A DNA stretch of 64,000 bases, taken from positions 104,564 through 168,563 of the forward strand of contig CAVPJI010000010.1 of assembly GCA_963705215.1 (NCBI GenBank). The letters are read 5' to 3'. Shown piece after piece: positions 1 to 64,000 of this stretch; the first letter of the stretch is position 1, and each line of letters opens with the position of its first letter. The notes beneath the pieces are model-generated. The model worked only from the letters and a program-made list of their open reading frames with translations. It was not told the DNA's origin and did no database searches. This stretch comes from an uncultured Chloroflexia bacterium (GTDB lineage: Bacteria > Chloroflexota > Limnocylindria > Limnocylindrales > CSP1-4). The position numbers and the translations under genes were made by a program.

Positions 1-996
1 CGGGCGATGATGCGGGCCTCGGCGCCGGCGAGGGCGCGACCCTCGTCGTCACCCGCGACGTGCGCACGTTCGCCGAGGCGGACCTGCCCGCCGGCGAGGT
101 GGAGGTCCGCGTCGGCTGGTCCAGCGTCAACTACAAGGACGGGCTCGCGACCATCCTGAACGGCAAGGTCGCCCGCATCAGCCCGCTCATCCCGGGGATC
201 GACCTCGCCGGCGAGGTGGTCGCGAGCGACGACCCGACGATCCCAGTGGGCGCGCATGTCCTCGCTCACGGCCACGACCTGGGCGTCGCCCGCCACGGCG
301 GCTATGCCGAGTACCAGCGCGTGCCGGCCGGCTGGATCGTGCCGATGCCGGGGGGCCTCACCCCGCGGTTCGCGATGGCGGTCGGGACGGCCGGCTTCAC
401 CGCGGCGCTCTCCGTGGTCCGCATGGAGGAACGGGGCCTCGAGGCCATCGAACGGGCCGGTCCTCGTGACCGGCGCGAGCGGCGGCGTCGGGTCGAACGC
501 GGTCGGGATCCTCGCTGGCCGCGGCTACGAGGTCTGGGCCGCGACGGGCAAGGCCGACGAGGCGGACCGCCTCCGGGGCATCGGCGCCGCCGGCATCCTG
601 GCGCGCGACGACGTCACCGCCGGGAGCGCCCGCCCGCTCGAGTCGGAGCGCTGGGCCGGCGCCGTCGACTGCGTCGGCGGGTCCACCCTCCCCTACATCC
701 TGCGCACGCTCCGCCGCGGCGGCACCGTGGCCGCGTCCGGCAACACCGGCGGCCCCGCCTTCGCGACCACCGTCTTCCCGTTCATCCTTCGCTCGGTCGC
801 GCTCGTCGGCATCGACTCGGCGGTTGTGCCGATCGCGGAGCGTCGCGCCGTCTGGGAGCGGATCGCCACCGACCTGCGCCCGCGCGGCCTCGGCGACGCG
901 CTCACCGAGGTGACGCTCGACACGCTCCCCGGCGCGCTCGACGCCATCCTCGCGGGCCGGGCCCGCGGCCGGTGGATCGTGCGCATCGGCGGCTGA
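1..996 (+). pseudogene. YhdH/AcuI-like NADPH-dependent oxidoreductase (MDR superfamily), 5' end outside window. The reading frame breaks near 455-470: the N-terminal part is in the frame of ORF 60..1523, the C-terminal part in the frame of ORF 256..996.
   Basis: The N-terminal part (…VEVRVGWSSVNYKDGLA…PLIPGIDLAGEVV…) and the C-terminal part (GPVLVTGASGGVGS…VAASGNTGG…RGRWIVRIGG) together match the YhdH/acrylyl-CoA reductase family. They sit in two different frames that join around a GGGCCGG run (…IERAGP | NGPVLVTG…). Confidence 0.7.
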
Positions 997-1119
997 GCTC
1001 GACGGCGGGATCGGTGCGGCTCGCGCCCCGGCGCGCGTGTCGGCCGTGTTGCGGCTCAGCTACCGCTATGCCTGCTGCCGACCGCCGTGCCTGCCGCCGC
1101 GCCCGCCGATCCGTCCCCC

Positions 1120-1345
1120 GCCGCGGACGCGCTTGCGTTGAACGCACAACCGCGCACCCCGCGGACCGGCCAGCGGTCTCGACGGCAGGATCCTTGCGTT
1201 GGACGGCGGCTTCCCTTCTCAGCCAGCTTTTCGACGAGGACCGCGACCCGCCGGATGACGGATCCATGCGTCTGACCCGCGAGAACCTGCAGACGACCAT
1301 CGATCAACCAGGGCGTGCTGCGCGGTTGTGCGTTGCACGCAAGGC
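1120..1345. repeat. Divergent copy of the dispersed repeat family (see 9107..9395). It carries the terminal palindromes TTGCGTTGAACGCA and TGCGTTGCACGCAA and the internal GGCAGGATCCTTGCG and CTGACCCGCGAGAACCTGC blocks.
   Basis: Direct comparison with the copies at 9107..9395 and 10250..10541. The ends and two internal blocks are conserved, the rest is diverged. It lies in the convergent yhdH/vapC intergenic region. Confidence 0.5.
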
Positions 1346-1559
1346 CCAACCTGGCTCTCGACCTTCGGCCCGCAGCCACGGCGGTCACCGTGGCGCGGCG
1401 TCACCGGGCCCGCACCTCGACCGTGAGCATCGATCCGTCATCACCGTGAGCTGGCTTCAGCTCGAAGCACTCCTCGGCGGTGCGAGAGCGCGGGGTCTCC
1501 CCGATGAGGCGGGTCCAACTTGAGGATGGCCGTGGCCCATTGATCCTGCCTCTGCTCCA

Positions 1560-2006
1560 TCAAGCGACCAGGTCGGCCAGCTGGACGACGTCAAGTCGAG
1601 GGATTGCCCGCAGGCGGCGATCGTTCGTGACGAAGACTGACGCATTTGCCGAGACTGCAGTCGCCAGGTGAATCGCGTCCGGCAGGGAGTGCCCGCGCCG
1701 ACCGCGCATGAGGCCTGCATCGATCGCAATCTCCGCCGTCAGCGGGACCACGTCGAGCCGCGAAATCGATTGAATGGCGTCCGCATACCGCTCGGCCATG
1801 ACCGCGTCGTCTATCGCCGCCGGGTAGACGGAGACTTCGGCCAGCGCCAGCGATGCGACGACAAGTGAGGCGCCGGCTGCTTCCGCGGCATCGAGCAGGC
1901 GTTGAACGGCCTTCGCTTCCGGTCCGCCGGTCTCGAACAGGTAGATAAGGAGGTTCGAATCGAGTGCCAGCCGGCGGTTGCCGCGGCACAGCTCGTCGGC
2001 TGTCAC
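1560..2006 (-). CDS. vapC: PIN-domain ribonuclease toxin VapC (about 148 aa; GTG start overlapping the vapB stop as GTGA).
   Basis: LALDSNLLIYLFE…D…D residues typical of PIN/VapC. The 4-nt GTGA overlap with the upstream antitoxin ORF is the classic VapBC arrangement. Confidence 0.75.
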   Translation of the reverse strand: MTADELCRGNRRLALDSNLLIYLFETGGPEAKAVQRLLDAAEAAGASLVVASLALAEVSVYPAAIDDAVMAERYADAIQSISRLDVVPLTAEIAIDAGLMRGRRGHSLPDAIHLATAVSANASVFVTNDRRLRAIPRLDVVQLADLVA

Positions 2007-2352
2007 TGCAACGGCTCCGGCTCCTCGCGAGCCGCGCGCGATGCGGAAGACAAACGGGTCGCGTACTCGGCCTCGGCAGCCCGGATATCCGCGTCGATCT
2101 GTGCTCGCCGTTCGATGTCGCGGGCCTCCCATTCGTCACGCAGCGCCCGAATGCGCTCTGCAGGATCCGTTCCGTCGTAGATGTGGGCGCCGATCCCGAG
2201 GAGGCGCGTCCCGGCCGGCACGTGGCGACGAAGGTGGATGACATCGCCCTCGATCTCGACATCGAGCCGGTCGCCGGCCTTGAGGCCGAGCTTCTTGCGG
2301 GCTTCGCTTGGTACCGCGATCTGGTGCTTGGTGCTGATCTTGACGCTAAGCA
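2003..2352 (-). CDS. vapB: AbrB/MazE/SpoVT-type antitoxin VapB (about 116 aa).
   Basis: MLSVKISTKHQIAVPSEARKKLGLKAGDRLDVEIEGDVIHL is a swapped-hairpin AbrB/MazE DNA-binding fold. ATG found at 2350-2352 (revcomp). It sits immediately upstream of, and overlapping, the PIN gene. Confidence 0.75.
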
Positions 2353-2389
2353 TACAGCGGATGATAGGCGTCTTGTGCTCGGGTAGCAA

Positions 2390-3445
2390 GTGGTGTCGGG
2401 AAGGCATCGTGCGCCTGACGGCGAGGGGCCGGAGAGCCGCGCGCCGGAGAGCCGTGCCGGGACCGCGTACGCTGCGGCCGTGGAACCCTTGGAGCGCCGA
2501 TTCGCCCCCGTTGAGCCCGTCGACCTGCGCCTGACGCTGGCCATCCACCGGCACGGACCCGGCGACCCCACGATGCGCTTCTCCCGCGACGGGTCGACCT
2601 GGCGAGCCTCGCGCACGCCCGAGGGGCCGGCAACACTGCGGCTGATGGCAGATGCCGACGGGATCCGGGCGCAGGCGTGGGGGCCGGGCGCCGGCTGGGC
2701 GATCGAGCAGGCACACGAGCTGGTCGGCGCCGACGACGACCCCGGCGAGTTCGCGGCCCTGGTGGCCGCCGCCCGGTCTCCGCTGCTCGCTACCTTGTTA
2801 GCACGCTACCGCGCTATCCGGGTGGGACGAACTGGACGCGTCCTGGAGGCGCTCGTCCCGGCGATCATCGAGCAGAAGGTCACCGGCGACGAGGCACGCA
2901 GCGCGTTCATGGCCCTGGTCCGGCGCCACGGCGAGCCGGCGCCGGGGCCGTGGGAGACCGCGGGAGCGGCCGCAGGGCGGGATGAGGGACGCCCCGCCCC
3001 GATGCGGGTGATCCCGGCGCCGGAGCTGCTCGCCGGCCTGCCCGGGTACGCCTACCACCCGCTCGGGCTCGAGCGTCGGCGGGCCGACGCGATCCGCTTC
3101 GCGGCGTCGAGGGCGACGCGCGTCGAGGAGTGCGCCGCCATGTCCCTCCCCGACGCCTACGCTCGTCTCCGTGCCCTGCCGCTGGTCGGACCCTGGACGG
3201 CGGCCGAGGTGGGCCTGCGGGCGCTCGGCGACGCGGACGCGGTGAGCGTGGGCGACTTCCACCTCGGCCCGGCGGTCTGCTGGGCGCTCGCGCACGAGGA
3301 GCGCGGAACCGATGAGCGGATGCTGGAGCTCCTCGCCCCGTTCGCCGGGCATCGGGCGCGGGTGATCCGGCTCATCGAGGCTGCAGGGATCCATGCCCCG
3401 CGCCGCGGTCCCCGGATGGCGCCGCGCTCGATCGCGGGGATCTGA
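2390..3445 (+). CDS. AlkA-like DNA-3-methyladenine glycosylase, HhH-GPD superfamily. The true start may lie downstream of 2390.
   Basis: The central and C-terminal part (LVPAIIEQKVTGDEARSAFMALVRRHG…LPLVGPWTAAEVGLRALGDADAVSVGDFHL) fits the HhH-GPD base-excision fold with the catalytic Asp region. Confidence 0.55.
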   Translation: MVSGRHRAPDGEGPESRAPESRAGTAYAAAVEPLERRFAPVEPVDLRLTLAIHRHGPGDPTMRFSRDGSTWRASRTPEGPATLRLMADADGIRAQAWGPGAGWAIEQAHELVGADDDPGEFAALVAAARSPLLATLLARYRAIRVGRTGRVLEALVPAIIEQKVTGDEARSAFMALVRRHGEPAPGPWETAGAAAGRDEGRPAPMRVIPAPELLAGLPGYAYHPLGLERRRADAIRFAASRATRVEECAAMSLPDAYARLRALPLVGPWTAAEVGLRALGDADAVSVGDFHLGPAVCWALAHEERGTDERMLELLAPFAGHRARVIRLIEAAGIHAPRRGPRMAPRSIAGI

Positions 3446-3498
3446 GGGCGGGGCGGGGCCGACCTGCTGACGCGCGGCCGGCCGTCCGGCCGTGGCAC

Positions 3499-4104
3499 AT
3501 GGGCCGCTCGGCCGTTGGCGGCGCGCCGGCCGCCGAGGACGATGGCGCCATGAGGTGCACCCAGTGCCCAGCCTGGCGAGGCGCCGGCGGCGGCGCCATT
3601 CTGCTTGTCGGCCTGTTGGCGGCCGAGTCCCTGGTCGCCGGTTGCGGTGGATCGCCGGCGCCGGCATCGACCCCGCCGCCAGTGGCCTCGCCCGGTGCGG
3701 CCGAGGTCCGGGCCTACTTCGTTCCCGGGGGCGCGGATCCGTGCGGCACGGTTGTGCCGGTCGTGCGAAAGGTCGCGGGCCCCGTGACCGCCGAGATCGT
3801 CCTGCGCGAGCTCCTGGCCGGACCGACCGCCGACGAGGCCGCCGCCGGCTTCGCCAGCATCTTCGGGCCGGCGACCGCCGATGCGCTCATCGAGATGATC
3901 ATCGTGGACGGGATCGCGCGCGTCTCGTTCCGCGACCTGCGACGGGTCATCCCGAACGCGTCCTCGTCGTGTGGCAGCGCTGCGCTCCTGGGTGCCCTCG
4001 ACGCGACCCTTGCCCAGGTCCCGGGGATCCGCGCTGCCCGCTACTCGTTCGGCGGCGACGAGGCCGCGTTCTACGAGTGGCTCCAGATGTCGCCGCCGGA
4101 CTGA
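3499..4104 (+). CDS. GerMN-domain lipoprotein (alternative start at 3547, MRCTQ…).
   Basis: Lipobox LVAGCGGS after a hydrophobic segment. The LRELLAGPTADEAAAGFASIF…IVDGIARVSF segment looks GerMN-like. Confidence 0.5.
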   Translation: MGRSAVGGAPAAEDDGAMRCTQCPAWRGAGGGAILLVGLLAAESLVAGCGGSPAPASTPPPVASPGAAEVRAYFVPGGADPCGTVVPVVRKVAGPVTAEIVLRELLAGPTADEAAAGFASIFGPATADALIEMIIVDGIARVSFRDLRRVIPNASSSCGSAALLGALDATLAQVPGIRAARYSFGGDEAAFYEWLQMSPPD

Positions 4105-4221
4105 TCCAGCCCGCGTTCCGCGGGCCGCTCCGCCCGCCGGGCCGTGGCCTGCCGTTGTCTATCATTACCGTCGCTGCCTCGGTGACGTCCTTTCCGCGGC
4201 GCAGCAGATCAGTCTCGTGTT

Positions 4222-4238
4222 AGAGAGAGAGAGAGAGA
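4222..4238. repeat. (GA)8 dinucleotide microsatellite forming the purine tract (AGAGAGAGAGAGAGAGA) immediately 5' of the tupA ATG.
   Basis: Seen directly: …gttagagagagagagagagaATGacg. A purine-only run is very unusual in this ~70% GC sequence. Confidence 0.8.
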
Positions 4239-5174
4239 ATGACGACCCATGCGGGCGCCTCGCGGCGCGCCCTCCCCATGATCGGAGCGGTGATCGTGGC
4301 GGCAGCCCTCGCCGGCTGTTCCGGCGGCGCGTCGCCCAGCCCGGCCGCCCCGTCGGCTTCGACCGCCGCATCGCCGGAGGCGACCGCCATGGCAACACCG
4401 GCCGGATCGAAGGACCTCATCCTGGCGACGACCACGTCCACCCAGGACTCCGGCCTCCTGGACGTGCTCGTCCCCGCCTTCGAGGAGGCCTCGGGCTACA
4501 GCGTGAAGACGGTGGCCGTTGGCAGCGGGCAGGCCATCGAGATGGGCGAACAAGGCAACGCCGACGTCCTGCTGGTCCACTCCCCCGCCGCGGAGAAGGA
4601 GCTGGTGGCCGCGGGATACGGCATCGACCGCCGGCTCGTCATGCACAACTCCTACCTCGTCGTCGGCCCGTCGGCAGACCCGGCCAAGATCAAGGGCATG
4701 ACGTCCACGGTGGACGCGTTCAAGGCGATCGCCGGGACGGAGTCGACCTTCGTCTCGCGCGGGGACGAGTCGGGCACCCACACCAAGGAGCTCGGCTACT
4801 GGAAGAAGGCCGAGATCACGCCGGAGGGCGCCTGGTACATCGAGACGGGCCAGGGGATGGCCGCGACGCTGCGGGTGGCCTCGGAGAAGGCGGGCTACAC
4901 GCTGACCGACATCGCCACCTGGCTCGCCACGCAGGAGCAGCTCGACCTCGAGAGCCTCGTGACGGACGATCCGTCGCTGCTCAACCCGTACCACGTCATC
5001 CAGGTGAACCCCGAGAAGTTCCCGAAGGTGAACGCGGCGGGCGGCAACGCCTTCGCCGATTTCCTGCTCTCCCCGGAGGCGCAGGCGATGATCGGGGAGT
5101 TCGGCGTGGACGAGTTCGGGCAGCAGCTCTTCATCCCCGACGGTGGGAAGACCGACGCCGATCTCGGTCTCTGA
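4239..5174 (+). CDS. tupA: Tungstate ABC transporter substrate-binding lipoprotein TupA.
   Basis: Lipobox LAGCSGG. The TupA signature TTTS (ILATTTSTQDSGLLD) is present. It is followed by the permease and ATPase genes. Confidence 0.85.
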   Translation: MTTHAGASRRALPMIGAVIVAAALAGCSGGASPSPAAPSASTAASPEATAMATPAGSKDLILATTTSTQDSGLLDVLVPAFEEASGYSVKTVAVGSGQAIEMGEQGNADVLLVHSPAAEKELVAAGYGIDRRLVMHNSYLVVGPSADPAKIKGMTSTVDAFKAIAGTESTFVSRGDESGTHTKELGYWKKAEITPEGAWYIETGQGMAATLRVASEKAGYTLTDIATWLATQEQLDLESLVTDDPSLLNPYHVIQVNPEKFPKVNAAGGNAFADFLLSPEAQAMIGEFGVDEFGQQLFIPDGGKTDADLGL

Positions 5175-5254
5175 CCGTCGGACGGTGACACGGACGGCGT
5201 GAGGGGCGCGCCCGCGGTGGAGCCCGGCTCCGCGCGACGAGGAGCACGATCGAG

Positions 5255-5914
5255 GTGAGTGGCGACCCGGTTGCCTACATCGTCGAGATCACCCTGCTCT
5301 CGCTCGCGGTCTCGGGCGCGGCGACCGCCATCAGCGTGCTGATCGGGCTGCCCATCGGGACGTGGCTGGCGCTGTCCCGGATGCGGTCGCGCGGCGTGGC
5401 CCTCAGCGTCGTCAACACCGGGATGGCGCTGCCGCCCGTGGTCGTCGGCCTCGTCGTCGCCCTGCTCCTCTGGCGGAGCGGCATCCTCGGGGGCCTCGGC
5501 CTCATGTACACGCCGGGGGCGATGGTGATCGCGGAGGTCATCATCGCGGCACCGGTCATGGCCGGGCTCACGGCGGCGGGCCTGGGCCAGCTGGACCCGC
5601 GGCTCCAGCTCCAGCTCCAGGGCCTAGGCGCGTCGCGCTGGCAGACGACCTGGTGGCTCTGGCGCGAGGCGCGCCTGCCACTCCTGGCGGCGCTCATGGC
5701 GGCCTTCGGCAGCGTCATCTCCGAGGTGGGGGCGGCGATGATGGTCGGCGGGAACATCGCCCACCAGACCCGCGTGCTCACGACCTCGATCGTCCTCGAG
5801 ACCGGGCGCGGCGAGTTCGGGAACGCGATCGTCCTCGGGCTCGTGCTGCTCACCCTCGCCTTCATCGTGAACGGTGTCCTGACCTGGGCCCAGCAGCGCG
5901 GGCCACGTCGCTGA
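5255..5914 (+). CDS. tupB: Tungstate ABC transporter permease TupB.
   Basis: About six TM segments and a conserved ABC permease EAA-like loop. Its stop overlaps the tupC start (ATGA). Confidence 0.85.
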   Translation: MSGDPVAYIVEITLLSLAVSGAATAISVLIGLPIGTWLALSRMRSRGVALSVVNTGMALPPVVVGLVVALLLWRSGILGGLGLMYTPGAMVIAEVIIAAPVMAGLTAAGLGQLDPRLQLQLQGLGASRWQTTWWLWREARLPLLAALMAAFGSVISEVGAAMMVGGNIAHQTRVLTTSIVLETGRGEFGNAIVLGLVLLTLAFIVNGVLTWAQQRGPRR

Positions 5915-6891
5915 TGGCCGCGGTCCGGCGCATCGAACCCCGCGACCCACCCCGGCCCGGGGAGCCGTTCCTCGAGGTCCGGGGTCTTGAGGTCGTGCGC
6001 GCGCAGCGGCGCATCCTCGCCGTCGACGAGCTCACGATCCGGGCGGGCGAGACGCTCGCGATCGTCGGTCCCAACGGCGCCGGCAAGAGCACGCTGCTCC
6101 TTGCTCTGGCCGGCCTCCTGCGCCCGGATCGGGGCTCGATCGTCGTCGAGGGCGTGCCCGTGGTCCCCGACCGGGACCTGACCTACCGACGACGGATCGG
6201 GCTGGTGCTGCCCGCGCCGCTGCTGCTGTCGACGTCGGTCTACGGGAACGTCGCCGCTGGCCTGCGCTTCCGGGGCGTCGACGCAGCGGAGACCCACGAG
6301 CGGGTCGAACACTGGCTGGAGCGGCTGGCGATCTCCCACCTGTGGGACCGTCCGGCCAGCCAGCTCTCGAGCGGCGAGGCGCAGCGGACGAGCCTCGCCC
6401 GCGCCCTGGTGCTGGATCCGGAGCTGCTCCTGCTGGACGAGCCGTTCGTGGCGCTCGACAGCAGGACGCGCGCGCAGCTCCTCGATGACTTCGAGCGGCT
6501 CCGGGCCGAGGCCCCGACGACGCTGGTGCTCGTGACGCACCACCTGCACGAGGCCGTCCGGCTGGGCGACCGCCTGGCCGTCCTGCTCGACGGGCGCATC
6601 CGCCAGTGCGACGTCCCGGAGCGGGTGATGGGGTCGCCGGTCGACGCGGACGTGGCCGCGCTCGTGCAGACCGAAGCGCGGATCCGGGGGCACGTGGTCG
6701 CGTCGGAGGACGGGCTGGTGGTCGTGGACACGGGAGCCGGGTCGAGACGGGACGTGGAAGGCCGTGCCCGGCGCCTCCTGGACGCGACGCACGCGACCGG
6801 ACCTGCGGCACGCGACGGCGCCAGCGGGGCGCATGATGCGAGCAGCGGAGCGGACGTACGCGCCGCGGCGGGCGGCCCTGGAGGTTCGTGA
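5914..6891 (+). CDS. tupC: Tungstate ABC transporter ATP-binding protein TupC.
   Basis: Walker A GPNGAGKST, signature LSSGEAQR, Walker B LLLLDEP, H-loop. The real protein starts at MAAVRRIEP inside ORF 5362..6891. Its stop overlaps the AOR start. Confidence 0.8.
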   Translation: MAAVRRIEPRDPPRPGEPFLEVRGLEVVRAQRRILAVDELTIRAGETLAIVGPNGAGKSTLLLALAGLLRPDRGSIVVEGVPVVPDRDLTYRRRIGLVLPAPLLLSTSVYGNVAAGLRFRGVDAAETHERVEHWLERLAISHLWDRPASQLSSGEAQRTSLARALVLDPELLLLDEPFVALDSRTRAQLLDDFERLRAEAPTTLVLVTHHLHEAVRLGDRLAVLLDGRIRQCDVPERVMGSPVDADVAALVQTEARIRGHVVASEDGLVVVDTGAGSRRDVEGRARRLLDATHATGPAARDGASGAHDASSGADVRAAAGGPGGS

Positions 6892-9116
6892 TGGGGTACG
6901 GGAGCAACGGGACGATCCTGCGGGTCGACCTGACCCGCGGAACCACCGCCGTCGAGACCTTCGAGGAGTCCTTCTACCGGCGCTATCCCGGCGGGAAGGC
7001 GCTCGCTGCGTACCACCTCCTGCGCGAGATGCCGGCCGGGGCGGATCCCCTGGGTCCCGACAACGTCCTCGTGCTCGCGACCGGCCTCCTGACCGGCGCG
7101 CCCGTCTCCACGGCGACGCGCTTCAATGCCATCGCCCGGTCGCCCCTCACCGGCGCCTTCGGCGAATCGGAGGCCGGCGGCTACTGGGGCCCCGAGCTGA
7201 AGATGGCCGGGCTCGACGCGATCATCCTCACCGGGCGGTCACCGGAGCCCGTCTGGCTCTGGATCCGCGACGGCGTGGCCGAGATCCGCGACGCGCGGAC
7301 GCTCTGGGGCCAGGACCCGCCGACGGTGCAGGCCGCCATCAAGGCCGCAGTCGGCGAGAAGAGCGCGCGGGTGCTCCAGATCGGCCGCGCCGGCGAGAAC
7401 CTCGTCCCCTACGCGATGCTCATGAACGAGCTGCGCCACTACAACGGCCGCACCGGGATGGGCGCCGTCATGGGCTCCAAGAACGTGCGGGCGATCGCGG
7501 TGAAGGGCTCGCGAAGGTACCTCGAGCTGGCCCACGACCCGGGGGCCCTCGGGGCGATCGGCAAGCGCCTCGCGGGGGAGATCGCCGACCACCCCCAGGG
7601 CTGGGACCTGCGGACGAAGGGAACGCCGGGCCTGACCGACGGCCTCAACGCCGGCGGCATCCTGCCGACGCGCAACTTCCGGCTGGGGTCGTTCGAGCAG
7701 GTCGAAGGGATCGGCTGGGCGGCCTACGAGGCCATCCGCAGCGGCACCCGCACCTGCTACCTGTGCGCCGTCCGCTGCAAGCCGGAGACCGCGTTCTCCG
7801 GGCGCTACACGGTCACCGACACCTACGACGGGCCGGAGTACGAGGGGATCGCCGGCTTCGGCTCCAACTGCGCGATCTTCGACCTCCAGCTGGTGGCCAG
7901 GGCCAACGAGCTGTGCAACGAGCTGGGCCTCGACGTCATCTCGACCGCGGGCACCGTCGCCTTCGTCATGGAGTGCGTGGAGCACGGCCTCCTCGGGCCC
8001 GCGGACCTCGGGGGCGTGGACCTGCGGTTCGGCAACGGCGAGGCGCTTCTCGACACGATCCCGCTCATCGCCGAGCGCCAGGGGATCGGCGAGCTGCTGG
8101 CCCTCGGATCGCGGCGGATCGCCGAACAGGTCGGCGGCGAGGCGATCTCCTTCGCCATGCAGGTCAAGGGCCTCGAGATGGCGATGCACGAGCCGCGTGG
8201 CAAGGTCGGCGTGGCCCTCGGCTACGCCACCAACGAGGCCGGGGCGGACCATCTCGTCGGCTTCCACGACGGCGTCTTCGTCAACCCCAAATCGGTCTCG
8301 TTCAAGGGCGCCACGAAGATCGGGATCACCGAGCCGGCCGACGTCTTCGACCTCGGTGAGACGAAGGTCCGCAACTGGTACACCGCGGAGCGCTGGAACA
8401 GCGCCGAGAAGGTCCTGGGCCTCTGCTTCTTCGGCCCGGCCCCGCGCTCCTTCATCCAGGTCGACGACGTGGTGGGCGCCGTGCGTGCCGCGACCGGCTG
8501 GGATGTCACGGTGGACGAGCTCCTCGACGTGGGCGAGCGGGCGGTCAACCTGGCCCGGCTCTTCAACGTCCGGGAGGGCTTCTCGCGGGCCGACGACCGG
8601 CTGCCCGGCCGGCTCCACGAGCCGCTCGAAGGCGGGACGCTGACGGGGCGCTCGATCGACCGCGAGGCGTTCGAGGCGGCGGTCACCCGGCTCTTCGAGC
8701 TCAAGGGCTGGGATCCGGCGACCGGTGTGCCGACGCCGGAGCGGCTGCGCACCCTGGGCCTCGACTCGGCCGCGGACCGGGTGGCGCTCGGGGGTGCCGC
8801 GCCCGGGGGTGCCGCGCCCGGGGGTGCCGCGCATCGGGGGTGCCGCGCTCGGGGCGCCAGGCGGATCCGTCGAGGCCCTGTGAAGGTCCATCTCTGGGGC
8901 GAGCTCGGCTTCTACGGCCCCGAGCGGCGGAGCCGGTTCGAGGTCCGGCTCGACGCCGAGCTGCCCCTGCGCGAGGTCCTGCGCCTGATCGGGGTGCCAG
9001 AGGCCGAGGTCGCGGTTGTGGGGCTCAACGGCGAGGTGGTCCGGCTCGACGACCCGTCCCTCGTCGTCCGCGACGCGGACCGCCTCGACCTCTTCCCGGC
9101 GACGAGCGGAGGCTGA
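6888..9116 (+). CDS. aor: Tungsten-containing aldehyde:ferredoxin oxidoreductase (AOR family). It runs in frame through a Gly/Ala/Pro repeat linker into a C-terminal MoaD/ThiS-like beta-grasp domain ending in Gly-Gly.
   Basis: MMGYGSNGTILRVDLTRG…, CYLCAVRCKP (4Fe-4S Cys motif), and the full-length AOR fold through …GVPTPERLRTLGLD. There is no stop codon before the linker GGAAPGGAAPGGAAHRG and the 79-aa tail. Confidence 0.9.
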   Translation: MMGYGSNGTILRVDLTRGTTAVETFEESFYRRYPGGKALAAYHLLREMPAGADPLGPDNVLVLATGLLTGAPVSTATRFNAIARSPLTGAFGESEAGGYWGPELKMAGLDAIILTGRSPEPVWLWIRDGVAEIRDARTLWGQDPPTVQAAIKAAVGEKSARVLQIGRAGENLVPYAMLMNELRHYNGRTGMGAVMGSKNVRAIAVKGSRRYLELAHDPGALGAIGKRLAGEIADHPQGWDLRTKGTPGLTDGLNAGGILPTRNFRLGSFEQVEGIGWAAYEAIRSGTRTCYLCAVRCKPETAFSGRYTVTDTYDGPEYEGIAGFGSNCAIFDLQLVARANELCNELGLDVISTAGTVAFVMECVEHGLLGPADLGGVDLRFGNGEALLDTIPLIAERQGIGELLALGSRRIAEQVGGEAISFAMQVKGLEMAMHEPRGKVGVALGYATNEAGADHLVGFHDGVFVNPKSVSFKGATKIGITEPADVFDLGETKVRNWYTAERWNSAEKVLGLCFFGPAPRSFIQVDDVVGAVRAATGWDVTVDELLDVGERAVNLARLFNVREGFSRADDRLPGRLHEPLEGGTLTGRSIDREAFEAAVTRLFELKGWDPATGVPTPERLRTLGLDSAADRVALGGAAPGGAAPGGAAHRGCRARGARRIRRGPVKVHLWGELGFYGPERRSRFEVRLDAELPLREVLRLIGVPEAEVAVVGLNGEVVRLDDPSLVVRDADRLDLFPATSGG
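8791..8850 (+). repeat. About 4 tandem copies of a 15-bp unit (GGGGGTGCCGCGCCC) encoding the (GGAAP)n linker between the AOR and MoaD-like parts.
   Basis: Seen directly: gggggtgccgcgccc gggggtgccgcgccc gggggtgccgcgcat cgggggtgccgcgct. Confidence 0.8.
8880..9116 (+). other. MoaD/ThiS-like sulfur-carrier domain (VKVHLWGELG…LFPATSGG*). It has an in-frame GTG that could also act as an independent start.
   Basis: It is 79 aa and ends exactly in GG before the stop. The beta-grasp pattern (V..NGE.V…D.L…P..GG) is like MoaD/AorD. Confidence 0.6.
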
Positions 9117-9395
9117 CCGGGCGGAGCGTCGGCCAAAGCCGCCGACCCACCTTGCGCTGAACGCAACACCCCGCGGCCCGGCGGTCAGCTCACGTCCGCC
9201 CACGGGTCCCCACGGCAGGATCCTTGCCTTGGCCAACCGCTTTCCTGCCGTCGCCATCCTCAGGACCAGGCCGGGCTGTCCGGAGGGCAGCCTTCTTGCG
9301 CCTGACCTGCGAGAACCTGCTGGGCGAACGTGACCGCCTGCGCGGTGTTGCGTTGAACGCAACCCCGACCGGCGCGGGGGGGTGCCGGGCCAGAG
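9107..9395. repeat. Dispersed repeat copy A (about 290 bp), immediately after the AOR stop. The terminal palindromes are TTGCGCTGAACGCAA and GTTGCGTTGAACGCAAC, and there is an internal near-palindrome GGCAGGATCCTTGCC.
   Basis: Near-identical to 10250..10541 over about 290 bp in direct orientation. The ends are TTGCG-N5-CGCAA palindromes. Confidence 0.85.
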
Positions 9396-9488
9396 TCGGC
9401 GCCGGGCACGAGGCGGCGCCGCGGATCACGCTCGGACAGTCAACTCGCCGTTGAGTCGCATGTAAGTGACGCCACCCACAATGGCTGC

Positions 9489-10142
9489 GTGGCATCGATC
9501 GAGCGCCTCATGGACCGCGCCAACCAGCGCGCCGACGCGGCCATTCGCGGGGCGGGCCGGGAGATCCGCATTGCCCGCCGGGATCGGAACCTCAGCCTCG
9601 ACCGAGCCGGGGCGGCCGCAGGCATCTCCGCTGCGGCGACGAGCCGGATCGAACGCGGGCTCGCTCCGGAGGTGTCAGTCCTGAGGTTGACGCAGCTCGC
9701 CGAGGTTGTCGGCCTCGAGCTGTCTCTGCGCCTCTTCGCAGGCGGTTCCCCCATCCGCGACGAGGTCCACGCTTCACTCCTGGGGCGCTGTCGTGACGGA
9801 ATACACCCCAGCCTCCGATGGTCCATCGAGGTGCCGCTCCCGAACCTGGGTGATGACCGGGCATGGGACGCGATGGTGTCGGGTCCCGGCTGGCGGTACG
9901 GCGTCGAGGCGGAGACGGCTCCTCGCGACGTGCAGGCTCTATCCAGGCGCCTTGCGCTCAAGCTCCGCGACGGTGACGTGGATGGCATCATCCTCGTTCT
10001 TCCACGCACTCGACGGGTCCGCGAGTTCCTCGCCGCGAGCCGCGGAATGCTGGCCGAGGCGTTCCCGATCCCGGGAACAGTCGCTCTGGCTCGATTGAAG
10101 GACGGGCTCGACCCCGGCGGCAGCTCGATCATCCTTATCTGA
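9489..10142 (+). CDS. XRE-family helix-turn-helix transcriptional regulator with an uncharacterised C-terminal domain of about 140 aa.
   Basis: IRIARRDRNLSLDRAGAAAGISAAATSRIERG is an HTH_XRE motif. The C-terminal region (WRYGVEAETAPRD…DGIILVLPRTRR) matches no domain I can name. GTG start. Confidence 0.7.
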   Translation: MASIERLMDRANQRADAAIRGAGREIRIARRDRNLSLDRAGAAAGISAAATSRIERGLAPEVSVLRLTQLAEVVGLELSLRLFAGGSPIRDEVHASLLGRCRDGIHPSLRWSIEVPLPNLGDDRAWDAMVSGPGWRYGVEAETAPRDVQALSRRLALKLRDGDVDGIILVLPRTRRVREFLAASRGMLAEAFPIPGTVALARLKDGLDPGGSSIILI

Positions 10143-10249
10143 CGGGCAGGGCGACGCGCACCGAGTGGTGGGGCGACGCGCACCAAGGACGGGGCACCTC
10201 CCGCTGGCGTTCCCGCCCGCTGATCCGCCCGACCCGTGTCCTGCGGCAA

Positions 10250-10541
10250 CGGAGGCTGACCGGGCGGAGCGTCCGCGGCACGTGGGCCAAGCCGCCGACC
10301 CACCTTGCGCTCAACGCAACACCCCGCGGCCCGGCGGTCAGCTCACATCCGCCCACGGGTCCCCACGGCAGGATCCTTGCCTTGGCCAACCGCTTTCCTG
10401 CCGTCGCCATCCTCAGGACCAGGCCGGGCTGTCCGGAGGGCAGCCTTCTTGCGCCTGACCTGCGAGAACCTGCTGGGCGAACGTGACCGCCTGCGCGGTG
10501 TTGCGTTGAACGCAACCCCGACCGGCGCGGGGGGTGCCGGG
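10250..10541. repeat. Dispersed repeat copy B, a direct repeat of copy A, between the XRE stop and the moeA 3' end.
   Basis: The same about 290-bp sequence as 9107..9395, with a few mismatches. Confidence 0.85.
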
Positions 10542-10595
10542 TCGACCGGCCGGCCCCAGACCACCCGCAGGGTCAGGCGTCCCGAACCGCGAGCG

Positions 10596-11871
10596 TCAGG
10601 CGTCGAGTCCGCGAAGCACCCAGGCGACGGTCTCCGCGCCCGCCGGGAGGTCGACGTCCGGCGGGATGAACAGCATGCCGTTCGCAAGCGAGAGCGAGGC
10701 CAGCATGTAGGAGTCCTGGCCACCCGACGAGCGGGCGACGAGCCCGTCCGGGCGGTCCGGGTCAGGTGCCAGGGCGACGCGGGCGACGGTGATCCGGCCG
10801 TCGGACCCCCGCATCGGCTCGGTGAGACGGACGATGCGTTCCGGCCGGTCGAACGCCCGCGCATGGCCGGCCAGCAGGCGCAGGACGGGCCGCACGAAGA
10901 GCTCGAACGTGACGAAGACGCTCACCGGGTTCCCGGGAAGCCCGAAGAGGCGGACGGATCGACCGCCGACGGTCGCCCGGGCGAACGCGAACGGGCGTCC
11001 CGGCTTGATCGCGACCCGCCAGACGTCCAGCGTCCCGACGTCGGAGAACGCGGCCTTGACATGGTCGTGCGCGCCCACGCTGACGCCGCCGCTGAGGATG
11101 ACGACGTCGGCCCAGGCCACGCCCTCGCGGACGAGCGCGAGCAGGTCGGGCAGCGTGTCGCGCGCGACGCCGAGCCGGCGCACCTCGGCGCCCGCGTCGG
11201 CCGCCTGCGCTGCGAGCGCGTACGAGTTGGAGTCGTGGATCTGGGCCGGCCCCAGCGGCTGACCGGGCGGAACGAGCTCGTCGCCGGTGGAGATCACCGC
11301 GACGCGCGGCCGGCGGTGAACCGTCACCGTGGCGTGCCCGGTGGCCGCGAGGAGCGCGATGGCCGCCGGATCGCAGGCCCGGCCGCGATCGAGGAGGGCG
11401 GCGCCGGCGACCACGTCGGTACCGGGGAGGCGCACGTTGGCACCCCGGCGCAGGGCGGCGCAGGATCGCGACCGAAGCGGGGATCTCCGAGGCGCCGGCC
11501 GACGCATCCGTGTCTTCGACGGGCACCACGACGTCGGCGCCGGGCGGCATCATCGCGCCGGTCATGATCCGGAGCGCCGTCCCGGGCACGACCTCCCCGT
11601 CCGGGGTCCGGCCGGCGGGCACCTCGCCGAGAACCCGGAGGACGACCGGATGGCCGGGGCCCGCCGCGGCGATGTCCTCGAAACGGGCCGCGAAGCCGTC
11701 CATGGCGCTGTTCGTCCACGAGGGAACCGTCAGCTCCGAACGGACCGGGCCGGCCAGGACGAGGCCTGCGGCGTGGGCGAGGTCGACGACCTCCACGGGG
11801 AGCGGTTCGATCCCGTCGAACACCCGGCGCTGGGCCTCGGCGAGTGGGATCAGGTCCGGAAGATCGGGCAT
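10596..11871 (-). pseudogene. moeA: Molybdopterin molybdenum/tungsten-transferase MoeA, disrupted by a 10-bp tandem duplication (about 11445-11464; CCGGCGCAGG/GCGGCGCAGG on the plus strand).
   Basis: The N-terminal MoeA part is in ORF 10762..11871 and the C-terminal part (…VAVISTGDELV…GGVSVG…LPGNPVS…) is in ORF 10596..11507. Removing one 10-bp copy restores …SVAILRRGANVRLPGTDV…. Confidence 0.8.
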
Positions 11872-11897
11872 GAGACGTCTCCTTGCGCTGGACCGGG

Positions 11898-13541
11898 TCA
11901 GCGGCGCCGGCGCCCGGACCGGCCGAACAAAGTCCCGAAGACCCCCCGGATCAGGCCGCCGCCGATGTCCTCGATCATGTCCGCCTGGCGCTTCGCCGCC
12001 CGCTCGGCCTCCCGTCGATCGGCGGCCTCCTCGCGCTCACGCTCGCGATCGGCGGCCTTGGCCTGGCGCTCGGCGTCGCGGCGGACTCGCTCCAGCTCGC
12101 GGGCGCGAGCCTCGATGGCCCGCCGTTCCTGAGCGGGGGTCGGGGCAGCCACGCCAGGCGCGCCGGTGGCGCCCACTATGGCCGCCTTCGCGGCCGCAAG
12201 GCGCGCCGAGAGGATCTCGTGGGCGCTCTCACGGTCGATCGGCGCGGCGTACGTGGAGTACAGCGAGCCGGCGCTGATCCGGCGCTCCATCTCGTCGGGC
12301 GGGATCGCCGCCATCAGCGAGTCCGGGGGGACCAGGCGCGTCGGCGCGAGGGGCGTCGGCACGCCCCGTGGGGACAGCACGGTGACGAGCGCCTCGCCCG
12401 TGCCCAGCGACATGATCACCTGGCCGGCGTCGAAGTAGTCGGTCATCGGGAAGGTGCGGACGGTCTTCTTGAGGTTGTCGGCGTCCTCCGGCGTGAACAC
12501 GCGCAGGGCGTGCTGGACGCGGTTGCCGAGCTGGGCGAGGACCGAGGAGGGCACGTCGGTCGGCACCTGGGTCACGAAGTAGACGCCCACGCCCTTCGAC
12601 CGGATGAGCCGGACGGTGCGCTCCACCTGGTCGAGGAGTGCCTTGCTGGCGTCGTCGAAGAGGAGGTGGGCCTCGTCGAAGAAGAAGGCCAGCTTCGGCT
12701 TCGGCAGGTCGCCGGCCTCGGGGAGGGCCTCGTAGAGCTGGGCGAGCATCCAGAGCATGAACGTGCTGAACAGGACGGGCTTGTCCATCACGTCGGACAG
12801 CTCGAGGACGCTGATGATCCCCTGCCCCGCCGGCGTCGTCCGCATGAGGTCCTCGACCTCGAACTCGGGCTCGCCGAAGAAGACGTCGGCGCCCTGCTGC
12901 TCGAGGCCGACGATCGAGCGGAGGATGACGCCCAGCGTCGCCGGGCCGATCCCGCCGTAGTCCTCCAGGACCACCTTGCCCTCGTCCGAGCCGAGGAACT
13001 TGAGGGTGGTGCGCAGGTCGTCGAGGTCGAGCAGGGCGAGGTCGTGGTCGTCGCAGTACTTGAACACGAGCGCGAGCACGCTGGTCTGGGTCTCGTTGAG
13101 GTCCAGGACCTTGCCCAGGAGCAGCGGCCCGAACGAGTGCACGGTGGCCCGGACCTGCGCGCCGAGCTTGCCGGTGAGCGACAGGAGCTCGATGGGGTGG
13201 CCGTCCGGCTTGAAGTCCCAGCCGAGGTCCTTCGCGCGCGCCTGGACCTTCGGGTTCGCGGCGTCGCCGGGGAGGGCGAGGCCGGTCAGGTCGCCCTTGA
13301 TGTCGGCCACGAGCACGGGCACGCCGGCGGCCGAGAGCTGGCCCGCCATCAGCTGGAGGGTCTTGGTCTTGCCGGTGCCGGTGGCACCCGCGATCAGGCC
13401 GTGGCGGTTGACCATCGAGAGGGCGAGCTGGACGCGCACGTCCGGCATCGCCGTGGTCCCGTCCATCGGCGCGCCCAGGATCAGCGACGGCTCGTCGAGA
13501 GCGTAGCCCGTCGTCATCGCGTCGTGGAACGTCTGGGCCAT
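11898..13541 (-). CDS. DUF853 / YjgR-family HerA-like P-loop ATPase.
   Basis: NRHGLIAGATGTGKTKTLQ (Walker A), KPKLAFFFDEAHLLF (Walker B), GVGVYFVTQVPTDVP…LGNRVQHALRVFTP. Collinear with E. coli YjgR. Start at MAQTFHD. Confidence 0.85.
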   Translation of the reverse strand: MAQTFHDAMTTGYALDEPSLILGAPMDGTTAMPDVRVQLALSMVNRHGLIAGATGTGKTKTLQLMAGQLSAAGVPVLVADIKGDLTGLALPGDAANPKVQARAKDLGWDFKPDGHPIELLSLTGKLGAQVRATVHSFGPLLLGKVLDLNETQTSVLALVFKYCDDHDLALLDLDDLRTTLKFLGSDEGKVVLEDYGGIGPATLGVILRSIVGLEQQGADVFFGEPEFEVEDLMRTTPAGQGIISVLELSDVMDKPVLFSTFMLWMLAQLYEALPEAGDLPKPKLAFFFDEAHLLFDDASKALLDQVERTVRLIRSKGVGVYFVTQVPTDVPSSVLAQLGNRVQHALRVFTPEDADNLKKTVRTFPMTDYFDAGQVIMSLGTGEALVTVLSPRGVPTPLAPTRLVPPDSLMAAIPPDEMERRISAGSLYSTYAAPIDRESAHEILSARLAAAKAAIVGATGAPGVAAPTPAQERRAIEARARELERVRRDAERQAKAADREREREEAADRREAERAAKRQADMIEDIGGGLIRGVFGTLFGRSGRRRR

Positions 13542-13742
13542 CGGTCTGCTCTCCCCTGCGTGCCGGCGTTCCCCGGGCCCGCGGCGGCGGCCCCACCGAT
13601 CCATCGGACCCCCGGTCCGCCTTGACCCGCTACGGCACGCCTATCATCGCGCACTCGGCCGCGAACGTGGACCGCGCGGTACCAGGCCGGGCGAACGAGG
13701 CCGGGCGTTGTGCCGCGAGTGCCGCGCGTGCCGCGCCGCCTG

Positions 13743-14612
13743 CTACCGGTCTGCGGTCGGCGGTGCGCCGTTCGGGGGGATCGGCTCGGTCGGGAACTCC
13801 GGCGCAGGGACCTCGTTCGGAGGGCGGGCCTCGTTCGGAGCCGAGGTTCCGTTGGGCGCCGGTGGCTGGTCGGGCGTTGCCGGAGAGTCGGGCGCCGCGG
13901 CGTCGGCGGGCGAGATCGGCGCCGTCGGCCCGGGTGCGTCGGTGAGGGGAGTCGGCTCCGTGGGCGCAGTCCTCGCACCGCGACGCCGCAGCGCGATCGC
14001 GGCCGCCACGAGCAGTCCGACGCCCACGAGGAGGAGTGCGAGGAGCGCGAGCCCTCCGTTCGACCCGTCGCCCGAGCCTTCGGCGGGCGGCGGCGACGGG
14101 ATTGGCGTGACGTCGACGGTCTGGGCCGGGGTTGGCGCCGGGCTGGGTGTGGGCGACGGGCTCGGCGAAGGCGAAGCCGTCGGCGACGGCGTGGCGGTCG
14201 GGCTCGCCGTCGGCACAGGCGTTGGCGTGGACGGGGTGGGCGAGGGACTCGCCGTCGGAACAGGCGTTGGCGTCGGTGTCGCTGTCGGCGCTGGCGTTGG
14301 GGTCGGCGTCGCCGTCGGCGCTGCGGTCGGCGCAGCCGTCGGCGTCGGTGTCCGCGTCGGCCTGGGCGTCCGGGCCGGGGTGGGCGCCGGGGTCGGCTCG
14401 ACCGTTGGCGCCGGCGTTGCCTCCGCCGTCGGCGCTGCGGTCGGCTCTGCCGTGGGCGCCGGCGTCGCAACCGGCGGAATCGAGACCGTGGGACGCGGCG
14501 GCAAGGACGGGAGGCCGCTGGGCAGCTCGATCCCGCCGCAGCCGGCGACAAGCGAGGCGAGTACGGCGACCAGCGCGACACCGCGGGCTCCCGCCAGGAT
14601 CCGGCTGCTCAT
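13743..14612 (-). CDS. Lipoprotein with a long Pro/Thr/Ala-rich linker, a C-terminal TM helix and a Pro-rich tail.
   Basis: [27 protein letters not shown] lipobox, about 150 aa of (PTPTPA)n, and [27 protein letters not shown]. The underlying DNA is low-complexity and repetitive. Confidence 0.5.
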
Positions 14613-14689
14613 GACCACGCGTGACCTCCCGTGACGAAGGGGCGACGGACGCCCCGCAAGACGCGAGGCCGGCGCCTCGCGTCCGGTGC

Positions 14690-15142
14690 CTACTGCGTCG
14701 CGGGGCAGCCGATCTGGCTCTGCACCTCGGCGAAGGCGGTCTTCACGTCCGCGCCCGCTGCCTTGGCGGCATCGACCTGCTCCTGGGTGGGCGCGTTCTG
14801 GTCGATGGCGCCCAAGGCGGCCTCGAAGGTCGTCCAGGACTCCACGAGCGCGGCTTCGCCCGGCACGTCGACGAACTCCAGGCTGGTCGCGACGGCGGTG
14901 TAGGTCCCCCGCAGGCGGTTGACCTGGGGGGCGAGGTTCGAGGCGCCGATGGCCACCACGTCCACGCCCTCGAACTGGAACACGGCGTCGGCGAAGGCGC
15001 TCATCGCGGCGCAGGCGGCGGCCTCCGCTGGGGGCAGCGTTGGCGCTCCGGGTGTGCTGGAGGAACCTCCGGAGCAGGCGGCGGTCCCGAGCACGAGGGC
15101 GGCCGTGGCGACGACCAGGGTAAGCCGGGATCGGAGGGACAT
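14690..15142 (-). CDS. Small secreted lipoprotein (about 150 aa), paralogue of the next gene.
   Basis: [26 protein letters not shown] lipobox. It has a conserved Cys pair (…AACAAM…GCPATQ). Confidence 0.5.
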
Positions 15143-15305
15143 GGCGAAGCTCCTCAGCGGGCATATCGTCTTCGGCTCGGTAGTGGCCAGAATACAGCCC
15201 CGACCGTGCCGTCGAAGCGCACGACGCCGGGATGCCGGCCGCCGCGCCGATTTCGCTGTCCGGGGCGCGGGCGGTGCGCCCCGGGCATCGTGCGCGGCGC
15301 GAAGC

Positions 15306-15752
15306 CTAGTAGGGCGTCGCGATCTTGCAGCCCATGCCGTCGGCCATCTCCTTGTAGGCGGCCTTGAGCGGGACGGCAGCCGCCTTGACGCCGTTGATGG
15401 CATCGGCGATCGGCACGTCGGAGGGGATGTTCTTGAGCGCCGCCTGGAGGCCGGCCCAGCCGGCCTCGACGGCCGCCTTGTCGGACGCCTTGACGTCGGT
15501 GAGGCTCGCCTGGACGGCGTCCCACGCGGACGCCACGGCGTCGCGCTGGGCGGCGACGTCATCGGCGCTGGCGGTCGCCGGGTCGAGCTCAGCGAACGCG
15601 CGCATCTCGTTGCTCCACGCCTGGAGCGCGGTGCACGTGGCCGCCTCGGCGTCCGGCTGGGGCGAGGGCGTCGCGCCCCCCGAGCAGGCGCCGACGACGA
15701 CGGCGAGCGACAGGGCGCCGATGATGGCCAGGGAGCGTCTCCGAAGGCTCAT
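15306..15752 (-). CDS. Small secreted lipoprotein, paralogue of 14690..15142.
   Basis: MSLRRRSLAIIGALSLAVVVGACSGG. It has the same architecture and the same Cys positions (ATCTAL…GCKIATPY). Confidence 0.5.
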   Translation of the reverse strand: MSLRRRSLAIIGALSLAVVVGACSGGATPSPQPDAEAATCTALQAWSNEMRAFAELDPATASADDVAAQRDAVASAWDAVQASLTDVKASDKAAVEAGWAGLQAALKNIPSDVPIADAINGVKAAAVPLKAAYKEMADGMGCKIATPY

Positions 15753-15874
15753 GGGTGAGCTCCTCATGCTGCAGGTCGGGAAGGGGCCGGCCCTTCTGGG
15801 CGGGGCAAGCGTAGACCGTGGTCGGGAAACGCGGCGTCACCTCGATCGGGTGAACGCATTTCCAGGAGTGGCAG

Positions 15875-16765
15875 CTACCCGTGGGCCCCCCGCGCATAGC
15901 TGCCCAGGACCCGCACCGAGGTCGTCACCCCGGCCAGATCGTCGAGCGCCTCCCGCGTGGTGAGCGCGCTCGCATCGGCATCGAGGTCGACCCAGAAGAC
16001 GTACTCCCAGGGCCGGTCTTGGGCCGGTCGGCTCTCCAGCTTCGACATGTTCAGGTCGTGGTCGGCGAAGACGGTCATCGCCCGCAGGAGGGCGCCCGGC
16101 TCGTTCCGGATCCCGATCACGAGCGTGGTGCGGGCAGCACCGGCCGGGTCCACGGCGGCCGTCTGCGCCGCGGGCAGCGATGCCTCCGGTGGCGCGACGA
16201 CCAGGAAGCGTGTCCGGTTGTCGGGATCACCCTGGATGCCATCGGCGAGGATCTCCAGCCCGAAGAGCGCCGCGGCCCGGGGCGAGAGGACGGCCGCCGC
16301 GCCACGTTCGCTCCGCTCGACGATCGCCTTCCCGGCGCCGGCAGTGTTGTACGTCGTGAGGAGCGTCCAGGGCCGGGCGCGCAGGAACACGTCGGCCTGG
16401 CCCAGCGCCTGGACGTGCGAGTAGACGCGCTCGATCCCGTCCAGCGTCTCCCCCGGAAGCGCGGCGAGGCACAGTCGGACGGGCACGACCACCTCGCCCC
16501 GGATCTCGAGCGCGAACTCGAGGAGGAGGTCGTAGTTCTCGCGCACCGTGCCGTTGACGAGGTTCTCGATGGGAACGACGCCTGCGATGGCCCGGCCGTC
16601 GGCGACGGCCTCGAAGACGCCCCGGAAGCCTCCGATCGGCAGTGTCGAGGCCTCCGCGCCGAAATAGGCGCGCACGGCGTCCTCGGCGAAGGCGCCGGGC
16701 TCGCCGGAGTACGCGACCGCGAGCGAGGCGGGCGTGCGGGGTCCGGGTGACGTGGGCCGGGTCAT
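15875..16765 (-). CDS. pheA: Prephenate dehydratase with a C-terminal ACT domain.
   Basis: PDT domain (VAYSGEPGAFAE…) plus an ACT domain (TLVIGIRNEPGALLRAMTVFADHDLNMSKLESRP). ATGA overlap with the upstream ORF. Confidence 0.85.
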   Translation of the reverse strand: MTRPTSPGPRTPASLAVAYSGEPGAFAEDAVRAYFGAEASTLPIGGFRGVFEAVADGRAIAGVVPIENLVNGTVRENYDLLLEFALEIRGEVVVPVRLCLAALPGETLDGIERVYSHVQALGQADVFLRARPWTLLTTYNTAGAGKAIVERSERGAAAVLSPRAAALFGLEILADGIQGDPDNRTRFLVVAPPEASLPAAQTAAVDPAGAARTTLVIGIRNEPGALLRAMTVFADHDLNMSKLESRPAQDRPWEYVFWVDLDADASALTTREALDDLAGVTTSVRVLGSYARGAHG

Positions 16766-17253
16766 CGGTCGAACCAGCTCCCACCCAGCTCGTCGGCCTG
16801 CGACTCGTCCAGCTCGGCGCGGCCGCCCGCCCGTGCGGCACCGGCACGGAGCTCGGCCAGGCGGGCGTTGCCGGCGGCCTCGGTCGCCCCGGCCCAGGCG
16901 TCGTCGGCGAGGAGAGCCCGCAGTGCCTCGAGATACGCCTCAGCGCAGGCAGCGACCAGGTTCACGTCACGGGCGGTCCCGACATGGCGCCCCGTCGCTC
17001 GCTCGCCGGTGGCCGTGGCGGGCGGCTCGACCGCAAGCTCCACCAGCGCGTCGGCGCCGGCCGTCTCGCCGATCGCGTGGACGTCGAACGAGACCAGGCG
17101 CACGCGCCCGCCGAGAACGTCCGCGAGGGCGGCGTCCACGGCGTCGAACAGCGATCCGATCGCGCCCGCGCTCTCGGCCGTGGCCTCCCACTGGTGATCG
17201 CCGGCGGCAAGGACGACGGCCGCCCGGGCGATGCCCGACGAGCCGGTCGTCAT
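16762..17253 (-). CDS. Standalone protein resembling the LeuA C-terminal allosteric/dimerisation (LeuA_dimer) domain, translationally coupled (ATGA) to pheA.
   Basis: AGAIGSLFDAVDAAL…RVRLVSFDVHAIGETAGADALVELAVE…VGTARDVNLVAACAEAYLEAL runs parallel to the regulatory domains of both LeuA-family proteins in this window. It lies in the C-terminal part of the spurious-looking ORF 16762..19761. Confidence 0.45.
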   Translation of the reverse strand: MTTGSSGIARAAVVLAAGDHQWEATAESAGAIGSLFDAVDAALADVLGGRVRLVSFDVHAIGETAGADALVELAVEPPATATGERATGRHVGTARDVNLVAACAEAYLEALRALLADDAWAGATEAAGNARLAELRAGAARAGGRAELDESQADELGGSWFDR

Positions 17254-17348
17254 CGTCCAGCGGAGAAGGTGCAGCCCCTCGGGCCGGGGCACCGGCCCAC
17301 CGGGCGCCCCGCGCGCGCCCAGCCCAGCTTCGCCGCCCCGGTGCTCGC

Positions 17349-19067
<1,719 letters not shown>

Positions 19068-19138
19068 TGGGGTCACGGATCGGTTCCTTCGAAGTCGAGT
19101 CGGACTGGATCGGGCGGCTCGGGCTTGGGCGACCGCCG

Positions 19139-20326
19139 TCAGGCGATCGCCCCGGTAATCCCGATCCGGGCCACGATCGCGTCGGCCATCGCGACGGTCC
19201 CCACACGGGCGCAGGCTTGAGCCAGGGCCGGGTCGCGCGGCCAGATGTCGGCGGTACGGAAGCCGTCGTCGAGGGCGCGCCCCACGGCCGCCTCCACCGC
19301 GTCGGCGGCGTCGGCGCGGCCCAGCGACCAGCGCAGGAGCAACGCCGCGGAGAGGATCGTGCCCACCGGGTTCGCCAGGTCCTGCCCGGCGATGTCCGGC
19401 GCCGAGCCGTGGATCGGCTCGTAGAGCCCGTGCAGGCCGTGCGCAGTCCGCCGCGTGCCGATGGAGGCGGAGGGCAGCATCCCCAGGCTCCCCGCCAGCA
19501 CCGACGCCTCGTCGGACAGGATGTCGCCGAACAGGTTCTCGGTGACCAGCACGTCGAAGCTCGCCGGGGCCCGCACGATCTGCATCGCGCAGGCGTCCAC
19601 GAGCCGGTCGTCGAGGGCCACGTCGGGGTATTCGGCGGCGATCTCGTGGACGACGGTCCGCCACAGGCGGGACGTTGCCAGGACGTTGGCCTTGTCGACG
19701 CTCGTGAGGCGGCGACTGCGACCGCGGGCCAGGTCGAAGGCCAGCCGCGCGACGCGGGCAACCTCCGCCTCGGAGTACGGCAGCAGGTCGCTGGCGGCGC
19801 GCGCGCCCGGGGCGCCGGTCGCCTCGGTGCGCGAGCCGAAGTAGAGGCCGCCGGTCAGCTCGCGGACGATGAGCATGTCGACGCCCTCGAGGAGCTCCGG
19901 GCGGAGCGGCGACGCGGGCACGAGCGTCGGATGGACGCTCACGGGGCGCAGGTTGGCGAAGAGGCCGAGGCCCCCGCGCATGGCGAAGAGGGCCTGCTCG
20001 GGGCGAACGGTGGCCTGCGGGTCGTCCCAGCGGGGGCCGCCGACGGCACCGAGCAGGATCGCGTCGCTGGCTGCGCACACGGCGAGGTCCTCGTCGCGGA
20101 TGGCCACCCCGTACGCGTCGATCGCGGCCCCGCCCGCGACGAGGTCCGTCCACGCGAGCGCGAACCCGAAGCGGGCGGCGACGGCCGCGAGGACGCGCTT
20201 CGCCGCGCCGACGACAGCGGGCCCGACGCCGTCGCCCGGGATCGCGACGAGGCGGTAGGTCGGGCCCGGGCTGCCCGACCTGCCGGCGGCCCCGGTCGAG
20301 CCCGGAAGGCCACCCTCCGTGGTCAC
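19139..20326 (-). CDS. leuB: 3-isopropylmalate dehydrogenase.
   Basis: RLVAIPGDGVGPAV…NLFGDILSDEASVLAGSLGMLPSAS. GTGA overlap with the leuA stop. Confidence 0.85.
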   Translation of the reverse strand: MTTEGGLPGSTGAAGRSGSPGPTYRLVAIPGDGVGPAVVGAAKRVLAAVAARFGFALAWTDLVAGGAAIDAYGVAIRDEDLAVCAASDAILLGAVGGPRWDDPQATVRPEQALFAMRGGLGLFANLRPVSVHPTLVPASPLRPELLEGVDMLIVRELTGGLYFGSRTEATGAPGARAASDLLPYSEAEVARVARLAFDLARGRSRRLTSVDKANVLATSRLWRTVVHEIAAEYPDVALDDRLVDACAMQIVRAPASFDVLVTENLFGDILSDEASVLAGSLGMLPSASIGTRRTAHGLHGLYEPIHGSAPDIAGQDLANPVGTILSAALLLRWSLGRADAADAVEAAVGRALDDGFRTADIWPRDPALAQACARVGTVAMADAIVARIGITGAIA

Positions 20327-21951
20327 GGCAGCTGCTCCGCCGAGCGGCGCATCGGGATGACCGTGCCGTCGAGCTCCGCCGCGCGGAGCTTGTTGGCCGC
20401 CAGGACATAGGCCTCCAGCGAGGCCTCGATGATGTTCGTGGAGAGGCCGTGGCCGGTGACCACGTGCGCCTCGGGGCTGGCGTCGATCGAACGCCGGCAG
20501 CGGATGAAGACGCGGCCCTGCGCGTCCTCGCCCTCGGTGATCGCCTTGATCTCGTACTCCTCGAGCGTCGGCTCCCAGCCCAGGATCGGCCGGATCGCGT
20601 CGTCGACCGCTCGATAGAGGGCGTTGACCGGCCCGTTGCCGGTCTCCTCGCCGGCCCGCTCCTCGCCGTCGAGGGTGACCCGGACGCTCCCGGTGGAGCG
20701 GCCGCCGTGCGACGAGGTCACGCTCCAGCCCTCGAGGATGATCGAGGCCGGGACGTCGTCGGAGCGCTGCTGGGCGAGGGCGAGGAGGTCGGCGTCGGTG
20801 ACCTCCTTCTTGAGGTCGGCCAGCGCGATCGCCTCGCGGTAGATGACGTCCAGGGCATCGCCCGAGACATCGTGGCCCAGGTCGCGCAGCTTCTTCTGGA
20901 GCCCCTTGCGTCCCGACAGCTTGCCGATCGTGAGCTGGCTGCCCGAGAGGCCGACGGACTGGGGGGTCATGATCTCGTAGGTGAGCGGGTTCTTGATGAC
21001 GCCGTCCTGGTGGATCCCGCTCTCGTGGGCGAACGCGTTGGCGCCGACCACGGCCTTGTTGGGCTGGATGGCGAAGCCGGTCAGGTGGCTCACGAGCCGG
21101 CTGGCGGACGAGATCTGGTCGGTCTGGACCCGGCTGGCCAGGTCGGGGAACTGGGTGGGTCGCGTGCGGAGGGCCATGACGACCTCCTCCAGCGACGCGT
21201 TCCCGGCGCGCTCGCCGAGCCCGTTGATCGTGACCTCCACCTGGCGCGCGCCGGCCTGGACGGCGGCGAGCGTGTTGGCGGTGGCGAGGCCGAGGTCGTT
21301 GTGGCAGTGGATCGAGACGGTTGCCTGGTCGCCGACCAGCGCGTAGACCCGTTCGACGAGCGCGCCGAACTCGGACGGGATCGCGTAGCCGACCGTGTCG
21401 GGGATGTTGACCGTGGAGGCACCGGCTCCCACGACCGCCTCGTACACCTGGAGCAGGTACTCCGGGTCGGTGCGCGAGGCGTCCTCGGCCGAGAACTCGA
21501 TCTCGGCATCGCGTCCCAGCTGCTCGCGGCCGTAGCGGACCCAGCGGATCGCTTCCGCGAGGGCCTCCTCGCGTGACAGCTTGAGCTTGTGCTTGAGGTG
21601 GATGTCGGAGGTGGCGATGAAGACGTGGAGATGGGGGCGCTCGGCGACCTTGATCGCCTCGATCGCGCGCTGGGGATCGCCGTCGCGGCAGCGGGCGAGC
21701 GCGGCGACGGCCACGCCCTTGGTCTCCTTCGCGATCCGGTGGACGGCCTCCCAGTCGCCCGGCGAGGCCGCCGGGAATCCGGCCTCGATGACGTCGACCT
21801 TGAGGCGGACGAGCTGGCGGGCGACCTCCAGCTTCTCGGCGGCGGTCAGGCCGGCGCCCGGCGCCTGCTCCCCGTCGCGGAGGGTGGTGTCGAAGATACG
21901 GACGGAGCCCGCGGGGACGAACGGGCCGGCGGGTACGGGAACCGACGGCAT
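20323..21951 (-). CDS. leuA: 2-isopropylmalate synthase (bacterial short type).
   Basis: IFDTTLRDGEQAPG…IHCHNDLGLATANTLAAVQAGARQVEVTINGLGERAGNASLEEVVMAL…GNGPVNALYRAVDDAI. Collinear with E. coli LeuA. Start at MPSVPVP. Confidence 0.85.
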   Translation of the reverse strand: MPSVPVPAGPFVPAGSVRIFDTTLRDGEQAPGAGLTAAEKLEVARQLVRLKVDVIEAGFPAASPGDWEAVHRIAKETKGVAVAALARCRDGDPQRAIEAIKVAERPHLHVFIATSDIHLKHKLKLSREEALAEAIRWVRYGREQLGRDAEIEFSAEDASRTDPEYLLQVYEAVVGAGASTVNIPDTVGYAIPSEFGALVERVYALVGDQATVSIHCHNDLGLATANTLAAVQAGARQVEVTINGLGERAGNASLEEVVMALRTRPTQFPDLASRVQTDQISSASRLVSHLTGFAIQPNKAVVGANAFAHESGIHQDGVIKNPLTYEIMTPQSVGLSGSQLTIGKLSGRKGLQKKLRDLGHDVSGDALDVIYREAIALADLKKEVTDADLLALAQQRSDDVPASIILEGWSVTSSHGGRSTGSVRVTLDGEERAGEETGNGPVNALYRAVDDAIRPILGWEPTLEEYEIKAITEGEDAQGRVFIRCRRSIDASPEAHVVTGHGLSTNIIEASLEAYVLAANKLRAAELDGTVIPMRRSAEQLP

Positions 21952-21952
21952 C

Positions 21953-23008
21953 TCAGTGGGCCTTTCCTGCTGTGTCCGAGGCGCTGGCCTGGGCCTGGCC
22001 GGCGCGCACGGTGACGGGGTTGAGGAACGGCATGCCTGCCCGAAGGCCGGCGCCGACCTGCTCGATCTGGTGATCGCGGTCCTGGGCGCGGAGGCGCTCG
22101 AACTCGGGGCGGCCGGCGTCGTTCTCGGCGATCCAGCTGGCGGCGAAGGTGCCGTCCTGGATCTCCGCGAGGACTGCCCGCATCGTGGCGCGGACACGCT
22201 CGTCGATGATCCGCGGCCCGGAGACGTAGTCCCCGTACTCGGCGGTGTCGCTCACGCTGAAGCGCATGAAGTTGAGGCCGCCGCGATACATGAGGTCGAC
22301 GATGAGCTTCAGCTCGTGCATCGTCTCGAAGTAGGCGAGCTCGGGCTGGTAGCCGGCCTCCACGAGCGTCTCGAAGGCCATCTTCACGAGGGCGGCGGTG
22401 CCGCCGCAGAGGACGCTCTGCTCGCCGAAGAGGTCGGTTTCGGTCTCCTCGGCGAACGTGGTCTCGAGGACCCCGGCCCGCGTGTTGCCAAGCCCGCGGG
22501 CATAGGCAAGGACGCGGGCGCGGGCGGTCCCGGTGGCGTCCTGGTGGACCGCGAACAGGGCCGGCACGCCGCCGCCGCTCTTGTAGACGGAGCGGACGAG
22601 GTGGCCGGGGCCCTTGGGGGCGACCATCCCGACGTCGACGCCCTCCGGCGGGGCGATCCGGCCGTAGCGGATGTTGAAGCCGTGGGCGAACAGGACGAGG
22701 GTGCCCGGCTTCAGGTTCGGGGCGATCTCCGCGTCCCAGGCCGCCTTCTGGGCCGTGTCGGGGATCGCGATCATCACGACGTCGGCGGCGGCCACGGCGG
22801 CCCCCGTGTCGAGCACGGGGAGGCCCGCCTCCGAGGCGAGCGCGCGGCTCTTCGAGGCCGGCGGGAGGCCCACGACGACGTCGACGCCCGACTCGCGCAG
22901 GTTCAGCGCGTGGGCGTGGCCCTGGCTGCCGAACCCGATGATCGCGACGGTCTGGCCGGCCAGCGCCGCCAGGTCCGCGTCCGCGTCGTAGTACATCTTC
23001 GCCGTCAT
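21953..23008 (-). CDS. ilvC: Ketol-acid reductoisomerase.
   Basis: [22 protein letters not shown] is the Rossmann NADPH site, and the sequence is collinear with full-length IlvC. Confidence 0.9.
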
Positions 23009-23586
23009 CGCTTGGTGGCCTCCTCGATCGACTGCGCGCCCCGCGACATCACGACCGTCCCGGTGCGCACCATCTCCTTGATCCCGTAGCCGCGGAGGAG
23101 GGTGATCAGGGCGTCCACCTCCGACTCGGTGCCCGTCGTCTCGACGATGACGGCCTCGGCCGCCATGTCCACGATCCGGGCCTTGTACATCTCCACGATG
23201 GAGATCAGCTCCCCGCGCGTGCGGTCGGTCGCCCGCACCTTCACGAGGACGAGCTCGCGCTGGACGGTCGGCTCGTCGGTGACGTCCTGGACCTTGAGCA
23301 CGTCGATGATCTTGTAGAGCTGCTTGGCGGCCTGCTCCACGAGGACGTCGTCCGCGCGGAGGGTGATCGTCATGCGGCTGATCTTGGGGTCGTCCAGGTG
23401 GCTGACGGCCAGCGACTCGATGTTGAAGTTGCGGGCGCGCATGAGGCTGGCGACCCGGTTCAGAACGCCGGGACGGTTGTTCACGATCGCCACGAGCACG
23501 TGGCGGCGCTGCTCGCCGGTCCCCGGCAGGGTGCGCGGCGGGGGTGCGCTGTGGGCGGGCACCCGGGCGGATCCGTCGGGGCTCAT
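23005..23586 (-). CDS. ilvN: Acetolactate synthase small (regulatory) subunit.
   Basis: [33 protein letters not shown] is the ACT domain. ATGA overlap with the ilvB stop. Confidence 0.85.
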
Positions 23587-25541
23587 TCGTCGGCTCCTCC
23601 CCAGGTCTCGATGAGGTCCGAGAGGCCTTTGCCGGCGGGCATGATCGGCAGGACGTTCTGCTCCTCGGCGATCTCGAACCAGACGAGCGCCGGGCCGTCG
23701 ACGGCGTTGGCGGCCTCGATGGCGGGCCGCACCTCCTCGGGCGACCGGACCTTCCAGGCCGGGATGCCGTAGGCGTCGGCGAGCTTCAGGTAGTCGGGAC
23801 CGAGCATGTTGGAGGAGTGGTAGTTGCCGCCGTAGAAGATCTCCTGCCACTGCCGGATCATCCCGAGCTTGTGGTTGTCGAGGAGGGCGATCCGAACCGG
23901 GATCCGATCCTGCACGAGCGTGGCCAGCTCCTGGATGGTCATCTGGAAGCCGCCGTCGCCGCAGATCGCCCAGGTCGACTTGTCGGGACGGCCGAGGGCA
24001 GCGCCCATGGCCGCCGGGACCGCGAAGCCCATCGTGCCCAGGCCGCCGGAGCTGAGGTGGCTGTGCGGCCGCCGGTAGCCGGCGTAGCGCGCCGTCCACA
24101 TCTGGTTCTGCCCGACGTCGGCCACGAGGGTCGCATCGTGATCCGTGGCCTCGCCGATCTGGGCGACCACGAAGTCCGCCGAGAGGAGCCCGTCGCGCCA
24201 GGCGCCCGAGCCGTGCCAGCTCGATCCCTCCGAGTCCAGCCGCCACTCGGCGAGCTGGGCCAGGTAGCCGTCCCGCTCCGCCCCAGCTCCGGGCTGCACC
24301 AGCGGGAGCAGGCCGCCCAGGACGCGCTTCGCATCGCCCACGACGGGGATGTCCACGGCCACGTTCTTGCCGATCTCGGCCGGGTCGATGTCGACGTGGA
24401 TGATCCGCGCGTACGGCGCGTAGGTGCGCACGCTGCCGGTCACCCGGTCGTCGAAGCGCATGCCCACGGCGATGATGAGGTCGGAGGCCTGGATCGCGCG
24501 GTTGACGTGCTTCCAGCCGTGCATCCCCATGTAGCCGTAGGCCAGGGGATGGGTCTCGTCCATGGCACCGACCCCGAGGAGGGTCCACGCGACGGGGATC
24601 CGGGCCTTCTCGGCGAGGATCCGGAGCTCCTCGGTCGCGTCGGCGATGAGGATCCCGTGGCCGGCCAGGATGATGGGTCGGCGAGACTGCGCGATCTCCT
24701 CGGCGATGAGCTTGAGCTGCCGGGGATGGCCGCCCAGGTTCGGGCGGAAGCCCGGCAGCCCGGCCACGACCTCCTCGTCAGTTGGGTGGGGCGCGTCGGT
24801 CTCCTGCTGGAAGGCATCCTTCGTGATGTCGATGTGCACGGGGCCGGGCCGGCCCGTCCGGGCGATGTGGAAGGCCTCGGCCAGGACGCGGGGGAGGTCG
24901 TCGGCGTCGCGCACGAGGTAGTTGTGCTTGGTCATCGGCAGGGTGATGCCGGTGATGTCGATCTCCTGGAACGCGTCCTTGCCGAGGAGCGCGGCGGTCA
25001 CGTTGCCGGTGATGGCCACCATCGGGATGGAGTCGAGCTGGGCGTTGGCGATCCCGGTGACGAGGTTCGTGGCGGCCGGGCCCGAGGTGCCCAGGCACAC
25101 GCCCACCTTGCCGGTGGCACGGGCGTACCCGTCCGCGGCATGGGCGGCGCCCTGCTCGTGGCGGACGAGCACGTGACGGAGCTCCGGGTGGTCGCCCAGG
25201 ACGTCGTAGAGCGGCAGGATGACCCCGCCGGGGTAGCCGAACAGGACGTCGACACCCTGGCGGAGGATCGCCTCCACGAGGACATCGGCGCCGATCCGGG
25301 CGCGCTTCCCGCGTCGCTCGGCGGCATCCAGGCGGGCCTGGTTGCCCTCGTGCAGCATCTCCTGACGGGCCTTCTCGACGGCGTCCGCGGCCGCCGTCCC
25401 GGCGCCCGGCACGTGGCTGCGGCGCGTGCCGCCGGCCGACGGGGGTGGCCCCACGGACGCGTCCGCGGCCGCAGCCGCGTCCGCCGCCGCGGCCGTCGCG
25501 TTCGGGGGAGCCGCCGCCCCCTCGCCCTTCGTCATCGCCAT
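23583..25541 (-). CDS. ilvB: Acetolactate synthase large subunit (TPP/FAD enzyme). The N-terminus has an Ala-rich extension of about 70 aa; alternative start MLHEGNQ.
   Basis: [12 protein letters not shown]…[14 protein letters not shown]…, i.e. the TPP motif GDG…N, collinear with IlvB. Confidence 0.85.
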
Positions 25542-25605
25542 CGCTGCTCCTGACCTCCCTCGACCGCCCGCCGTGGCCTCGTCGGCCCCCGGCGAACCCG
25601 TCGCT

Positions 25606-25804
25606 CATGCAAAGACCCCCGCCGGTCTCCCGGCGAGGGCCTGTTGGTTCCGTTCGTTCGGTGCGCCTAGCGCTCCGTCCGAGGTCCTCCAGACTCCCGC
25701 CGGGAGCCGCCAATAAGGCCGAGAAGGCCAAGAAGGGCGAGGAGAATGGACCGGACGGATACGGGAGCGGCGTCGGGGCCGAGCTCATCGAGCGGCACGT
25801 TCAC
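25606..25804 (-). promoter_or_regulatory. Candidate ilvB leader/attenuator. A short ORF rich in Leu/Ile codons (…SILLALLGLLGLIGG…) is followed by a GC hairpin (CGCCGG-GAGA-CCGGCG) plus GGGGUCUUUGC, about 60 nt upstream of ilvB.
   Basis: A run of 8 Leu/Ile in 13 codons lies immediately upstream of a branched-chain operon. A stem-loop followed by a U-containing tract lies between it and the ilvB start (read on the minus strand). Confidence 0.3.
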
Positions 25805-26144
25805 GCGGCGGCCATCGCGCGTCACGGCGACGGCGACGGGGCGGCGATCCTGACCGTTGAACAAGCCCATGGTGCCGGGCAGCTCCTGCGCGGCTCGCCG
25901 CGACGCGACGAGTGGGCGGAGTGTAGCAGGGATCGGGGAGGCGTCAAACACCCGAGGCGCGTTTGTGAACGGCCAGCGAACCTGTTACCCATAAGCGGCC
26001 AGCGACTTTGTCACCCTCGCCGCCATGGAGAGGGAGACGATCTCCCTGGATGCTGGGCCTGACCCGTCGCCGCGTACACCGAGCCGCCGCTGGACGGGAT
26101 CCATCCGGGACTGAACCACGAAGGCGCCGCGGCCATACCTGCTG

Positions 26145-27645
26145 GTGATGAACGACACCCCGGCAGCCGCGGTCGCGTCGCCGTGGCCGAACCGACGCAT
26201 CCCGGTCCGGGCGGTCGTTGCCGGTGCCCTCGTGGCCGCCCTCGCGCTCGGCTCGATGGGCTGCGGTCAGCCGGCACCGCCCACGCCGCGCCAGCCCGCC
26301 GCCGCGGCGGTAACGGCAGCGATCACGGAGGCCGGCCTGCGAGAGCGGCTCGAGGCCCTCGCCGTGGCAACCGGAGAGACGCCCCCTTATCGGTCGGTGG
26401 GCAGCGCCGGCTACGACCGCGCCGCCACCATGGTCGAGGACGCGCTCCGCGACGCCGGCTGGACGATCACCGCGGATGCGTACGACGCGCTTGCGTTCGA
26501 GGACGATGGCTCTTCGTCGCTCGAGATCGGGGCGCAGACATACGGGAAGAAGGATCTCCTGCCCCTGGTCTTCGCGCCGGCCGGCGACGTCGAGGGACCG
26601 GTCGTGGCGATCGACTGGAACCCCGCGGCCACGGCCGCGGACGGCAAGGGCTGCGCCGTGACGCACTACGGCGACCTGCCGTCGAACGCGATCGTCGTCG
26701 TCCGCTCCGGCGACTGCCTGCGTCGCGACCAGGTCATCGCGGCCCAGCAGGCCGGTGCCGCCGCGTTCGTGGCGGTCTACCCGTGGGCGCCGCCCGGCGC
26801 GACCTACCGCCCCACCCTCATCCAGCCGCAGTTCCTCACGATCCCCGCGGCCGGGGTCTCTCCCGAAGTCGCCGGGGCGCTGGTCGCCGCGGCGGCGGCC
26901 GGCGAGACGGCCCACCTCGTCACCCGGGCGCGCACCCTACAGGCCCCCACCCGCTCGATCATCGCCGAGCTGCCGGGAACCGAGCCCGAGGCGGTGATCA
27001 TGCTGGGGGCGCATCTCGACTCGGTGCTCGACGGCCCGGGCCTCAACGACGACGGCTCCGGCGTTGCCGCGCTCCTCGAGATCGCGGCGGCCCTCGCGGG
27101 TACGCGTCCCCGGGCGACGATCCGCCTGGCCTTCTGGAGCGGCGAGGAGCTCGGCCTGCACGGGTCCTATCGCTACGCGACGGCTCTCTCGAGCGAGGAT
27201 GCGCGGGCCATCCTCGTCTACGCGAACGTCGACATGATCGCCTCGCCGAACGGGTTCGCCGGCGTCTACGACGAGCCGGGCGCGCCCGTCGGCTCGGCGG
27301 CCGCGCGAGATCTCCTGGCCTCGGCGGTCGAGCGGGCCGGCGGCACGGCGGTCGGCGTCGACCTGGGCGGTGGCTCGGACCACCGCGGGTTCGCCGAATC
27401 GGGCGTGGCCACGGCGGGCGTCTTCTCGGGCGCCAGCGAGCCGGTCTCGGCCGAGCAGGCAGCCGCGTCGGGAGCGCAGGCTCCGGGCTCCGGGGCCGTG
27501 GCCGGCCAGCCGGCCGACGCCTGCTACCACCAGATCCTGCGACGATCTCACGAACGCGAACCTGCGCCTCGCCCGGGTGCTGGCGGCAGGCCTCGCCGAC
27601 TTCACCGTCCGGGTGGCCAACAACCCCGAGCTGCTGCGCCACTGA
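26145..27645 (+). pseudogene. M28-family (PA-domain) aminopeptidase lipoprotein. A +1 frame break at about 27534 places the conserved C-terminus (…SCDDLTNANLRLARV…) in the frame of ORF 27370..27645.
   Basis: Lipobox LGSMGCGQ, the M28 Zn ligands (HLDSV, NDDGSG, SGEELGLHGS, NVDM, GGSDH), then …CYHQ in frame 1 and SCDDL… in frame 2 (the expected motif is CYHQxCD). Confidence 0.7.
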
Positions 27646-27792
27646 GCCAGGGCGCCGGGCTGCTCGCGCGTGCCGGGTGGTTGACGGAATGACCCGGTCG
27701 CGGCTGGCGGGCAGCCCCGCGACAGGTGCTTGATACTGTTCCCTCGTGGTCGTCGATTGGGGAAGGAGGCCACGCACGAGGAGGGGATCTCG

Positions 27793-28356
27793 ATGACCGA
27801 CCCGCGGACGATCATGGGCCCGATGGCCGACTCGCTCGAGGCGACGACCGGTCGGTCGGTGGAGGACTGGCTGGCGATCGTGCGCGGCCTGGGCCTCCAG
27901 CGCCACGGCGAGATCCTGGCCGCCCTCAAGCGCGACCATGGCCTCAGCCACGGCTACGCGAACCTGCTGGCGCTGGTCGCGACGGGCTACGGCCAGCAGG
28001 GCGAGGCCGAGCTCGTCGAGGGCCTCTTCGTCGGCCCCAAGGCGGGCCTCCGGCCGCTCTACGACCGGATCCTCGAGATCGCCACCGGCCTGGGCGACGA
28101 CGTCGCCATCGCTCCGAAGAAGACGATGGTCAGCTTCCGCCGGAAGAAGCAGTTCGCCTGCTTCACGCCGATGTCGGCGAAACGTGTCGACCTGGGGGTG
28201 AACCTGCGGGGTGACCTGGCCGACGAGGCGGTGGGCGTGGCGCGCCTCCGGCCGACCCCGGGTGGGATGGCCAGCCACGTCTTCGCGATCACGACCCCGG
28301 AGGAGATCGACGACGAGGTCATGGCCTGGATCCGCCGCGCCTACGACGCGAACTGA
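27793..28356 (+). CDS. Hypothetical protein, possibly DUF4287/DUF5655-like.
   Basis: Soluble, about 187 aa. RBS GAGGAGGGG upstream of the ATG. My similarity call is weak. Confidence 0.45.
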
Positions 28357-28460
28357 GCACCGCCCGGATCGCCGGTCCGCCGACCGCCTGCCGGACCGCC
28401 GGCCTTCCTCTGCTACGCTTCGGCCTCCCACCGACCACACCGATTCGGAGCCGCACCACC

Positions 28461-29933
28461 GTGTCCGACCCCCGCCCCGCCGACGCGCCCGCACCCCGCC
28501 CTCGCACGCTCGTCGAGAAGATCTGGGACGACCACGTCGTCGCCCAGGACGAGGGCGCCCCCGCCGTCCTGGCAATCGACCTCCACCTCGTCCACGAGGT
28601 GACGTCGCCGCAGGCCTTCACGAGCCTGCGCGCCCGCGGCCTCCGCGTCCGCCGCCCCGAGCGCACGGTCGCGACCGCCGACCACTCCACGCCCACGGCG
28701 CCGCGCGGCCTTCCGATCATCGACCCGATGGCCGCCGCCCAGGTGAAGCAGCTGGAGGCGAACTGCGCGGAGTTCGGAATCCCGATCCACGCCTACGGCA
28801 GCGACACCCAGGGGATCGTCCACGTCATCGGCCCGGAGCTCGGCCTGACCCAGCCGGGCATGACGATCGTGTGCGGCGACAGCCACACGGCGACCCACGG
28901 AGCGTTCGGGGCCCTTGCCTTCGGGATCGGGACGAGCGAGGTCGAGATGGTCCTCGCCACCCAGACCCTCCTCCAGCGGCAGCCGAAGACCTACGAGGTC
29001 CGGGTCGACGGCCGGCTGCGTCCCGGCGTCGGGGCGAAGGACGTCATCCTCGCCCTCATCGCCCGGATCGGGATCGGCGGCGGCACCGGCCACGTCTTCG
29101 AGTATCGCGGCGAGGCGATCCGCGCGCTCTCGATGGAGCAGCGGATGACGATCTGCAACATGAGCATCGAGGGCGGGGCCCGGGCCGGCCTCGTCGCGCC
29201 CGACGACACGACCTTCGAGTACGTCCACGGTCGTCGCCATGCCCCACAGGGCGCGGCCTGGGACACCGCGGTCACCGGCTGGCGGACGCTCCCCACCGAC
29301 GAAGGCGCGGCGTTCGACACCTCGATCGCGCTCGATGCGAACACCCTCGAGCCGATGATCACCTGGGGCACGAACCCCGGCATGGGCATCCCCGTGAGCG
29401 GGCGCGTGCCCCGGCCTGAGGACGCCGCCGACCCGTCCTCGCGCCGCGCTCTCGAGCGGGCGCTCGAGTACATGAGCCTGCAGGCCGGCCAGCCGATCGC
29501 CGGTCAGCCGGTCGAGGTCGTCTTCATCGGCAGCTGCACCAACTCCCGGATCAGCGATCTGCGCCAGGCCGCCGCCGCCCTCGAGGGCCGCCACGCGGCC
29601 GAGGGCGTGCGCCTCATGGTCGTGCCGGGCAGCCAGCAGGTGAAGGCCCAGGCCGAGCGCGAGGGGCTCCACGAGATCTTCCGCGCGGCCGGCGCCGAGT
29701 GGCGCGAATCTGGCTGCTCGATGTGCATCGCCATGAACGGCGACCAGCTCTCGCCCGGCCAGTACGCCGTCAGCACCAGCAACCGCAACTTCGAGGGCCG
29801 CCAGGGGCGGGGCGGGCGGACGCTCCTCGCGTCGCCGCTCACCGCCGCGGCAAGCGCGATCGCCGGCGTCGTCACCGACCCGCGCACGCTGCCCGGGATC
29901 GAGCAGCCGGCCATGGTCGGCGGGGGGTACTGA
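28461..29933 (+). CDS. leuC: 3-isopropylmalate dehydratase large subunit.
   Basis: Aconitase-family motifs: VCGDSHT, Cys ligands FIGSCTNSR…CSMCIAMN, and [12 protein letters not shown]. Confidence 0.9.
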
Positions 29934-29936
29934 GCC

Positions 29937-30572
29937 GTGGCCGAGCCGTTCCGCCAGTTCACGAGCAAGGTCGTCCCGCTTCCCGCGGAGAACGTCGACA
30001 CGGACCAGGTGGTCCCGGCGCGCTACCTCAAGATCACCGACAAGGCCGACCTCGCGAACGCCCTCTTCCGCGACTGGCGCTTCAACGACGACGGGTCGCT
30101 CAAGGACCCGCCGTTCGTCCTCGACCGGCCGGAGATGGCCGGGCGGCAGATCCTCCTCGTGGGCGACAACTTCGGGACCGGCTCCTCGCGCGAGCACGCG
30201 CCCTGGGCGCTCACGGCGTGGGGGATCCGGGCCGTCTTCTCCACCAGCTTCGCCGACATCTTCCGCAGCAACGCCCTCAAGAATGGGGTCCTGCCGATCG
30301 TCGTCGACCCGGCGACCCACGCCCGGCTGTTCGATCTCGTGGAGGCGAACCCCGACGCCCGCCTGACGGTGGACCTCGCCGAGCAAGGCGTCCTGCTCCC
30401 GGATGGAAGCACGCTCGACTTCGAGATCGATCCCTTTGCCAAGCAGATGCTCCTCGCCGGCACCGACGAGATCGGGTACGTTGCCACGAAGCTCCCCGCG
30501 ATCGAGGCGTGGGAGGCCGCCCGCCCCGCCCGCGTCGACACGCGCCTCGGGACGCCGCCCGCCACGCCCTGA
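29937..30572 (+). CDS. leuD: 3-isopropylmalate dehydratase small subunit.
   Basis: VGDNFGTGSSREHAPWAL aconitase swivel-domain motif. Directly follows leuC. Confidence 0.9.
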   Translation: MAEPFRQFTSKVVPLPAENVDTDQVVPARYLKITDKADLANALFRDWRFNDDGSLKDPPFVLDRPEMAGRQILLVGDNFGTGSSREHAPWALTAWGIRAVFSTSFADIFRSNALKNGVLPIVVDPATHARLFDLVEANPDARLTVDLAEQGVLLPDGSTLDFEIDPFAKQMLLAGTDEIGYVATKLPAIEAWEAARPARVDTRLGTPPATP

Positions 30573-30605
30573 CGCGGCGCACGCCGAACCCGCACGACCC
30601 GCCAG

Positions 30606-32012
30606 GTGGATGCAGCATCGGAGGCCTCGTTGACCATCGACTTGACCAGCACCCTGCCGCCTGATAGCCCGGCTGCGCTCGCCCTTGTGCGAGGACGCTC
30701 GCTCCGCACCACCGTTCCACGGCGCAGCCATGGCGGCTGGACGGCCGCGGCTGATCGGCCGGACCCTGTCGCGACCCTGATGGCGTCGAACGAGGGACGG
30801 CTCCCGCACCTGGTGCCGATCCGGATCGGGCGGATGCTTGCCTCGCCGTTCGCCTTCCTGCGAGGCTCCGCCGCGGTCATGGCTGGCGACCTGGCGATGG
30901 CCCCCCGGACGGGTTCGATGGTCCAGCTGTGTGGCGATGCGCACCTGGCCAACTTCGGCGTGTTCGCCAGTCCGGAACGGCGTCTCGTGTTCGACCTGAA
31001 CGACTTCGATGAGACGCACCGTGGGCCCTGGGAGTGGGACGTCAAACGGCTCGCCGCGAGCGTCGTCGTGGCCTCACGAGAGAACGGCTATCCGGAAGCC
31101 ACGTGTCGCGACATGGCGCGGACTGCCGCCTGGAGCTATCGACGGTGGACCCGGACGTATGCGGGGATGCGCGCGCTGGAGGTCTGGTACGCCGCGATTC
31201 CCATCGAGTCGATCGTCGAGCGCGTGGAGCGCGCCCGCGACCGAGCCTACCTCAACATCAACATCGACGAGGCTCGCCGCCGCGACCACATGCGGGCCCT
31301 CGGGAAGCTCTCGACCAGGGTGCCCGGGGGCGGCTGGCTCATTCGCGATCGACCGCCGCTGCTCCTGCGACTTCCCGACGACGACCCGGGCCGGGCCGCG
31401 CTGCCGGCGCTGTACGCCGCCTACCTTCGAACCCTGGCGCCGGACCGTCGCATCCTCGTGGAGAAGCACCGCCTGCTGGACGTTGCCCTCAAGGTCGTCG
31501 GCGTCGGCAGCGTCGGCACCCGCTGCTACGTCGCCCTGTTCGCCGGACCTGCCGGTGGCCCGCTGATCCTGCAGGTCAAGGAGGCAGGCCAGTCCGTGCT
31601 GGCACCCTACGTCCCCGGGCGCCGGCAGGGCCACCAGGGCGAGCGGGTCGTCAACGGGCAGCGGATCATGCAGGCCGTCTCTGACAGCTTCCTGGGTTGG
31701 ACGCGGTCCCCGGCGAGTGGGACGGAGTACTACGTCCGCCAGCTCCATGACATGAAGTACGGCATCGACATCGGGGGATTGCGTCCCGCGGGGATGCGGC
31801 TCTACGCGGAGGTCTGCGCCTGGGCCCTCGCCCGGGCCCACGCCCGGTCAGGCAACCCGGCGGAGATCGCCGGGTATCTTGGGGCAGGCGACATCTTCGA
31901 CGAGGCGATTGCCGACTTCGCGGTCAGATATGCCGACCAGACCGAGCGGGACCACGCGGCGCTCGCGGCCGCGGTCCGGATGGGCAGGCTCGCCGGGGAG
32001 ACCGGCGTCTGA
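30606..32012 (+). CDS. DUF2252-family protein (uncharacterised, widespread in Actinobacteria).
   Basis: ERRLVFDLNDFDETHRGPWEWDVKRLAAS…, length about 468 aa. Confidence 0.55.
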   Translation: MDAASEASLTIDLTSTLPPDSPAALALVRGRSLRTTVPRRSHGGWTAAADRPDPVATLMASNEGRLPHLVPIRIGRMLASPFAFLRGSAAVMAGDLAMAPRTGSMVQLCGDAHLANFGVFASPERRLVFDLNDFDETHRGPWEWDVKRLAASVVVASRENGYPEATCRDMARTAAWSYRRWTRTYAGMRALEVWYAAIPIESIVERVERARDRAYLNINIDEARRRDHMRALGKLSTRVPGGGWLIRDRPPLLLRLPDDDPGRAALPALYAAYLRTLAPDRRILVEKHRLLDVALKVVGVGSVGTRCYVALFAGPAGGPLILQVKEAGQSVLAPYVPGRRQGHQGERVVNGQRIMQAVSDSFLGWTRSPASGTEYYVRQLHDMKYGIDIGGLRPAGMRLYAEVCAWALARAHARSGNPAEIAGYLGAGDIFDEAIADFAVRYADQTERDHAALAAAVRMGRLAGETGV

Positions 32013-32040
32013 GCGACCGGCGCGCCTCGCCCGCCCGCGC

Positions 32041-34071
32041 CTACAGCAGCTCCGGGCGCTCGAACGGCTTGGCCAGCAGGTGCTCGTCCAGGAAGGCCAG
32101 GACCGTGGCGTACCACAGCCGCGCGTTCTGGGGCTTCAGGATCCAGTGGTTCTCGTCGGGGAAGTAGAGGAGCTTGCCCTCGACCCCGTGCCGCCGCAGG
32201 TCCGTCCAGAGCCGCAGCGCCTCGCTGACCGGGACACGGAAGTCCTGCTCGCCGTGGATCACCAGCATCGGCGTCCGGATCGACGCGAGGTGCTCGAACG
32301 GTGACTGGCTGACGTAGCGCTCGGGCTCCCGGTACGGGTCGCCCATCTCGAACTCCCAGAGAGCGCCCGTGTCGGTCGTGCCGTGGAAGCCGCGCAGCTC
32401 CCAGAGGCTCGCGTGGGTGACGATCGCCCGGTAGCGGTCGGTGTGGCCGGCCACCCAGTTGGCCATGTAGCCGCCGTACGAGCCGCCCATCAGGGCCGTG
32501 CGCGTGGCATCCAGGTCCGCCCGCTCGGCCAGCGCGGCATCCACCGCGGCGGTGACATCCTCGTACGGCGCCCCGCCCCAGTCGCTCCAGCCACGGGCAA
32601 CCATCGCCTGGCCGTAGCCGGTCGAGAGGGCCGGGTCCGGCATGAGCACGGCAAAGCCGCGCGCGGCGAGGACGTGCGGGTTCCAGCGCCAGTGCCAGCT
32701 GCTCCACGAGCCCAGCGGACCGCCGTGGACCCACACGACGAGCGGCGCCTTCGCGTCCACCGAGGCGTCCGCCGGCCGGACGAGCCAGCTCCCGACGGCC
32801 GTACCGTCGGCCGCGCGCGCGGTCAGCCGCTCGACAACGCCGGGTGCTTCAACGTCCGAGCCGAGGATCCCATTGGCCAGGGGGACCGGAACCTGGTCCG
32901 GCATCCGTGCGTCCAGACGCACGATGCGCGGCGGCGCGCCGATGGTGGAGCAGAGGGCGAAGACCGCGCTGCCGTCGGGCGTCGGGCAGAGGTCGGCGAG
33001 AGCGCCCGCAACGGTGAGGCGCGTGACGCGCCCGTCTGCGAGGTCCGCGCGGAAGGCGGGGTGGTGGCCGTCATCGTCGGCGGTGAAGAAGATCGCCGAG
33101 CCGTCGGGCGCCCAGGTCGCGTCCTCGGGCCAGCGATCGAGAGCCGGGGCGAGCGTCCGCTGCGCGCCGGTCGCCAGGTCGACGAGCACAAGGATCACCG
33201 TCGTGGCCTCGTCCGGGCTCCCGAACAATTCGCGGATGGCAGTCACCGCGCTGCCGTCCGGTGAGATCGCCGGGGATTGATACCAGCCGTCGCCCGCGGT
33301 CAGCGTCCGCCGTTCGCCGGTGGCCAGGTCGACCGCGACCAGGTCCGTCCGGACCCGGGGCAGGTCCGTCGCATCCGTACGGGAGGCAACGAGGACCCGG
33401 CCGTCCGGCGACAGGGCGAAGCCCGTCTCTTCGAAGGTGCTCGGAGCGACGTCCGGCTCCAGGTCCCGCGGCGCGGGGAGCGGCGCCTCCGGATCGTCGG
33501 CGAGGATCGCGGTGAAGAGGCGCCGGCGGCGCGGGCCGAGCCAGTGGTCCCAGTTGCGGACCGGGTAGTCGTTCTCGAAGAGCAGCGCGCCCACCCCGGC
33601 GTCCTTGCGAGCCTTGCCGCGCTCCGCGTCGGCCGCGAAGTCGGACGCGCCCGGGAACATCCCCGCCCCGAAGGCCACGACCGCGGCGTCGCGCGCCGTC
33701 GCCAGGCCGTCCACGCCGCCCTCCGGAGCGGCGAGGAGGCGCGCCTCGCCCCCGCCGGCGGGGAGGAGCCAGAGGGCGTTGACCTTCCGATCAGGGTCCG
33801 GCTTCGCGTCGGGGTCGGGGCGGCTCGACGTGAAGAGGAGCGAGCCGTCGGGGAGGAACTCGGCGCCGCCGGCCTCGCCGGCCGCCGAGCGGGTGATGCG
33901 ACGGGGGGCCGCCATGCCCGCCGGGTCCACCTGCCAGAGCGCCGAGCGCATCCGCTTGCCCTCGGGATCGGGCCCGCCGACGGCAACGACGAGGCGCCGG
34001 CCGTCCGGCGAGAGACGGAGGCTGGAGAGGCGCGGCAGCGCGAGGAGGCTGTCGACGTCGAAGTCGGTCAT
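32041..34071 (-). CDS. S9-family serine peptidase (beta-propeller plus alpha/beta-hydrolase; prolyl oligopeptidase/acylaminoacyl peptidase-like).
   Basis: N-terminal propeller repeats (SPDG…), C-terminal catalytic GGSYGGYM (nucleophile Ser), D and H downstream. Start MTDFDVDSL. Confidence 0.8.
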   Translation of the reverse strand: MTDFDVDSLLALPRLSSLRLSPDGRRLVVAVGGPDPEGKRMRSALWQVDPAGMAAPRRITRSAAGEAGGAEFLPDGSLLFTSSRPDPDAKPDPDRKVNALWLLPAGGGEARLLAAPEGGVDGLATARDAAVVAFGAGMFPGASDFAADAERGKARKDAGVGALLFENDYPVRNWDHWLGPRRRRLFTAILADDPEAPLPAPRDLEPDVAPSTFEETGFALSPDGRVLVASRTDATDLPRVRTDLVAVDLATGERRTLTAGDGWYQSPAISPDGSAVTAIRELFGSPDEATTVILVLVDLATGAQRTLAPALDRWPEDATWAPDGSAIFFTADDDGHHPAFRADLADGRVTRLTVAGALADLCPTPDGSAVFALCSTIGAPPRIVRLDARMPDQVPVPLANGILGSDVEAPGVVERLTARAADGTAVGSWLVRPADASVDAKAPLVVWVHGGPLGSWSSWHWRWNPHVLAARGFAVLMPDPALSTGYGQAMVARGWSDWGGAPYEDVTAAVDAALAERADLDATRTALMGGSYGGYMANWVAGHTDRYRAIVTHASLWELRGFHGTTDTGALWEFEMGDPYREPERYVSQSPFEHLASIRTPMLVIHGEQDFRVPVSEALRLWTDLRRHGVEGKLLYFPDENHWILKPQNARLWYATVLAFLDEHLLAKPFERPELL

Positions 34072-34106
34072 GGTGAGCGGCGTCCTCTCGGTGTCGGTTC
34101 GGCCGG

Positions 34107-34784
34107 TCAGGCGCGGGCTGCGCGCGCGTCCCGGATCCAGCCGAGGTAGCGGCGCGTCCGGTTCGCGATCTCGGCCCTGTCGCGGCCGGCGATCACGTTC
34201 GCGGGATAGAGGTGCCCGCCCACGCCGAGTGCGGCGACGCCCGCCTCGATCCAGGCCCGCGTCGCCTCCTCGGTGGCCACCACGTTCGTCGGCATGACCC
34301 GGGAGCCCGGGCTGGGAGCCAGGAAGTTGCGGACGAACGCGGGGCCGTCGTACGCAGCGGCCGGGAACAGCTTGACGATCTCGCAGCCGAGCTCCTCGGC
34401 CGCGGCAATCTCGGTGGCCGTCCCGCACCCGGGGATGTAGACCGCTCGGCGGCGGTTGCAGAGCCGGGCAACCTCCTCGCTGTACGACTGCCCGACGATG
34501 AAGCGCGCTCCGGCGGCAATGAACAGGGCCGCCGTGGGGGCGTCGATGATGGTGCCCGCGCCGAGGGTCACGCCGGGCAGCTCCGCAGCGACGCGACGCG
34601 AGAGGGCGGCGAAGGTGTCGAGCGCGAAGTCGCCGCGGTTCGTGAACTCGACGGCCGTGGCGCCGCCGTCGGCGCAGCCGGCCACCATGTCGAACGCCGT
34701 GTCCGGATCCGGGGCGGTGAAGATGAAGACGGCGCCACTGTCGAGGATCGCGCGGAGGACCCTCAGGCGATCGGGTGCGGTCAT
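34107..34784 (-). CDS. KDPG/KHG aldolase-family (Eda/DgoA-like) protein.
   Basis: TIM-barrel aldolase pattern …LGAGTII…IPGCGTATEI…KLFPA…. Start MTAPDRL within ORF 34107..35549. Confidence 0.55.
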   Translation of the reverse strand: MTAPDRLRVLRAILDSGAVFIFTAPDPDTAFDMVAGCADGGATAVEFTNRGDFALDTFAALSRRVAAELPGVTLGAGTIIDAPTAALFIAAGARFIVGQSYSEEVARLCNRRRAVYIPGCGTATEIAAAEELGCEIVKLFPAAAYDGPAFVRNFLAPSPGSRVMPTNVVATEEATRAWIEAGVAALGVGGHLYPANVIAGRDRAEIANRTRRYLGWIRDARAARA

Positions 34785-34896
34785 GGGCGGGCGACTCCTC
34801 GGCGGACGGGCGTTACGGCGAGAGCGGATGCTTGGCCGCTTTCCGGGCGACGCGGCCATGGTGCCGGAATCCGGGCCGTCGCGCACAATCCCCGCG

Positions 34897-36087
34897 ATGG
34901 ACCTCCTTCCGATCAACACGATCGACCTCATCGTGCTGGTGCTCGCGATCATGGGGGCGCTGATCGGCTTCCGGTCGGGCGCGATCCCGCAGGTCCTGGG
35001 GCTGGCCGCCGTCGGCGTCGCCGTCGTCCTCATCGTGGCGCTGGCGCCGCAGCTCGTCAGCGCCCTGGCCGGGCTGGAGCAGCCGGCACGCGCCTTGGTG
35101 GCGATCGGGGGCGCCTTCCTGATCGTGGCCCTGGCCCAGGCGATCGGCTCGAGCGTGGGTGCCCTGATGCGCAGCGAGCTCGTGGGGGGTGTCGGAGGCG
35201 GGATCGACAGCGCCCTCGGGGCGATGCTCGGGGCGGCGCAGGTGGTCCTCGTCACCTGGCTGGTGGGCGGGCTTCTCGCGACGAGCTCCCTCCCGGTCGT
35301 CGCGGGCATCGCCGGCCGATCGGTCGCGGTCCGATGGCTCCTCGAGGTGCTCCCGCCCCCCGGTGAGGTCATCGGCAGCGTCGGCGCGGTCCTCGACGAG
35401 AGCGGCCTGCCCCAGGTCTTCAGCGGGATCGAGCCCCTGCCGGCGCCGCCGGTGGAGCTCCCGGCCGTCATCGAGGCCGGCGGCATCGCCGCCCGCGCCC
35501 TCGCGAGCACCGTGCGGGTGGACGCGCAGGGCTGCGGCGCCTCCTTCACGGGTGCCGCCTTCTCCGTTGGCGAAGGCTACTTCGTCACGAACGCCCACGT
35601 CGTCGCCGGCGCCGAGCGGATCACGCTCCGCGGCGAGGCCGGGTCCGGGCGCGGGACGGTCGTCCTGTTCGACCCGGACCTCGATGTCGCCGTGGTGCGC
35701 GTGTCCGAGCTCCGCCTGCCGGCCCTCGTCCTGGCGCCCGAGGCGCCCGAGCGGGGCGCCATCGGGGCCGCCCTGGGCTTCCCGAACGGGGCCGGCCTGA
35801 CCACGATCCCCGCCGCAGTCACGGCCCAGGTCCGAGCCCGCGGTCGCGACATCTACGGCGAAGCGCCGATCGTCCGCGACGTGCTGGAGCTGCTCGCGGC
35901 GATCGAGCCGGGAGCCAGCGGCGGCCCGCTCGTGCTGCCGAACGGCACCGTCGGCGGGGTGGTCTTCGCCGAGTCCCGGACCGACGAGACCGTGGGCTAC
36001 GCGCTGGACCCGGCGGCCGTATCGCTGGCGATCGGGCCGGGCATCGGGGAGACTGGCGCGGTCGACACGGGACCCTGCATCCGGTAG
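34897..36087 (+). CDS. MarP-like membrane serine protease: a CvpA-family 4-TM N-terminus fused to a trypsin-like S1 domain.
   Basis: [25 protein letters not shown]… TM helices, then [13 protein letters not shown]…TNAHVV…DVAVV…GASGGPLV (His/Asp/Ser triad). Confidence 0.7.
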
Positions 36088-36158
36088 CCGGCCATCATCC
36101 GGTAGCCGGCCGTACACTTCGCCTCGCCCCGTCGCGCCCACCAACGAGGACCTCCACG

Positions 36159-37891
<1,733 letters not shown>

Positions 37892-37895
<4 letters not shown>

Positions 37896-38896
37896 GCGAG
37901 CGGAGCGGGACGACGGTGGGCAGGGGCACGTCGGCGAGCCTCCGCGGGTCGGCCGGCGGTGGCGCATCGCCGGCTGACCTCGGCCCCCGTCATCCGGGGT
38001 TGATCGGCTTCCGGATCGCTGCCACCGCCTCGGCCGGGATCGACTGGGCGCGCCTCGACGAGACCTGGTCGCTGGCGGGCGAGCTGGGCGCATTCGACGC
38101 AGGCTGGCTGAGCGACCACCTCTCCGATGCCGCGCGCGACCGTGGCGGCCCGGCCGTGGAGGCGCTCACCGCGGCGGCCGCGCTGGCCCATCGCGTTCCC
38201 GGGAAGTGGATCGGGATCGCCGTCGTGGCCAACACGTTCCGCCACCCGTCGGTCCTGGCGAAGGCCGCGACGGTCCTCGACAACGTCACCGGGGGCCGGT
38301 TCATCCTGGGGATGGGGGCGGGCTGGCACGAGGGCGAGCACGAGGCGTTCGGGATCCCGCTGCCGTCGATGGCCGATCGGTTCGATCGCTTCGAGAGCGG
38401 CGTCGCGACCGTGGCGGCCCTCCTGTCGGATGAGGCGCGGATGCCGCCCGGCGTCTCGCGTGACGACCCGTTCTACCCGCTCCGCGACGCCACGAACGAG
38501 CCGCCCCCCGCCCGGCCCGGCGGCCCGCCGATCTGGCTGGGCGGCCAGCGCCGGCGGGGCATCGCCCTCGCGGTCCGGCATGGGGATGGCTGGCCTATGC
38601 CCGGCAACCGGCCGGGCGACGTCGCGTACTTCGCGCACAAGAGGGACGAGATCCGGCGGGCGCTCGAGACCGCCGGCCGGGACCCGGAGGCGTTCACGTT
38701 CGCGGCCCAGCTGAGCTGCGGGACGACGGGGGCGGAGCGCCGCGAAGCACTGGCGGTCGGGCTGGCGTTCGTGCGGGCCGGCGCCGGCCACGTGATCCTC
38801 GGCCTGCCGGCCACCGTGGCCCCGAACGGGCTCGCCGACGTGGCCCGCGAGGTGGCGGAGCCCCTGATCGGGGCGGCCGGCCGGGAAGGCACGTGA
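37892..38896 (+). CDS. LLM-class (luciferase-like) flavin/F420-dependent oxidoreductase. The start is uncertain: GTG at 37892 overlapping the ilvD stop, or TTG at about 38000.
   Basis: [11 protein letters not shown]…[34 protein letters not shown]… are LLM family motifs. Confidence 0.65.
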
Positions 38897-38903
38897 TCCG
38901 GCG

Positions 38904-39200
38904 ATGACCGACGCGTCCGAGCCCGGGGCGGCGCCGGACCCCACAGCGGAAGCGCCAGCTCCTGCGGAGGCTCCGGCCGCCCCGGCCGAACCGCACCCGT
39001 GGGCCGACACCGACCGTCCGCGCGGCCTCGACGCTCCGTTTGCACCGGGCGGCGAGGATGAGGCGCCGCCCGAGAGGATCGCCGACGAGCGCCGCCTCGC
39101 GCGCCTGCTCGTCCTGATGGTCGTCCTGCTCGTCGGCGTGCCGACGCTCCTCACGCTGATCGCGTTCATCGGCCAGCTGCTCGCCCTGCGCGGGGGCTGA
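38904..39200 (+). CDS. Small hypothetical membrane protein (98 aa) with a Pro/Ala-rich N-terminus and one TM helix.
   Basis: An ORF with ATG directly after the upstream stop. TM segment LLVLMVVLLVGVPTLLTLIAFIGQLL. Confidence 0.3.
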   Translation: MTDASEPGAAPDPTAEAPAPAEAPAAPAEPHPWADTDRPRGLDAPFAPGGEDEAPPERIADERRLARLLVLMVVLLVGVPTLLTLIAFIGQLLALRGG

Positions 39201-39254
39201 CGGTCGAGGGCGTCCGCCGGTGACAGCGGCACGATCGCGCCCGGTGGGCCGACC

Positions 39255-39827
39255 TCAAAGAACGCCGAGGCCCTGCAGGACGAGGATCGCGCCGAAGACC
39301 ACGAAGGCGCCGGCGGCGAAGACCTTGATGGCGCGCTCCGGCAGCCGCGAGCCGAGGAGCGCGCCGACCCCGATCGCCAGCGCGTCGGCCGCGACCATCC
39401 CGGCGGTCGAGCCGAGCCAGACACCGATCGGCTCGTTGTTGGTGGCGAGCGTGATCGTCGCCAGCATCGTCTTGTCGCCGAGCTCCGCGAGGAAGAATGC
39501 GGTCCCGATCGAGACCATCGCCCAGCGGGTGGACCGGGCGGCCCGCGACTCGTCCTTCTCGCCGAGCTGGTCACCACGGAGCGTCCAGGCGGCGAAGGCA
39601 AAGAAGGCGAGGCCGGCCGCGATGTTGATGACGTTCGTCGGGAGGGCGAGCGCGAACGCCGCGCCGAGGAGGACCGACATCGCGTGGACGATGAGCGTCG
39701 CGACGGTCACCGCGGCCAGCACCATCCAGGCCGGATAGCGGGCGGCGAAGGCAAGAGCCATGAGCTGGCTCTTGTCGCCCAGCTCGGCGAGCAGCACGAT
39801 GCCGAAGCTCAGCCAGAATGCATCCAC
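39255..39827 (-). CDS. GDT1/UPF0016 (TMEM165) family cation (Mn2+/Ca2+)/H+ transporter.
   Basis: Two E-x-G-D-K-(T/S) motifs (LAELGDKSQL and LAELGDKTML) across six TM helices. GTG start with a GGAGGA RBS. Confidence 0.7.
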   Translation of the reverse strand: MDAFWLSFGIVLLAELGDKSQLMALAFAARYPAWMVLAAVTVATLIVHAMSVLLGAAFALALPTNVINIAAGLAFFAFAAWTLRGDQLGEKDESRAARSTRWAMVSIGTAFFLAELGDKTMLATITLATNNEPIGVWLGSTAGMVAADALAIGVGALLGSRLPERAIKVFAAGAFVVFGAILVLQGLGVL

Positions 39828-40029
39828 GAAATCCTCCGGCTGGGGGGCGCCGGGCGGGGTGCGACCTCGACCCGGCACCCGGGGATGGGTGCTGGTCGAA
39901 GGTCTCGTCCACCCGCGAGGGCCCGGCGACCGGGCGCCGAGGCGCCAGCATGTCGATCAACCGGAGAGGGACTACTCCCCTTCGCGCGGAGTGTGGGGCC
40001 CGCGGGATCCGCGCGTCAAATGGAGGCCC

Positions 40030-40240
40030 TTGGCGCTGGGCGAGACACCTTGAGTTGAACGCACCACGGCGCCAACCGGACCAGCACACCGCAAGAAACG
40101 GCATGTCGAACGCGAGGAACCTGCACGGCGCGGCCAGCGGTGCCCGATTCCCGACGTCGAGCGCAACGAACCACCCGGCCCGCCGTCGGGGAGGGCCGGG
40201 CGTTGAGCTCAGCGCAAACGCGTCCGCGACCCAGGATCCC
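40030..40240. repeat. Degenerate fourth copy of the dispersed repeat (CCTTGAGTTGAACGCACC … GAGGAACCTGC … GGCGTTGAGCTCAGCGCAAACGCG) in the GDT1 upstream / marR downstream region.
   Basis: The terminal motifs and the internal block are in the same order as copies 1, A and B, but weaker. Confidence 0.3.
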
Positions 40241-40322
40241 GGCGAGGCGACGGCGGGGTCGTCGCCGCAACAGGCGCCGCCACAGGGGGCGCCCGCCGCC
40301 ATCGCCGCCCCGGCGGCCGTCG

Positions 40323-40835
40323 CTACAGCGGGCGCTGCTTGATGAGGCGGCCGCGCCGCGAGACCGCGCGGGTCGCCAGTGCGGCAACGCCCATCGCCAC
40401 GATCGCCCGCTCCGCCTGGGGGAGTGGCCGGACCACGGCGAGGAACTGGTCCGCCCGGGCCCGGTCGATGACCGCCACCAGAGCGCGTCCGCGCTCGGTG
40501 AGCCAGACCGACTTCATCCGGCGGTCGTCGGGCTCCTCCCGGCGCTCGAGGAGCCGGCGCCGGACCAGCCCGTCCACGAGCCGCGACGTCGCCGACGGGG
40601 AGCGATTCAGCGTGTCCGCGAGGTCGACGATCGTGGTGGTGCCGCCGTCCGCGACCGCGTAGAGGGCGGCCAGCTGGGTGAAGCCCAGGCGCAGCTCCCC
40701 GAGCTGGGCGGCGAACCCGATCACGAGCTCCCGCCAGAGTGCCTTGCCGAACGAGACGCGCTCGGAGAGCTCGCGCGGGTTCTGGATCCGTGACCGCGCG
40801 GCCGCCACCGGGGCGAGCAGCACGTCGTCGGCCAT
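40323..40835 (-). CDS. MarR-family transcriptional regulator, divergent from fabD.
   Basis: Winged-helix MarR core (…QLAALYAVADGGTTTIVDLADTLNRSPSATSRLVDGLVRRRLLERREEPDDRR). Alternative upstream start at 40919. Confidence 0.7.
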   Translation of the reverse strand: MADDVLLAPVAAARSRIQNPRELSERVSFGKALWRELVIGFAAQLGELRLGFTQLAALYAVADGGTTTIVDLADTLNRSPSATSRLVDGLVRRRLLERREEPDDRRMKSVWLTERGRALVAVIDRARADQFLAVVRPLPQAERAIVAMGVAALATRAVSRRGRLIKQRPL

Positions 40836-40948
40836 CGCCTCCAGGGACGCGGTCGTGACCCGGGCGGGGTGCGGCCGCCCGGGCGGCGGGCGAACAGGGC
40901 GCGGACGGGACTGGGTCACCGGACGAGGCTATCCCGTCGGCTCGAATC

Positions 40949-40964
40949 GTGCAACGTTGCACGC
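40949..40964. promoter_or_regulatory. Perfect 16-bp palindrome CGTGCAACGTTGCACG in the marR-fabD divergent intergenic region; a candidate MarR operator.
   Basis: Seen directly, and it is its own reverse complement. It lies about 140 bp upstream of the fabD ATG. Confidence 0.4.
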
Positions 40965-41104
40965 GTTCCGCGGATGACGCCACGCTCACGGGGTACCCTG
41001 CACGCGATGCCGGCGGGCACGCGCGTCCCGCTCGAGCCCGCCTCCCGGGAGGCCCCGGGCGTTGCAGCCGCACCCAGCCCGTTCGCACGAGGTACCGCCA
41101 GCAG

Positions 41105-42070
41105 ATGTCCAGCCTCGCCTTCGTCTTCCCCGGCCAGGGTTCGCAGGCCGTGGGCATGGGACGCGCGCTCGCCACCATCTCGCCCGCCGCCGCCGCCGTC
41201 TTCGCGCAGGCCGACGAGGCGCTCGGAGAGCCCCTCTCCAGGGTCGCCTGGGACGGCCCGGCCGAGGAGCTGGACCTCACGGTCAACGCCCAGCCCGCGC
41301 TGCTGGCAGCCTCGATCGCGTTCCTCCGCGCGCTCCAGGAGCGGAGGGCTGCGGCCGGCCTGGAGCTGCTCGACCCGGCCTTCGCCGCCGGCCATTCCAT
41401 GGGCCAGTACTCCGCCCTCGTGGCCGCCGGCGTGATCTCGCTCGCCGATGGGATCCGCCTCGTGCGCGAGCGCGGCCGCCTCATGCAGGCGTCGGGCGAG
41501 GGACACCCGGGCGCGATGGCCGCGATCATCGGCCTCCCCGACGAGCGCCTCGGCGACCTCGTAGCAGCCGGCGCGGCCCACGGCACGTTCGGCGTCGCGA
41601 ACCGCAACTCGCCCGGCCAGGTCGTCGTCTCCGGCTCGCGGCCCGCCGTCGAAGCCGCGGCGGCCGCCGCCAAGGGGCTGGGCGCCAAGCGCGCCGTTGT
41701 GCTCCCGGTCAGCGTCGCCGCCCACTCGCCCCTCATGGCCGACGCCGCCACGGGCATGCGGGCCGCCCTCGCGGGGGTGGTCTTCGCCAATCCCGCCGTG
41801 CCTCTCCTCGCCAACGCCGACGCGTCCCTCCTGACAACGGCCGAAGCCTGCCGCGCCGAGCTGGTCGACCACCTGACGACCGGCGTCGACTGGATCGCCG
41901 CCGTCACGGCGATGAGCGCCGCCGGCGTGACCCGCTTCGTGGAAGTGGGGCCCGGCCGCGTCCTCTCCGGCCTGATCCGCCGGATCGCGCCGGAAGCCGA
42001 GACGCTGGCCCTCGATGACCCAAACGCCCCGGGTGGCCTCGCCGACCCGGACGCCACGGCGCCGGCCTGA
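41105..42070 (+). CDS. fabD: Malonyl-CoA:ACP transacylase.
   Basis: FVFPGQGSQAVGMG…GHSMGQYSAL (active-site Ser) …AHSPLM. Confidence 0.85.
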   Translation: MSSLAFVFPGQGSQAVGMGRALATISPAAAAVFAQADEALGEPLSRVAWDGPAEELDLTVNAQPALLAASIAFLRALQERRAAAGLELLDPAFAAGHSMGQYSALVAAGVISLADGIRLVRERGRLMQASGEGHPGAMAAIIGLPDERLGDLVAAGAAHGTFGVANRNSPGQVVVSGSRPAVEAAAAAAKGLGAKRAVVLPVSVAAHSPLMADAATGMRAALAGVVFANPAVPLLANADASLLTTAEACRAELVDHLTTGVDWIAAVTAMSAAGVTRFVEVGPGRVLSGLIRRIAPEAETLALDDPNAPGGLADPDATAPA

Positions 42071-42111
42071 CGGCGCCGCGAACGACCCCCGCGACAGGAG
42101 TACCCAGCACC

Positions 42112-43374
42112 GTGCGCAAGCCCGACTTCACCCGCCGCATCGCCGTCACCGGCATGGGCCTCGTCAGCCCGATCGGGGACGAGGTCGACACCGTCTGGAG
42201 CAACCTGGCCAACGGCGTCTCCGGCCTCAAGCGGATCACCTACTGGGATCCCGAGCCGTACGACTGCAAGGTTGCGGGGGAGGTTCCTGACTTCGATCCA
42301 GCCGCCTGGATGAACTTCAAGGAGGCCCGCCGGACGGACCGCAACGTCGTCCTGGGCGTGGCGGCGTCGAAGAAGGCGCTGGCCCACTCCGGCCTCGAGG
42401 TGACCGACGCCAACCGCGACGACATCGGGGTCTACTTCGGATCGGGCGGCGGCGGCTCGAAGCTCATGATGGACAACAAGGAGATCTGGTTCGAGAAGGG
42501 GGCGCGTGCGGTCAGCCCGTTCTTCATCGCCAACATGCTCCCCGACACCGCCTCGGGCCAGATCGCGATCGAGACCGGGATCCGAGGGCCGAACATGTGC
42601 ATCGTGACGGCCTGCTCCACCGGAACCCACAACGTCGGTGAGGCGGCCGAGCTGATCCGGCGGGGCGACGTGGTCGCGGCGATCGCCGGGTCCACCGAGA
42701 CGCCGCTCCATGAGCTGATCCACATCGGCTTCTCCAACATGCGGGGCATGGGCACACCCCGCGAGGGCGACGTGGAGCAGTCGGTCTCGCGACCGTTCGA
42801 CATCTCGCGCAACGGCTTCGTCCTCGGCGAGGGTGCCGGCGCCGTCGTCCTCGAGGACCTGGAGTACGCGAAGGCACGCGGGGCGACCATCTATGCCGAG
42901 GTCGTCGGGTTCGGGTCGGCGGCCGACGCGTGGGATCTCATCCAGCCCGTGGAGAAGGGCGACGGCATCCGCCGGGCGCTGGTCGCCGCCCTCGAGCGCC
43001 ACGACGTGCGGCCCGAGTGGATCGACATGATCAACCCCCACGGGACGTCGACACCGCTGGGCGACCTCCGCGAGGCGCAGGCGTTCTGGGCGGTCTTCGG
43101 CGACCGGACACCCGAGATCAGCATCAGCGCGACCAAGTCGCTGACCGGCCACCTCATGGGCGCCGCCGGCGCGGTCGAGGCCATCTTCACGATCCTCGCC
43201 GTCCACCACCAGGCAGTTCCGGGTGTCCCGACCTTCCGAGATCCGGACCCGGAGATCAACCTCAACGTCCCGGTCGCCACCGTGCAGCGCGAGATCCGCT
43301 ACGCCATCTCCGACAATGTCGGCCTCGGCGGTCACAATGGCGCGGTCGTGTTCAAGCGCTACGAGGGCGACTGA
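42112..43374 (+). CDS. fabF: 3-oxoacyl-ACP synthase I/II (KasA-like).
   Basis: ACSTG (Cys), HGTSTPLGD (His), GHLMGAAG (His). GTG start 42 bp after fabD. Confidence 0.85.
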   Translation: MRKPDFTRRIAVTGMGLVSPIGDEVDTVWSNLANGVSGLKRITYWDPEPYDCKVAGEVPDFDPAAWMNFKEARRTDRNVVLGVAASKKALAHSGLEVTDANRDDIGVYFGSGGGGSKLMMDNKEIWFEKGARAVSPFFIANMLPDTASGQIAIETGIRGPNMCIVTACSTGTHNVGEAAELIRRGDVVAAIAGSTETPLHELIHIGFSNMRGMGTPREGDVEQSVSRPFDISRNGFVLGEGAGAVVLEDLEYAKARGATIYAEVVGFGSAADAWDLIQPVEKGDGIRRALVAALERHDVRPEWIDMINPHGTSTPLGDLREAQAFWAVFGDRTPEISISATKSLTGHLMGAAGAVEAIFTILAVHHQAVPGVPTFRDPDPEINLNVPVATVQREIRYAISDNVGLGGHNGAVVFKRYEGD

Positions 43375-43468
43375 CTCCGGAGGGCGACTGATCCGCCGGC
43401 CACTACAATCCGGCCACCTGCGACGTAACCTGCCCGGTCGGCGACGCCGACCGTCGAGCCCCGAGGAG

Positions 43469-44746
43469 ATGCCCGTGCCGCCCAGCCAGGATCCCGCCCG
43501 TCGCGCCGTGGTGACCGGCCTCGGGGCCGTCATGCCGAACGGGAACGACTTCGAGGCCTACTGGGCGAGCCTCAGGGCCGGCAGGTCGGGCGTGGCCCCG
43601 ATCACCAGCTTCGACGCCTCCGGTTTCGAGATCCGGATCGCCGCCGAGGTCAAGGGCTTCGACCCGGGCACCGGCATGGATCCCAAGATGGCCCGGCGGA
43701 TGAGCCGCTTCATCCACTTCGCGATGGCGGCCGGCAAGGAGGCGATCGCCCACGCCGGCCTCGACTTCGCCGCCATGACGCCCGAGCAGCGGGATCGGGT
43801 GGGCGTCGTCGTGAACACGGGCGGTGGCGGCATCGAGGAGATCATCGAGGGGACGCACACGGCCGACACGCGCGGTCCGCGCTTCGTGAGCCCGTTCGCG
43901 ATCCCGGCCCTGTCGGGCTCGATGGCCGCCTGCATGCTCTCGATGGAGTTCGGCCTGACCGGGCCGGTCATGGCCCAGACGGCCGCCTGCGCAACCTCGA
44001 TCATCGCCTTCCACGACGCGCTTCGCCTGATCCAGTCCGGCGAGGTGGACGTGGTGCTGACGGGCGGCAGCGAGGCGCCGATCCTCCCGGTGGGCATCGC
44101 GGCGCTCGGCAACATGGGCGCCCTCTCGAAGCGCAACGACGACCCGACGCGGGCGAGCCGGCCGTTCGACCGCGATCGCGACGGGTTCGTCCTCGGCGAG
44201 GGCGGGGGCGTCGTCGTCGTGGAATCGCTGGCCCACGCCCTCGCGCGCGGCGCGACCCCGATCGCCGAGATCCTCGGTGGAGCACTGACTGCCGACGCCT
44301 TCCACATCTCCGCCCCGGAGCCGACGGGGCGCGGCGCGACCCGGGCCATGACCATGGCCCGGGAGCACGCCGGCATCACGGCCGACGAGGTGGACTGGGT
44401 CGTGGCCCATGGGACGTCCACGCCACTCAACGACGTGACCGAGACCCGGGCGATCAAGGCGTCGTTCGGACCCGCGGCAGCGAAGGTGGCCATCTCCTCG
44501 CCGAAGTCGATGATCGGGCACCTCGTGGGCGCCGCCGGCATCGCGTCCGTGCTCGCGGCGCTCGGCGGGATCCGCGACCAGGTGATCTCGCCGACGGCCA
44601 ACCACGAGAACCCGGACCTGCCGGAATGCGACCTCGACTACGTGCCGCTGACGGCGCGGAAGGCGAAGGTCGAGACGGTCATGGTCAACGGCTTTGGCTT
44701 CGGCGGCCAGAACGCGGTCGCGATCTTCCGGCGCTACACGGGGTAG
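43469..44746 (+). CDS. Second 3-oxoacyl-ACP synthase II (KasB-like paralogue).
   Basis: ACATS / HGTSTPLND / GHLVGAAG catalytic triad, about 425 aa. Confidence 0.8.
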   Translation: MPVPPSQDPARRAVVTGLGAVMPNGNDFEAYWASLRAGRSGVAPITSFDASGFEIRIAAEVKGFDPGTGMDPKMARRMSRFIHFAMAAGKEAIAHAGLDFAAMTPEQRDRVGVVVNTGGGGIEEIIEGTHTADTRGPRFVSPFAIPALSGSMAACMLSMEFGLTGPVMAQTAACATSIIAFHDALRLIQSGEVDVVLTGGSEAPILPVGIAALGNMGALSKRNDDPTRASRPFDRDRDGFVLGEGGGVVVVESLAHALARGATPIAEILGGALTADAFHISAPEPTGRGATRAMTMAREHAGITADEVDWVVAHGTSTPLNDVTETRAIKASFGPAAAKVAISSPKSMIGHLVGAAGIASVLAALGGIRDQVISPTANHENPDLPECDLDYVPLTARKAKVETVMVNGFGFGGQNAVAIFRRYTG

Positions 44747-44777
44747 TCCGACCCGGCGCCGGGCGTACCATCGACGC

Positions 44778-45291
44778 CATGGGCCGCATCCGCACTCCGG
44801 CGTGGCTCCAGCGTGGCCTCGAGGCCGGCGTCTTCGCCGCGCTGCTCTCCCTGGTCACCGTGCTCGCGCTGGAGTGGGAGCACGCGGGACCCGGGCCCTT
44901 GACCCTGCCGAGCAGCATCGGCGCGGGCCTCGCTCTCGCCCTGCCGGTCTTCTCCCTTGGCGTGCTCGGCGTAGCCTATCCCGTCGCCCTGGCGGCCACG
45001 AAGGGCGACGCCATCCTGGGCGCGATCGTGGCCTGGATCGTGGGCGCCGACCTCCTGGCCATCGTGACGGTCGCCATGGGGCAGCAGCTCCTGCTGGTCG
45101 GGGCGGGCATCACGGTGCCGCTTGGCGTCGTGGCCGGCGTCTTCGCCGCCCCGGCCGCGCTCGGCGGGCTGCTGGCGGCGGAGCTCTTCACCCCGCTCGG
45201 CTTCGGGCGGCGCGCCGGGCGATTCGCCGCGATCGCCGCCGCCGCGATCGCGACGCTGATCCTGCTCTTCGTCGTCCCGCGCGTGGCCTGA
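44778..45291 (+). CDS. Hypothetical polytopic membrane protein.
   Basis: Four or five hydrophobic helices and no recognisable motif. Confidence 0.4.
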
Positions 45292-45358
45292 CCGGGAGCG
45301 GCGCCCGGGTGGTGCGATACTCCGCGAGCGATCCGGACCGCGGATCGCAGGAGGCCTC

Positions 45359-47014
45359 GTGATCGAACTGCTCCCTGTCGGCAGCACGTTCGCCGGCTAC
45401 CAGGTCGATGCCGTCCTCGCCAGGGGTGGGATGGGCGTCGTCTACCTGGCCACCGAGCTGCGGCCCCGCCGGCGCATCGCCCTCAAGCTGATCGCGCCTG
45501 CCGTGGCCGCCGACCCGGCCTACCGGGAGCGCTTCCTGCGCGAGGTCGACGCCCTTGCCGCCCTCGAGCACCCCAACGTCGTCCCGATGCATGCCGCCGG
45601 GGAGTGGGAGGGCCAGCTCTACCTGGCGATGCGGTTTCTCGACGGGCCGGACCTCGCCGAGGTCGTCCGGACCCGCGGCCCCCTGCCGCCCGCGGAGGTC
45701 ATCGTCCTCCTCGCCCCGATCGCCGATGCGCTCGACGTCGCCCACGCCCGCGGGATCGTTCACCGCGACGTCACGCCCTCGAACATCCGCCTCGACGCCC
45801 GCGGCATCCCTTACCTGACCGACTTCGGCCTCACGAAGCGGGCCGCGACCTCGGGTCCGACCGCGCTGACGCTGGGGCCGATGGGGACGCCGGCCTACAT
45901 GGCGCCCGAGCAGTTCGCGCACGACGCCGCGGCGCCGGCGCCGGATCCCGCGCTCGCGCCGCGGGCCGACGTCTACGCCCTCGGGTGCGTGCTCGTCACG
46001 CTCCTGACGGGCACGCCACCGTACCCGCGCGACACCTACGAGGCCGCGCTCTGGGCGCACGTCCACGCGGACCCACCCGCAATCTCGGAACGCGTGCCGG
46101 GTCTCCCCGCCACCCTCGATGCGGTGGTCGCCCGGGCCATCGCCAAGGATCCCGCCGCACGCTTCCCGACGCCCGGCGCCCTCGTCGCCGCCGCGCGGAC
46201 GGCACTCGCCGGAACCGGGCGGGAACCGACGGCATCTCCCACCGCCATCACCGTCGCGGCCGGCGGGCTACCCGACCCATCCAACGCGAAGCGCCGCCGG
46301 GGCCTCGCGCGCGTTGCCGGGACGGTCGGGGCCATCGCGCTCGTGGCAGTTGCCGCCGGCTTCGTCGTCGGCGCCGGGCTGCTCGTCGCCGGATCGGCGG
46401 GCGCCGGGCCCTTCGCGTCGCCGACCCCGCCGGCCGCGGCGGGAGCCCAGCCGACGCCGCGCCTGACTCCCCGGCCCACCCCGCGGCCGACGCCGACGCC
46501 ATCGCCGACTCCGTCCCCCACTCCCTCGCCCACACCGGTTCCCACGCCGCGCGTCGGTGCGCCCGAGAACGTCGCCCGGCTTCGCGCCTGGATTCCGCGC
46601 CAGGTGCGCAACGACTGCAGCTCGGCCGAGGTGACCTACGCGAACGAGCTCGCCGCGCTCGTCTGCTCGGCCAAGGACACGAAGGCGGTGCGTTACACCC
46701 TCTGGGACGACCCGGCCGCCCTCCGGTACCGATGGGACCGGTTTGTCGCGCGGGCGGTGACGACGGCTGGCGGCCGCTGCGAGGCCGGCGAGGAGGCCAC
46801 CGGACCCTGGGGTGACCAGGGCATCTTCGGGCTCTTCGGCGAGACCCGCGGCCTGATCGCCTGCAGCGTCGAGAGCGACGGCGACGCACGCGTCGACTGG
46901 ACCGTCACCGACGCCCCCATCTGGGCGACCCTCTGGCGCGACGACGAGGACATCGCCGCCGCGTACGCCACGTGGTCGGAGGCGCGCCTGAACCCGCTCC
47001 GCGAGCCGCGCTGA
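45359..47014 (+). CDS. Hanks-type Ser/Thr protein kinase with one TM helix and a Cys-containing extracellular C-terminal domain.
   Basis: ARGGMGVVY…ALKLI (Lys), [18 protein letters not shown], and [11 protein letters not shown] helix [22 protein letters not shown] Pro/Thr linker is followed by a domain of about 150 aa with 4 Cys. Confidence 0.8.
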
Positions 47015-47019
47015 GCCGG

Positions 47020-49846
47020 CTACCTGACCTCGAACACCGCGGCCGCCATCGCCGGCCCGCCCATCGCGTCGGCCCCGGCCATCCCCGCCTCGTCGGCGCC
47101 CGCCCCGTTGGCCGCCGCGGCCGTCTCCTCCGACGGCGCGCACGAGAGCGTGAACGTCCCGGGTTCGGACAGGGCGAAGCGCGCCGACTGCTCTTGGCCC
47201 GGGCGCGGGTTCAGCTCGACCTTGGGCGCGCCCGGCAGGACGCAGAGATGGAGCACGTCGGCATCGTTCGTGAACGTGACCAGGATCTGCTCGCCGGCCG
47301 CGACCTGCCAGACCGGGGCCGGCTCGCCCAGCGCGGACGCCTGCAGCTCCACCGGCACGGCGGTCGCATCGAGCCAGCGGTTGACCCCGATCACGGCCGC
47401 CGCCACACCGACCGCCAGTCCCGCGATCACGGCCAGGTACGCCGCGTCCTTCACCCGCGTCCAGGTCCGGTGCTGGGCGGCGGCGAGGACGGCCGATGGG
47501 CGCGGGTCGTAGCCGCGCAGGCGCAGCGAGTTGGAGATGACGCTCACCGACGAGAGGGCCATCGCGCCGGCCGCCATGGCCGGGTTGAGCGTGATCCCGA
47601 ACGAGCGGGTAGAGGATGCCCATGGCGATCGGGATGAGGGCGACGTTGTAGGCGAACGCCCAGAACAGGTTCTGGCGGATCACCGCCATCGTGCGGCGCG
47701 AGAGGGCGATCGCCGCGACCACGCCGCGCGGGTCACCGCCGACGAGGGTGATGTCGGACGCCTCGATGGCGACGTCGGCGCCGGTGCCGATCGCCACGCC
47801 GAGGTCGGCCGCCGCGAGGGCCGGGGCGTCGTTGATCCCGTCGCCGACCATGGCCACGACCTTGCCGCGGGCATGCAGCTCGTCGACGACCCCCGCCTTG
47901 TCGCCGGGGAGCACCTGGGCGCGGACGCGCTCGGCCGGGATCCCGACCTGCGCCGCGACCGCGAGGGCAGTGGCCCGATGGTCGCCGGTCACCAGCCACG
48001 CCTCGATGCCGGCGGCCCCGAGCGCCCCGACGGCCTCGGCGGATTCGGGCTTGACCGGGTCCGCGATCGCGATCAGGCCAAGTGGCACGCCGTCGGCGGC
48101 CACGAAGACCGGCGTCCACCCGACGGCGGCCTGCGCCTCGCCCGCTGCTGCCAGCCCGTCGCCGCCGGCGGCCGGATCACCCAGGGCGATGCCGCGCTCG
48201 GCCAGGAAGCGGGCGCTGCCGACGAGGATCGTTCGTCCCTCGACCGTCGCCTCGGCGCCGCCGCCCGCAGTCGCGACGAATGCGTCACCGCCGGGGAACG
48301 CGAGCCGGCGCTCGCGCGCCGCCAGGAGGATCGCCGAGGCCAATGGGTGCTCGGAGCCCGCCTCGACTGCCGCGGCCAGGCGGAGGAGGTCGTCCTCGGC
48401 AAGATCGCCGGCGGGAATGAGCGCGGCGACGGCCGGCTTCCCCCGCGTCAGCGTCCCGGTCTTGTCGAGGATCACCGCGGTCACGCGGTGGGCGTTCTCG
48501 AGCGCCTCCCCGCCGCGCACCAGGATCCCGGCCTCGGCGCCGCGACCCGTCCCGACCATGATCGCGGTCGGCGTGGCGAGCCCCATCGCGCAGGGGCAGG
48601 CGATGATCACGACGGTGATGAACGCGGCGAGCGCGAGGGTCAGCTTCGGCTCGGGCCCCAGGAGCCACCAGAGCGCGAAGGTGGCGGCCGCGATCCCGAG
48701 GACGATCGGGACGAAGACGCCGCTGATCTGGTCGGCCAGGCGCTGAATGGGGGCCTTGCTGCCCTGGGCGCGCTGGACCATCTCCACGATCTGGGCGAGG
48801 GCGGTGTCGCGCCCGACGCGGGTGGCCCGCATGACGAAGCTGCCGGTGGTGTTGATCGTGGCCCCGATCACCTCGTCGCCGGGGCCCTTCGTGACCGGCA
48901 TCGCCTCGCCGGTCAGCATCGCCTCGTCGACGGCGCTCGAGCCCTCGCTGACGACGCCGTCGACCGGGACCTTCTCGCCCGGGCGAACGCGCAGGAGGTC
49001 GCCCGGCTGGACCTGCTCGATGGCCACGTCGACATCCCCGTCCGCGCGGACGAGCCGGGCGGTCCTGGCCTGGAGCCCGACCAGGCGGCGGATCGCGCCG
49101 GTCGTGCGGCCCTTCGCCTGCGACTCGAGCCACTTCCCGAGGAGGATCAGGCCGATGATGATCGTGGAGGAGTCGAAGTAGGTCTCCGCGGGCAGGCCGG
49201 CCCGCATGATGACCTCCGGGTACATCGTCACGAAGACCGAGTAACCCCACGCGGCACTCGTGCCGACGGCGACGAGCGTGCTCATGTTCGTGCCGCCGTG
49301 ACGGGCGCTCTTCCAGGCGGCCTGGTAGTAGCGACGTCCGGCCCAGAACTGGATGAGGGTCGCGGGCCAGAGGACGAGCCGATTGACGTCGTGCATCGTC
49401 AGCGGGAGGGGCGCGAACATCAGGACCATGATCCCGATCGCCACGCCGATGCTCGCGGCCGACTGGATCCCGAGCTCGCGCTGCTCGCGGGAGCGGGTCC
49501 GCTCGGTCTCGTCGAGCTCGTCGTCCTTCGTCGCTGTCTCGACCGCGCCGGTCGCCCGCGCCTCGGCGGCCTCGAGCGAACCCGGGCGCACCTCGTAGCC
49601 CGCCTTCTCGATCGCCCCGACGAGCTCGCCACGCCCGACGGTCTCGGGCAGGTAGCGGATCGTGGCCACCTCGGTCGCGAGGTTGACGTTCGCCTCCACG
49701 ACGCCGTCGGTCTTGCGCAGGAACCGCTCGATCCGGTTGCTGCACGACGCGCAGGTCATCCCGACGACAGGGAACGAGACCTCGACGGGCGGCGGTGCCG
49801 ACGGCGGGGCCTGCGGCGTGGGGGTGGTCGGGACGCTGGCGCTCAT
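47020..49846 (-). pseudogene. copA: Cu+-exporting P1B-type ATPase CopA with a frame break near 47600 (between TM7 and TM8). The frame holding TM8 continues into an extra TM helix and a periplasmic beta-rich domain of about 110 aa with a Met-rich tail.
   Basis: [18 protein letters not shown] ([11 protein letters not shown]), [15 protein letters not shown] in ORF 46268..49846. The TM8 motif [20 protein letters not shown] is in the frame of ORF 47020..47577. Between them is …ILYPL(g)FGITLNP…. The tail ends …[21 protein letters not shown]. Confidence 0.75.
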
Positions 49847-50308
49847 ACTCCCCCGGAGTATAACAGGGCATCAAGGCGCCCCGACGGGCGCGCCGAGATG
49901 GTGTCGTGCGGGCGGGTCGTCGGGTTCCACGCCGAACGGGCCGTCAGGACCTTGACCGCGGGGCATGCCCGCCGGACGATGCGGGCATGACGCGCGAGAG
50001 GACGGGCGACCCAAAGGATGGCGACCAGCACGAAGGCGGTGCCCGGTTCGTCCCGGTAGCGGGGTCGTTCGGGACGGCTGCAGTCATCCCGGGACCGATC
50101 ACCGCCGGGCCGCCGCAGCCCGAGCCGGAGGAGCGCTGGACGCTCGCCCCGGGCCACCGGCCGGCCGCTCCGGGTTCCACGGTCGACGAGCCGGTCGAGG
50201 GCGTCGTCGCCAGCCCCGAACCCGTAGAGCCGTAGCCGCGCCGCGCCGCGCTCGGCAGCCGCCCGAACCGGGCGCTTCCCCCCTCGGGCGGGACGCTACA
50301 CTCCGGCG

Positions 50309-50929
50309 ATGCCGCGCCCCGTCGCCACCCCTCCGGCACCTTCGACCACGCGCGCGCCCGCGGTCGTGGCCGTGCTCGCCACGCCGATCGGGCCACTCCA
50401 CGCCGCCGCCACCGACGAGGGGATCGTGGGCCTCGAGCTGCGCACGACCGACGAGGCCTTCGCGGCGTCGGTCGGCGGCCGAACGCGGCGCGCGACGGTG
50501 CCAGCGGCGGACCCTGCCGCGTCCCCCGCCGCCCGCGCCCACCTGGCCGAGCTGGAGCGCGAGATCGCCGAGCACCTCGCCGGCACACGCGCTGCGTTCG
50601 ACCTGCCCGTCGTCCTCGAGGGCATGAGCGACTGGGACCACCGAGTCCTGGGCGGCGTGCGCACGATCCCGCGCGGCGCCACCGCCTCGTACGGCGAGGT
50701 TGCCCGGCGGATCGGGAAGCCGGGCGCGGCGCGGGCCGTAGGGGGAGCCGTAGGCCGGAACCCCATCGGGCTGCTCATCCCCTGCCACCGGGTCATCGCC
50801 GGCGACGGCACGCTCGGCGGCTACGGCGGCAGCTGGTTCGGCAGCCGCGAGGAGCTGCTCGGGCTCAAGGAACGCCTCCTGGAGCTGGAGGGCATCGAGC
50901 CGCCGCCTCGCTCGCAGGCCCGGCGATGA
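50309..50929 (+). CDS. ogt: Methylated-DNA-protein-cysteine methyltransferase (Ogt/MGMT).
   Basis: Active-site PCHRVI motif, GGYGGS…, and the N-terminal MGMT domain. Confidence 0.8.
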   Translation: MPRPVATPPAPSTTRAPAVVAVLATPIGPLHAAATDEGIVGLELRTTDEAFAASVGGRTRRATVPAADPAASPAARAHLAELEREIAEHLAGTRAAFDLPVVLEGMSDWDHRVLGGVRTIPRGATASYGEVARRIGKPGAARAVGGAVGRNPIGLLIPCHRVIAGDGTLGGYGGSWFGSREELLGLKERLLELEGIEPPPRSQARR

Positions 50930-50987
50930 GCGCGCGTCGGGGCCCAGCACAGAGCGCGCCGGGCGGCCACACCATGCGAGCGCCGCG

Positions 50988-52712
50988 ATGACCGTCCTGC
51001 GCGCCTATCGCCAGCTGCTCGGCAACGCGCCGCTGACCAGGCTGCTCGTCGGCGAGTTCGTCTCGTCGATCGGCGACTGGCTCTCCCTCGTCGCGATCCT
51101 CATCCTCGTGTACCAGGTAACCGAGGACCCGTTCATCCTCGGCCTCGTCGGGGCCGCCCGCGTTCTCCCTTATGTCTTCCTGTCGGTGCCCGCCGGCATC
51201 GTGGCCGACCGCTTCGACCGGCGGCTCATCCTCCTCTCGACGGACGTCGCCCGCGGGATCCTCATGCTCGTCATTGCCGCGGTCGTCTTTGTCGACGGGC
51301 CGATCTGGCTGGTCATCGCCCTCGTGATCGGGGCGACCTGCTTCGCCACGTTCTTCGGGCCGGCGATCGGCGCCTACCTGCCGAACCTCGTCGAGGACGA
51401 GGAGCAGCTGGGCCCGGCCAACAGCGCCTGGGCGACGCTCGACAACCTGGCCTACATGGTCGGCCCCGCGGTCGCGGGCATCCTCATCGCGACTGGCGGT
51501 CTCGTGATCGCGTTTCTCCTCAATGCCGCCAGCTTCGCCGTGATCGCGGTCGTGCTGTGGGGGCTGCCCCGGAACGTCGCGGGCCCAGCTTCCGAGGCGG
51601 CCACGATCGCGCCCGGTGCCGCGCCGGGCGTGACACCCGGCGCGGAGACAGCGCCGACAGAGCGAGCGGCGCCTGCGTCCCTCCCTGTCCCCGCGATCGA
51701 GAAGCGCGTCCTCGTGCCGATCCTCGGGCTCGCCCTGATCGACGTCACCGGAGCTGCTGTAGGCGGCGGCCTCTCGGTGCTCACCGTGGTCATTGCCACG
51801 ACCGGGCTCGGCGGTGGCGAGGAGGCGACCGGGTTCCTCAACGCGGGAATCGGGCTCGGTGGTTTCATCGGCGCGCTCGTCGCGGGTGCCCTGGTGCTGC
51901 GCCCCAGCCTCGTCCCGCTGCTGGTTGGCGGATCGCTGGTGTACGCGATCGGCCTCGTGGCCCTCGGGTTCGCACCGGCCCTGGGAGCCGCGATCGCGGC
52001 CATCACGATCGCGGCCGCCGGCAGCCTCGTGATCGAGGTCTCGAGCATGACGGTCTTTCAGCGGGTGGTGCCGGACGCCATCCGTGGCCGAACGCTCGGG
52101 ATCATGAATACGATCTCCGTTGTCGCCCTCGCCATCGGGTCGTTCGTGGTCCCCGTCCTCGCCGACGCCGTGGGCACAGGTCCGGTCATGGCCGTGTGCG
52201 GCGTGGCCGTCGCCGTGGCCGGGCTCGTGGGCGCGCTCATGGCGGCCTCGGCCGCGCGACGCAGGGCGGGTTCCGCGGCCGACGTCCGCGTGAACCGGCT
52301 GGCCGGCCTGCCCTTGTTCGCGGGCGTGCCCGCAGCGGCCCTCGAAGCTGTGGCGGTGCGCATGGCACCGGTCCGGGTCACCGCCGGCGAGGTCGTCATC
52401 CGCGAGGGCGACGTGGCCGACCGCTTCTACCTGATCGACGAGGGCTCGTTCGCCGTGACGCGGCTGGTGGGCAGCGACCCCGCATCGGAGGCCACCGTGG
52501 TCGAGCACCTACGGACGATGGGGCCGGACGAGGTCTTCGGCGAGATTGGCCTGCTGCGCGGGATCCCGCGGACGGCAACCGTGACGGCCGCCACCGATGG
52601 CGCCCTCCTGGCCCTCGACGGGGCCGACTTCCTGGAGCTCGTGAACGCCGGCCCGCTCGTGAGGCCGCGCCTCATGGACCTGCATCGGGGGGCCCCGGGC
52701 GCAGGCTCCTGA
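50988..52712 (+). CDS. MFS transporter fused to a C-terminal cyclic-nucleotide-binding (CAP-effector) domain.
   Basis: 12 TM MFS core, then …FYLIDEGSFAVTRL…GEIGLLRGIPRTATVTA…, the cNMP-binding signature. Confidence 0.75.
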   Translation: MTVLRAYRQLLGNAPLTRLLVGEFVSSIGDWLSLVAILILVYQVTEDPFILGLVGAARVLPYVFLSVPAGIVADRFDRRLILLSTDVARGILMLVIAAVVFVDGPIWLVIALVIGATCFATFFGPAIGAYLPNLVEDEEQLGPANSAWATLDNLAYMVGPAVAGILIATGGLVIAFLLNAASFAVIAVVLWGLPRNVAGPASEAATIAPGAAPGVTPGAETAPTERAAPASLPVPAIEKRVLVPILGLALIDVTGAAVGGGLSVLTVVIATTGLGGGEEATGFLNAGIGLGGFIGALVAGALVLRPSLVPLLVGGSLVYAIGLVALGFAPALGAAIAAITIAAAGSLVIEVSSMTVFQRVVPDAIRGRTLGIMNTISVVALAIGSFVVPVLADAVGTGPVMAVCGVAVAVAGLVGALMAASAARRRAGSAADVRVNRLAGLPLFAGVPAAALEAVAVRMAPVRVTAGEVVIREGDVADRFYLIDEGSFAVTRLVGSDPASEATVVEHLRTMGPDEVFGEIGLLRGIPRTATVTAATDGALLALDGADFLELVNAGPLVRPRLMDLHRGAPGAGS

Positions 52713-53092
52713 GCGGGTCGCGGCGGCGCGTCGGCGGGGCTCGGCGCTCTACGCCGCCGGGAGTCTCATTCACATTCCCTGGGCATGCGGGAGCCCAAGA
52801 CACTGATCGGCCAATTCCGCGCAGGTCCCGGCGTGCCCGTCGGGCGCCCTGGACCTGCCGCCAAGCGTGGAGGACGGCACGTCTGAGCCTCGGAGGCGCT
52901 CTGCACGGTCGCCATCGGCCGGCGATGACTCGACGGGCGACCTTCGGCGGGTGTGTGGCGGTGAAATGTGAATGGCACTCCCGAAGGGGCAGTGTCCGCG
53001 GATGGCGCGCGGCGCCCGGGGCGTTGATGCCTGGGCGTGGCGACGGTGCTTGCTCGGGGTGCCAGACTACCGGGGCGGCCGCCGCCCGCCGC

Positions 53093-53929
53093 TTACCGCG
53101 TGGGCGGCTCCGAGGCGGTCGCGGCCAGGATCGCCTTCACCTCGAACGGCGACGCAGCCGGGTGCTTCGCCCGCACGAGCGCGGCGTAGCCGGCCATGTG
53201 CGGCGCGGCGAACGAGTTGCCGGTCGCGATCATCCGGCCGCCGTCGCGCCATGCGATGTCCACGTCGACGCCGTGGGCGCCAAACTCCACCGGCGGATCC
53301 GGGTTGTAAAACCAGGCCGAGGCGTCGGCGAGATCGTGGGCGGCCACGGAGACGACCGAGGCGAAGAGCGATGGGTAGCTGTTGCCGGGCACGTTGTTGG
53401 CGGCACACACCAACAGCACATTGGCGAAGTAGGCCTGGTCGGCGAGATCGTGGAAGAGGCCAAACAGGGCTTCGCTCTTGGACGAAAGGCTCAGGTTCAC
53501 GACCGTGGCCCCCTGCTCGATCGCCCAGTCGAGGCCCGCGGCGAAGACCATCCCCTTGCCCCGGTTGTCGGGCCCGAGGACGCGCACGGAGATGAGATCG
53601 GCGCCGGGCGCGATGGCGTGGATGATCCCCGCGCAGGCGGTGCCGTGGCCCACGACGTCCAGTGCCTCGGGATCCTCGACCACGACGGGGTCATCGTCCG
53701 GGTCCGCGGCGAGCTCCACCCGGACGCTGCGCACCAACTTCCCGCCGACGGCCGGATGGTCGCGCTCCACGCCCGAGTCGATGATCGCGATCGTGACCCC
53801 GGTGCCGTCCGTCCCGCCGAGCGCCCAGTCGCGGTCCAGCTTCCCGAAGGGCGCCTCGCGCCGGAGGCCGGCGAGACGGGCGCCGACGAAGGGCTCGCTC
53901 CAGGCGGGAAGGAGCTCCTCCTCGCTCAT
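53093..53929 (-). CDS. S8-family (subtilisin-like) serine peptidase, with no signal peptide, so probably intracellular.
   Basis: IAIIDSGV (Asp), VGHGTACAG (His), GNSFAAPHMAG (Ser). Confidence 0.75.
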   Translation of the reverse strand: MSEEELLPAWSEPFVGARLAGLRREAPFGKLDRDWALGGTDGTGVTIAIIDSGVERDHPAVGGKLVRSVRVELAADPDDDPVVVEDPEALDVVGHGTACAGIIHAIAPGADLISVRVLGPDNRGKGMVFAAGLDWAIEQGATVVNLSLSSKSEALFGLFHDLADQAYFANVLLVCAANNVPGNSYPSLFASVVSVAAHDLADASAWFYNPDPPVEFGAHGVDVDIAWRDGGRMIATGNSFAAPHMAGYAALVRAKHPAASPFEVKAILAATASEPPTR

Positions 53930-54792
53930 CGACCCGGCGCGCGGCGGCGAAGCCCGCGCCCGCCCGCGCCGCCGCGCCCACCGGCGCCCCGCAGCCCGCT
54001 CGAGTCCCGTTCGGCCTGGCGCACGAGCACGTCGAGGAGCGCGGCCACCAGCTCCACCTGGTCGGGGGCAGCTCGGCGCAGCGCGGCCACCCGCTCGACG
54101 AGGGGCCAGAGCGGGTCGTCCGGACCACCGACGTCAGAGACCGCGGCGGCGACGAGCGCCTCCACGCCATCGATTGGGGCCGCGTCCCCGGCCAGCGTGC
54201 CGAGCACGTCCGCGAGGAGAGCGGCGACGTCGCGCTCCACGCGGCTCGCCCGGATCGCGACCGACGCCTGGCGGGCGAAGGCACTGGCCAGCTCCACGTC
54301 ACGGATCGAGAAGGCCGCCTCGGTCCGCTTGTCGAGCACCTCCAGCACGCCGATCGTGCCCCGCTCGTCGACGAGCGGCACGGCGACGATCGAGCGCGGC
54401 ACGTACTGGGTCTGCTCGGCGAAGGTCCGCCCGAACCGGGGGTCGCGGGCAACGTCGGAGATCGCGAGCGCCTGGCCCGTCGAGAAGACGTAGCCAACGA
54501 GACCGCGGTCGGGCGGGATCTCGAGGCCAACGACGCCCTGGCCCTCGGCGCCGGCGGCGACGCGGAAGACGAGCAGGTTGCGGGCGGCGTCGAAGAGGGC
54601 GAGCGAAGCGGCTTCGGCGTCGAAGAGGAGAGCGGCCGCCTCCACGATCGAACGGAGGACCGCCTCGGTGCCGCCCATCTCCAGGCGGCGCGCGATCTCG
54701 GCGCGCCGGCCGATCGCCGCCAGCGCCTCGCGGGCGGCCGCGAGGTCGGGCGCTTCGCCGGCTCCCCGTTCGGTCCCTTCGCCCTCGCTCAT
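53926..54792 (-). CDS. GAF-domain protein. Its start overlaps the crp-like stop and its stop overlaps the S8 peptidase start.
   Basis: GAF core (…LVGYVFSTGQALAISDVARDPRF…SIVAVPLVDERGTIGVLEVLD). Starts at MSEGEGT in ORF 53926..54951. Confidence 0.65.
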   Translation of the reverse strand: MSEGEGTERGAGEAPDLAAAREALAAIGRRAEIARRLEMGGTEAVLRSIVEAAALLFDAEAASLALFDAARNLLVFRVAAGAEGQGVVGLEIPPDRGLVGYVFSTGQALAISDVARDPRFGRTFAEQTQYVPRSIVAVPLVDERGTIGVLEVLDKRTEAAFSIRDVELASAFARQASVAIRASRVERDVAALLADVLGTLAGDAAPIDGVEALVAAAVSDVGGPDDPLWPLVERVAALRRAAPDQVELVAALLDVLVRQAERDSSGLRGAGGRGGAGGRGLRRRAPGR

Positions 54793-55493
54793 CGCTCCGC
54801 GGCCCGTTCGAGGCGCTCGAGATCCGGGACGATGAGGGTCTCCTTCTCGATCCGGATCAGCCCCTCGGCCGCGAAGTCCGCGAGCAGACGGTTCACAGTC
54901 TGGCGCGTCCCCCCGATCATCGATGCCAGCTCCGACTGGGAGAACGGCCACGATAGCCTGATCTCACCACGCGCGTCCGGGTCGGCCTCGAGGGCCATGC
55001 GCACGATGCGCCGTGCCAGGCGGCCGGGCAGGTTGAGGAAGTGGAGCTCGCCGACATGGTACGTGAGGCGGCGCAGCTCGCCGACAAGGCCCGCGAACAG
55101 CGCGCGCCGCAAGCCGGGATCCTCATCCACGAGTCGGTCGAAGGCATCCCGACGGAGGACGAGAGCCTCTGTGGCCTCGAGGGCGATCGCGGTGGCGGAA
55201 TGGTCCGCGCCATCAAGGAGCGCCAGCTCGCCGAAGAAGTCGCCGGCGTTGAGGGTTGCGATGATGGCGCCCTCCTCGCCCTCGGGATCAGGGAGGACGA
55301 TCTTCACGGCGCCGCTCTCGATGACGTACAGGGAGTCGCCCGGATCCCCCTGGTGGAAGATCGTCTCGTTGCGCCGGTAGCGCCTGCTGCGCAACGAATC
55401 CATGCAGTGCGCCAGCGTCTCGTCGTCGAGTCGCGAGAAGAGGATGCAGCGTCGCAGCGCCTCTGCGGCATTGGCCCGCTCGTCCGCTGGCAC
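54789..55493 (-). CDS. Crp/Fnr-family transcriptional regulator.
   Basis: cNMP-binding domain (…GDFFGELALLDG…RSATA…) plus C-terminal HTH (SQSELASMIGGTRQTVNRLL). Confidence 0.8.
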   Translation of the reverse strand: MPADERANAAEALRRCILFSRLDDETLAHCMDSLRSRRYRRNETIFHQGDPGDSLYVIESGAVKIVLPDPEGEEGAIIATLNAGDFFGELALLDGADHSATAIALEATEALVLRRDAFDRLVDEDPGLRRALFAGLVGELRRLTYHVGELHFLNLPGRLARRIVRMALEADPDARGEIRLSWPFSQSELASMIGGTRQTVNRLLADFAAEGLIRIEKETLIVPDLERLERAAER

Positions 55494-55642
55494 TCAGCCC
55501 TCCCGCATTTGCCCTGGCCTCAACGGGCGAATGCTACGAGCCGCGGCTGGGCGTCGCAATGGGGCGGCGCGAGAATGAACCGAGGGCGGGCCCCCCGGCC
55601 CGCCCTCGGCGCCTTGCGTGCTCGATCCCAGTGAGGCCGCGG

Positions 55643-56264
55643 TCAGTCCTTGCGGCGGATGGCCCGCTTGGCCTCGCTGATCAGGTTGCTGCGAGAGGCG
55701 GCACGCTGGATGTCGTGCTCCTTGGCGCGGGCAAGATCCCGCGCAAGGACCGGGTTCATCGTCCCGATCATGTGGCCCTCGACGTCGACCTCGCCGATGC
55801 CCTTGGCCTTCTTGACTCCCTCGGGCGCCTTGGCCTTCTTGACGTGGCCCTCGACGTCGTCCTCGACGGCCCTGCTCTTGATGACGCCGTCGGGGGCCTT
55901 CTGCTTGATAGACGTGGCCCTCGACGTCGTCCTCGACGGCCTTGCTCTTGATGACGCCGTCGGGGGCCTTCTGCTTGATCACGTGGCCTTCGACGTCGTC
56001 CTCGACGGCCTTGCTCTTGATGACGCCGTCGGGGGAGCTCTTCTTGTAGACGTGGCCCTCGACGTCGTCCTCGACGGCCTTGCTCTTGATGACGCCGTCG
56101 GGGGCCTTCTTCTTGATAGACGTGGCCTTCGACGTCGTCCTCGACGGCCTTGCTCTTGATGACGCCGTCGGGGGCGCTTCTTCTTGATAGACGTGGCCTT
56201 CGACGTCGTCCTCGACGGCCTTGCTCTTGATGACGCCGTCGGGGGCCCTCTGCTTGCTTGTCAT
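55643..56264 (-). pseudogene. Repeat protein with about 6 tandem 23-aa units (APDGVIKSKAVEDDVEGHVYK-K) and a conserved tail (…GHMIGTMNPVLARDLARAKEHDIQRAASRSNLISEAKRAIRRKD). The frame is broken because three of the DNA repeat units are 70-71 bp instead of 69.
   Basis: I translated the minus strand manually. The frame is lost after unit 1, restored after unit 2, and lost again after unit 5. The listed ORF 55494..56264 continues out of frame. The sensible C-terminus is in the +1 frame and ends at about 55643. Confidence 0.5.
55842..56261 (-). repeat. Tandem array of six 69-71 bp units (GACGTGGCC-CTCGACGTCGTCCTCGACGGCCTTGCTCTTGATGACGCCGTCGGGGGCCTTCT-GCTTGATA). The periods are 70, 69, 69, 70 and 71 bp.
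   Basis: Seen directly on the plus strand. The ACGTGGCC anchors are at about 55842, 55912, 55981, 56050, 56120 and 56191. Confidence 0.85.
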
Positions 56265-56441
56265 GTGCGGTCCTCCTTGGGGATCGAGTGGTCCGGACTG
56301 CGCCGGTGCCCGGATGATGCTCGTGCGGGGGGTCCGGGTAAAGGGGCGATCTGACCGCCGACCTGTCGTCCTCGCGACAGGCGCCGGGTCGCAGCCGATC
56401 GAGTCCGGCGACGCCCGCGATCGGAGCCGCCCGCCGCCCCG

Positions 56442-56873
56442 TCAGGGGCGCTGGACGGGCCGCATGGGGAAGACGCCGATCACGAGGGGGCTCGTCGGAT
56501 CCAGGAGGAGCTCGTAGCCAACGTCGCCCTGGCGGAGCAGGTCGCCCAGCAGTCCCGTCTCGCGCTCCGGCAGGCCGATGAAGATCCGCTGGCCGTCGAC
56601 GTCGACGCCTGAGACATCGTCGTCCGCGCCATTCAGGCCGAAACGCCGGCGCAGCTCGTGGAGTGGCACGTACGGGCGGCTCTTGATGAATCTGCGCAGC
56701 TGGGCCTGGGTGCAGGGTGTCGGCGGCTCCGGCGCGGCTCCGTCAGGCCCAGGCATCGCGGCGGACACCTCGGCTGCGGGCGCGTCCACGAGCGCGGGCG
56801 CGGCGGGGCCGGCCGGAGGCGCGGCGGAGAGGATCTCGTGCTGGGCCGTGGGCTCCAGCCGCTGGTCGCTCAT
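56442..56873 (-). CDS. Hypothetical protein of about 143 aa.
   Basis: ORF with a Pro/Ala-rich N-terminal half and a structured C-terminal half (…LRRFIKSRPYVPLHELRRRFGLNG…). No family recognised. Confidence 0.35.
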   Translation of the reverse strand: MSDQRLEPTAQHEILSAAPPAGPAAPALVDAPAAEVSAAMPGPDGAAPEPPTPCTQAQLRRFIKSRPYVPLHELRRRFGLNGADDDVSGVDVDGQRIFIGLPERETGLLGDLLRQGDVGYELLLDPTSPLVIGVFPMRPVQRP

Positions 56874-57114
56874 CGGGGCAGCTCCGCGGCTCACGCCGCG
56901 CATGACGGACGGATGGGCTGGCCGGCGCGGGCCGGCTGGGCAGGATCATACCGCCGGTCCTCGACGGGTGCCGCCGGACGGCCTGAGCGTGGCCGGCGGC
57001 GGACCTGTCGGTCGGCGGCCCCCGCGCGCGGCGGGCCGGCGCGCGCCGCGTCGGGCATGGGAAGGCCGCCGCCCGGGAGGGCGACGGCCGTTCGGGGCGC
57101 CGAGGAGGCGGACG

Positions 57115-57345
57115 TCAGGCGCGGTGGTGACCCACGGCGATCCGGGGCCCAGGCCGCACATGGACGTGCCGGAGGCGCGTCACGAGCGCAGCGCTCGAGT
57201 GGATGACGGCGCGTAGCTCGCTGGTGAGCCAATGGGTGCGCGTGCTGCCAGCCCGAGCTTCCGCCGCGAGGCGGCGAGCCTGCATCTCGGTCATCCGGTC
57301 GCCAACACGTCCCTGGACCTGGAGTGGAGTGCTGTGGTCGATCAT
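57115..57345 (-). CDS. Small hypothetical ORF (76 aa) with a strong RBS (GAAGGGGGA) inside an otherwise non-coding stretch of about 820 bp.
   Basis: MIDHSTPLQVQGRVGDRMTEMQARRLAAEARAG…. The RBS is 6 nt upstream of the ATG. No homology recognised. Confidence 0.2.
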   Translation of the reverse strand: MIDHSTPLQVQGRVGDRMTEMQARRLAAEARAGSTRTHWLTSELRAVIHSSAALVTRLRHVHVRPGPRIAVGHHRA

Positions 57346-57722
57346 CGGAGTCCCCCTTCGCGCCCCGGTCCCCCTTGCGTCTCGGCTCCCGGAGTCAAGG
57401 GGATGGTGCGCCGATGCATGCCGCAGCGGTAGCGGCTGGGCGACCTCTCGGGCGCCGCCCGCGCGCCAGGGACGCGGACGGCCAGGCGCCCGTCTGGGTG
57501 TCGCCACCCGGACAGCATGCCCCGGACCCGATGCGGGCGGTGGGCGGTGCCCGGGGGCCGTCCGCCGGGTGCGCGGGGCCCGGGGACGTGCTCCTGGAGC
57601 ACATCGGCTGACCCGCCTCGCGGGGCCATGTCACCTGCAGCGGTGGGCGGTCCGGACCTGGTCCGCATGAGGGCACCGGCGAACGTCGCGGGAACGGCGC
57701 CGCACGGCCGCGAACGCCTCGC

Positions 57723-58892
57723 CTACCCCGTGACGACCAACAGGTGGCGGGGCGCCTCGTTGAGGACGATCGGGCCATCCTCGCCGCACACGACGATGTC
57801 CTCGATCCGGGCGCCGTAGCGGCCCTCGAGGTAGATCCCGGGCTCGATGCTGAAGGCCATTCCGGGCTCGAGCAGCTCGGCGTTGCCGGCCACGATGTAG
57901 GGGTCCTCGTGACCCTCGAGGCCGATGCCGTGGCCGGTCCGGTGGATGAAGTGCGCACCGTGGTGGGCCGCCGAGATGATCTCGCGGGCGACGAGGTCGA
58001 TCCGCTCGCAGGCGACGCCCGGCCGGACGGCATGGGTCGCCTCGGCCTGGGCAGCCCGGAGAACAGCGTAGAGGCGGAGGAACTCGTCGTCCGGTCCGCA
58101 GGCGGCATCCCCACCGGTCACCCAGATCATCCGCGTGATGTCGCTGCCGTATCCGCCCAGCGGGCCGCCGATGTCGAGCACGATCGGCTCGCCGGCGTGG
58201 ATCACACGGTCGGAGGCGTCGTGGTGCGGTGAAGCAGAGTTCGGCCCGGACGCGACGATCGCGAACTCGGCGCGGTCGTGACCTTCGTCGAGAAGCCGAT
58301 CGCGGATCTCGCGGGCGACGTCGGCCTCGGTCCGCCCGACCAGCCGGCCATGGGCGACCTCGTGGATAACCTGGTCCGCGGCCTGGGCAGCGAGGCGCAG
58401 GAGGGCCACCTCGTCGGAGTCTTTGACGATCCGCAGGTCGCGCAGGACGAGCGAGGCGGGCTCGAACACCACCGTCGGGAGCGCCGCCTGGAACCGCAGG
58501 AGGTGGAGAGCCCAGAGCCGGTCCGACGCACCGAGGCGGCCGACGGTTCGCGGAAGGAGGCCCCGCACGACGGCAACGGGGTCCTCGGTCTCCTCCCACG
58601 TGGCGATCGCGACGTGGCCGCCCGCGGCAGCCGGACAAAGTCGAGCCGGCGCGACCTCCAGCCGCGGCACGACGAGGGTGACGGGCCCCTCTGCAGGGAC
58701 CACGAGCATGGTCAGGCGCTCCAGCGGCATGGCGCCGTAGCCGGCCAGGTAGACGAGGTCCGGGCCGACGCCCACGAGCAGGGCATCGAGCCGGCGGGCT
58801 CGCGCGCCGGCCTGGGCGCGGGCGATCCGCTCGGCGAAGCGAGATCCGGGAATGGCCGGCCGGCCGCTGCCGGCGACGAGAGGGGCGCTCAT
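57723..58892 (-). CDS. M24-family Xaa-Pro aminopeptidase/prolidase.
   Basis: Pita-bread fold metal ligands: D…D (HGTGHGIG), E and E (…SIEPGIY…RIEDIVV). N-terminal creatinase-like domain. Start MSAPLVAG. Confidence 0.8.
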   Translation of the reverse strand: MSAPLVAGSGRPAIPGSRFAERIARAQAGARARRLDALLVGVGPDLVYLAGYGAMPLERLTMLVVPAEGPVTLVVPRLEVAPARLCPAAAGGHVAIATWEETEDPVAVVRGLLPRTVGRLGASDRLWALHLLRFQAALPTVVFEPASLVLRDLRIVKDSDEVALLRLAAQAADQVIHEVAHGRLVGRTEADVAREIRDRLLDEGHDRAEFAIVASGPNSASPHHDASDRVIHAGEPIVLDIGGPLGGYGSDITRMIWVTGGDAACGPDDEFLRLYAVLRAAQAEATHAVRPGVACERIDLVAREIISAAHHGAHFIHRTGHGIGLEGHEDPYIVAGNAELLEPGMAFSIEPGIYLEGRYGARIEDIVVCGEDGPIVLNEAPRHLLVVTG

Positions 58893-59356
58893 GCGCGGGG
58901 TGCCTCCGCGGGGCTGGCGGGGACAGGGACGGCGAGCGTGCCCGGCGCCGGCACCGGGACCCCGAGCCAGGCCGCCAGCGCGGCGTGACCGTCCTCGAAC
59001 AGCTTCCGATACGAGTAGACGCGCTCCGCGCCCGCCGCCAGGGCAGCCGTCCGCAGGGCGCGGTCGTCGTGCTGGCCGACGCACAGGACGCGCAGGCCGG
59101 CGTCCGCCGCCGACCGCGTCATCGCCACGCCGTCGTAGGCGCGGGCGGTGAGGTCGACGATGGCGCGCGACACGGCTCCCGCGAGGAGTATCGCGGCGAA
59201 CGCCTCCGCCGAGCCGGCCCGAATGGGCGTCGCGCCGAGCGTCCGCAGCTGACCGACGAGGCGCGTCGACCAGATCAGGTCGTCCGCCAGGACGGCCACC
59301 GTCTGGGCGGCCGGGCTGGGCGTCCCGGCGGGAGCCCCGAGGTTGGCGCCGCTCAC
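58889..59356 (-). CDS. Stand-alone CheY-like receiver (REC) domain protein, translationally coupled (ATGA) to the M24 peptidase.
   Basis: TVAVLADDL (acidic pair), AIVDL (phospho-acceptor Asp), VLCVGQ, and YSYRKL (Lys), at canonical REC spacings. Confidence 0.5.
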   Translation of the reverse strand: MSGANLGAPAGTPSPAAQTVAVLADDLIWSTRLVGQLRTLGATPIRAGSAEAFAAILLAGAVSRAIVDLTARAYDGVAMTRSAADAGLRVLCVGQHDDRALRTAALAAGAERVYSYRKLFEDGHAALAAWLGVPVPAPGTLAVPVPASPAEAPRA

Positions 59357-60408
59357 CGAACGGTCCAGGTCTCGCCACCCCCGAGCAGCGTCGCGATGTC
59401 GCCCGCGCCCTGCCGAGCGACCGCCTCGCGGATCTGCGCCTCGATCAGCTCGTCGTGCGTGGGCCGGGGGACGTTCCGGATCACGCCGATCGGAACCGGG
59501 AACTCCGGCCAGTAGATCCGGGCGAGCATGTTGTGGATTGTGGGGTCCTCGCTCGTCTCGTCGTGGACGAGGATGTCGGCCTCCGTCACGCCGTCGATGC
59601 CGAGCTGGACGATCTCCGGGCGGAGCCCATCGAGGCGGAGGCCCAGGTCCCGGTTCTTGCCGAAGAGCATCGGCTTGCCATGCTCGAGGATGAGCATCCG
59701 GTCCTCGCGTACGTCGCGATCCGTGAAGATCCGGTGGGCACCGTCGTTGAAGATGTTGCAGTTCTGGAGGACCTCGACGAAGGCCGACCCGCGATGGAAG
59801 CCGGTCTTCTCGATGACACCCTGGATGTGGTCGGCCTGCGTGTCGACGGTGCGGGCCACGAAGCTCGCCTCGGCGGCGAGGGCGATCATGAGCGGGTGGA
59901 TGGGGTAGTCGATCGAGCCGACCGGGGTCGACTTCGTCTTCTGGCCCAGCTCCGAGGTCGGCGACGCCTGGCCCTTCGTAAGGCCGTAGATCCGGTTGTT
60001 GAACATCACGACCCGGATGTCCACGTTCTTGCGCATCGCGTGGAGGATGTGGTTGCCGCCGATCGAGAGGGCGTCGCCGTCACCGGTCACCACCCAGACC
60101 ATGAGGTCCGGGCGGGCCACCTTGAGCCCGGTCGCCAGTGTCGGCGCCCGGCCGTGGATCGAGTGGAAGCCGTACGTGTTCATGTAGTACGGGAAGCGGC
60201 CGGAGCAGCCGATGCCCGAGATGAAGACGATCTTCTCGCGCGGGATCCCGAAGTCGGGCATCACCTTCTGGGTCTGGGCGAGAATCGAGTAGTCGCCGCA
60301 GCCGGGGCACCAGCGTGGGTCCTGGTCGCTGGCGAAGTCCTTCTTGGTGAGCTTCGGGGCCTCGGCGGTGGTCTGCGGCTCGGCGCCCGGGGTCGTCTGC
60401 AGGGTCAT
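59353..60408 (-). CDS. korB: 2-oxoglutarate/2-oxoacid:ferredoxin oxidoreductase beta subunit (TPP-binding).
   Basis: WCPGCGDYSIL…GIGCSGR (Cys cluster), and the GDGD…N TPP motif (VVTGDGDALSIGGNH). Confidence 0.85.
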   Translation of the reverse strand: MTLQTTPGAEPQTTAEAPKLTKKDFASDQDPRWCPGCGDYSILAQTQKVMPDFGIPREKIVFISGIGCSGRFPYYMNTYGFHSIHGRAPTLATGLKVARPDLMVWVVTGDGDALSIGGNHILHAMRKNVDIRVVMFNNRIYGLTKGQASPTSELGQKTKSTPVGSIDYPIHPLMIALAAEASFVARTVDTQADHIQGVIEKTGFHRGSAFVEVLQNCNIFNDGAHRIFTDRDVREDRMLILEHGKPMLFGKNRDLGLRLDGLRPEIVQLGIDGVTEADILVHDETSEDPTIHNMLARIYWPEFPVPIGVIRNVPRPTHDELIEAQIREAVARQGAGDIATLLGGGETWTVR

Positions 60409-60418
60409 CGGGCCGGCC

Positions 60419-62272
60419 TCACTGGTCGCCGAGCAGCTGCTCGGCCTTGGTCTCGATCTCGGCGATCGTGAAGGGCTTGCCGCGCACGAGGTTGAAGCCG
60501 AGCGCGTCGACGAGGAACTCCGCGCGGATGACGGTTCGCAGCTGGCCCAGGTTGACCTCCGGGATCAGCACGGTCCGGTAGCTGCGGAGAATGTCGCCGG
60601 TGTTGGCCGGGAACGGGTTCAGATGACGGAGGTGGGCGTGGGCCACCTTCTTCCCGCGCGCCTGCAGGCGTTCCACCGCGCTCCGGATGGGGCCGTAGGT
60701 GGAGCCCCAGCCCAGGATGAGCAGGTCACCCTCGGGCGGCCCAAGCACCTCGAGGGGCGCGATGTCCCCGACGATCCGGGCCACCTTCTCGGCGCGCAGG
60801 AGCGACATCCGGTGGTGGTTGTCGGGGTCGTAGCTGACCGTGCCCAGGCCGTCGAGCTTCTCGAGGCCACCGACACGGTGCTCCATCCCGGGCGTGCCGG
60901 GCACGACCCACGGCCGGGCGAGCGTCTCGGCGTCGCGGTCGTAGGGGTAGAACCCGGCAGCCTCCGTCCGGTTCGGGACATGGAGGTCCGGCAGGTCCTG
61001 CAGGCCGGGCAACATCCACGGCTCGGTGCCATTGGCCAGGAAGGCATCGGAGAGGTAGATGACGGGCGTCATGTACTTGAGGGCGATCCGCCAGGCCTCG
61101 ATCGCCATGTTGAAGCACTCGGCCGGCGAGGCTGGGGCGACGACCGGCACCGGCGACTCGCCGTTGCGCCCGTAGAGGGCCTGGAGGAGGTCCGACTGCT
61201 CGGTCTTGGTGGGCAGGCCGGTTGAGGGCCCGCCGCGCTGGACGTTGACGATGACGAGGGGCAGCTCCACCATCACGGCGAGGCCGATCATCTCGGCCTT
61301 GAGGGCCATCCCGGGGCCGGACGTGCCGGTGAGCCCGAGGGCGCCCCCGTACGAGGCGCCGATGGCCGCGCCGATGGCCGCAATCTCGTCCTCCGCCTGG
61401 AATGTCTTGATGCCGTAGCTCTTGTAGCCGGCGAGCTGGTGGAGGATGTCGGTGGCCGGCGTGATCGGGTAGGTCGAATAGACCAGGGGACGGCCCGAGA
61501 GGGCCGAGGCGGCGACGCAGCCCAGGGCCGTGGCCTCGTTGCCGGTCACGTTGCGGTAGGTGCCGGGCGCCAGGTGGGCCGACGGGACGTCGTACCGGGT
61601 GTGGAAGATCTCAGTGGTCTCCCCGAAGGCGTAGCCCGCGTGGAGGGCGCGCCGGTTCGCCTCGGCGACGACGGCACGGGAGCCGAACTTCTCCTCGATC
61701 CAGCGGAGAGTCGGGTCCATGCTTCGTTCGAACAGCCAGAACATGACACCGAGGGCGAAGAAGTTCTTGGTGAGGTCGACCTGCTTCGCGGTCATGTCGA
61801 GGCCCTCGAGGGCCCGCGCGTTGAGCGTGGTGACGGGGATCTCGAAGACCCTGTAGGGCTTGAGGGACCCGTCGCCGAGGGGATTGCCCGCGTAGCCGGC
61901 CTTGGCCAGGTTCGGCGGCGTGAAGGCGTCGCTGTTGACGATGATCGCGCCGCCCTGGACCAGGTCCTTCACGTTCGTCCGGAGCGCCGCCGGGTTCATG
62001 GCGACTAGAACGTCGGGTGCGTCACCCGGCGTGTGGATGTCACTGGAGCTGAAGCTGATCTGGAAGCCGGAGACGCCAGGGAGCGAGCCTGCCGGCGCCC
62101 GGATCTCGGCCGGGTAGTCGGGCAGGGTGCTGATGTCGTTGCCGAAGACGGCGGCCGCCCGGGTGAACTGCGTGCCGGTCAGTTGCATCCCGTCGCCGGA
62201 GTCGCCGGCGAACCGGATTGTGACGCGGTCAAGCTCCTGGACCGGCACCTCGTGGGTCTTCGTGGTCGTCAC
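60419..62272 (-). CDS. korA: 2-oxoglutarate:ferredoxin oxidoreductase alpha subunit (fused gamma+alpha domains; actinobacterial KorA type).
   Basis: RFAGDSGDGMQLTG (gamma-like) …YPITPATDIL…GTSGPGMALK (alpha). GTG start preceded by GGAGGA. The ORF could also begin at the ATG at 62311. Confidence 0.85.
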   Translation of the reverse strand: MTTTKTHEVPVQELDRVTIRFAGDSGDGMQLTGTQFTRAAAVFGNDISTLPDYPAEIRAPAGSLPGVSGFQISFSSSDIHTPGDAPDVLVAMNPAALRTNVKDLVQGGAIIVNSDAFTPPNLAKAGYAGNPLGDGSLKPYRVFEIPVTTLNARALEGLDMTAKQVDLTKNFFALGVMFWLFERSMDPTLRWIEEKFGSRAVVAEANRRALHAGYAFGETTEIFHTRYDVPSAHLAPGTYRNVTGNEATALGCVAASALSGRPLVYSTYPITPATDILHQLAGYKSYGIKTFQAEDEIAAIGAAIGASYGGALGLTGTSGPGMALKAEMIGLAVMVELPLVIVNVQRGGPSTGLPTKTEQSDLLQALYGRNGESPVPVVAPASPAECFNMAIEAWRIALKYMTPVIYLSDAFLANGTEPWMLPGLQDLPDLHVPNRTEAAGFYPYDRDAETLARPWVVPGTPGMEHRVGGLEKLDGLGTVSYDPDNHHRMSLLRAEKVARIVGDIAPLEVLGPPEGDLLILGWGSTYGPIRSAVERLQARGKKVAHAHLRHLNPFPANTGDILRSYRTVLIPEVNLGQLRTVIRAEFLVDALGFNLVRGKPFTIAEIETKAEQLLGDQ

Positions 62273-62442
62273 GGGACCTCGCGATCCTCCTGGGTCTCGA
62301 AGCCGGCGCATCGGCGGGATCAGCGCGGCGCGGGCCGGTCCAGCAAGGGTACCGCAGGTGCCGACCGGCGTCCGGGCGCGGATGGCGGGCGTGATCGCAG
62401 GGGCCCCGAGAGGTACCCCGGCTTTGCTAGGCTCCGGGGCAC

Positions 62443-63405
62443 ATGGATCATCGCCGGTTGCTGGGCGTGGCCCTTGCGGCCGTCTCGGCATGCGGCTACG
62501 GGTCCGGCGCCCTGTTCGCCAAGAGCGTCTACGGGGCAGGGATCGACTGGCTCGCCCTGCTCTACTGGCAATTCCTGATCGCGGGGGCCATCGTCTGGGC
62601 GTGGACGCTCCTGATGAGCGACAACCGCGCGGCGCTCCGGGCCCTGCCCCGGCGGCGGGTCATCGCCCTGCTCGGGCTCGGGGCGTTCTTCGTGGGCAAC
62701 GCCTCGACCTACTACGCCTCGCTGCAGTACGTCTCGGCGTCCCTGGCCGCACTCATCGTCTACATCTACCCGGCGCTCGTCGCCGTCCTGTCGATCCGCT
62801 GGGGCCACGGCCTGCAGGGTCGGCGACCATGGCTGGCCCTCGCCCTCGTGACCTTCGGAGTCGTCCTCACCATCGGCGGCATCGAGACCGAGGCGGATCC
62901 CGTCGGGCTGGTCCTGATCGTCGCCTCGCCGATCATCTACTCCGTCTACATCATCCTCGCAGCCCGGCTGGCCGGTGAGCGGCGCGGCGAGACGGCCGCC
63001 TCGCGGACGGGCGGCGCCGGTGCGGAGACGCGGCCGGCGGTCGCTTCGGCCCTCATGATCAGCGGCACGTTCGGGATCGTTGCCGTCCTCGCGGTGGCGG
63101 CGGGGGAGCCGGTCCTTCCCGCCCAGGTCCCGACCGACGCCTGGCTCGGGCTGCTGGGTATCGCGATCTTCTCCACCGCCATCGCGATCTCCGCCTTCTA
63201 CGCTTCCACGGCGCGGATCGGGGCGGCCCAGACGGCCCTGGTCTCCACCGTGGAGCCGGTCTGGACGATCACGCTGGCCACCCTGTTCTTCGGCGAGTCG
63301 CTCGCTCCTGTTCAGCTGCTCGGGGGGGCGTTCGTCATCGGCGGGGTGATCCTGGCCCAGACGACCCCGGGCGGGACGGTGGACGTCGTGGTGGAGGAGG
63401 CCTGA
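62443..63405 (+). CDS. EamA/DMT-superfamily transporter (10 TM helices).
   Basis: Two EamA repeats and hydrophobic helices throughout. Confidence 0.8.
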   Translation: MDHRRLLGVALAAVSACGYGSGALFAKSVYGAGIDWLALLYWQFLIAGAIVWAWTLLMSDNRAALRALPRRRVIALLGLGAFFVGNASTYYASLQYVSASLAALIVYIYPALVAVLSIRWGHGLQGRRPWLALALVTFGVVLTIGGIETEADPVGLVLIVASPIIYSVYIILAARLAGERRGETAASRTGGAGAETRPAVASALMISGTFGIVAVLAVAAGEPVLPAQVPTDAWLGLLGIAIFSTAIAISAFYASTARIGAAQTALVSTVEPVWTITLATLFFGESLAPVQLLGGAFVIGGVILAQTTPGGTVDVVVEEA

Positions 63406-63516
63406 GATGCAGTGCGCGAGCGGGCGTGCGCCCGCGGGTCGCTCCTCGTGCGCGGGCGACGGCACGCGGGTTGACGCAGTCCCGTACAGTGCGCGGAACA
63501 TGCGGACGCACTGGGC

Positions 63517-64000
63517 TTGACTCCCTCACCTCCCGTACCTCCCTCACTCGGCGACTCGGAGGTCGAGACCGTCGCCGCGCGCGATGGAACGCCGCTCCTG
63601 ACGCGCTGGTGGCCGACGACCGGCGATCCGTGGGGCACGATCCTCGTCGTCCACGGGCTGGGTGAGCACTCGGGGCGCCACGACGCAACCGGGGGGCGTT
63701 TCGCCGCCGCCGGACTCGTCGCCACCTCCTACGACCATCGCGGCTTCGGCGCGTCGGGGGGACGACGCGGCCACGTCGACGAGTGGGACGACCTTCTCGA
63801 CGACGTCGAGGACCGGCTCGATGCCGACCGGTCCGACGGCCTCCCTGCGGCGATCTACGGCCACTCGCTCGGCGGACTCATCGTCGCCGACTACCTCCTC
63901 TCGGACCGGCCCCGGCCGGACGTCGCGGTCCTGTCTGCGCCGGCGCTCGGAGGCGGCAACGCGGTCCTGCGGACGCTCGCCGCGGGCCTTGCCCGCGTGC
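63517..64000 (+). CDS. Alpha/beta-hydrolase (lysophospholipase/monoacylglycerol lipase-like), 3' truncated by the window end. It has no ATG, so a TTG start is likely.
   Basis: In frame: …TPLLTRWWPTTGDPWGTILVVHGLGEHSGR…IYGHSLGGLIVADYL (the GHSLGG nucleophile elbow). This ORF is not in the track because it lacks an ATG. Confidence 0.5.
   Translation, partial: MTPSPPVPPSLGDSEVETVAARDGTPLLTRWWPTTGDPWGTILVVHGLGEHSGRHDATGGRFAAAGLVATSYDHRGFGASGGRRGHVDEWDDLLDDVEDRLDADRSDGLPAAIYGHSLGGLIVADYLLSDRPRPDVAVLSAPALGGGNAVLRTLAAGLARV

Follow-up and report, generated by a model that had tools for sequence, protein, structure and literature searches.

A repeat family with four helically phased palindromic sites and a recurrent link to an XRE-type gene in high-GC, Chloroflexota-like genomes: a putative protein-docking scaffold

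Multi-operator arrays are familiar from regulators of the XRE/Cro type, e.g., the four operators of HipB, the C-boxes of R-M controllers and the sites of ClgR, and all of these proteins bind palindromic operators. Integron attC sites, which are 57-141 bp long, are another described class of palindromic DNA. The repeat element that we describe here, from a stretch of 64 kb with a G+C content of 72-75% (the window), shares with the XRE/Cro arrays palindromic 5-N5-5 sites that would suit a helix-turn-helix (HTH) dimer, several of them apparently on one helix face, and a position upstream of what would be the regulator's own gene, whose HTH domain is closest in structure to those of ClgR, HipB and R-M controller proteins. 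Like bacterial MITEs (Correia, ERIC-type), it is small, non-coding and intergenic, has terminal inverted repeats of 22-25 nt and is present in some relatives and absent from others. It also recalls integron attC sites and their cassettes, being an imperfect palindrome with conserved ends and a variable inside that occurs in a site-gene-site arrangement around a small gene and as a solo site in a relative. REP palindromes measure 20-40 bp, and one of their ends is marked by the tag GTAG or CGTC (tag rule of PMC3733652). In form, the element joins multi-operator arrays with terminal inverted repeats, both of them known themes, and there is a modest chance that it represents a new type of mobile module.

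The 15-bp palindrome TTGCGTTNAACGCAA (up to three mismatches) occurs exactly eight times in the window, at both ends of four copies and nowhere else, and the repeat family with terminal palindromes announced in the preliminary description is real. The 5′ palindrome pattern TTGCGYTGAACGCA, with two mismatches allowed, is found 14 times on the two strands of the window against 0.31 expected, and the block CTGACCYGCGAGAACCTGC is found three times against 0.06. Three copies are of a long form: c1 (1133-1342, + strand, 210 nt) stands alone between convergent ADH_zinc (yhdH-like) and PIN (vapC-like) genes, c2 (9152-9362, + strand, 211 nt) begins 35 nt after the stop codon of an AOR/ThiS frame and ends 126 nt upstream of an XRE-type gene, and c3 (10305-10515, + strand, 211 nt) lies downstream of this gene, convergent with moeA. 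The fourth, c4 (40050-40217, - strand, 168 nt), is a solo copy of a short form between a MarR gene (upstream) and a GDT1 gene (downstream), both on the minus strand. These gene contexts (yhdH/vapC, XRE/moeA, 5′ of XRE and 5′ of GDT1) had been given correctly, and the internal blocks said to be shared by all copies are indeed present in the order described in c1, c2 and c3. The claim does not extend to c4, a short copy on the opposite strand that has the terminal palindromes but not the internal blocks as described; a profile made from the long copies fails to detect it, and it aligns without gaps to the short copies of other genomes (169-170 nt) only when read on the minus strand. Similarly, the count of four elements in 64 kb stands, but the number of independent loci is three, since c2 and c3, which are 98-99% identical, represent one local duplication. 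A reading of the element as a small protein was rejected because the copies differ, in the stretches between conserved blocks, by 10-12-nt and 1-nt indels.

Pattern scans and look-ups of neighboring proteins located the family on at least six further contigs or loci (L002, L018, L021/L023, L026, L032 and L036/L038-L046). The long form is represented by L002 (solo, on a contig of 74% G+C binned as Anaerolineaceae), by L021 and L023 (directly after the end of the ThiS gene, with the XRE gene following in L023) and by L032 and L035 (ThiS/moeA context, upstream of the XRE-type gene), the last four being orthologous to c2. Short copies are found in L018 (solo, in a Chloroflexia MAG), in L026 (solo, at the ThiS/moeA site without the XRE gene) and in L036, L038-L045 and L046 (Dak1/methylmalonyl-CoA-mutase context, upstream of the XRE-type gene). 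A scan of a genome collection with GGCAGGATCCTTGCNTTGG gave 20 matches, among which L002 is real and L018 proved on inspection to be a real short copy, the rest being chance matches in unrelated taxa, and a metagenome scan gave four, two of them real (L021 and L023). Viral contigs yielded one chance DNA match and no relative of the 217-aa protein encoded by the XRE-type gene, plasmid and phage collections no match with blastn in distant mode, and a literature search for the palindrome strings no paper. Homologues of the AOR protein come from Chloroflexota according to their sources. Judging from these sequences, we regard the 170-210 bp repeats as a real and previously undescribed family, whose hosts appear to be high-GC Chloroflexota-like bacteria.

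Comparison of insertion sites among relatives reveals differences in presence and absence. The element is present at the ThiS/moeA site of L026 and absent from the orthologous regions of L027, L028-L030 and L031, and L033 and L034 are likewise without it. Conversely, c1 is missing in L026, where the gap between the yhdH-like and PIN genes measures 52 nt against 563 nt in the window; here, some 500 nt including c1 (1060-1559) have no counterpart at the syntenic L026 locus, and about 290 nt of these remain beyond c1. In approximately 290 kb of related genomes, copies occur only at two orthologous sites, and given also that two of the window copies stem from one duplication, the "high density" of the preliminary description was overstated.

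Each copy is built of four CTTGCGTTGAAC-like 12-mers, all in one orientation, an anatomy that the preliminary description had missed together with its helical phasing and the recurrent link to the XRE-type gene. The 12-mer is the core of a pseudo-palindromic site of the type TTGCG-N5-CGCAA, whose palindromic half-sites are one helical turn apart. The outer two sites are near-perfect 15-bp palindromes (5-7 of 7 positions symmetric in most), while the inner two are weaker and directly preceded by GGCAGGATC; the previously noted blocks GGCAGGATCCTTGC and CTGACCYGCGAGAACCTGC are parts of the two inner units, and ACGGCAGGATCCTTGCGT is, on direct reading, palindromic at 14 of 18 positions about GGATCC. 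Complementarity of the ends reaches further than the palindromes noted before, to about 22-25 nt: the palindromes continue for ca. 10 nt inward (TTGCGTTSAACGCA-ACACC-GCGC; (C)AACACC(S)GGC/GCGC), 15-23 of the outermost 25 positions are paired (mostly at least 19, over 12 copies) and the terminal helix has 22 pairs. The center base of the palindrome is free (G or C), and only 4 of 12 non-redundant copies have complementary center bases at their two ends, as would be expected of dimer sites and not of a stem.

In c1, the four sites lie at 1132-1143, 1193-1204, 1265-1276 and 1327-1338 (+ strand, spacings 61/72/62), in c2 at 9151-9162, 9223-9234, 9295-9306 and 9347-9358 (+ strand, spacings 72/72/52), and in c4 at 40207-40218, 40156-40167, 40105-40116 and 40054-40065 (- strand, spacings 51/51/51). 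Counted from the first site, the positions are about 0/51/102/154 in all six short copies, 0/72/144/196 in c2, c3, L032 and L035, 0/71/143/195 in L021 and L023, 0/61/133/195 in c1 and 0/62/135/197 in L002. Every spacing equals 5, 6 or 7 turns at 10.3 bp per turn (mean offset 0.42 bp, maximum 1.1 bp), the fit to integral turns being clearly poorer at 10.0 or 10.6 bp, and since all are whole numbers of turns, the four sites are predicted to share one face of the helix. The length changes between classes amount to 21, 21, 10-11 and 10 nt, at least four of them independent, and the third spacer gained its additional 10 nt on two occasions, with different sequences, a tandem duplication of 10 nt in L002 and an unrelated stretch in c1. 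If indel sizes were uniform between 1 and 30 nt, roughly one in six would lie no more than 1.1 bp away from a multiple of 10.3, and by our rough estimate four such phased changes would arise by chance in the order of 1 in 1000. In addition, the six short copies, which come from different loci and genomes, align with no more internal gaps than a few of a single base, although their mean column identity is only 72%. Kept length with diverged spacers, steps of 10-11 or 21 nt and whole-turn spacings point to the face-of-helix constraint of a protein-DNA complex, i.e., to a double-stranded scaffold that would be bound by protein.

The best candidate for this protein is encoded directly downstream of the element. 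The XRE-type gene between c2 and c3 (9489-10142, + strand; a longer minus-strand ORF in the same interval is not the real gene) specifies 217 aa, with an N-terminal XRE/Cro-type HTH, covered by Pfam HTH_31/HTH_3 at residues 23-81 only, and a C-terminal domain without a match in any of the sequence libraries searched, the Pfam and NCBIfam models included. An AlphaFold2 model based on 41 homologues (mean pLDDT 90.7) shows the HTH followed by an alpha-beta-beta-beta-alpha-beta domain, which in this model has the PD-(D/E)xK, restriction-endonuclease-like fold. E114, D127, E140, D147 and Q149 are invariant in the 41 homologues, E142 and K158 nearly so, and this acidic pattern would be compatible with an active PD-(D/E)xK site. 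At E up to 1e-3, the C-terminal domain family comprises 757 clusters (50% identity), nearly all of which share the layout of around 217 aa. An exact look-up gave no match for the 217-aa sequence and a 2.3-kb contig for the 210-aa form (P0121). The small PD-(D/E)xK proteins XisH (the fdxN-element excision-controlling factor, PDB 2okf), AF1548, NucS and YaeQ are the closest known comparison, but they are only 7-12% identical to the protein, and no relation to them was found at the sequence level; XisH, moreover, lacks an HTH domain and is not known to have a site array like that of the element.

More than ten loci, in two unrelated contexts, have the element upstream of the XRE-type gene, i.e., the ThiS/moeA context (window, L023, L032 and L035) and, with the short form, the neighborhood of Dak2-Dak1 and methylmalonyl-CoA mutase (L036, L038-L045 and L046), where the homologues (P0136, P0137 and P0146) are 70-75% identical. 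The distance from element end to gene start is 125-230 nt overall (ca. 230 in L036 and ca. 170 in L046); in L038-L045, about 150 nt separate it from the inferred GTG start and 64 nt from the called one. Directly before the GTG start in the window lies a promoter-like block (9450-9488, + strand; GTTGAGTCGC-ATG-TAAGTG ... CACAAT), which recurs nowhere else in the window and whose pattern, GTTGAnnGC-N3-TAAGnG then CAnnAT, is kept in L023, L038 and L046; this suggests that the gene may have its own promoter and a leaderless mRNA. Close XRE-type homologues (P0122-P0135 and many more) come for the most part from contigs of only 0.9-2 kb, as would be expected if assemblies broke at repeats on either side or if the gene had several copies.

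The two arms of the c2/c3 duplication are approximately 9108-9381 (+ strand), where the AOR/ThiS frame ends with its last bases and stop codon and is followed by c2 and some 19 nt more, and 10252-10534 (+ strand), which holds a decayed copy of the ThiS 3′ end (ca. 25 nt) and c3. The same element-gene-element arrangement exists in L032, a relative at about 90% nucleotide identity, with two copies that are only 84% alike. Because this arrangement is shared, the duplication predates the split between the window lineage and L032, and we infer that c2 and c3 were later homogenized in the window lineage, most simply by gene conversion. As to the neighboring frame, aldehyde:ferredoxin oxidoreductase and the ThiS/MoaD-like protein form a single 742-aa ORF in the window (6888-9116), where the relatives encode 634-638 aa and 78 aa in two genes, separate or slightly overlapping, and the long ORF is either a true fusion or a frameshift or assembly difference.

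Our best explanation, to which we give a probability of roughly 45%, is that the element is the cognate four-site array of the 217-aa XRE-HTH/PD-(D/E)xK protein, whose binding is predicted from the adjacency of gene and sites. A dimeric HTH protein would occupy the four sites cooperatively, and the bound complex would draw the two ends together in a loop or a wrapped structure. At the gene-linked copies, the complex might control the XRE-type gene or mark it as a cassette, whereas the solo copies (c1, c4, L002, L018 and L026) would offer this protein additional places to dock and could be targets or remnants of recombination or roadblock or regulatory sites. The role of the complex could lie in the control of adjacent genes, in a roadblock at gene ends or in the promotion of recombination or cleavage.

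The comparison with XRE/Cro operator arrays also shows where this explanation is strained. The sites of the element are 51-72 bp apart rather than adjacent, they are bounded by long inverted repeats, and the linked protein has a nuclease-fold domain. Moreover, the element does not overlap the promoter-like block of the gene, which is unusual for an autoregulatory operator. Adjacency to the gene of the putative binder is seen in two unrelated contexts but not at the five independent solo loci, near which tblastn found neither an XRE gene nor a remnant; three of these loci lie between convergent genes, with no obvious operator target. If the pairing of protein and sites holds, it would provide a function and a DNA target for an uncharacterized protein family of 757 clusters and a new architecture of repeat elements, in which helical phasing rather than sequence is mainly conserved. 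It would also offer, in poorly studied high-GC Chloroflexota, a tractable case of how small HTH-nuclease genes spread or regulate.

The main rival to this docking scaffold is an ordinary, non-autonomous MITE mobilized in trans, in which a transposase from another part of the genome would bind the terminal and subterminal repeats and the XRE-type gene would be a mere neighbor or passenger; we hold this reading to be unlikely, though it survives better than any other alternative. Besides the terminal inverted repeats, the small size and the absence of coding capacity (the copies differ by indels whose lengths are not multiples of three), it would account for copies in unrelated contexts, for the preference for convergent intergenic regions and for the differences between close relatives at the ThiS/moeA site and at c1. 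The MITE/REP-like label of the preliminary description is apt for the form, with terminal inverted repeats and copies outside the window, but the transposase and the REP tag that it would bring along were not found. No transposase, integrase, RAYT, sigma-54 or enhancer-binding domain was detected in a Pfam scan of about 45 ORFs of the window, which are housekeeping genes (tungstate/molybdate-type ABC transport, AOR, moeA, HerA-like, leuA, ilvB, aconitase-type leuCD, ilvD, fabD/fabF, P-type ATPase, POR and others), and the called genes of the related loci (ca. 290 kb, without further copies) include no transposase or integrase. A RAYT (Y1 transposase) gene is missing from both the window and the related loci.

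Target-site duplications were not found either: direct repeats do not abut the ends of c1, c2, c4, L002 or L026 in a reading of the sequence, and the sole usable empty site differs by the extra ca. 500 nt and not by a clean 210. Unlike decaying MITEs, the solo copies have kept their exact length and phased sites despite heavy divergence. The four helically phased sites, the strictly kept length, the low copy density in the related DNA examined and the recurrent link, in two contexts, to an HTH/nuclease-fold gene outside the repeats all set the element apart from described MITEs. Even as only a MITE, it would constitute a new family, useful for annotation and able to explain assembly breaks.

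A bolder variant, which we think improbable, treats protein and element as the two parts of a cassette system, selfish or recombinogenic, of a kind not described before. Once assembled on the phased sites, the protein would bring the terminal repeats into synapsis and introduce nicks or cuts at them, which would drive the insertion of its own gene beside resident solo elements, in a homing-like or cassette-like fashion, as well as gene conversion between copies. The nuclease fold, the two contexts of gene plus element, the solo element at a site that is filled in relatives, the element-gene-element arrangement with later homogenization and the many 1-2-kb contigs with the XRE-type gene all lean this way, none of them decisively. 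If true, the 757 clusters would make this a widespread and unrecognized kind of mobile module.

The preliminary description had also offered a small-RNA or structured cis-regulatory module. As an RNA, the element would be transcribed together with the upstream gene or after it, would fold into a long hairpin that the terminal repeat closes and that contains internal stem-loops, and would act as a small RNA or as a 3′-UTR element, terminator or stabilizer. This reading is not supported and we consider it improbable, and a folded single strand in general, RNA or DNA, a minority possibility. Most copies do lie just 3′ of a gene, and single copies fold better than shuffles (z-scores -2.4 to -5.1), but they do so about equally on both strands, as any inverted repeat would. 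In the alignment of the short form, 84.7% of cells are paired versus 76.7% in shuffles (slid registers being far lower), and 19 pairs are doubly changed versus 9.7 in controls, with none of 500 shuffles reaching the observed value. However, the RNAalifold structure scored in this test was derived from the same six short sequences, and symmetric protein sites, like any inverted-repeat DNA, give rise to the same apparent compensatory changes, for which reasons we read the doubly changed pairs as conserved dyad symmetry and not as RNA.

The covariation term of RNAalifold is unfavorable in both alignments (+1.53 and +0.48). G.T and A.C mismatches across the terminal repeat are balanced (14 vs 11), without strand asymmetry, no intrinsic-terminator or sigma-70 consensus is present in or beside c1-c3, and an RNA would give no reason for lengths to change in quanta of 10-11 nt. 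Rfam 15 has no match at gathering score in the whole window, nothing relevant for c1 and c4 at relaxed thresholds (E up to 10), and no match for the elements in L002, L018, L026, L036 and L038, so the novelty of the family, which the preliminary description had made dependent on the absence of a described Rfam counterpart, is upheld on this side.

We find it distinctly improbable that the element recombines as a folded strand, in the manner of integron attC or IS200/REP sites, with the XRE gene between c2 and c3 as a cassette inserted by site-specific recombination. The site-gene-site arrangement with direct repeats, the solo element without the gene at the same place in L026, the stronger conservation of dyad symmetry than of sequence and a palindrome center, GTTSAAC, readable as RYYYAAC or GTTRRRY would all agree with attC. 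Yet RYYYAAC on the left and GTTRRRY on the right fit together only in c3/L035 and L026, the centers are often non-complementary, and with 168-212 nt the element exceeds the attC size range. There is no integrase in the window and no co-oriented cassette array, one gene being flanked and the other copies lying between housekeeping genes, and the duplication takes in about 25 nt of the ThiS gene end, which is more readily explained by homologous or illegitimate duplication than by site-specific exchange. For the REP type, the terminal palindromes, which start with TTGCG and end with CGCAA, have no GTAG or CGTC tag next to them, as the tag rule (PMC3733652) would require. Finally, that the internal blocks GGCAGGATCCTTGC and GGCAGCCTTCTTGC are sigma-54 (-24/-12) promoters served by enhancer-binding proteins at the terminal palindromes is very improbable, as the GG-N10-GC register with TTGC at -12, which by sequence reading recurs 72 nt apart in the long copies, is lost in several short ones (c4, the first unit of L018, and L036), and the window encodes no sigma-54 or enhancer-binding-protein domain.

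An apparent orientation bias of the element relative to the upstream gene was dropped, because co-orientation with the upstream gene in convergent regions is a matter of geometry, which leaves only c4 and the two gene-linked contexts informative. Just downstream of c4, the GDT1-family gene has at its 5′ end a weak, partial and sub-threshold match to the Mn2+ riboswitch (RF00080; 39929-39957, - strand; 17 bits versus a gathering score of 45, E 0.014), by which genes of this family are often controlled. In L018, a tRNA gene (6267-6339, + strand) lies ca. 170 nt from the short-form element. Short GC-rich tandem repeats (units of 15-20 nt, 3-9 copies) adjoin many copies of the element, mostly on the 3′ side (e.g., L002 2140-2190, L023 700-790, L036 9790-9960 and L038 5600-5740). 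Two further repeats were seen in the window, the first a GC-rich one with a periodicity of 12 nt (14124-14478; 21 overlapping registers, 62-80% identity), which probably encodes a low-complexity segment of a repeat protein, and the second a series of six tandem units of 69-71 nt (55783-56256), 79-94% alike, within ORFs that have no Pfam match.

Follow-up and report, generated by a model that had tools for sequence, protein, structure and literature searches.

A helix-turn-helix protein gene with a predicted nuclease fold lies between its candidate recognition palindromes in a Chloroflexota genome

To our knowledge, REP sequences and their RAYT genes are the only well-described case in which a gene is linked to dispersed palindromic repeats. 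The occurrence of REP sequences with RAYT genes was reportedly described by Nunvar in 2010. The REPIN/RAYT features used for comparison here are those described for REPs and RAYT genes by Bertels and Rainey (2011; PMC3116915). Other systems that resemble the present locus in part are MITEs such as Correia/NEMIS, ERIC and RPE, the XRE/Cro-type repressors, other PD-(D/E)xK proteins, and the fusions of a controller (C) protein with a restriction endonuclease.

We analysed a window of 64 kb from an uncultured Chloroflexia bacterium, in which the gene for a two-domain protein lies between two direct repeats, see Table 1. As in the REPIN/RAYT system, a dispersed extragenic family is made of two palindromic sequences in inverted orientation, the repeats are immediately beside or around a putative cognate gene, the gene is vertically inherited in a syntenic locus, and repeat copies are long-lived at orthologous positions. 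However, RAYT is an IS200-like Y1/HUH transposase, while the protein here combines an XRE HTH with a PD-(D/E)xK fold. REPINs are about 100 bp or less, while the element here is about 215 bp long and has two extra internal modules. Excision or transposition intermediates were also not seen here, where copies were counted in the 64 kb plus fragments of at most 14 kb.

The two near-identical flanking repeats reported in the initial annotation are real, and their coordinates were correct within a few bases. Copies A and B are 98.6% identical (279 matches, 4 mismatches and 11 gap positions), the main gap being a 10-bp deletion in copy A near 9131. The gene is bracketed, but not exactly as had been stated: 89 nt separate the end of copy A from the gene start and 107 nt separate its stop from copy B. 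Further, copy A does not begin at the stop codon of the AOR gene but 7 nt before that of a ThiS-family ORF. Each copy contains a member of a dispersed intergenic family, bounded by two perfect 15-bp TTGCG-N5-CGCAA palindromes (at 9152 and 9348 in A, at 10305 and 10501 in B). These four are the only perfect TTGC-N7-GCAA sites in the window, where 0.25 are expected by chance. The palindromes are part of terminal inverted repeats, whose arms (9152-9174 and 9340-9362 in A) are 87% complementary in A and 91% in B. The duplicated segment overshoots the family element by about 45 nt on the left, into the ThiS-like ORF, and by about 35 nt on the right.

Table 1. Features of the locus and of the repeat family in the window.
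Feature	Coordinates	Strand	Description
Direct repeat copy A	9107..9399		293 bp: ThiS 3' end, spacer, family element, about 30 nt more; 98.6% identical to B
Direct repeat copy B	10250..10542		293 bp; begins with non-coding copy of ThiS 3' end (CGGAGGCTGA)
Family element in copy A (palindrome-bounded dispersed repeat)	9143..9371	+	nhmmer with family profile E=3e-47, family alignment
Family element in copy B, palindromes 10305-10319 and 10501-10515	10296..10524	+	nhmmer E=4e-46
Left-arm palindrome TTGCGCTGAACGCAA, copy A	9152..9166		arm continues to 9174, inverted relative to 9340-9362
Right-arm palindrome TTGCGTTGAACGCAA, copy A	9348..9362		
Internal module 1, copy A: GGCAGGATCCTTGCC...TTCCTGCC	9214..9249	+	conserved GGCAGGATCC-TTGCG half-site block in family alignment
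Internal module 2, copy A: GGGCAGCCTTCTTGCGCCTGACCTGCGAGAACCTGC	9286..9321	+	second TTGCG half-site block, conserved in family alignment
217-aa protein gene	9489..10142	+	XRE-type HTH, residues ~20-82; PD-(D/E)xK restriction-endonuclease-like domain (modelled), ~90-217
Tungsten-type aldehyde:ferredoxin oxidoreductase (AOR)	6888..8883	+	Pfam AFOR_N 1.6e-71, AFOR_C 8.5e-116
78-aa ThiS/MoaD-like beta-grasp ORF, GG end	8880..9116	+	Pfam ThiS 1.8e-06; last 2 codons and stop inside copy A
moeA (MoeA_N, MoCF_biosynth, MoeA_C)	10596..11871	-	Pfam; two frames, one +1 indel near 11455; aligned to L004 orthologue
Solo element C1, between convergent genes	1126..1350	+	nhmmer E=7e-54; each palindrome 1 mismatch; orthologous in L081, L101
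Solo degenerate element C2, between MarR-like and membrane-protein genes	40046..40225	-	nhmmer E=8e-10; orthologous in L043, L089

The diverged distant copies that had been noticed earlier were recovered by nhmmer as C1 and C2, so that the window holds four family elements and one gene for the HTH protein. At least 12 further independent copies from metagenomes have the same arms and the two internal GGCAGGATCC-TTGCG modules. The reading of the repeats as a dispersed, MITE-like family is borne out. The inverted arms are conserved across the 19 copies of the family alignment. Every copy checked is intergenic, a conserved ORF is ruled out by frame-breaking indels between copies, and the flanks CCGACC..CC / GGC.G.CC are identical in independent copies and therefore part of the element. 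Like MITEs, the elements are short, non-coding, intergenic and multi-copy, with inverted arms of 23-30 nt, and sometimes overlap the 3' end of a gene; one copy (L103) supplies the stop codon of LigA. They differ from MITEs in that no target-site duplication, partner IS with matching ends or insertion polymorphism was found here, and in that every arm is in turn palindromic (15 bp), like the sites to which dimeric HTH proteins bind.

The N-terminal domain of the protein matches Pfam HTH_31 (Cro/C1-type HTH). Earlier, the C-terminal domain was said to match nothing that could be named. This holds for sequence families, as no Pfam or NCBIfam family covers it, but not for the fold. In the AF2 model (pLDDT 90), the domain has the order alpha-beta-beta-beta-alpha-beta, which is the PD-(D/E)xK core, and by structure comparison with this model it is restriction-endonuclease-like. 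The closest proteins of this fold are XisH (the fdxN-element excision factor, 2okf), AF1548 (1y88), NucS/EndoMS (2vld) and YaeQ, all without detectable sequence similarity to the domain. The protein here also differs from them by its fusion to an XRE HTH and by a putative D...ExE motif. The protein has no Pfam match to Y1_Tnp.

Among homologues, E114, D127, E140, Q149, R153 and R154 are invariant; in the recognition helix E55 is invariant, and S52 and R53 nearly so. E114 belongs to strand 1 and D127 to strand 2, and strand 3 ends with E140-A-E142, of which E142 is nearly invariant. This gives a putative catalytic motif in which the lysine of the canonical D...ExK is replaced by glutamate. The active site of BamHI has the same replacement. 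The C-terminal domain occurs in 752 clusters at 50% identity (E<=0.001), nearly all of about 217 aa and with the same architecture, and in at least 400 such clusters at E<=1e-10. Members with an organism name in the source database are all Chloroflexota MAGs. The locus thus encodes a member of a large, uncharacterised family of two-domain proteins with an HTH and a nuclease fold.

Homologues in four unrelated neighbourhoods have clusters of TTGC-N7-GCAA palindromes beside the gene. Over all loci together, the 14.5 kb near the genes contain 15 perfect sites, and the other 110 kb of these loci contain 0. Because this association recurs in all four neighbourhoods, the palindromes are probably the cognate sites of the HTH protein. 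This comparison of sequences favours what the initial annotation gave as its alternative, namely that the repeats carry sites for this very protein. The gene neighbours differ between contexts (AOR/ThiS and MoeA; Dak1 and MM_CoA_mutase; polyprenyl synthase and CNNM; rhodanese and sigma-70; others). Homologues with 67-75% identity share a conserved Dak2-Dak1-gene-MM_CoA_mutase locus with one family element just upstream, always in the same orientation; the gene and its adjacent element are a conserved unit.

Two more distant homologues have their sites on the other side: 3 sites just downstream of the gene in L115 (58% identity), and 4 perfect GTTGC-N7-GCAAC sites in the 220 bp that follow the gene in L116 (56%). 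As these lie between convergent genes, they fit poorly with a simple promoter operator; a consensus scan found no promoter at the gene in the window. In three genomes with the Dak1 context (L002, L104 and L105) the adjacent arms are degenerate and contain no perfect palindrome while the protein is intact, hence perfect adjacent sites are not essential. No palindromes were found at the locus of the L119 homologue, nor at that of L114, where the upstream flank is only 195 nt. The arrangement is also unlike that of the XRE/Cro-type repressors (434, P22, C proteins of restriction-modification systems, HipB, ClgR), since the sites here mark the two ends of an element that looks mobile, with 100-200 bp between them. 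Compared with autoregulated repressors of this type, they are dispersed in the genome and in some genomes downstream of the gene, and the C-terminal domain has the predicted nuclease fold instead of being a simple dimerisation domain. On balance, we lean slightly towards the explanation that this is a gene for a site-specific HTH-PD-(D/E)xK protein flanked on both sides by its own predicted cognate sites, TTGCG-N5-CGCAA.

The cognate-site explanation could be extended, without being excluded, by a second one that is closer to REPIN/RAYT. Here a vertically inherited, single-copy HTH-PD-(D/E)xK nuclease would mobilise or maintain the palindrome-bounded elements in trans, and elements would surround the gene for the same reason that REPs surround RAYT genes. 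In four contexts repeats lie around the gene or next to it, the elements are dispersed intergenic palindromic doublets, inheritance of the gene in the Dak1 locus is vertical, with synteny kept, the putative nuclease fold has invariant acidic residues, and copy B includes flanking ThiS sequence, as imprecise copy-paste would give. Nevertheless, no insertion polymorphism was seen: C1 is orthologous in L081 and L101, C2 in L043 and L089, and A/B in L004. C1 and C2 are kept at orthologous sites across genomes of 80-90% nucleotide identity, and C2 is decaying. Transposition intermediates were not found for the element, nor was a copy-specific target-site duplication seen among the family copies compared, which include no empty site. 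In addition, we know of no PD-(D/E)xK protein with an XRE HTH that mobilises DNA. We therefore regard mobilisation in trans as possible, though rather improbable. It is equally tentative that the Chloroflexota nucleases are the cognate enzyme of the repeats, cutting or bridging the TTGC-N7-GCAA arms and so causing both copy-paste spread and concerted evolution near their own gene.

Less probable still is that the element is a structured RNA, i.e., a leader, an sRNA or an ERIC/REP-like terminator or stabiliser, and that the bracket is a duplicated RNA gene. The unit does form an extended hairpin when folded (-127 kcal/mol, z = -3.5), both arm loops mostly have G as their central base, on the same strand, and the element upstream of the gene always has the same orientation, although this represents only two independent lineages. 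However, the repeats have no Rfam match at the gathering threshold or at E<=10, and the RNAalifold covariation term is about 0 (0.08). The arms and both internal stems have 84% of cells paired compared with 83% in shuffles, pairs in which both sides have changed are not in excess, and family copies are found in either orientation with respect to the adjacent genes. An RNA motif thus has no support.

The protein resembles the natural fusion CR.NsoJS138I (PMC3850674), in which one polypeptide also joins an N-terminal XRE-type controller HTH to a C-terminal PD-(D/E)xK nuclease fold and palindromic boxes are near the gene. It could therefore be read as a remnant of a restriction-modification or defence system with the upstream palindromes as C-boxes, and the best structural matches of the HTH do include the controller proteins C.AhdI and C.BclI. 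This is very unlikely: none of seven contexts includes an adjacent methyltransferase gene, PADLOC matches are confined to the HTH domain, no phage association of the gene was found, the gene is in a chromosomal locus that is syntenic across related genomes, and the palindromes lie within a dispersed repeat of the host genome itself.

The near-identity of A and B had been taken as a sign of a recent duplication or insertion. A related Chloroflexota MAG, L004, has the same layout including the repeats, but there A and B are only 83% identical, while the coding DNA is 90-94% identical to that of the window. In L004 the duplicated stretch takes in TCCC.GCGACGAGCGG.GGCTGA of the ThiS gene. In a strain that is 99.6% identical to the window (L001), both A/B SNPs are resolved to the state of the other copy, so that the copies match. 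The diverged copies in L004 and the resolved SNPs in L001 thus indicate that the flanking repeats arose by a local duplication long ago and that gene conversion between them continues, which explains the near-identity of copies 1.15 kb apart. The solo copies at orthologous positions likewise speak against recent mobility. A recent composite cassette, with a pair of MITE copies that captured the regulator or brought it in between AOR and moeA, could be supported by the near-identity of the copies and by their belonging to a dispersed family with terminal inverted repeats, but it is largely refuted and has hardly any probability left, as the homology passes the element ends into the ThiS stop region, the layout is old, conversion accounts for the identity, no transposase or target-site duplication is present, and the closer homologues are stable in another syntenic locus with a single upstream element each.

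In the cognate-site explanation, the element, bounded by its palindromes, is scattered through the intergenic DNA of this Chloroflexota lineage. A piece of about 300 bp, made up of the element and the ~23 nt at the end of the ThiS-like gene, would have been copied from upstream of the gene to the position downstream before the split from L004, and the two copies would since have been held nearly identical here by gene conversion. The protein may dimerise on each palindrome, with its HTH domains contacting the DNA; the half-sites are about one helical turn apart, as is typical for Cro/434-type dimers. As the element has a palindrome at both ends, bound dimers could bridge the two through their nuclease-like domains, and such bridging at its own gene could give autoregulation. 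The conserved acidic residues (E114, D127, E140 and E142) suggest that the domain might also cut DNA. Such breaks could drive the gene conversion, as they may once have driven the copying of elements.

If the palindromes are the cognate sites, the locus defines a sizeable, uncharacterised family of HTH-nuclease-fold proteins whose DNA target, a 15-bp site, is already predicted, so that its function is directly testable. It would also be a second, mechanistically different case of a dispersed palindromic repeat with a gene linked to it, and would have a bearing on the persistence of such repeats in bacterial genomes. In annotation, near-identical flanking repeats should not be equated with a recent insertion, as conversion across 1.15 kb mimics recency here.

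The genes around the bracket differ in details between genomes. The moeA of L004 has two frameshifts, which are different from the one in the window, so that the inactivation of moeA noted initially may be either an assembly error or real decay. The ThiS-like ORF is in frame with AOR in the window only through a 1-nt indel compared with the 99.6%-identical contig L001, where it is a separate gene. Finally, the C-terminal linker of AOR contains a 15-nt tandem repeat (8784-8854).

The two near-identical direct repeats that the initial annotation described around the regulator gene are confirmed. In the alignment of copies A and B, 279 positions match, 4 are mismatched and 11 are gaps (98.6% identity), and the gene for the 217-aa protein lies between the two copies. 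Copy A starts 7 nt 5' of the stop codon of the ThiS-family ORF, and 89 nt separate its other end from the start of the gene. Copy B starts 107 nt past the gene stop, and its end is 53 nt short of the 3' end of moeA. Inside each copy there is an element of ~215 bp, bounded by a left arm, TTGCG-N5-CGCAACACC.CGC, and a right arm, GCGCGGTGTTGCG-N5-CGCAA. The two arms are mutually inverted (23 nt, 87-91% complementary) and each contains one perfect 15-bp palindrome, giving TTGCGTTGAACGCAA as the candidate palindromic target of the 217-aa protein. Two related modules, GGCAGGATCC-TTGCG-TTGG and GGCAG..TTC-TTGCG-YCTGACC.GCGAGAACCTGC, are found between the arms. Perfect TTGC-N7-GCAA sites number four in the whole 64 kb, all of them in copies A and B, against an expected 0.25.

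In the spacer that separates copy A from the gene, a second 5-N5-5 palindrome type, TCAAC-N5-GTTGA, is present at 9441-9460 (TCAACTCGCCGTTGA). It is partly kept in L004, a contig of the related Chloroflexia MAG MFD00905.bin.3.204, and could be the real promoter-proximal operator. A promoter scan of 8900-10800 returned no promoter-like site, and a terminator scan of the same region returned one terminator-like site, inside the gene.

Features of the locus, solo element copies and tandem arrays; positions refer to the window unless a contig is named
Feature	Position	Strand	Remark
ThiS-family ORF, 78 aa	8880-9116		Pfam ThiS 1.8e-06; directly after AOR gene
Copy A	9107-9399		direct repeat of copy B
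217-aa ORF	9489-10142		between copies A and B
Copy B	10250-10542		direct repeat of copy A
moeA	10596-11871	-	one +1 indel near 11455 vs L004, inside MoeA_N
C1	1126-1350	+	solo copy; element profile match
C2	40046-40225	-	solo copy, degenerate; element profile match
Tandem array	L004 6089-6193		by gene-linked element
Tandem array	L002 4796-4953		by gene-linked element
Tandem array	L119 ~2750-2850		by gene-linked element
Tandem array	L012, 3' of its element		by gene-linked element

The gene and the palindrome-bounded element form a conserved unit, and gene and palindromes are found together in four unrelated neighbourhoods. The window and L004 both have two sites 5' and two sites 3' of the gene. 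In the Dak1 locus, homologues of 67-75% identity (P0016, P0017, P0022, P0026 and P0033) stand in the conserved order Dak2-Dak1-gene-MM_CoA_mutase, which differs from the window neighbourhood, and each has a family element directly upstream in the same orientation as copy A. Dak1 and MM_CoA_mutase were sought in the window as a test of translocation, and neither is present there. A 58% homologue between polyprenyl synthase and CNNM genes (L115) has TTGCGTCAGGCGCAA and GTGCGTCGCACGCAA directly 3' of it, and a 56% homologue between rhodanese and sigma-70 genes (L116) is followed on its 3' side, within 220 bp, by four perfect GTTGC-N7-GCAAC sites. With convergent genes on either side, the sites in L115 and L116 are not simple promoter operators. 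Pooled over eleven loci, 15 perfect TTGC-N7-GCAA sites occur in the 14.5 kb around the genes (within 700 bp) and 0 in the other 110 kb of these loci. In three contigs (L002, L104 and L105) the arms of the element beside the gene are degenerate, with TTGAG...CTCAA-type variants, and the protein is intact. L119 has no palindromic sites, and the flank in L114 is too short to judge their presence.

Residues S52, R53 and E55 of the recognition helix are invariant, or nearly so, across the family, which fits a common TTGC half-site. Half-sites spaced by about one turn of the helix are the targets of dimeric Cro/434-type HTH proteins. It is from the co-occurrence, the conservation of the helix and the spacing of the half-sites that we take the palindromes to be the predicted cognate sites of the 217-aa protein. 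The earlier suggestion that the repeats carry sites for the HTH protein that they flank thus receives comparative support, as such clusters accompany its homologues in all four neighbourhoods.

Sequence-family matches of the protein are limited to its N-terminal third (HTH_31, HTH_3). PADLOC, PHROGs, NCBIfam and a PDB profile search matched the HTH domain alone, and in Pfam none of the 53 homologues matches a family in the C-terminal domain. An AlphaFold2 model from these 53 homologues (mean pLDDT 90.2) has an alpha-beta-beta-beta-alpha-beta domain C-terminal to the HTH, for which Foldseek returns AF1548, Bax1 and YaeQ. According to model and structure search, this is a PD-(D/E)xK restriction-endonuclease-like fold. 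The domain was at first described as matching nothing that could be named; this holds in that it is outside any curated family, but not for its fold. Invariant across the family are E114 on strand 1, D127 on strand 2 and E140 at the end of strand 3, together with Q149, R153 and R154; E142 is nearly invariant. These conserved positions of the nuclease-fold domain, its invariant acidic residues among them, would fit an active site. The putative D...ExE arrangement is reminiscent of BamHI. At E<=0.001 the C-terminal domain is found in 752 clusters at 50% identity. Among the listed matches nearly all are ~217 aa long, with the domain at residues 86-217, and the named family members are all Chloroflexota MAGs. 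Neither a relative of the protein nor an element was found in viral contigs.

We suggest that dimers of the protein would bind the 15-bp palindromes and that their C-terminal domains could bridge two bound arms 100-200 bp apart; bridging at the gene might then autoregulate its expression. In a conservative form of this best explanation, the protein may be a pure regulator, with an inactive nuclease-like domain that serves dimerisation. We class the locus as a dispersed palindromic repeat together with its probable cognate gene, whose product is an HTH protein that has palindromic sites. The best parallel is the REP/REPIN-RAYT system, in which dispersed palindromic doublets occur with a single-copy, vertically inherited gene adjoined by repeats (PMC3116915); however, the enzyme class is different here. 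That the protein is instead a C-REase fusion of a restriction-modification system (PMC3850674) is unlikely: the locus is syntenic, and a methyltransferase is adjacent in no context.

The bracket had also been taken for a recent composite mobile cassette, and this is not supported by its history. The coding DNA of L004/L073 is 90-94% identical to the window, and the gene order in L004 is the same: AOR, ThiS-like gene, repeat, gene (89% amino acid identity), repeat, moeA. In L004, the repeats are only 83% identical to each other. As the bracket is common to the window and L004, the duplication is older than the split of the two genomes. The duplicated stretch in L004 takes in the 3'-terminal ~23 nt of the ThiS-like gene (TCCCGGCGACGAGCGGGGGCTGA vs TCCCCGCGACGAGCGGAGGCTGA); beyond these the similarity is not significant, as a local alignment of the spacer 5' of copy B with the ThiS gene is no better than shuffles. 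The ThiS fragment adjoining copy B implies that the A side was the source of B. Further, the duplication runs past the element on both sides, and it therefore represents neither two independent insertions nor a composite transposon. It is a local duplication that puts sites on both sides of the gene.

Copies A and B have evolved in concert. Both window copies are nearer to L004B (87-88%) than to L004A (80-82%). In L001, a metagenome contig 99.57% identical to the window, the states are swapped at the two SNPs that distinguish A from B in the window: at 9159 copy A carries that of B, and at 10347 copy B carries that of A. We read this exchange of states as a sign that gene conversion is still going on between the two copies, which lie 1.15 kb apart. 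Conversion explains the near-identity of A and B, and no recent insertion is needed. If the C-terminal domain is catalytic, breaks at the arms could be repaired from the nearby copy, which would give the observed conversion, and an occasional imprecise copy-paste during such repair could have produced copy B with its ThiS fragment.

The solo copies, too, are old, given their orthologous placement: L081 and L101 carry C1 at the corresponding position, as do L043 (over 8 kb of 89% identity) and L089 for C2. C2 is short and degenerate in the window and L043 and canonical in L089, which looks like the decay of a relic. Beside the C1 orthologue, L101 has an extra 1.15 kb (L101 1544-2698 vs window 1442-1560) with a different HTH ORF and a ~350-aa unknown ORF, where the window has 118 nt. 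The window pair beside this stretch is, in our reading of the translations, PIN/VapC-like and AbrB-like.

The element profile finds four copies in the window: A, B, C1 and C2. Metagenome contigs were scanned with a two-arm pattern, followed by confirmation with the family profile. Among 23 stretches, 13 share the arms and modules and belong to the family (12 distinct, as L092 and L094 are one sequence), and the profile did not confirm the other 10. The scan of genome contigs with one arm, 18 specified bases, gave 76 stretches, nearly all chance matches in unrelated phyla. The real elements among them are only those of MFD00905.bin.3.204 (L005, L043, L073) and an Anaerolineaceae MAG (L012), so that further copies are known from two Chloroflexota MAGs (L005 and L043; L012). 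All element copies checked are intergenic. In L103 the element (2185-2403) overlaps the 3' end of the ORF for NAD-dependent DNA ligase (LigA), its left-arm palindrome (GCC TTG CGT TGA) providing the last codons and the stop codon. From the intergenic copies and the LigA stop, the element has therefore spread like a MITE at some time; no evidence of current mobility was found. L103, with a 732-aa ORF ending at the element, was also considered as a possible AOR empty site and rejected, as the ORF is LigA. Short tandem arrays (19-21-nt units, 4-7 copies) adjoin gene-linked elements in several genomes, and their sequence varies from genome to genome.

A structured RNA is not supported: Rfam gives nothing on the repeats, either at the gathering threshold in the whole window or at E<=10 in 9000-10700, and across 19 copies the RNAalifold covariation term is about 0, 84% of cells are paired in explicit counts (arms and both internal stems) vs 83% in column shuffles, and pairs changed on both sides are in no excess over shuffles. 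A long hairpin is predicted for the repeat unit (z = -3.5), which long inverted arms would produce in any element. The conservation is one of sequence (TTGCG, CGCA, ACC, GCA, TGCG), as DNA bound by a protein would show. Within the reach of these tests, the element is not an RNA motif.

The placement in a cofactor-enzyme locus had seemed suggestive. Since homologues of the gene sit in unrelated neighbourhoods, nothing was found that would tie the module functionally to the tungsten or molybdenum cofactor genes. The moeA of L004 is intact at the equivalent of 11455 and has two other frameshifts elsewhere, and several genes are split in contigs of the same assembly set; the apparent inactivation of moeA may therefore be an assembly artefact. 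The indels suggest long-read errors rather than a shared pseudogene. The AOR gene contains AFOR_N and AFOR_C, and its frame is joined to the ThiS-like frame in the window only through a 1-nt indel at 8832 relative to L001; the 742-aa AOR-ThiS "fusion" may reflect either variation between strains or an error of assembly. The C-terminal end of AOR (8784-8854) has 4-5 copies of a 15-nt tandem repeat, GCGCCCGGGGGTGCC, encoding a GAAPG-type linker.

Other repeats are also present in the window. A long 12-nt-periodic repeat (14124-14478) lies inside overlapping Ala/Pro/Thr/Gly-rich ORFs on both strands, and six tandem copies of a 69-70-nt unit (55783-56256, 79-94% identical) are probably a repeated protein segment. 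Diverged direct repeats of 70-75% identity, 18253-18369 vs 21197-21313, 18958-19017 vs 21872-21931 and 42790-42908 vs 44159-44277, have spacings of 2.9 kb and 1.4 kb and look like neighbouring paralogous genes.

Follow-up and report, generated by a model that had tools for sequence, protein, structure and literature searches.

An apparent AOR–MoaD fusion in a Chloroflexota-type genome is most probably an overlapping gene pair joined by one extra base

Can an aldehyde:ferredoxin oxidoreductase (AOR) carry its own sulfur carrier as a covalently attached C-terminal domain? The question is raised by a 64-kb stretch of DNA (hereafter the window) from a Chloroflexota-type genome with a GC content of 73%, in which one open frame on the forward strand (6888..9116) encodes a product of 742 amino acids (aa). 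In Pfam searches this open reading frame (ORF) carries AFOR_N at residues 8–207, AFOR_C at residues 225–625 and ThiS at residues 685–742. It terminates in ...FPATSGG followed by a stop codon, and a GTG lies in frame at 8880. A first-pass annotation of the DNA had read the locus as an AOR fused to a MoaD/ThiS-like domain. The single 742-aa ORF that it described was found open, and its identification of the two parts, as a complete AOR and a beta-grasp unit with a free GlyGly end, held in Pfam, profile-search and AF2/Foldseek analyses. An exact look-up of the 742-aa product returned no record. If true, such a fusion would suggest that a tungsten enzyme carries a self-contained module for cofactor maturation. 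Here we present evidence that the locus very likely holds two separate, overlapping genes, and that the base that joins them most probably entered as an indel error in the assembly consensus and less probably by a very recent strain mutation.

The AOR part of the ORF is complete. PF02730 is matched over profile positions 1–198 of 199 (E 2.2e-71) and PF01314 over positions 3–385 of 385 (E 1.3e-115), and the CxxCxxxC cluster motif is present as CYLCAVRC. With both AFOR domains at full length, the protein would be a member of the AOR family. The full AFOR_N and AFOR_C profiles and the cluster motif liken it to the Pyrococcus furiosus-type AOR, from which it differs by a lineage-specific, repeat-encoded Ala/Gly tail.

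Read as two genes, the locus and its neighbours comprise the following features.

4239..5174, forward strand: tupA-like gene for a tungstate-binding protein (NF041772 TupA, E 1.3e-67, below the equivalog cut-off; PBP_like_2, E 1.6e-51)
5255..5914, forward strand: ABC permease gene, TupB/ModB-like (NF038017, E 1.8e-71; TupB, E 3.9e-40; BPD_transp_1)
5914..6891, forward strand: ABC ATPase gene, WtpC/ModC-like (ABC_tran, E 1.2e-32; NF040840 WtpC, E 3.5e-55, below cut-off)
6888..8883, forward strand: aor in its native reading, 664 aa after removal of C 8832, with full AFOR_N and AFOR_C profiles
8880..9116, forward strand: moaD/thiS-like gene, 78 aa, with a GTG start and GlyGly before the stop (Pfam ThiS, E 1.8e-6, and Ub-Mut7C)
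10596..11871, reverse strand: moeA, for inserting metal into molybdopterin; it runs convergently to the operon and is broken by a 1-nt insertion at 11460

The tupA-like gene is taken from its first ATG within a stop-to-stop ORF that begins at 4224. The aor gene starts at GTG 6888 or ATG 6891, with GGAGG at 6880–6884, and overlaps the stop codon of tupC. Stop and start codons overlap successively at TGATG (5912–5916), GTGATG (6888–6893) and GTGA (8880–8883), so the cluster reads as one translationally coupled operon. A scan of positions 3400–10700 for promoters and terminators gave nothing beyond shuffled expectation. With its five genes, this tupABC-aor-moaD-like operon belongs to a known type, and the context of tupABC and moeA is suggestive of an AOR that would oxidize aldehydes with tungsto-bis-pyranopterin and [4Fe-4S] cofactors.

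The small MoaD/ThiS-like protein can be recognized on its own. The 78-aa sequence alone scores 28.8 bits against Pfam ThiS (PF02597), above the cut-off of 22.5, and matched no NCBIfam model. Its 42 aligned homologues are conserved from residue 1, where M, V or L is followed by K/R-V-H-L-W-G-E-L-G-F-Y, which identifies the GTG at 8880 as the start codon of the family. The earlier suggestion that this in-frame GTG might allow separate expression is thereby strengthened, because the codon is a conserved start in every homologue aligned. At the other end, G77 and G78, directly before the stop codon, do not vary across the 42 homologues. AF2 predicts a beta-grasp fold (pLDDT 93.8, pTM 0.83), for which the best Foldseek matches in the PDB were Staphylococcus aureus MoaD (2q5w_D), ThiS, TtuB, MoeB–MoaD (1jwb_D), Urm1 and SAMP1 (probability 0.99–1.00, TM 0.55–0.76). 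By sequence profile, the best solved relatives were P. furiosus SAMP2 (E 9e-4) and TtuB (E ~1e-3), not MoaD. The beta-grasp unit had first been given a length of 79 aa; the unit stands, but its length is 78 aa counted from the GTG.

The PF02597 score, the fold and the C-terminal Gly-Gly together place this protein in the MoaD/ThiS beta-grasp family. It resembles MoaD, ThiS, TtuB and the SAMPs in its small size, its predicted fold and its invariant GlyGly, but its sequence similarity to the solved members is weak, and the window gave no sign of a MoaE or E1-like partner: Pfam searches of about 55 ORFs detected neither moaE nor moeB/thiF. The protein may be either MoaD proper or another ThiS-like carrier.

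A comparable arrangement is known from Aromatoleum aromaticum, in which small MoaD-like genes also accompany a tungsten AOR in one operon; the comparison is one of gene arrangement. The aor operon of strain EbN1 includes aorD and aorE, which encode MoaD-like proteins that are not part of the purified enzyme and are putative tungsten-cofactor maturation factors (PMC6365974). A. aromaticum has a three-subunit AorABC and two MoaD-like genes, whereas the window has an AOR of the single-subunit type, one 78-aa gene and tupABC on the 5′ side. Further afield, among 51 distant AOR loci from other phyla, 5 have a small GG-terminated ORF 3′ of aor.

The two coding parts of the 742-aa ORF meet at a short tandem repeat, in which three features account for the joined frame.

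8784..8854, forward strand: 15-bp tandem repeat (TRF: 4.7 copies, score 119, 92% matches, 3% indels; consensus GCGCTCGGGGGTGCC)
8832, forward strand: extra C, which makes the fourth unit 16 bp long, with GCGCATC (8829–8835) where relatives have GCGATC (blastn against contig L080)
8832..8879, forward strand: out-of-frame segment, read as HRGCRARGARRIRRGP in the window and as IGGAALGAPGGSVEAL in the native frame (codon-usage log-likelihood)

The repeat encodes the GGAA[P/I/L] tail of the AOR. Four copies of a 15-bp unit had been described as generating a (GGAAP)n linker; TRF recovers the array, but the repeat is not regular and the linker is not (GGAAP)4, because one 16-bp unit shifts the frame. 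The GGGGGTGCC cores begin at 8790, 8805, 8820 and 8836, with spacings of 15, 15 and 16 nt, and the peptide over the array runs GGAAP-GGAAP-GGAA before passing into HRGCRARGARRIRRGP, leaving about 2.8 GGAAP units in frame. Insertion of the extra C at 8832 moves the reading frame by +1, so the TGA at 8881–8883 is skipped and the ORF enters the moaD-like frame. Virtual deletion of any one base between 8826 and 8849 yields a 664-aa AOR that ends in ...GGAAIGGAALGAPGGSVEAL or ...GGAALGAPGGSVEAL before the stop codon, and the TGA of this AOR overlaps the GTG at 8880 as GTGA. The proposed origins of a fusion, by repeat expansion or by read-through of a former stop, thus give way to the addition of one base. 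The two readings predict different peptides: the fused reading gives the junction-spanning peptide HRGCRARGARRIRRGPVK, and the separate AOR gives the C terminus ...GAPGGSVEAL.

Close relatives from other samples carry the two genes apart. A JGI contig (L080) shares 99.57% identity with the window across 2321 bp, with 8 substitutions (blastn). Only two indels distinguish the sequences, both of them an extra C in the window, one at 8832 in the repeat and one at 9375 in intergenic sequence beside a G7 run; the C missing at 8832 is the only indel in the coding region. The junction of this contig is otherwise the same as that of the window, with GCGATC in place of GCGCATC, and its AOR has the same C terminus as the 664-aa reading. 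It belongs to a set of contigs from four different metagenome assemblies (L080–L083) that encode the three closest homologues of the tail, and in all four the aor and the small gene are called apart with a 4-nt overlap. One more contig (L084), the single match to the junction pattern in a DNA pattern scan of a metagenome collection, is also unfused: its array of 6.9 units is perfectly periodic and contains GCGATC twice, and its genes meet in the GTGA overlap. A variable-gap pattern scan of the metagenome collection for both alleles gave no match. In the closest MAG locus (L001) the AOR is 97–98% identical and the genes again meet in GTGA. This locus and L081–L084, all from other samples and assemblies, have the GTGA overlap and repeats that stay in frame without indels; the AORs of L081–L084 end in ...GAPGGSVEA[L/R] before the stop, after other numbers of repeats. 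The claimed fusion of AOR to MoaD does not withstand these near-identical contigs, which lack the extra C and encode two overlapping genes. The first-pass annotation had named a stop codon between the ORFs, revealed by resequencing, as evidence against itself; in effect that stop has come from independent sequences instead.

The same arrangement extends across the clade. We compared 24 related loci from Chloroflexota-type genomes that carry both genes. A GTGA or ATGA overlap is present in 9 of them, and in 12, including the more distant L027, the genes are separate and lie 0 to about 200 nt apart. The separate moaD-like gene 3′ of aor that had been proposed as a check on orthologous loci is therefore found in relatives. 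Read-through occurs in only two of the 24 loci, L012 and L022, which come from Nanopore-only MAGs of the Microflora Danica catalogue (PMC12313526). Both carry further lesions: in L022 a frameshift also interrupts moaD, and in L012 the start codon is gone. The closest genomes are likewise Nanopore-only MAGs that received one round of Medaka polishing (PMC12313526). At the protein level, a profile searched against 1.84 billion representatives matched 176 proteins, and the best 150 of these include no fusion to an AOR-sized protein. Homologues of the tail numbered 184 in a collection of 5.8 billion proteins, and all 120 among the matches listed are standalone proteins of 78–98 aa. As far as these sequences indicate, the AOR–MoaD fusion does not appear to be conserved in orthologues or in independent sequences.

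The bridge between the two parts also bears the marks of a shifted frame. Seven window genes of confident identity supplied a codon table, on which the 16 codons at 8832–8879 have a log-likelihood of −70.5 in the frame as given and −56.6 in the shifted frame, a difference of about 14 nats in favour of the shifted frame. In true coding windows of equal length, the real frame leads the +1 frame by 20.5 ± 7.7 and is never as unfavourable as −14. Arginine makes up 7 of the 16 bridge residues, compared with 7.3% in the training genes. The normal coding statistics expected of the linker in a natural fusion are absent from this bridge. GC3-based Viterbi frame segmentation left the 48-nt out-of-frame stretch undetected, as the stretch is too short.

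Three further genes of the window are broken in a similar way. In a yhdH-like gene (YhdH/AcuI-type reductase), TIGR02823 is matched at positions 12–143 in one frame and 142–324 in another, with the break near nt 445. In moeA, MoeA_N is matched at 1–112 and 120–160 in two frames; deletion of G11460, a base that is absent from L083, restores a MoeA of 424 aa. In copA, TIGR01511 is matched at 1–515 and 513–542 in different frames, near nt 47600. Viterbi segmentation flagged the shifts in yhdH, moeA and copA. It also flagged positions 15732, 27539 and 55908, which, going by the ORFs, look like ordinary gene boundaries or low-complexity sequence, with Pfam backing for 27539 only. The three insertions that were mapped share a GCGC context; the idea of an error motif related to methylation was set aside, because GCGC occurs every ~65 nt in this DNA and the coincidence is not significant. 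Some 45 further ORFs appear undamaged, so the assembly is not grossly error-ridden, a point against an assembly error. In all there are four single-base lesions in 64 kb, with coding statistics intact after each, and residual assembly indels fit this pattern far better than four simultaneous mutations. We infer that the C at 8832 arose as an assembly indel. At about one frame-breaking indel per 16 kb, other oddly long or split ORFs of this window need to be checked against relatives.

The locus shares several properties with spurious fusions from long-read assemblies: a 1-nt insertion abolishes a stop codon, the bridge is rich in arginine, other genes on the contig are split, and the related Nanopore MAG loci L012 and L022 read through in an analogous way. 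It departs from them in its site, which is a tandem repeat. The C at 8832 lies outside a long homopolymer, the classical context of Nanopore error, and this counts against an assembly error.

The principal alternative is that the extra C is a genuine recent mutation of this strain, which would produce a real AOR–linker–MoaD fusion with its GlyGly free; the GTG at 8880 might still start a free MoaD-like protein. We regard this as unlikely. In its favour, the frame is uninterrupted in the sequence as it stands, tandem repeats are prone to mutation and the copy number of this one varies in relatives; the C-terminal position would leave the GlyGly accessible, and a GAGG is retained 5 nt upstream of the GTG. 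Against a real mutation stand the 99.6% identical L080 and five further independent sequences, none of which has the insertion, and the codon usage 3′ of the insertion, which still suits the old frame. Neither the listed homologues, the best 150 of 176 profile matches nor the 24 loci contain a conserved fusion, and the three other conserved genes with like 1-nt lesions in the same 64 kb also speak against it. A newborn fusion, in which a linker derived from the repeat ties a tungsten AOR covalently to its own ubiquitin-like sulfur carrier while the unfused form stays dominant in the population, strikes us as quite improbable.

A regulated fusion, in which the G-rich repeat would let one locus make both AOR and AOR–MoaD through transcriptional slippage or programmed ribosomal frameshifting, is very improbable. 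Each repeat unit contains a G5 run and the frames overlap at the junction, which is circumstantial support for recoding, but the zero frame of the relatives already ends at the GTGA overlap and needs no shift. Rfam searches, run with E up to 1 on 8600–10700 and at the gathering threshold on the whole window, detected no credible RNA element, and hence none at the junction; neither a frameshift element nor a Moco/Tuco riboswitch was among the results of these scans. The number of repeats and the unit itself (15 versus 18 bp) are unconserved, which argues against a selected signal. That the window is correct and the reference contigs carry a 1-nt deletion error is hardly credible: short-read assemblers can mis-assemble tandem repeats, but six sequences agree across samples, centres and assemblers, their arrays are perfectly periodic where that of the window is not, a typical short read is long enough to span the array of ~70 bp, and the reference reading is the arrangement conserved across the clade.

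The fusion is therefore best treated as an artefact of assembly, or at the very most as a mutation private to this strain, on an ordinary aor-moaD-like pair. A GC-rich tandem repeat placed just 5′ of a stop/start overlap offers a setting in which a single-base error creates a convincing in-frame 'fusion'. Read as two genes, the native aor would encode a protein of 664 aa, with a catalytic fold that extends to about residue 625 and, behind it, a short Ala/Gly tail that is disordered. The AOR and the 78-aa protein would be made separately, with translation coupled through GTGA. In the standard mechanism, which is also the likeliest here, an E1-like enzyme would then adenylate and thiocarboxylate the C-terminal glycine of the 78-aa protein, and the sulfur would be passed on to build the pyranopterin dithiolene that the AOR needs. 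By analogy with MoaD and with aorD and aorE of A. aromaticum, the 78-aa protein may thus be activated at its GlyGly and act as a sulfur donor for the tungsto-pyranopterin cofactor of the AOR.

The repeat-encoded tail itself varies widely among close relatives. We saw no evidence for a function of this tail. Copies of the 15-bp unit number about 1 in L083, 2 in L082, 4.7 in the window and L080, 5 in L081 and 6.9 in L084, and L001 has instead an 18-bp unit in 11.1 copies (AAGASV) in an AOR of 719 aa. Changes in copy number leave the frame unaltered because the units are multiples of three; only a single-base insertion shifts it. The resulting Ala/Gly C-terminal tail is hypervariable, from 5 to 88 aa, and to judge from these loci it is a true variable-number repeat in the lineage, a minor curiosity of this AOR.

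A second extra base accompanies the one in the repeat encoding the AOR tail: relative to L080 and L081, two metagenome contigs carrying close relatives of the aor–moaD-like locus, the window has a single additional C at 9375, in intergenic sequence adjoining a run of seven G. Frameshifts also split other conserved genes of the window:

3..1520 and 160..993 (+), ORFs of a split YhdH/AcuI-type acrylyl-CoA reductase, with TIGR02823 spread over two frames
10596..11871 (−), split moeA, with the lesion at 11460
46271..49870 and 47023..47679 (−), ORFs of a split CopA-type P-type ATPase, with TIGR01511 spread over two frames

The reductase gene is interrupted at about 440–450 (+), the profile match placing TIGR02823 positions 12–143 in one frame and 142–324 in another. 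In moeA, the gene is broken by a 1-nt insertion at 11460; deletion of G11460 restores a 424-aa MoeA, and the moeA of L083, a further related metagenome contig, lacks the corresponding base. The final transmembrane segment of the CopA-type ATPase (about 47600, −) is out of frame with the remainder, TIGR01511 positions 1–515 lying in one frame and 513–542, the last transmembrane segment, in the other.

Read-through from aor into the moaD-like gene recurs in two related loci from Nanopore MAGs, L022 (at about 6120) and L012 (at about 5915); L022 has a further frameshift within its moaD-like gene, and that of L012 has no start codon. Genomes of the window's clade carry at least two aor paralogues: L022 shares one MAG (CAVUAG01) with L001, the closest MAG locus, and in both a moaD-like gene follows aor; L006 and L026 share one contig, and no moaD-like gene was found in the stretch of sequence covered for either locus.

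In this AOR clade, the C-terminal Ala/Gly tail is a variable-number tandem repeat. The copy number of its 15-bp unit ranges from about 1 to 6.9; L001 carries 11.1 copies of an 18-bp unit, giving an AOR of 719 aa. Tail repeats in relatives are located as follows:

L001, 5939–6138
L084 (metagenome contig), 2110–2212
L081, L082 and L083 (metagenome contigs), at the junctions

Separately, a (GA)n microsatellite (4222–4239) directly 5′ of the tupA start differs in length in L001.

Between the moaD-like gene and moeA lies a direct repeat:

9131–9381 and 10284–10534, two 251-nt copies, 98% identical

The copies flank an HTH_31 gene (9489..10142, 217 aa), and weak repeat similarity continues upstream into the moaD-like gene at its 3′ end. 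It matched no Rfam family. L083 has one copy, and its moaD-to-moeA interval lacks the HTH gene. Together, the repeat and the HTH_31 gene appear to be a segment of about 1.15 kb that was inserted or arose by duplication.

Elsewhere, a low-complexity, repetitive coding stretch (55500–56450, −) has repeats rich in K/A/P/E, and the GC3 frame call switches within it. An ORF at 16767–17377 (−), with LeuA_dimer as its sole domain (profile 20–130), lies immediately downstream of a complete LeuA/CimA-like gene (17378–19088) and may be a truncated duplicate.

Follow-up and report, generated by a model that had tools for sequence, protein, structure and literature searches.

X, a gene situated between cimA and pheA in a branched-chain amino acid operon of an uncultured Chloroflexia bacterium (Chloroflexota; Limnocylindrales), encodes a real, separately translated protein that has its own ribosome-binding site and is tightly coupled, stop to start, to cimA. 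In this protein a variable linker leads into a LeuA_dimer domain, which is followed by a conserved helical tail with WF-x-R at its end. We propose, with slightly less than even confidence, that X is a sensor, a dimer that probably binds leucine and that targets a branched-chain pathway enzyme in trans. [quoted passage not shown]

The window, the whole 64,000-nucleotide stretch of DNA that was analysed, carries on its minus strand the gene order ilvB-ilvN-ilvC-leuA-leuB-cimA-X-pheA, which a preliminary description of this DNA had proposed and which NCBIfam and Pfam assignments bore out. The upstream part (19139..25412), in which neighbouring genes overlap by 4 nt, comprises ilvB (23583-25412 or further), ilvN (23005-23586; ACT plus ALS_ss_C), ilvC (21953-23008), leuA (20323-21957) and leuB (19139-20326). 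It is followed by cimA (17349..19025, with an uncertain start between 18989 and 19025), which encodes a citramalate synthase (TIGR00977, 635 bits; cut-off 450) with the Pfam domains HMGL-like, HCS_D2 and LeuA_dimer (88.8 bits). Downstream of X, pheA (15875..16765) encodes a prephenate dehydratase (NF008865, 209.8 bits) with a Pfam PDT domain and an ACT domain of its own. Because LeuA and CimA each retain a complete LeuA_dimer domain, X represents a third copy; no sister-subfamily copy of X was present in the window. Neither promoters nor terminators were found between cimA, X and pheA, and the window gave zero matches to RNA elements in Rfam.

When homologue alignments, ribosome-binding site and stop/start overlap were considered together, the X coding sequence was placed at 16762..17352 of the minus strand, with a GTG start, a TGA stop (16762-16764) and a product of 196 aa. 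It had been described as a 163-aa frame hidden within a spurious 999-aa one; the reading frame, stop and nesting were upheld, but the start lies at GTG 17352 rather than at ATG 17253. X forms the 3' end of the mechanically called 999-aa frame (16762..19761), the upstream portion of which runs out of frame over cimA and leuB, and third-position GC places the frame switch at ~17350. At a GC content of 73%, long spurious frames are frequent. ATG 17253 falls within the first beta-strand of X, at a position where homologues have V, S or I (RWT[MVSI]), and is not preceded by a ribosome-binding site, unlike GTG 17352, which has a GGAGG Shine-Dalgarno sequence (17359..17363) 6 nt upstream, within the last codons of cimA. 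The GTG (17352-17350) and the cimA TGA stop (17351-17349) together form a GTGA overlap at 17349..17352.

The same arrangement was evident in related loci. An SD-like 5-mer preceded the deduced X start in 53 of 73, and the start lay no more than 8 nt from the upstream stop in ~65 of 78; a four-nucleotide [AG]TGA overlap was seen in 33 loci and a gap of 2-7 nt in ~32. Fusion of CimA and X by frameshifting or read-through was rejected, since X begins at offsets of -3 and +3 to +8 from the end of the cimA stop, and hence in all frames across loci, and has its own SD site. Apparent natural fusions of X with PDT (P0134, P0157) and of CimA with X (P0229, P0213, P0124) contain long R/P/A-rich out-of-frame stretches and were therefore considered artefacts of assembly or gene calling. 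Frameshifted pseudo-fusions of X are present in public databases.

The N-terminal linker (residues 2-24; 17281..17349, minus strand) is rich in G, P and A and was modelled with a pLDDT of ~40; across the X family the segment before the first strand ranges from 5 to 60 residues. The LeuA_dimer domain that follows (residues 25-149; 16906..17280, minus strand) was delimited by Pfam, AlphaFold and Foldseek. The Pfam search suggested in the preliminary description gave a significant match to LeuA_dimer (PF08502), at 42.6 bits for the 196-aa protein (residues 25-147 against profile positions 20-130 of 131) and 35.7 bits (E=9.5e-9) for the 163-aa version; the gathering threshold is 24.9 bits. The LeuA/CMS regulatory-domain fold consists of two beta-beta-beta-alpha units. 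In the AlphaFold model of X, the core of which has a pLDDT of ~92, three strands (28-36, 41-50, 53-62) and a helix (64-80) are followed by three more strands (85-92, 102-109, 123-129) and a second helix (132-147). With this model as the query, the top Foldseek matches were 3FIG, 3HPS, 1SR9, 3F6G and 3F6H (E=2e-6 to 3e-5), and all 12 of the 12 matches at E<=0.001 were regulatory domains of LeuA or of Leptospira interrogans citramalate synthase (LiCMS). X is thus predicted to keep the complete LeuA-type regulatory-domain fold. Its resemblance to the C-terminal domain of M. tuberculosis LeuA (1SR9; leucine-bound 3FIG) lies in the fold (Foldseek E=2e-6) and in PF08502; its resemblance to the LiCMS domain (3F6G/3F6H) lies in the fold, with target TM-scores of 0.75-0.81 in Foldseek for the isolated LiCMS domain, but not in sequence, where identity is only 14-18%. 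A profile search of PDB sequences with X returned nothing at E<=0.01; LiCMS alone appeared, at E=0.62, and served to map residues rather than as evidence.

Unlike LeuA, X has its own start and ribosome-binding site, a 47-residue WF-x-R tail, and neither the catalytic TIM barrel nor the accessory subdomains. X was compared with the 2-isopropylmalate and citramalate synthase families (TIGR00973, NF002086, TIGR00977): HMGL-like and HCS_D2 were not detected by Pfam, the best NCBIfam score was 33.2 bits (cut-off 532), and the NCBIfam IPMS models as a set gave 19-33 bits (cut-offs 532-748). X therefore cannot act in cis. ACT (PF22629/PF13710) and ALS_ss_C (PF10369) had no match in X by sequence or by fold, LeuA_dimer being its only domain. 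Nucleic-acid binding was also considered, on account of weak Foldseek matches to dsRBD and uS5 (E>=0.02), but is unlikely given the poor TM-scores of those matches and the acidity of the X family (median pI 5.0, net charge about -10).

By sequence, the X domain is nearer to the LeuA-type than to the CimA-type regulatory domain. X of the window is 25% identical to the window's LeuA (E=6e-6) and has no significant match in its CimA; for typical family members, identity to the regulatory domain of LeuA is 40% (E=5e-17), again with no significant match to that of CimA. Of the parallels once drawn with the C-terminal domains of both enzymes, the one with LeuA is the closer. A G.GP-like loop had likewise been reported; it is a property of most family members, which carry GNG[AP][IV]D (family consensus GNG[AP][IV]DAL), whereas in the window's X the effector loop reads SAGAIGSL and preserves the G-x-G-P-[VIL]-[DN]-A pattern at no more than two positions, its central G and the I. 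Because this loop is degenerate (SAGAIG rather than GNGAID), the ligand of the window's X may differ or may bind weakly. The effector pocket of LiCMS is lined by what we take to be Tyr430, Leu451, Tyr454, Ile458, Val468 and Gln495, a list that reportedly originates with Zhang et al. 2009 and that was compared with the 3F6G chain for residue identities only. The equivalents in X are I/V65, L86 (74/74), Y/F89, L/V/I94, V104 (74/74) and N131 (71/74), and these pocket residues are those of the window's LeuA.

The third part of the protein, the C-terminal tail (residues 150-196; 16765..16905, minus strand), has a long helix at 150-181, a short linker and a terminal D-x-x-x-W-F-x-R; the preliminary description made no mention of this tail. 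Among 74 sequences W153 and A156 were invariant, and W193 and F194 were found in 71 and 72, respectively; a tail of this kind is missing from LeuA and CimA. The family-specific invariant residues of X are R31, R43, D52-H53-x-W55, H92, P110-P111, R118 and W153. X would have arisen from a LeuA-type allosteric domain that was duplicated and released, and that later acquired a helical tail bearing an aromatic motif at its C-terminus.

Homologues of X formed 178 clusters, and a genome scan with an alignment of 6 X sequences placed the gene in at least 89 species-level genomes of Chloroflexota/Limnocylindrales (Ca. Limnocylindria) at the same operon position; the exceptions to this range were a few short contigs, probably mis-binned. 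In every locus with enough flank the order ilvC-leuA-leuB-cimA-X was kept, X of the main subfamily always lying directly 3' of cimA, and translational coupling of the two genes was seen in ~80 species. The first description of a stand-alone LeuA regulatory module in this operon thus stands: the domain assignment, the independence of the protein, its place in the operon and its retention in relatives were all supported.

The other side of X was less constant. An ATGA overlap (16762..16765, minus strand), composed of the pheA start (ATG, 16765-16763) and the X stop (TGA, 16764-16762), had been taken as evidence of coupling to pheA; it is present in the window but is not kept in relatives. This overlap would suit a regulatory subunit of PheA that ties phenylalanine synthesis to branched-chain amino acid levels, a link implied in the preliminary description; so would the finding that most X1 loci, along with some of the sister subfamilies (L090, L092, L093, L097), have pheA 3' of X. 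We consider such a role very improbable: in ~10 relatives pheA is shifted by 1-4 kb, in 4 there is none within 6 kb, its place is elsewhere taken by thrC-thrB, ask-asd, unrelated genes or rRNA, and PheA has its own ACT domain. The conserved coupling of X is to the upstream gene, which is cimA or, in sister lineages, ilvE or ilvB, and not to pheA.

The X domain is under purifying selection comparable to that on LeuA's own regulatory domain, with dN/dS of 0.41 for X, 0.40 for the LeuA regulatory domain and 0.36 for PheA. The tail gave a value of 0.56; the linker, at ~1.7, is therefore unconstrained. Conservation within the operon is lowest for X, with 42-50% identity where CimA shows 70-84%, and this faster evolution relative to its neighbours counts against a sensor role. 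Low conservation, the abundance of long spurious frames at high GC and the frameshifted database entries would also be expected if X were what is left of a decaying third gene of the LeuA family, without function, or a gene-calling artefact. That explanation is effectively refuted by the occurrence of X in so many species with invariant residues throughout domain and tail, by dN/dS values well below 1 that equal those of the LeuA regulatory domain and fall to 0.08 in a lower-GC lineage, by the conserved ribosome-binding site and start, and by the confident fold prediction.

Two further contexts were found outside the main subfamily, so that X is coupled independently in three: cimA-X, ilvE-X and ilvB-X without ilvN. 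Sister subfamilies have X 3' of ilvE. In two lower-GC lineages (L088, which equals L095, and L094/L096) X lies directly 3' of ilvB, in the slot usual for ilvN, with a stop/start overlap of 4-8 nt and a GGAGG site; this ilvB encodes a biosynthetic-type AHAS large subunit (TIGR00118, 687 bits). No ilvN was found in the neighbourhood of these loci, and neither leuA nor cimA within 5-6 kb. X and IlvB of the lower-GC lineage had dN/dS of 0.08 and 0.09, respectively. A phage origin for L088 was rejected: apart from a homing endonuclease there were no PHROG matches, and a gene for bacterial 16S rRNA follows closely on the downstream side.

The ilvB-X junctions, the strong constraint on both partners and the presence of ilvB in every X-bearing operon seen raise the alternative that X is an additional or replacement small subunit of acetolactate synthase, filling the role of IlvN with a LeuA-type sensor. 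We regard this as quite unlikely. Just two lineages show the arrangement, their loci are parts of genomes, so that ilvN may be elsewhere, and a single deletion from ilvN to ilvE would give the same junction, an origin that also counts against the sensor model. In the window and in ~100 other loci ilvN adjoins ilvB with X six genes away, and X has no relation to ACT or ALS_ss_C. IlvN/IlvH (ACT plus ALS_ss_C) is the classic separate regulatory subunit of acetolactate synthase, and X resembles it in being a small, separately encoded pathway protein coupled to a catalytic gene and, in two lineages, in its position; IlvN/IlvH is dimeric and binds amino acids, as we presume for X by analogy. The two differ in fold and family, and the window has a normal ilvN as well.

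Returning to the sensor that we favour, a dimer of X would bind a branched-chain amino acid, most likely leucine, at the dimer interface, as isolated LeuA_dimer domains suggest. Its family-specific surface and its C-terminal motif would mediate an action in trans, such as the preliminary description had envisaged, on one of the enzymes that the operon encodes. The pathway would thereby gain a second effector signal; leucine could, for instance, control the isoleucine branch or the first step that the branches share. In citramalate-pathway organisms LeuCD and LeuB are common to the leucine and isoleucine branches. Candidate partners would be CimA, in view of the widespread coupling, and acetolactate synthase, given that in two lineages X stands beside ilvB in place of ilvN; since the neighbours differ among contexts, no single partner is indicated. 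It counts against this model that LeuA, CimA, AHAS (through IlvN) and PheA (through ACT) are each already regulated, none obviously lacking a sensor.

In a further reading, to which we give a modest chance, X is a released, portable LeuA-type subunit whose C-terminal aromatic motif docks onto CimA or acetolactate synthase and confers leucine sensitivity, and which in some lineages displaces IlvN. If so, action in trans would be shown for a LeuA_dimer protein for the first time, and replacement of IlvN would constitute non-orthologous displacement of an allosteric subunit.

X might instead substitute for the second regulatory domain of LeuA or CimA by pairing with the one tethered to the enzyme, or stack on the regulatory-domain dimer, so that feedback inhibition is blunted or retuned and no new effector is added. 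Consistent with this, X has the fold of the LeuA regulatory domain and is 25-40% identical to it, and is translationally coupled 1:1 with CimA. CimA of these genomes also carries a conserved extra C-terminal motif, RRRDERHF (17385..17408, minus strand), which lies past the end of the TIGR00977 model; 67 related loci encode it unchanged while their synonymous sites vary freely, and a related RRDER core was also found in sister-subfamily loci. The isolated LeuA_dimer domain of citramalate synthase alone folds, binds isoleucine and forms tetramers besides dimers (PMC13381585). Interference of this kind nevertheless seems distinctly improbable: full-length enzymes hold both regulatory domains in one dimer, which a free domain must out-compete, selection on X is strong beside ilvB despite the distance from any leuA or cimA, and simple mimicry does not require a family-specific tail.

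The binding competence of the isolated domain, together with the variability of the genes on both sides of X, is equally compatible with an autonomous amino acid binder that has no target among the operon enzymes, buffers its ligand or signals elsewhere, and owes its position to co-expression only. Little probability was assigned to this either, as persistent stop/start coupling in all three contexts and a conserved, docking-like C-terminal motif suggest a protein partner. Were X merely a ligand buffer, a modest improvement in annotation would be left.

A natural free-standing LeuA module would show that this domain can be separated from its enzyme and put to new use as a subunit, much like ACT in IlvN; the LiCMS domain, in contrast, is an engineered enzyme fragment (an isoleucine biosensor element), whereas X is a natural gene. 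X is conserved across a widespread, uncultured class of soil and freshwater bacteria, in all cases co-translated with an enzyme of the pathway, and would offer a handle on leucine/isoleucine cross-regulation as well as a naturally minimal amino acid-binding scaffold for biosensors. Its recognition would also mend existing annotations, including calls truncated to 163 aa. In NCBI and JGI entries from Limnocylindria MAGs, homologues of X are named 'alpha-isopropylmalate synthase regulatory domain-containing protein' or 'LeuA allosteric (dimerisation) domain', and many are named 'hypothetical protein' or, wrongly, '2-isopropylmalate synthase', with no function, partner or ligand given.

X, the free-standing LeuA_dimer protein, is encoded on the minus strand (16762-17352) between cimA (17349 to approximately 19025; TIGR00977, 635 bits) and pheA (15875-16765; PDT and ACT domains). 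Assignment of the neighbouring minus-strand genes with NCBIfam and Pfam identified ilvB (23583 to 25412 or further; TPP enzyme domains), ilvN (23005-23586; ACT and ALS_ss_C), ilvC (21953-23008; KARI_N and KARI_C), leuA (20323-21957; NF002086, 655 bits) and leuB (19139-20326; TIGR00169, 445 bits). Both LeuA and CimA still have their own full LeuA_dimer domain (105.6 bits in LeuA and 88.8 bits in CimA), which makes X a third copy rather than a piece broken off an adjacent gene. No promoter-like or terminator-like sites separate cimA, X and pheA, and the whole window yielded no Rfam match. leuC and leuD are located close by on the plus strand (28461-30572), a few kb past ilvB, with an M28 peptidase gene and a DUF4287/DUF5655 gene intervening.

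Because the G+C content of the window is approximately 73%, mechanical ORF lists are crowded with long spurious frames. The preliminary description had reported a 163-residue ORF hidden within a spurious 999-residue ORF; both are present, the former ending on the minus strand with a TGA stop at 16764-16762 and forming the 3' end of the latter (16762..19761). Codon-position G+C revealed a switch of the true reading frame at approximately 17350, 5' of which coding follows the frame of cimA, the gene that ends at 17349, instead of that of the 999-residue ORF. The ATG start originally proposed (17253) had to be abandoned; it lies inside a conserved strand, where other species carry V, S or I, and nothing resembling a GGAGG site was found upstream of it. 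Although the 163-residue version exceeded the Pfam LeuA_dimer threshold of 24.9 with 35.7 bits, it matched only from profile position 31 on, since the homologues all start farther upstream; in the alignment their N-termini read M-S-[ED], followed by a variable G/P/A-rich segment and a conserved strand, L-x-L-x-R-W-T. In the window, X actually starts at a GTG (17352-17350), which overlaps the cimA stop as GTGA and is preceded, with a spacing of 6 nt, by GGAGG at 17363-17359. The corrected protein of 196 residues covers profile positions 20-130 and scored 42.6 bits, such that the anticipated LeuA_dimer assignment holds for either version. Several gene callers also cut X to 163 residues at the same internal ATG.

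An AlphaFold2 model of X, built with 21 homologues (core pLDDT of approximately 92), contains a first unit of three strands and a helix (28-36, 41-50, 53-62; helix 64-80), a second unit of the same kind (85-92, 102-109, 123-129; helix 132-147) and an extra long helix (150-181), with residues 1-24 and 188-196 disordered. When the model was compared to the PDB with Foldseek, all 12 matches with E<=0.001 were regulatory domains of either Mycobacterium tuberculosis LeuA (3FIG, 3HPS, 3HPZ, 1SR9) or Leptospira citramalate synthase (3F6G, 3F6H; target TM-score 0.75-0.81).

A word-indexed search recovered 178 clusters of X homologues with 53-95% identity, and all named clusters came from Chloroflexi or Ca. 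Limnocylindria MAGs; they are annotated as 'hypothetical protein', 'LeuA allosteric (dimerisation) domain' or 'alpha-isopropylmalate synthase regulatory domain-containing protein'. When 1.8 billion representatives were searched exhaustively with a profile, no more than 303 proteins reached E<=0.001; as almost all of these are short, the family stands apart from the C-termini of ordinary LeuA proteins. Scanning a single genome for each species turned up relatives in 89 genomes, bearing out the expected conservation of the ORF; these belong to Chloroflexota/Limnocylindrales, save a few short contigs binned elsewhere. The order ilvC-leuA-leuB-cimA-X was found in all loci with sufficient flank. 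The X start lies 4 nt within the cimA stop in 33 loci; in about 32 others it follows that stop by 2-7 nt, and the remaining loci are long-read assemblies with visible frameshifts. In 53 of 73 loci the start has an SD-like 5-mer upstream, frequently as GGGAGGTAG, the TAG of which is the cimA stop.

Nei-Gojobori estimates of dN/dS, which are saturated and biased at such G+C and thus good for comparison only, were 0.41 for the domain of X, 0.56 for its tail and 1.7 for its N-terminal linker, as against 0.23 for CimA, 0.26 for LeuA, 0.36 for PheA, 0.31 for LeuB and 0.26 for IlvC. The LeuA regulatory domain alone gave 0.40; the X domain is therefore as constrained as the sensor domain of LeuA. Synonymous sites carry more information in a sister lineage of lower GC, and there the values were 0.08 for X and 0.09 for IlvB. 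These comparisons effectively exclude that X is a relic or an artefact, and it is almost certainly a real, functional stand-alone LeuA_dimer protein. Apparent fusions of CimA with X, or of X with prephenate dehydratase, among the public homologues (P0124, P0134, P0157, P0213, P0229) were rejected as frameshifted read-throughs from error-prone high-GC assemblies; analyses of domain architecture or of the Rosetta-stone kind could be misled by them.

The preliminary description had noted coupling to pheA. The ATGA overlap is indeed in the sequence (pheA start 16765-16763), but it is not the conserved link. In a distant free-standing LeuA_dimer group, likewise from Limnocylindria/Chloroflexota (loci L083, L085-L087, L089, L093 and L097-L121), ilvE is inserted to give ilvBNC-leuA-leuB-cimA-ilvE-X, and thrC-thrB, ask-asd, pheA or unrelated genes come next. 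In two lineages of 56-61% G+C (L088, identical to L095; L094/L096), X lies directly 3' of the gene for an acetolactate synthase large subunit of the biosynthetic type (TIGR00118, 687 bits), with a stop/start overlap of 4-8 nt and a GGAGG site. X is thus translationally coupled to cimA, ilvE or ilvB, and what is conserved is its link to the adjoining upstream branched-chain enzyme; the three differing contexts indicate no single partner. The ilvB-X pairs (L088 4254-6498; L094 769-3014; L096) had dN/dS of approximately 0.08-0.09 for both genes, and no ilvN was found in their neighbourhood. X there occupies the slot usually held by the ACT-type small subunit, which makes this pair the most suggestive clue to a partner, although it rests on two lineages and a single ilvN-to-ilvE deletion could be its source. 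The L088 locus is chromosomal, with a bacterial 16S rRNA gene (6928-8688) just downstream; this gene is split by a group I intron (7726-8036), and a LAGLIDADG homing-endonuclease ORF (8993-9448) lies slightly beyond it.

X aligned with the LeuA regulatory domain of the window at 25% identity (E=6e-6), and typical family members with the LeuA domain at 40% (E=5e-17); alignment with the CimA regulatory domain of the window gave no significant match. The isoleucine pocket of the Leptospira interrogans citramalate synthase, which Zhang et al. are said to have described in Biochem J in 2009, reportedly comprises Tyr430, Leu451, Tyr454, Ile458 and Val468, with Pro493 and Gln495 added by the other chain; these identities are consistent with the 3F6G chain sequence. 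Among 74 X sequences, the equivalents are I/V65, L86 (74/74), Y/F89, L/V/I94, V104 (74/74), G/S/D129 and N131 (71/74), and LeuA of the window carries the matching V, L, Y, I, V, S and N. The effector pocket of X therefore appears conserved and LeuA-like, for which reason we favour leucine as the putative ligand. A loop is degenerate in the clade of the window (SAGAIG versus the consensus GNGAID). Several residues never vary in X and are absent from LeuA (R31, R43, D52-H53-x-W55, H92, P110-P111, R118, W153 and W193-F194); they probably mark a family-specific function. An aromatic-[N/D]-[R/H/Q] C-terminus is common to all subfamilies (...DWF[NDE]R in that of the window, ...[LM][YF]N[RHP] in the others) and looks like a docking peptide.

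X is accordingly a separately translated, conserved protein with a LeuA-type regulatory fold, conserved pocket residues and a family-specific tail. The LeuA_dimer domain itself is already known, and the stand-alone architecture appears in databases under the domain name only; no publication on a free-standing LeuA_dimer protein was found in the literature searched. In a 2026 study, the LeuA regulatory domain of CimA (PF08502) was isolated and made into an isoleucine biosensor; on its own, the domain bound isoleucine specifically and formed dimers and tetramers (PMC13381585). In full-length IPMS, when leucine binds the dimer of regulatory domains, these and the accessory domains become more rigid over the active site (PMC9860122). 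X, in contrast, lacks the accessory domains, and thus cannot act in cis in the manner of IPMS, which leaves trans as the only way in which it could act. Amino-acid biosynthetic enzymes with separate regulatory subunits are already known, as in the case of IlvN/IlvH, but we know of no such subunit built on the LeuA_dimer fold.

X would dimerise and bind a branched-chain amino acid, probably leucine, and then add an effector input to CimA or acetolactate synthase by acting in trans; speculatively, this would make sense in that LeuCD, LeuB and precursors serve the leucine as well as the citramalate/isoleucine branch. We consider it about as likely as not, or slightly more so, that X is a ligand-binding dimer, and give its being a trans-acting regulator of a pathway enzyme a little under an even chance. 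CimA as the specific target is unlikely, and acetolactate synthase somewhat more so. One lead toward CimA is that, in X-bearing genomes, this enzyme runs past the end of the TIGR00977 model (CimA residue 527) into an extension carrying RRRDERHF(TT) (17385-17408, minus strand) and then a variable tail. The motif is exact in 67 related loci while synonymous changes are free, which argues for selection at the protein level; it occurs together with the X family in the loci compared, and most sister-subfamily loci have a related RRDER core. The motif is basic and X acidic (net charge of approximately -10), hinting at a possible CimA-X contact. X is of moderate interest at present, and would be of more if the trans role or the replacement of IlvN were true.

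Elsewhere in the window, the regions at approximately 47600-50300 and 13550-15300 contain no ORF backed by codon-position G+C and no Rfam match, and the long mechanical ORFs tested there had no Pfam match. An aldehyde:ferredoxin oxidoreductase (6888-9116, plus strand; AFOR_N and AFOR_C) bears a fused C-terminal ThiS/MoaD-like domain (residues 685-742), and a MoeA-like gene is located nearby (10596-11435, minus strand).

Follow-up and report, generated by a model that had tools for sequence, protein, structure and literature searches.

The window analyzed here, a stretch of 64,000 nucleotides from an uncultured soil Chloroflexota bacterium, carries on its reverse strand a copA gene whose product is a P1B-1 Cu(I)-exporting ATPase (CopA) with a C-terminal linker, a ninth helix, and a cupredoxin-fold domain (Table 1). 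As it stands in the window the gene is interrupted by one extra G, and deleting this base (at 47602) gives a CopA of 941 aa. The ORF at 47020-47577 (reverse strand), which the preliminary description had reported as an extension of about 150 aa past helix M6, is present as claimed: it begins within M6 and continues for 158 aa beyond the M6 motif in the same frame, with a positively charged linker followed by a strongly hydrophobic helix and then by a 120-aa acidic β-domain (15 D+E versus 5 K+R). Synteny around copA is conserved, and the neighboring genes (encoding FabF, a membrane protein, a Ser/Thr kinase, Ogt, and an MFS transporter) are housekeeping genes. No other copper genes were found in the window or in the 18 related loci, and tblastn searches of both for csoR and copZ (with provisional query sequences; for csoR, the M. 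tuberculosis CsoR) matched only CopA's own HMA domain. A scan around copA for a consensus sigma-70 promoter and terminator found none.

Table 1. Features of the extended copA gene and its upstream site in the window, from the 5′ to the 3′ end of the gene.
Feature	Position	Strand	Remarks
Candidate CsoR-type operator, perfect palindrome ATACTCC-N3-GGAGTAT (ATACTCCnnnGGAGTAT site)	49845..49861	(-)	over copA ATG
copA 5′ part	47603..49846	(-)	residues 1-748 (HMA domain, helices MA-M5)
HMA CASC motif	49742-49753	(-)	
CPC motif	48590-48598	(-)	residues 417-419, IIACPCAMG
DKTGT	48452-48466	(-)	
GDGINDAP	47822-47845	(-)	
YN of M5	47645-47650	(-)	
Single extra G (C on + strand)	47602..47602	(-)	shifts frame between M5 and M6
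M5-M6 loop and helix M6	47533..47601	(-)	
MALSS metal-site motif in M6	47548-47562	(-)	
Predicted cytoplasmic linker	47446..47532	(-)	29 aa; 6 K+R, 2 D+E
Extra (ninth) transmembrane helix	47383..47445	(-)	21 aa; hydropathy 2.42
Cupredoxin-fold domain	47023..47382	(-)	120 aa (NRWLD...VFEVR), residues 822-941
His45-Leu46-Cys47 of the domain	47242..47250	(-)	
Cys81 of the domain	47140..47142	(-)	
Variable Ala/Gly/acidic loop	47065..47133	(-)	domain residues 84-106, incl. Met101
Met107-Gly-Gly-Pro-Ala-Met112 of the domain	47047..47064	(-)	
Stop codon of copA	47020-47022	(-)	

The pump core carries the P1B-1 signatures: CPC in M4, YN in M5, MxxSS in M6 (AMALSSVSV), DKTGT, and the CxxC of the HMA domain. 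The AF2 model (pLDDT 82, pTM 0.77) of P0112, a full-length homologue of 91% identity, matched the solved Cu(I) pumps 4BBJ, 3RFU, and 7R0G in Foldseek (45-46% identity, E about 1e-50) and also ATP7B, confirming the 8-helix core fold and the P1B-1 domains. By motifs and fold, the protein is a Cu(I) P1B-1 ATPase, with predicted transport activity. It resembles the CopAs of L. pneumophila (3RFU/4BBJ) and A. fulgidus (7R0G) in all signature motifs, in a core at that level of identity, and in having one N-terminal HMA domain. To our knowledge, however, solved and characterized CopAs end soon after M6, in the cytoplasm, whereas here a ninth helix and a domain predicted to lie outside are added (residues 772-941).

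The extra C-terminal transmembrane helix that had been proposed is borne out by the hydrophobic segment itself, whose Kyte-Doolittle score (2.42) is exceeded by only one other segment of the protein; by the AF2 model of P0112, in which a short helix in the linker (779-786) is followed by a long one (789-824, pLDDT 83-92); and by a charge bias, the 29-aa linker before the helix having 6 K+R versus 2 D+E and the 20 aa after it 1 K+R versus 3 D+E. Within the clade, the ninth helix shares 70% identity. Since this helix is odd in number (8+1) and the charge bias follows the positive-inside rule, the cupredoxin domain should sit on the non-cytoplasmic side; the lipoprotein-type signal sequence of a stand-alone relative, P0036, is consistent with the domain being exported.

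We surveyed relatives for the extension and found it kept, in a single reading frame, in all of the closest full-length homologues (113/113; 60-96% identity; Chloroflexota, Candidatus Limnocylindria-type MAGs), with a length of 144-177 aa among these aligned proteins. Of the 18 related genomes, 13 have a frame that runs uninterrupted from the HMA domain to the C-terminal domain (11 full-length genes and 2 partial ones, cut by contig ends); among these are two short-read assemblies (L007 and L015). The C-terminal domain diverges faster than the pump core (60% versus 82-90% identity within the clade). The suggestion that the architecture is unusual holds among characterized CopAs, but not within the lineage, where the fusion is clade-wide and Pfam Cupredoxin_1 is already detected in a sister subgroup. 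A plasmid search for CopA-cupredoxin fusions in cultured bacteria gave only six weak stand-alone cupredoxins, and the two that were inspected are not beside copA. In the literature searched, we found no description of a natural C-terminal cupredoxin on a P-type ATPase; the coverage of this survey is incomplete, and an earlier mention is possible.

The frame correction that had been called for upstream of the ORF comes down to the one extra G at 47602, which is specific to the window. The inserted base (minus-strand context CCGCTC[G]TTCGGG; CCGCTCGTTCGGG with the extra G, CCGCTCTTCGGG without it) is missing from 18 of the 18 related genomic loci compared, including L018, which is 97.9% identical to the window across the stretch around this position; the reading frame of copA is broken in the window and intact in the relatives, with M6 falling after the frameshift. 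Programmed frameshifting was rejected because the indel is absent from all relatives; the insertion stems either from an error in the assembly or from a mutation that recently inactivated the gene. If the extra G is real, the gene would be a true pseudogene here, with a pump that lacks M6 onward and a cupredoxin ORF that is not made. This reading is favored by the position of the insertion outside any homopolymer, by its presence in the window alone, and by the other frames checked within the surrounding 12 kb (FabF, kinase, Ogt, MFS), which are intact in the window; however, the protein sequence 3′ of the shift is still perfectly conserved and free of other lesions (92% to P0001 across 158 aa), so that any inactivation would be very recent, and sister long-read MAGs carry sporadic frameshifts elsewhere in the same gene, which is typical of assembly errors. 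We consider a true pseudogene possible, though rather doubtful. It could also be asked if the extension is an independent small gene, encoding a membrane-anchored cupredoxin, that merely appears fused, since the domain often appears in databases as a short protein (121-267 aa), in some cases starting with MALSSVSV. But these short entries start inside helix M6 of CopA and derive from 1-2 kb contigs or frameshifted MAGs; the P0001, P0010, P0012, and P0040 fragments and all full-length genes are continuous from GDGINDAP; and M6 is indispensable to the CopA pump, so the frame cannot be split there. An independent ORF is ruled out by the continuous frames in the related genomes and in the 113 homologues, and we leave it next to no probability.

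The β-domain was modeled by AF2 with eight strands (pLDDT 78), and the best 50 Foldseek matches listed were all cupredoxin domains (probability 1.00, E about 1e-4), including the NosZ CuA domain, B. anthracis Cupredoxin_1 (4HCG/4HCF), ba3 CuA, and NirK. Homologues of the domain were found at E-values of 1e-85 to 1e-35; its profile aligned in hhalign with the canonical fused Cupredoxin_1 domains of sister CopAs (99.0%, E 4.3e-18, 83 columns), and an HMM search joined the window-type and the canonical fused groups. The cupredoxin-like nature of the domain, first suspected from its strand pattern, is therefore upheld by fold (AF2 and Foldseek) and by homology to Cupredoxin_1 (hhalign). When the window domain was scanned against Pfam and NCBIfam, no match was significant (only weak NosZ and CoxB hints, E about 0.03), and PF13473 gave no match even at E up to 10; for this family (gathering threshold 27 bits), P0026, P0029, and P0024, all near relatives, fall short at 15-21 bits, and P0040 and P0052, both canonical sister fusions, lie above the threshold at 34-46 bits. 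A PDB sequence search with the domain profile (E up to 10) returned nothing significant (best E 0.12) and no CupA chain, and the sequence match to Auracyanin A is weak and not significant (E 0.22). The domain is a descendant of a Cupredoxin_1-type "blue" (type-1) copper domain, fused likewise to sister CopAs. Compared to Pfam Cupredoxin_1 itself (PF13473; 4HCF/4HCG), the fold matches and the homology runs via the sister fusions, but the window domain stays below every Pfam threshold and is without the His/His part of the copper site.

Comparison of the domain with its relatives revealed Cys47, Cys81, and Met107 as invariant candidate ligands (Met107 is invariant across 15 close homologues). 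Cys81 aligns with the type-1 copper cysteine ligand; Cys47, invariant in the clade, stands where canonical domains have a tryptophan. His45 is at the type-1 copper histidine position, which is occupied by H, Y, F, L, Q, or V among relatives; the second type-1 His is absent in the window's subgroup; and Met112, which varies (M/L/I/T), is probably at the axial Met position, given its spacing to the last strand in the alignment. The full His...Cys...His...Met set of a type-1 site was not found in the window domain, where only Cys81 of the set is conserved; the sister subgroup has it complete (H...C-x4-H-x4-M) and scores above the Pfam thresholds for Cupredoxin_1 and Copper-bind. The extra Cys is always accompanied by the type-1 Cys (63/63, window included), and its presence goes along with a missing second His and an enlarged ligand loop, which has an insertion of 15-35 residues relative to Pfam Cupredoxin_1. 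Loop length varies among the homologues, and domain residues 87-107 are predicted to be disordered (AF2 pLDDT <50). The Met-rich tail, put forward earlier, was overstated: it is a variable, disordered Ala/Gly loop in which Met107 is the sole invariant Met (the last 39 aa have 3 Met in the window and 0-3, usually 1-3, in relatives), and the invariants are two Cys and one Met. As read from the alignment, the site is remodeled. It retains the type-1 Cys but has lost the second His, and its first His is no longer conserved; a new Cys has arisen two positions past this first His, and the enlarged ligand loop is now a flexible Gly/Ala/Asp/Met stretch in which a single Met is invariant. About 12 of the 113 homologues keep the domain without any Cys or His ligands, which implies a metal-independent role at least in those. 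The family holds three site versions at one position: blue-copper, Cys2Met, and ligand-less.

The CsoR operator has been defined as TAC-X9-GTA with a G/C tract (PMC3902906), and the palindrome over the start codon of copA has this form, including a G-tract (TAC TCCGGGGGA GTA). It is the one site of its type in the window, against 0.03 expected, and is kept in all of the related loci that include the 5′ end (16/16). This predicted CsoR-type operator suggests copper-induced expression and, hence, a detoxification (CopA1-like) role.

We propose that the domain is a tethered extracytoplasmic Cu(I) acceptor at the exit of the pump, and give this reading an even chance. Cu(I) exits P1B-ATPases by a pathway between MA, M2, and M6 (PMC9433437), and the thiolate/thioether site would take the ion as it leaves this pathway; the tethered domain would then serve as an intramolecular exit acceptor, a "release chaperone," that keeps Cu(I) off the membrane surface and hands it on, either to other proteins or to the medium. 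The model requires a release step, because a single acceptor fused to each pump could not serve as a sink. With somewhat less confidence, we suggest that the Chloroflexota lineage hard-wired the acceptor onto CopA, and that a His2CysMet site was turned into one of the Cys2Met type for trafficking Cu(I), equipped with a flexible Met/Asp loop. Several observations were weighed against the acceptor reading: extracytoplasmic Cu(I) sites use Met and His more often than Cys; a Cys pair in an exported β-sandwich could be a structural disulfide; and ligand-less domains occur among the homologues, the window gene is frameshifted, and no copper gene lies nearby.

If Cys47 and Cys81 did form a structural disulfide, the domain would bind no metal and would be a stabilizing, oligomerizing, or regulatory ectodomain (e.g., for envelope redox sensing or docking). 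The Cys pair always co-occurs, the type-1 histidines are lost, some relatives retain the domain without any ligands, and the domain evolves faster than the pump core, all of which agree with a disulfide; but the invariant Met in its MGG context and the recurrent extra Met and acidic residues near Cys81 would be left unexplained, Cys81 lies exactly at a copper-ligand position, and copper chemistry is indicated by the partner of the fusion, a copper pump, and by the copper-type operator in front of it. We regard a metal-free domain as unlikely, and less likely still a copper protein with a redox function (as electron carrier or as Cu(I)/Cu(II) redox module) that is metallated by its own pump, i.e., a client fused to its supplier. 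Such a client would be in line with the complete type-1 ligand set of the sister subgroup and with the membrane-anchored blue copper proteins that Chloroflexota use (the match to one of these, Auracyanin A, being the non-significant one given above). In the window's subgroup, however, a classical blue site cannot form, since the first His is unconserved and the second is missing; moreover, respiratory or redox partner genes are absent among the housekeeping neighbors, and a CsoR-type operator is less expected for cofactor supply than for detoxification.

The proposed acceptor can be compared with several known systems. CupA and the N-terminal domain of S. pneumoniae CopA represent a cupredoxin-fold Cu(I) chaperone (PMC7558416, PMC8475189). 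The window domain is like CupA in its cupredoxin fold, its hold on the membrane by one transmembrane helix, its predicted work with CopA, and its candidate ligands (two Cys and a Met); but CupA is cytoplasmic and separate, has an N-terminal anchor, and feeds the pump, whereas the domain described here is a C-terminal fusion predicted to lie outside, and the PDB search (E up to 10) turned up no solved CupA chain of similar sequence. In E. coli, CopA passes copper to the periplasmic CusF (PMC7558416), which is the same concept of direct Cu(I) transfer to an extracytoplasmic acceptor instead of free release. CusF is a soluble OB-fold protein of the Cus system with His/Met2/Trp ligands, whereas here the acceptor would be tethered, with a cupredoxin fold and different ligands; thus, the window domain is not a CusF-type member, but may act like CusF. 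Similarly, CopI of Rubrivivax gelatinosus (PMC7558416), which we liken by its description, is a cupredoxin-type protein outside the cytoplasm that is linked to copA and to copper stress, but it is periplasmic, plastocyanin-like, stand-alone, and soluble. An engineered fusion of the CcoI C-terminus to a TM-anchored SenC was functional in vivo (PMC8475189); it has the same topology, in that an extracytoplasmic copper chaperone is attached, through its transmembrane helix, to the C-terminus of a Cu(I) P1B-ATPase, but it is artificial, its chaperone has a Sco-type thioredoxin fold, and its pump is of the CopA2 type that serves oxidase assembly.

More than 100 database proteins are hereby flagged as having a C-terminal domain that is currently unannotated, and the three site versions at one position amount to a natural mutagenesis series. 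A CopA with its presumed acceptor on a ninth helix would be a permanently docked 1:1 complex, suited to cryo-EM, cross-linking, and kinetics of the exit step. At this step, free release and hand-off are poorly resolved, with E. coli CopA/CusF as the sole direct evidence cited in one review. If the acceptor reading is true, the fusion would be a natural single-polypeptide model of the otherwise transient exit of Cu(I) from a P1B-ATPase, and pump-to-acceptor hand-off, not free release, would also take place outside Proteobacteria.

The copA gene, which encodes the Cu(I)-exporting P1B-ATPase of the window, is divided between two frames: the first runs from the HMA domain (GMTCASCS) through the M5 motif AFAYNV and breaks after ...GILYPL, and the remainder lies in a separate ORF. 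The preliminary description had called for a +1 correction upstream of this ORF, and alignment with 18 related genomic loci traced it to one surplus G (CCGCTC[G]TTCGGG), missing from all 18, including L018 (97.9% identity); its deletion yields a 941-aa protein. The surplus G is probably an assembly error, since copA is shifted at other positions in sister long-read MAGs (L013, L014, L016, and L018), and single-base indels are thus common in such data. That the G is real, and the window's copA a very recent pseudogene, seems to us a lesser possibility; the sequence past the frameshift is undamaged, and its 158-aa extension is 92% identical to that of the homologous protein P0001.

Positions of copA, its neighbors, and rejected ORFs in the window
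Feature	Position	Strand	Remarks
Ser/Thr protein kinase gene	45359-47014	+	Pro/Thr-rich linker, extracellular C-terminal domain; convergent with copA
copA stop codon	47020-47022	-	
ORF with remainder of copA	47020-47577	-	
Surplus G in copA	47602		
copA start	49846	-	CopA-type gene
Palindrome ATACTCCCCCGGAGTAT	49845-49861		Perfect 7-3-7, ATACTCC-N3-GGAGTAT; overlaps copA ATG
MFS transporter gene	50988-52712	+	574 aa; fused to C-terminal cyclic-nucleotide-binding-like region
Overlong ORF	39571-43533	-	1320 aa
Overlong ORF	46268-49846	-	1192 aa
Overlong ORF	47531-49990	+	819 aa

The 158 residues past the post-M6 motif fall into three parts: an Arg/Lys-rich linker (6 K+R vs. 2 D+E), a 21-residue hydrophobic segment that ranks second in hydropathy within the protein, and an acidic 120-aa domain (15 D+E vs. 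5 K+R) that begins with NRWLD. The CopA core has eight helices, with both ends cytoplasmic; thus a ninth helix, preceded by a positive linker and followed by a negative stretch, predicts that the domain lies outside. A full-length AF2 model of P0112, a 91% identical homologue (pLDDT 82, pTM 0.77), has M6 followed by a short helix, then a long one (789-824) and a confident beta-domain, so that hydropathy, charge bias, and model all agree with the extra C-terminal TM helix suggested earlier. Solved Cu(I) pumps (4BBJ, 3RFU, 7R0G, and ATP7B) match the core of the model; in the bacterial and archaeal CopA structures, the chain is only 650-665 residues long and aligns with about 660-680 of the 931 residues modelled.

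Unbroken reading frames in relatives show that the fusion of copA and this domain is real. An initial homologue search returned short proteins only, which either start within M6 or run unbroken from GDGINDAP (P0001, P0010, and P0012), the rest being frameshifted MAG calls. The 18 related loci all come from Chloroflexota MAGs (labeled, among others, as Candidatus Limnocylindrales or as "uncultured Chloroflexia" from long-read soil bins); in 11 full-length genes and two contig-cut partial ones, including those of the short-read assemblies L007 and L015, one frame spans everything from the HMA domain (or contig edge) through the fused domain, and the remaining loci have frameshifts at differing places, typical of indel errors. 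The repaired full-length query matched about 120 proteins of 900-950 aa, and an extension of 144-177 aa follows NSLRLR in all 113 that were aligned; conservation in relatives, proposed as a check in the preliminary description, was thus found, and these homologues and unbroken genes rule out a separate ORF. Many metagenome gene calls for the domain (P0003, P0005, P0062, P0064, P0068, P0079, P0082, P0085, and P0087) share one internal Met start (MALSSVSV...) in M6, likely because short-read contigs break at this highly conserved helix and the gene caller picks the first ATG; as a result, the domain appears in databases as a stand-alone "plastocyanin."

Pfam and NCBIfam scans of the domain gave nothing significant. 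From a 15-sequence alignment, AF2 predicted a sandwich of eight strands (pLDDT 78) in which domain residues 87-107 form a disordered loop, and each of the best 50 Foldseek matches was to a cupredoxin domain (NosZ CuA, the B. anthracis Cupredoxin_1 structures 4HCG/4HCF, ba3 CuA, NirK, and small laccases among them). When 1.84 billion representatives were searched exhaustively by HMM, just 37 proteins matched, including a stand-alone, lipoprotein-type cupredoxin (P0036) and CopA fragments (P0040 and P0052) in which the extension is a classic Cupredoxin_1 domain (FHDW...C-x4-H-x4-M). Profile-profile comparison joined the window-type domain to these canonical fusions (99% probability, E 4e-18), so that the cupredoxin-like strand pattern noted earlier holds by fold, structure search, and profile. 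In the profile alignment, the first type-1 His lies opposite His45, the Trp two positions further on opposite Cys47, and the type-1 Cys opposite Cys81. Judged by its distance from the last strand, M112 (M/L/I/T among relatives) would occupy the axial-Met place, and M107, five residues before it, that of the second His.

Sorting the 113 homologues and the window by ligands gave about 38 with the canonical H/C/H/M set, 63 (62 homologues and the window) with a Cys-Cys pattern lacking the second His, and about 12 with neither Cys nor His. C47, C81, and M107 are invariant in the window's subgroup, and the conserved chemistry, judged from the alignment, is two thiols and one thioether. The tail of the Cys-Cys class has 17-40 residues and 0-3 Met (usually 1-3); given the conserved thiol pair, the "Met-rich tail" of the preliminary description, not conserved as such apart from the invariant M107, is better called an expanded, flexible ligand loop. 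Some homologues (P0192, P0197, P0204, P0205, P0216, and P0229) retain the ninth helix and beta-domain with all Cys/His ligands lost (e.g., AYRELVVQG...VEIGSGTGS), and P0194 and P0202 have Ser in place of Cys; such ligand-less CopA orthologues keep the domain without an obvious metal site.

The locus (FabF, membrane protein, Ser/Thr kinase, copA, Ogt, MFS) is syntenic and part of the chromosomal core, and copA is the one copper gene in it. The kinase and copA stop codons are separated by 5 nt, we found no terminator-like hairpin between them, and the pairing is kept in at least 13 related loci. Upstream of copA, the MFS fusion gene adjoins that of the Ogt methyltransferase, and relatives keep the synteny of both. 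The overlong ORFs, in the wrong frame or on the opposite strand, have Arg/Gly/Pro-rich translations and were rejected as by-products of 70-79% G+C. The palindrome at the start codon, found once in the window (0.03 expected) and kept in 16 of the 16 loci that include the copA 5′ end, fits the hallmark of CsoR operators, TAC-X9-GTA with a G-tract (PMC3902906), and is a candidate operator. Tblastn of the window and the 18 loci, with an M. tuberculosis CsoR query, found no csoR gene near copA. A CsoR-type operator favors a copper-induced, detoxifying pump of the CopA1 type; with the palindrome in this position there is hardly room for a leader, and the transcript may therefore lack one or be repressed right at the start site.

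The best-supported reading of the domain, to which we give about an even chance, is a tethered extracytoplasmic acceptor, which would catch Cu(I) leaving the pump exit. It draws on four precedents: E. coli CopA passes Cu(I) to CusF instead of releasing it (PMC7558416); Cu(I) exits between MA, M2, and M6 (PMC9433437), and the ninth helix comes directly after M6; CupA, a cupredoxin fold with two Cys and a Met, is a Cu(I) chaperone (PMC7558416, PMC8475189); and CcoI artificially joined to SenC, a chaperone with a TM anchor, is functional in vivo (PMC8475189). Against the acceptor, the outer Cys pair may be a mere disulfide, and ligand-less relatives retain the domain; a non-metal structural or regulatory role appears unlikely, and a redox or client cuproprotein more improbable still. 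The literature we searched, which did not include the main survey of P1B architectures, held no description of a naturally occurring CopA that ends in an outside cupredoxin domain. We therefore regard the window's CopA as a Cu(I) pump of the ordinary kind whose outer domain, both unusual and lineage-wide, is predicted to carry a remodelled copper site.
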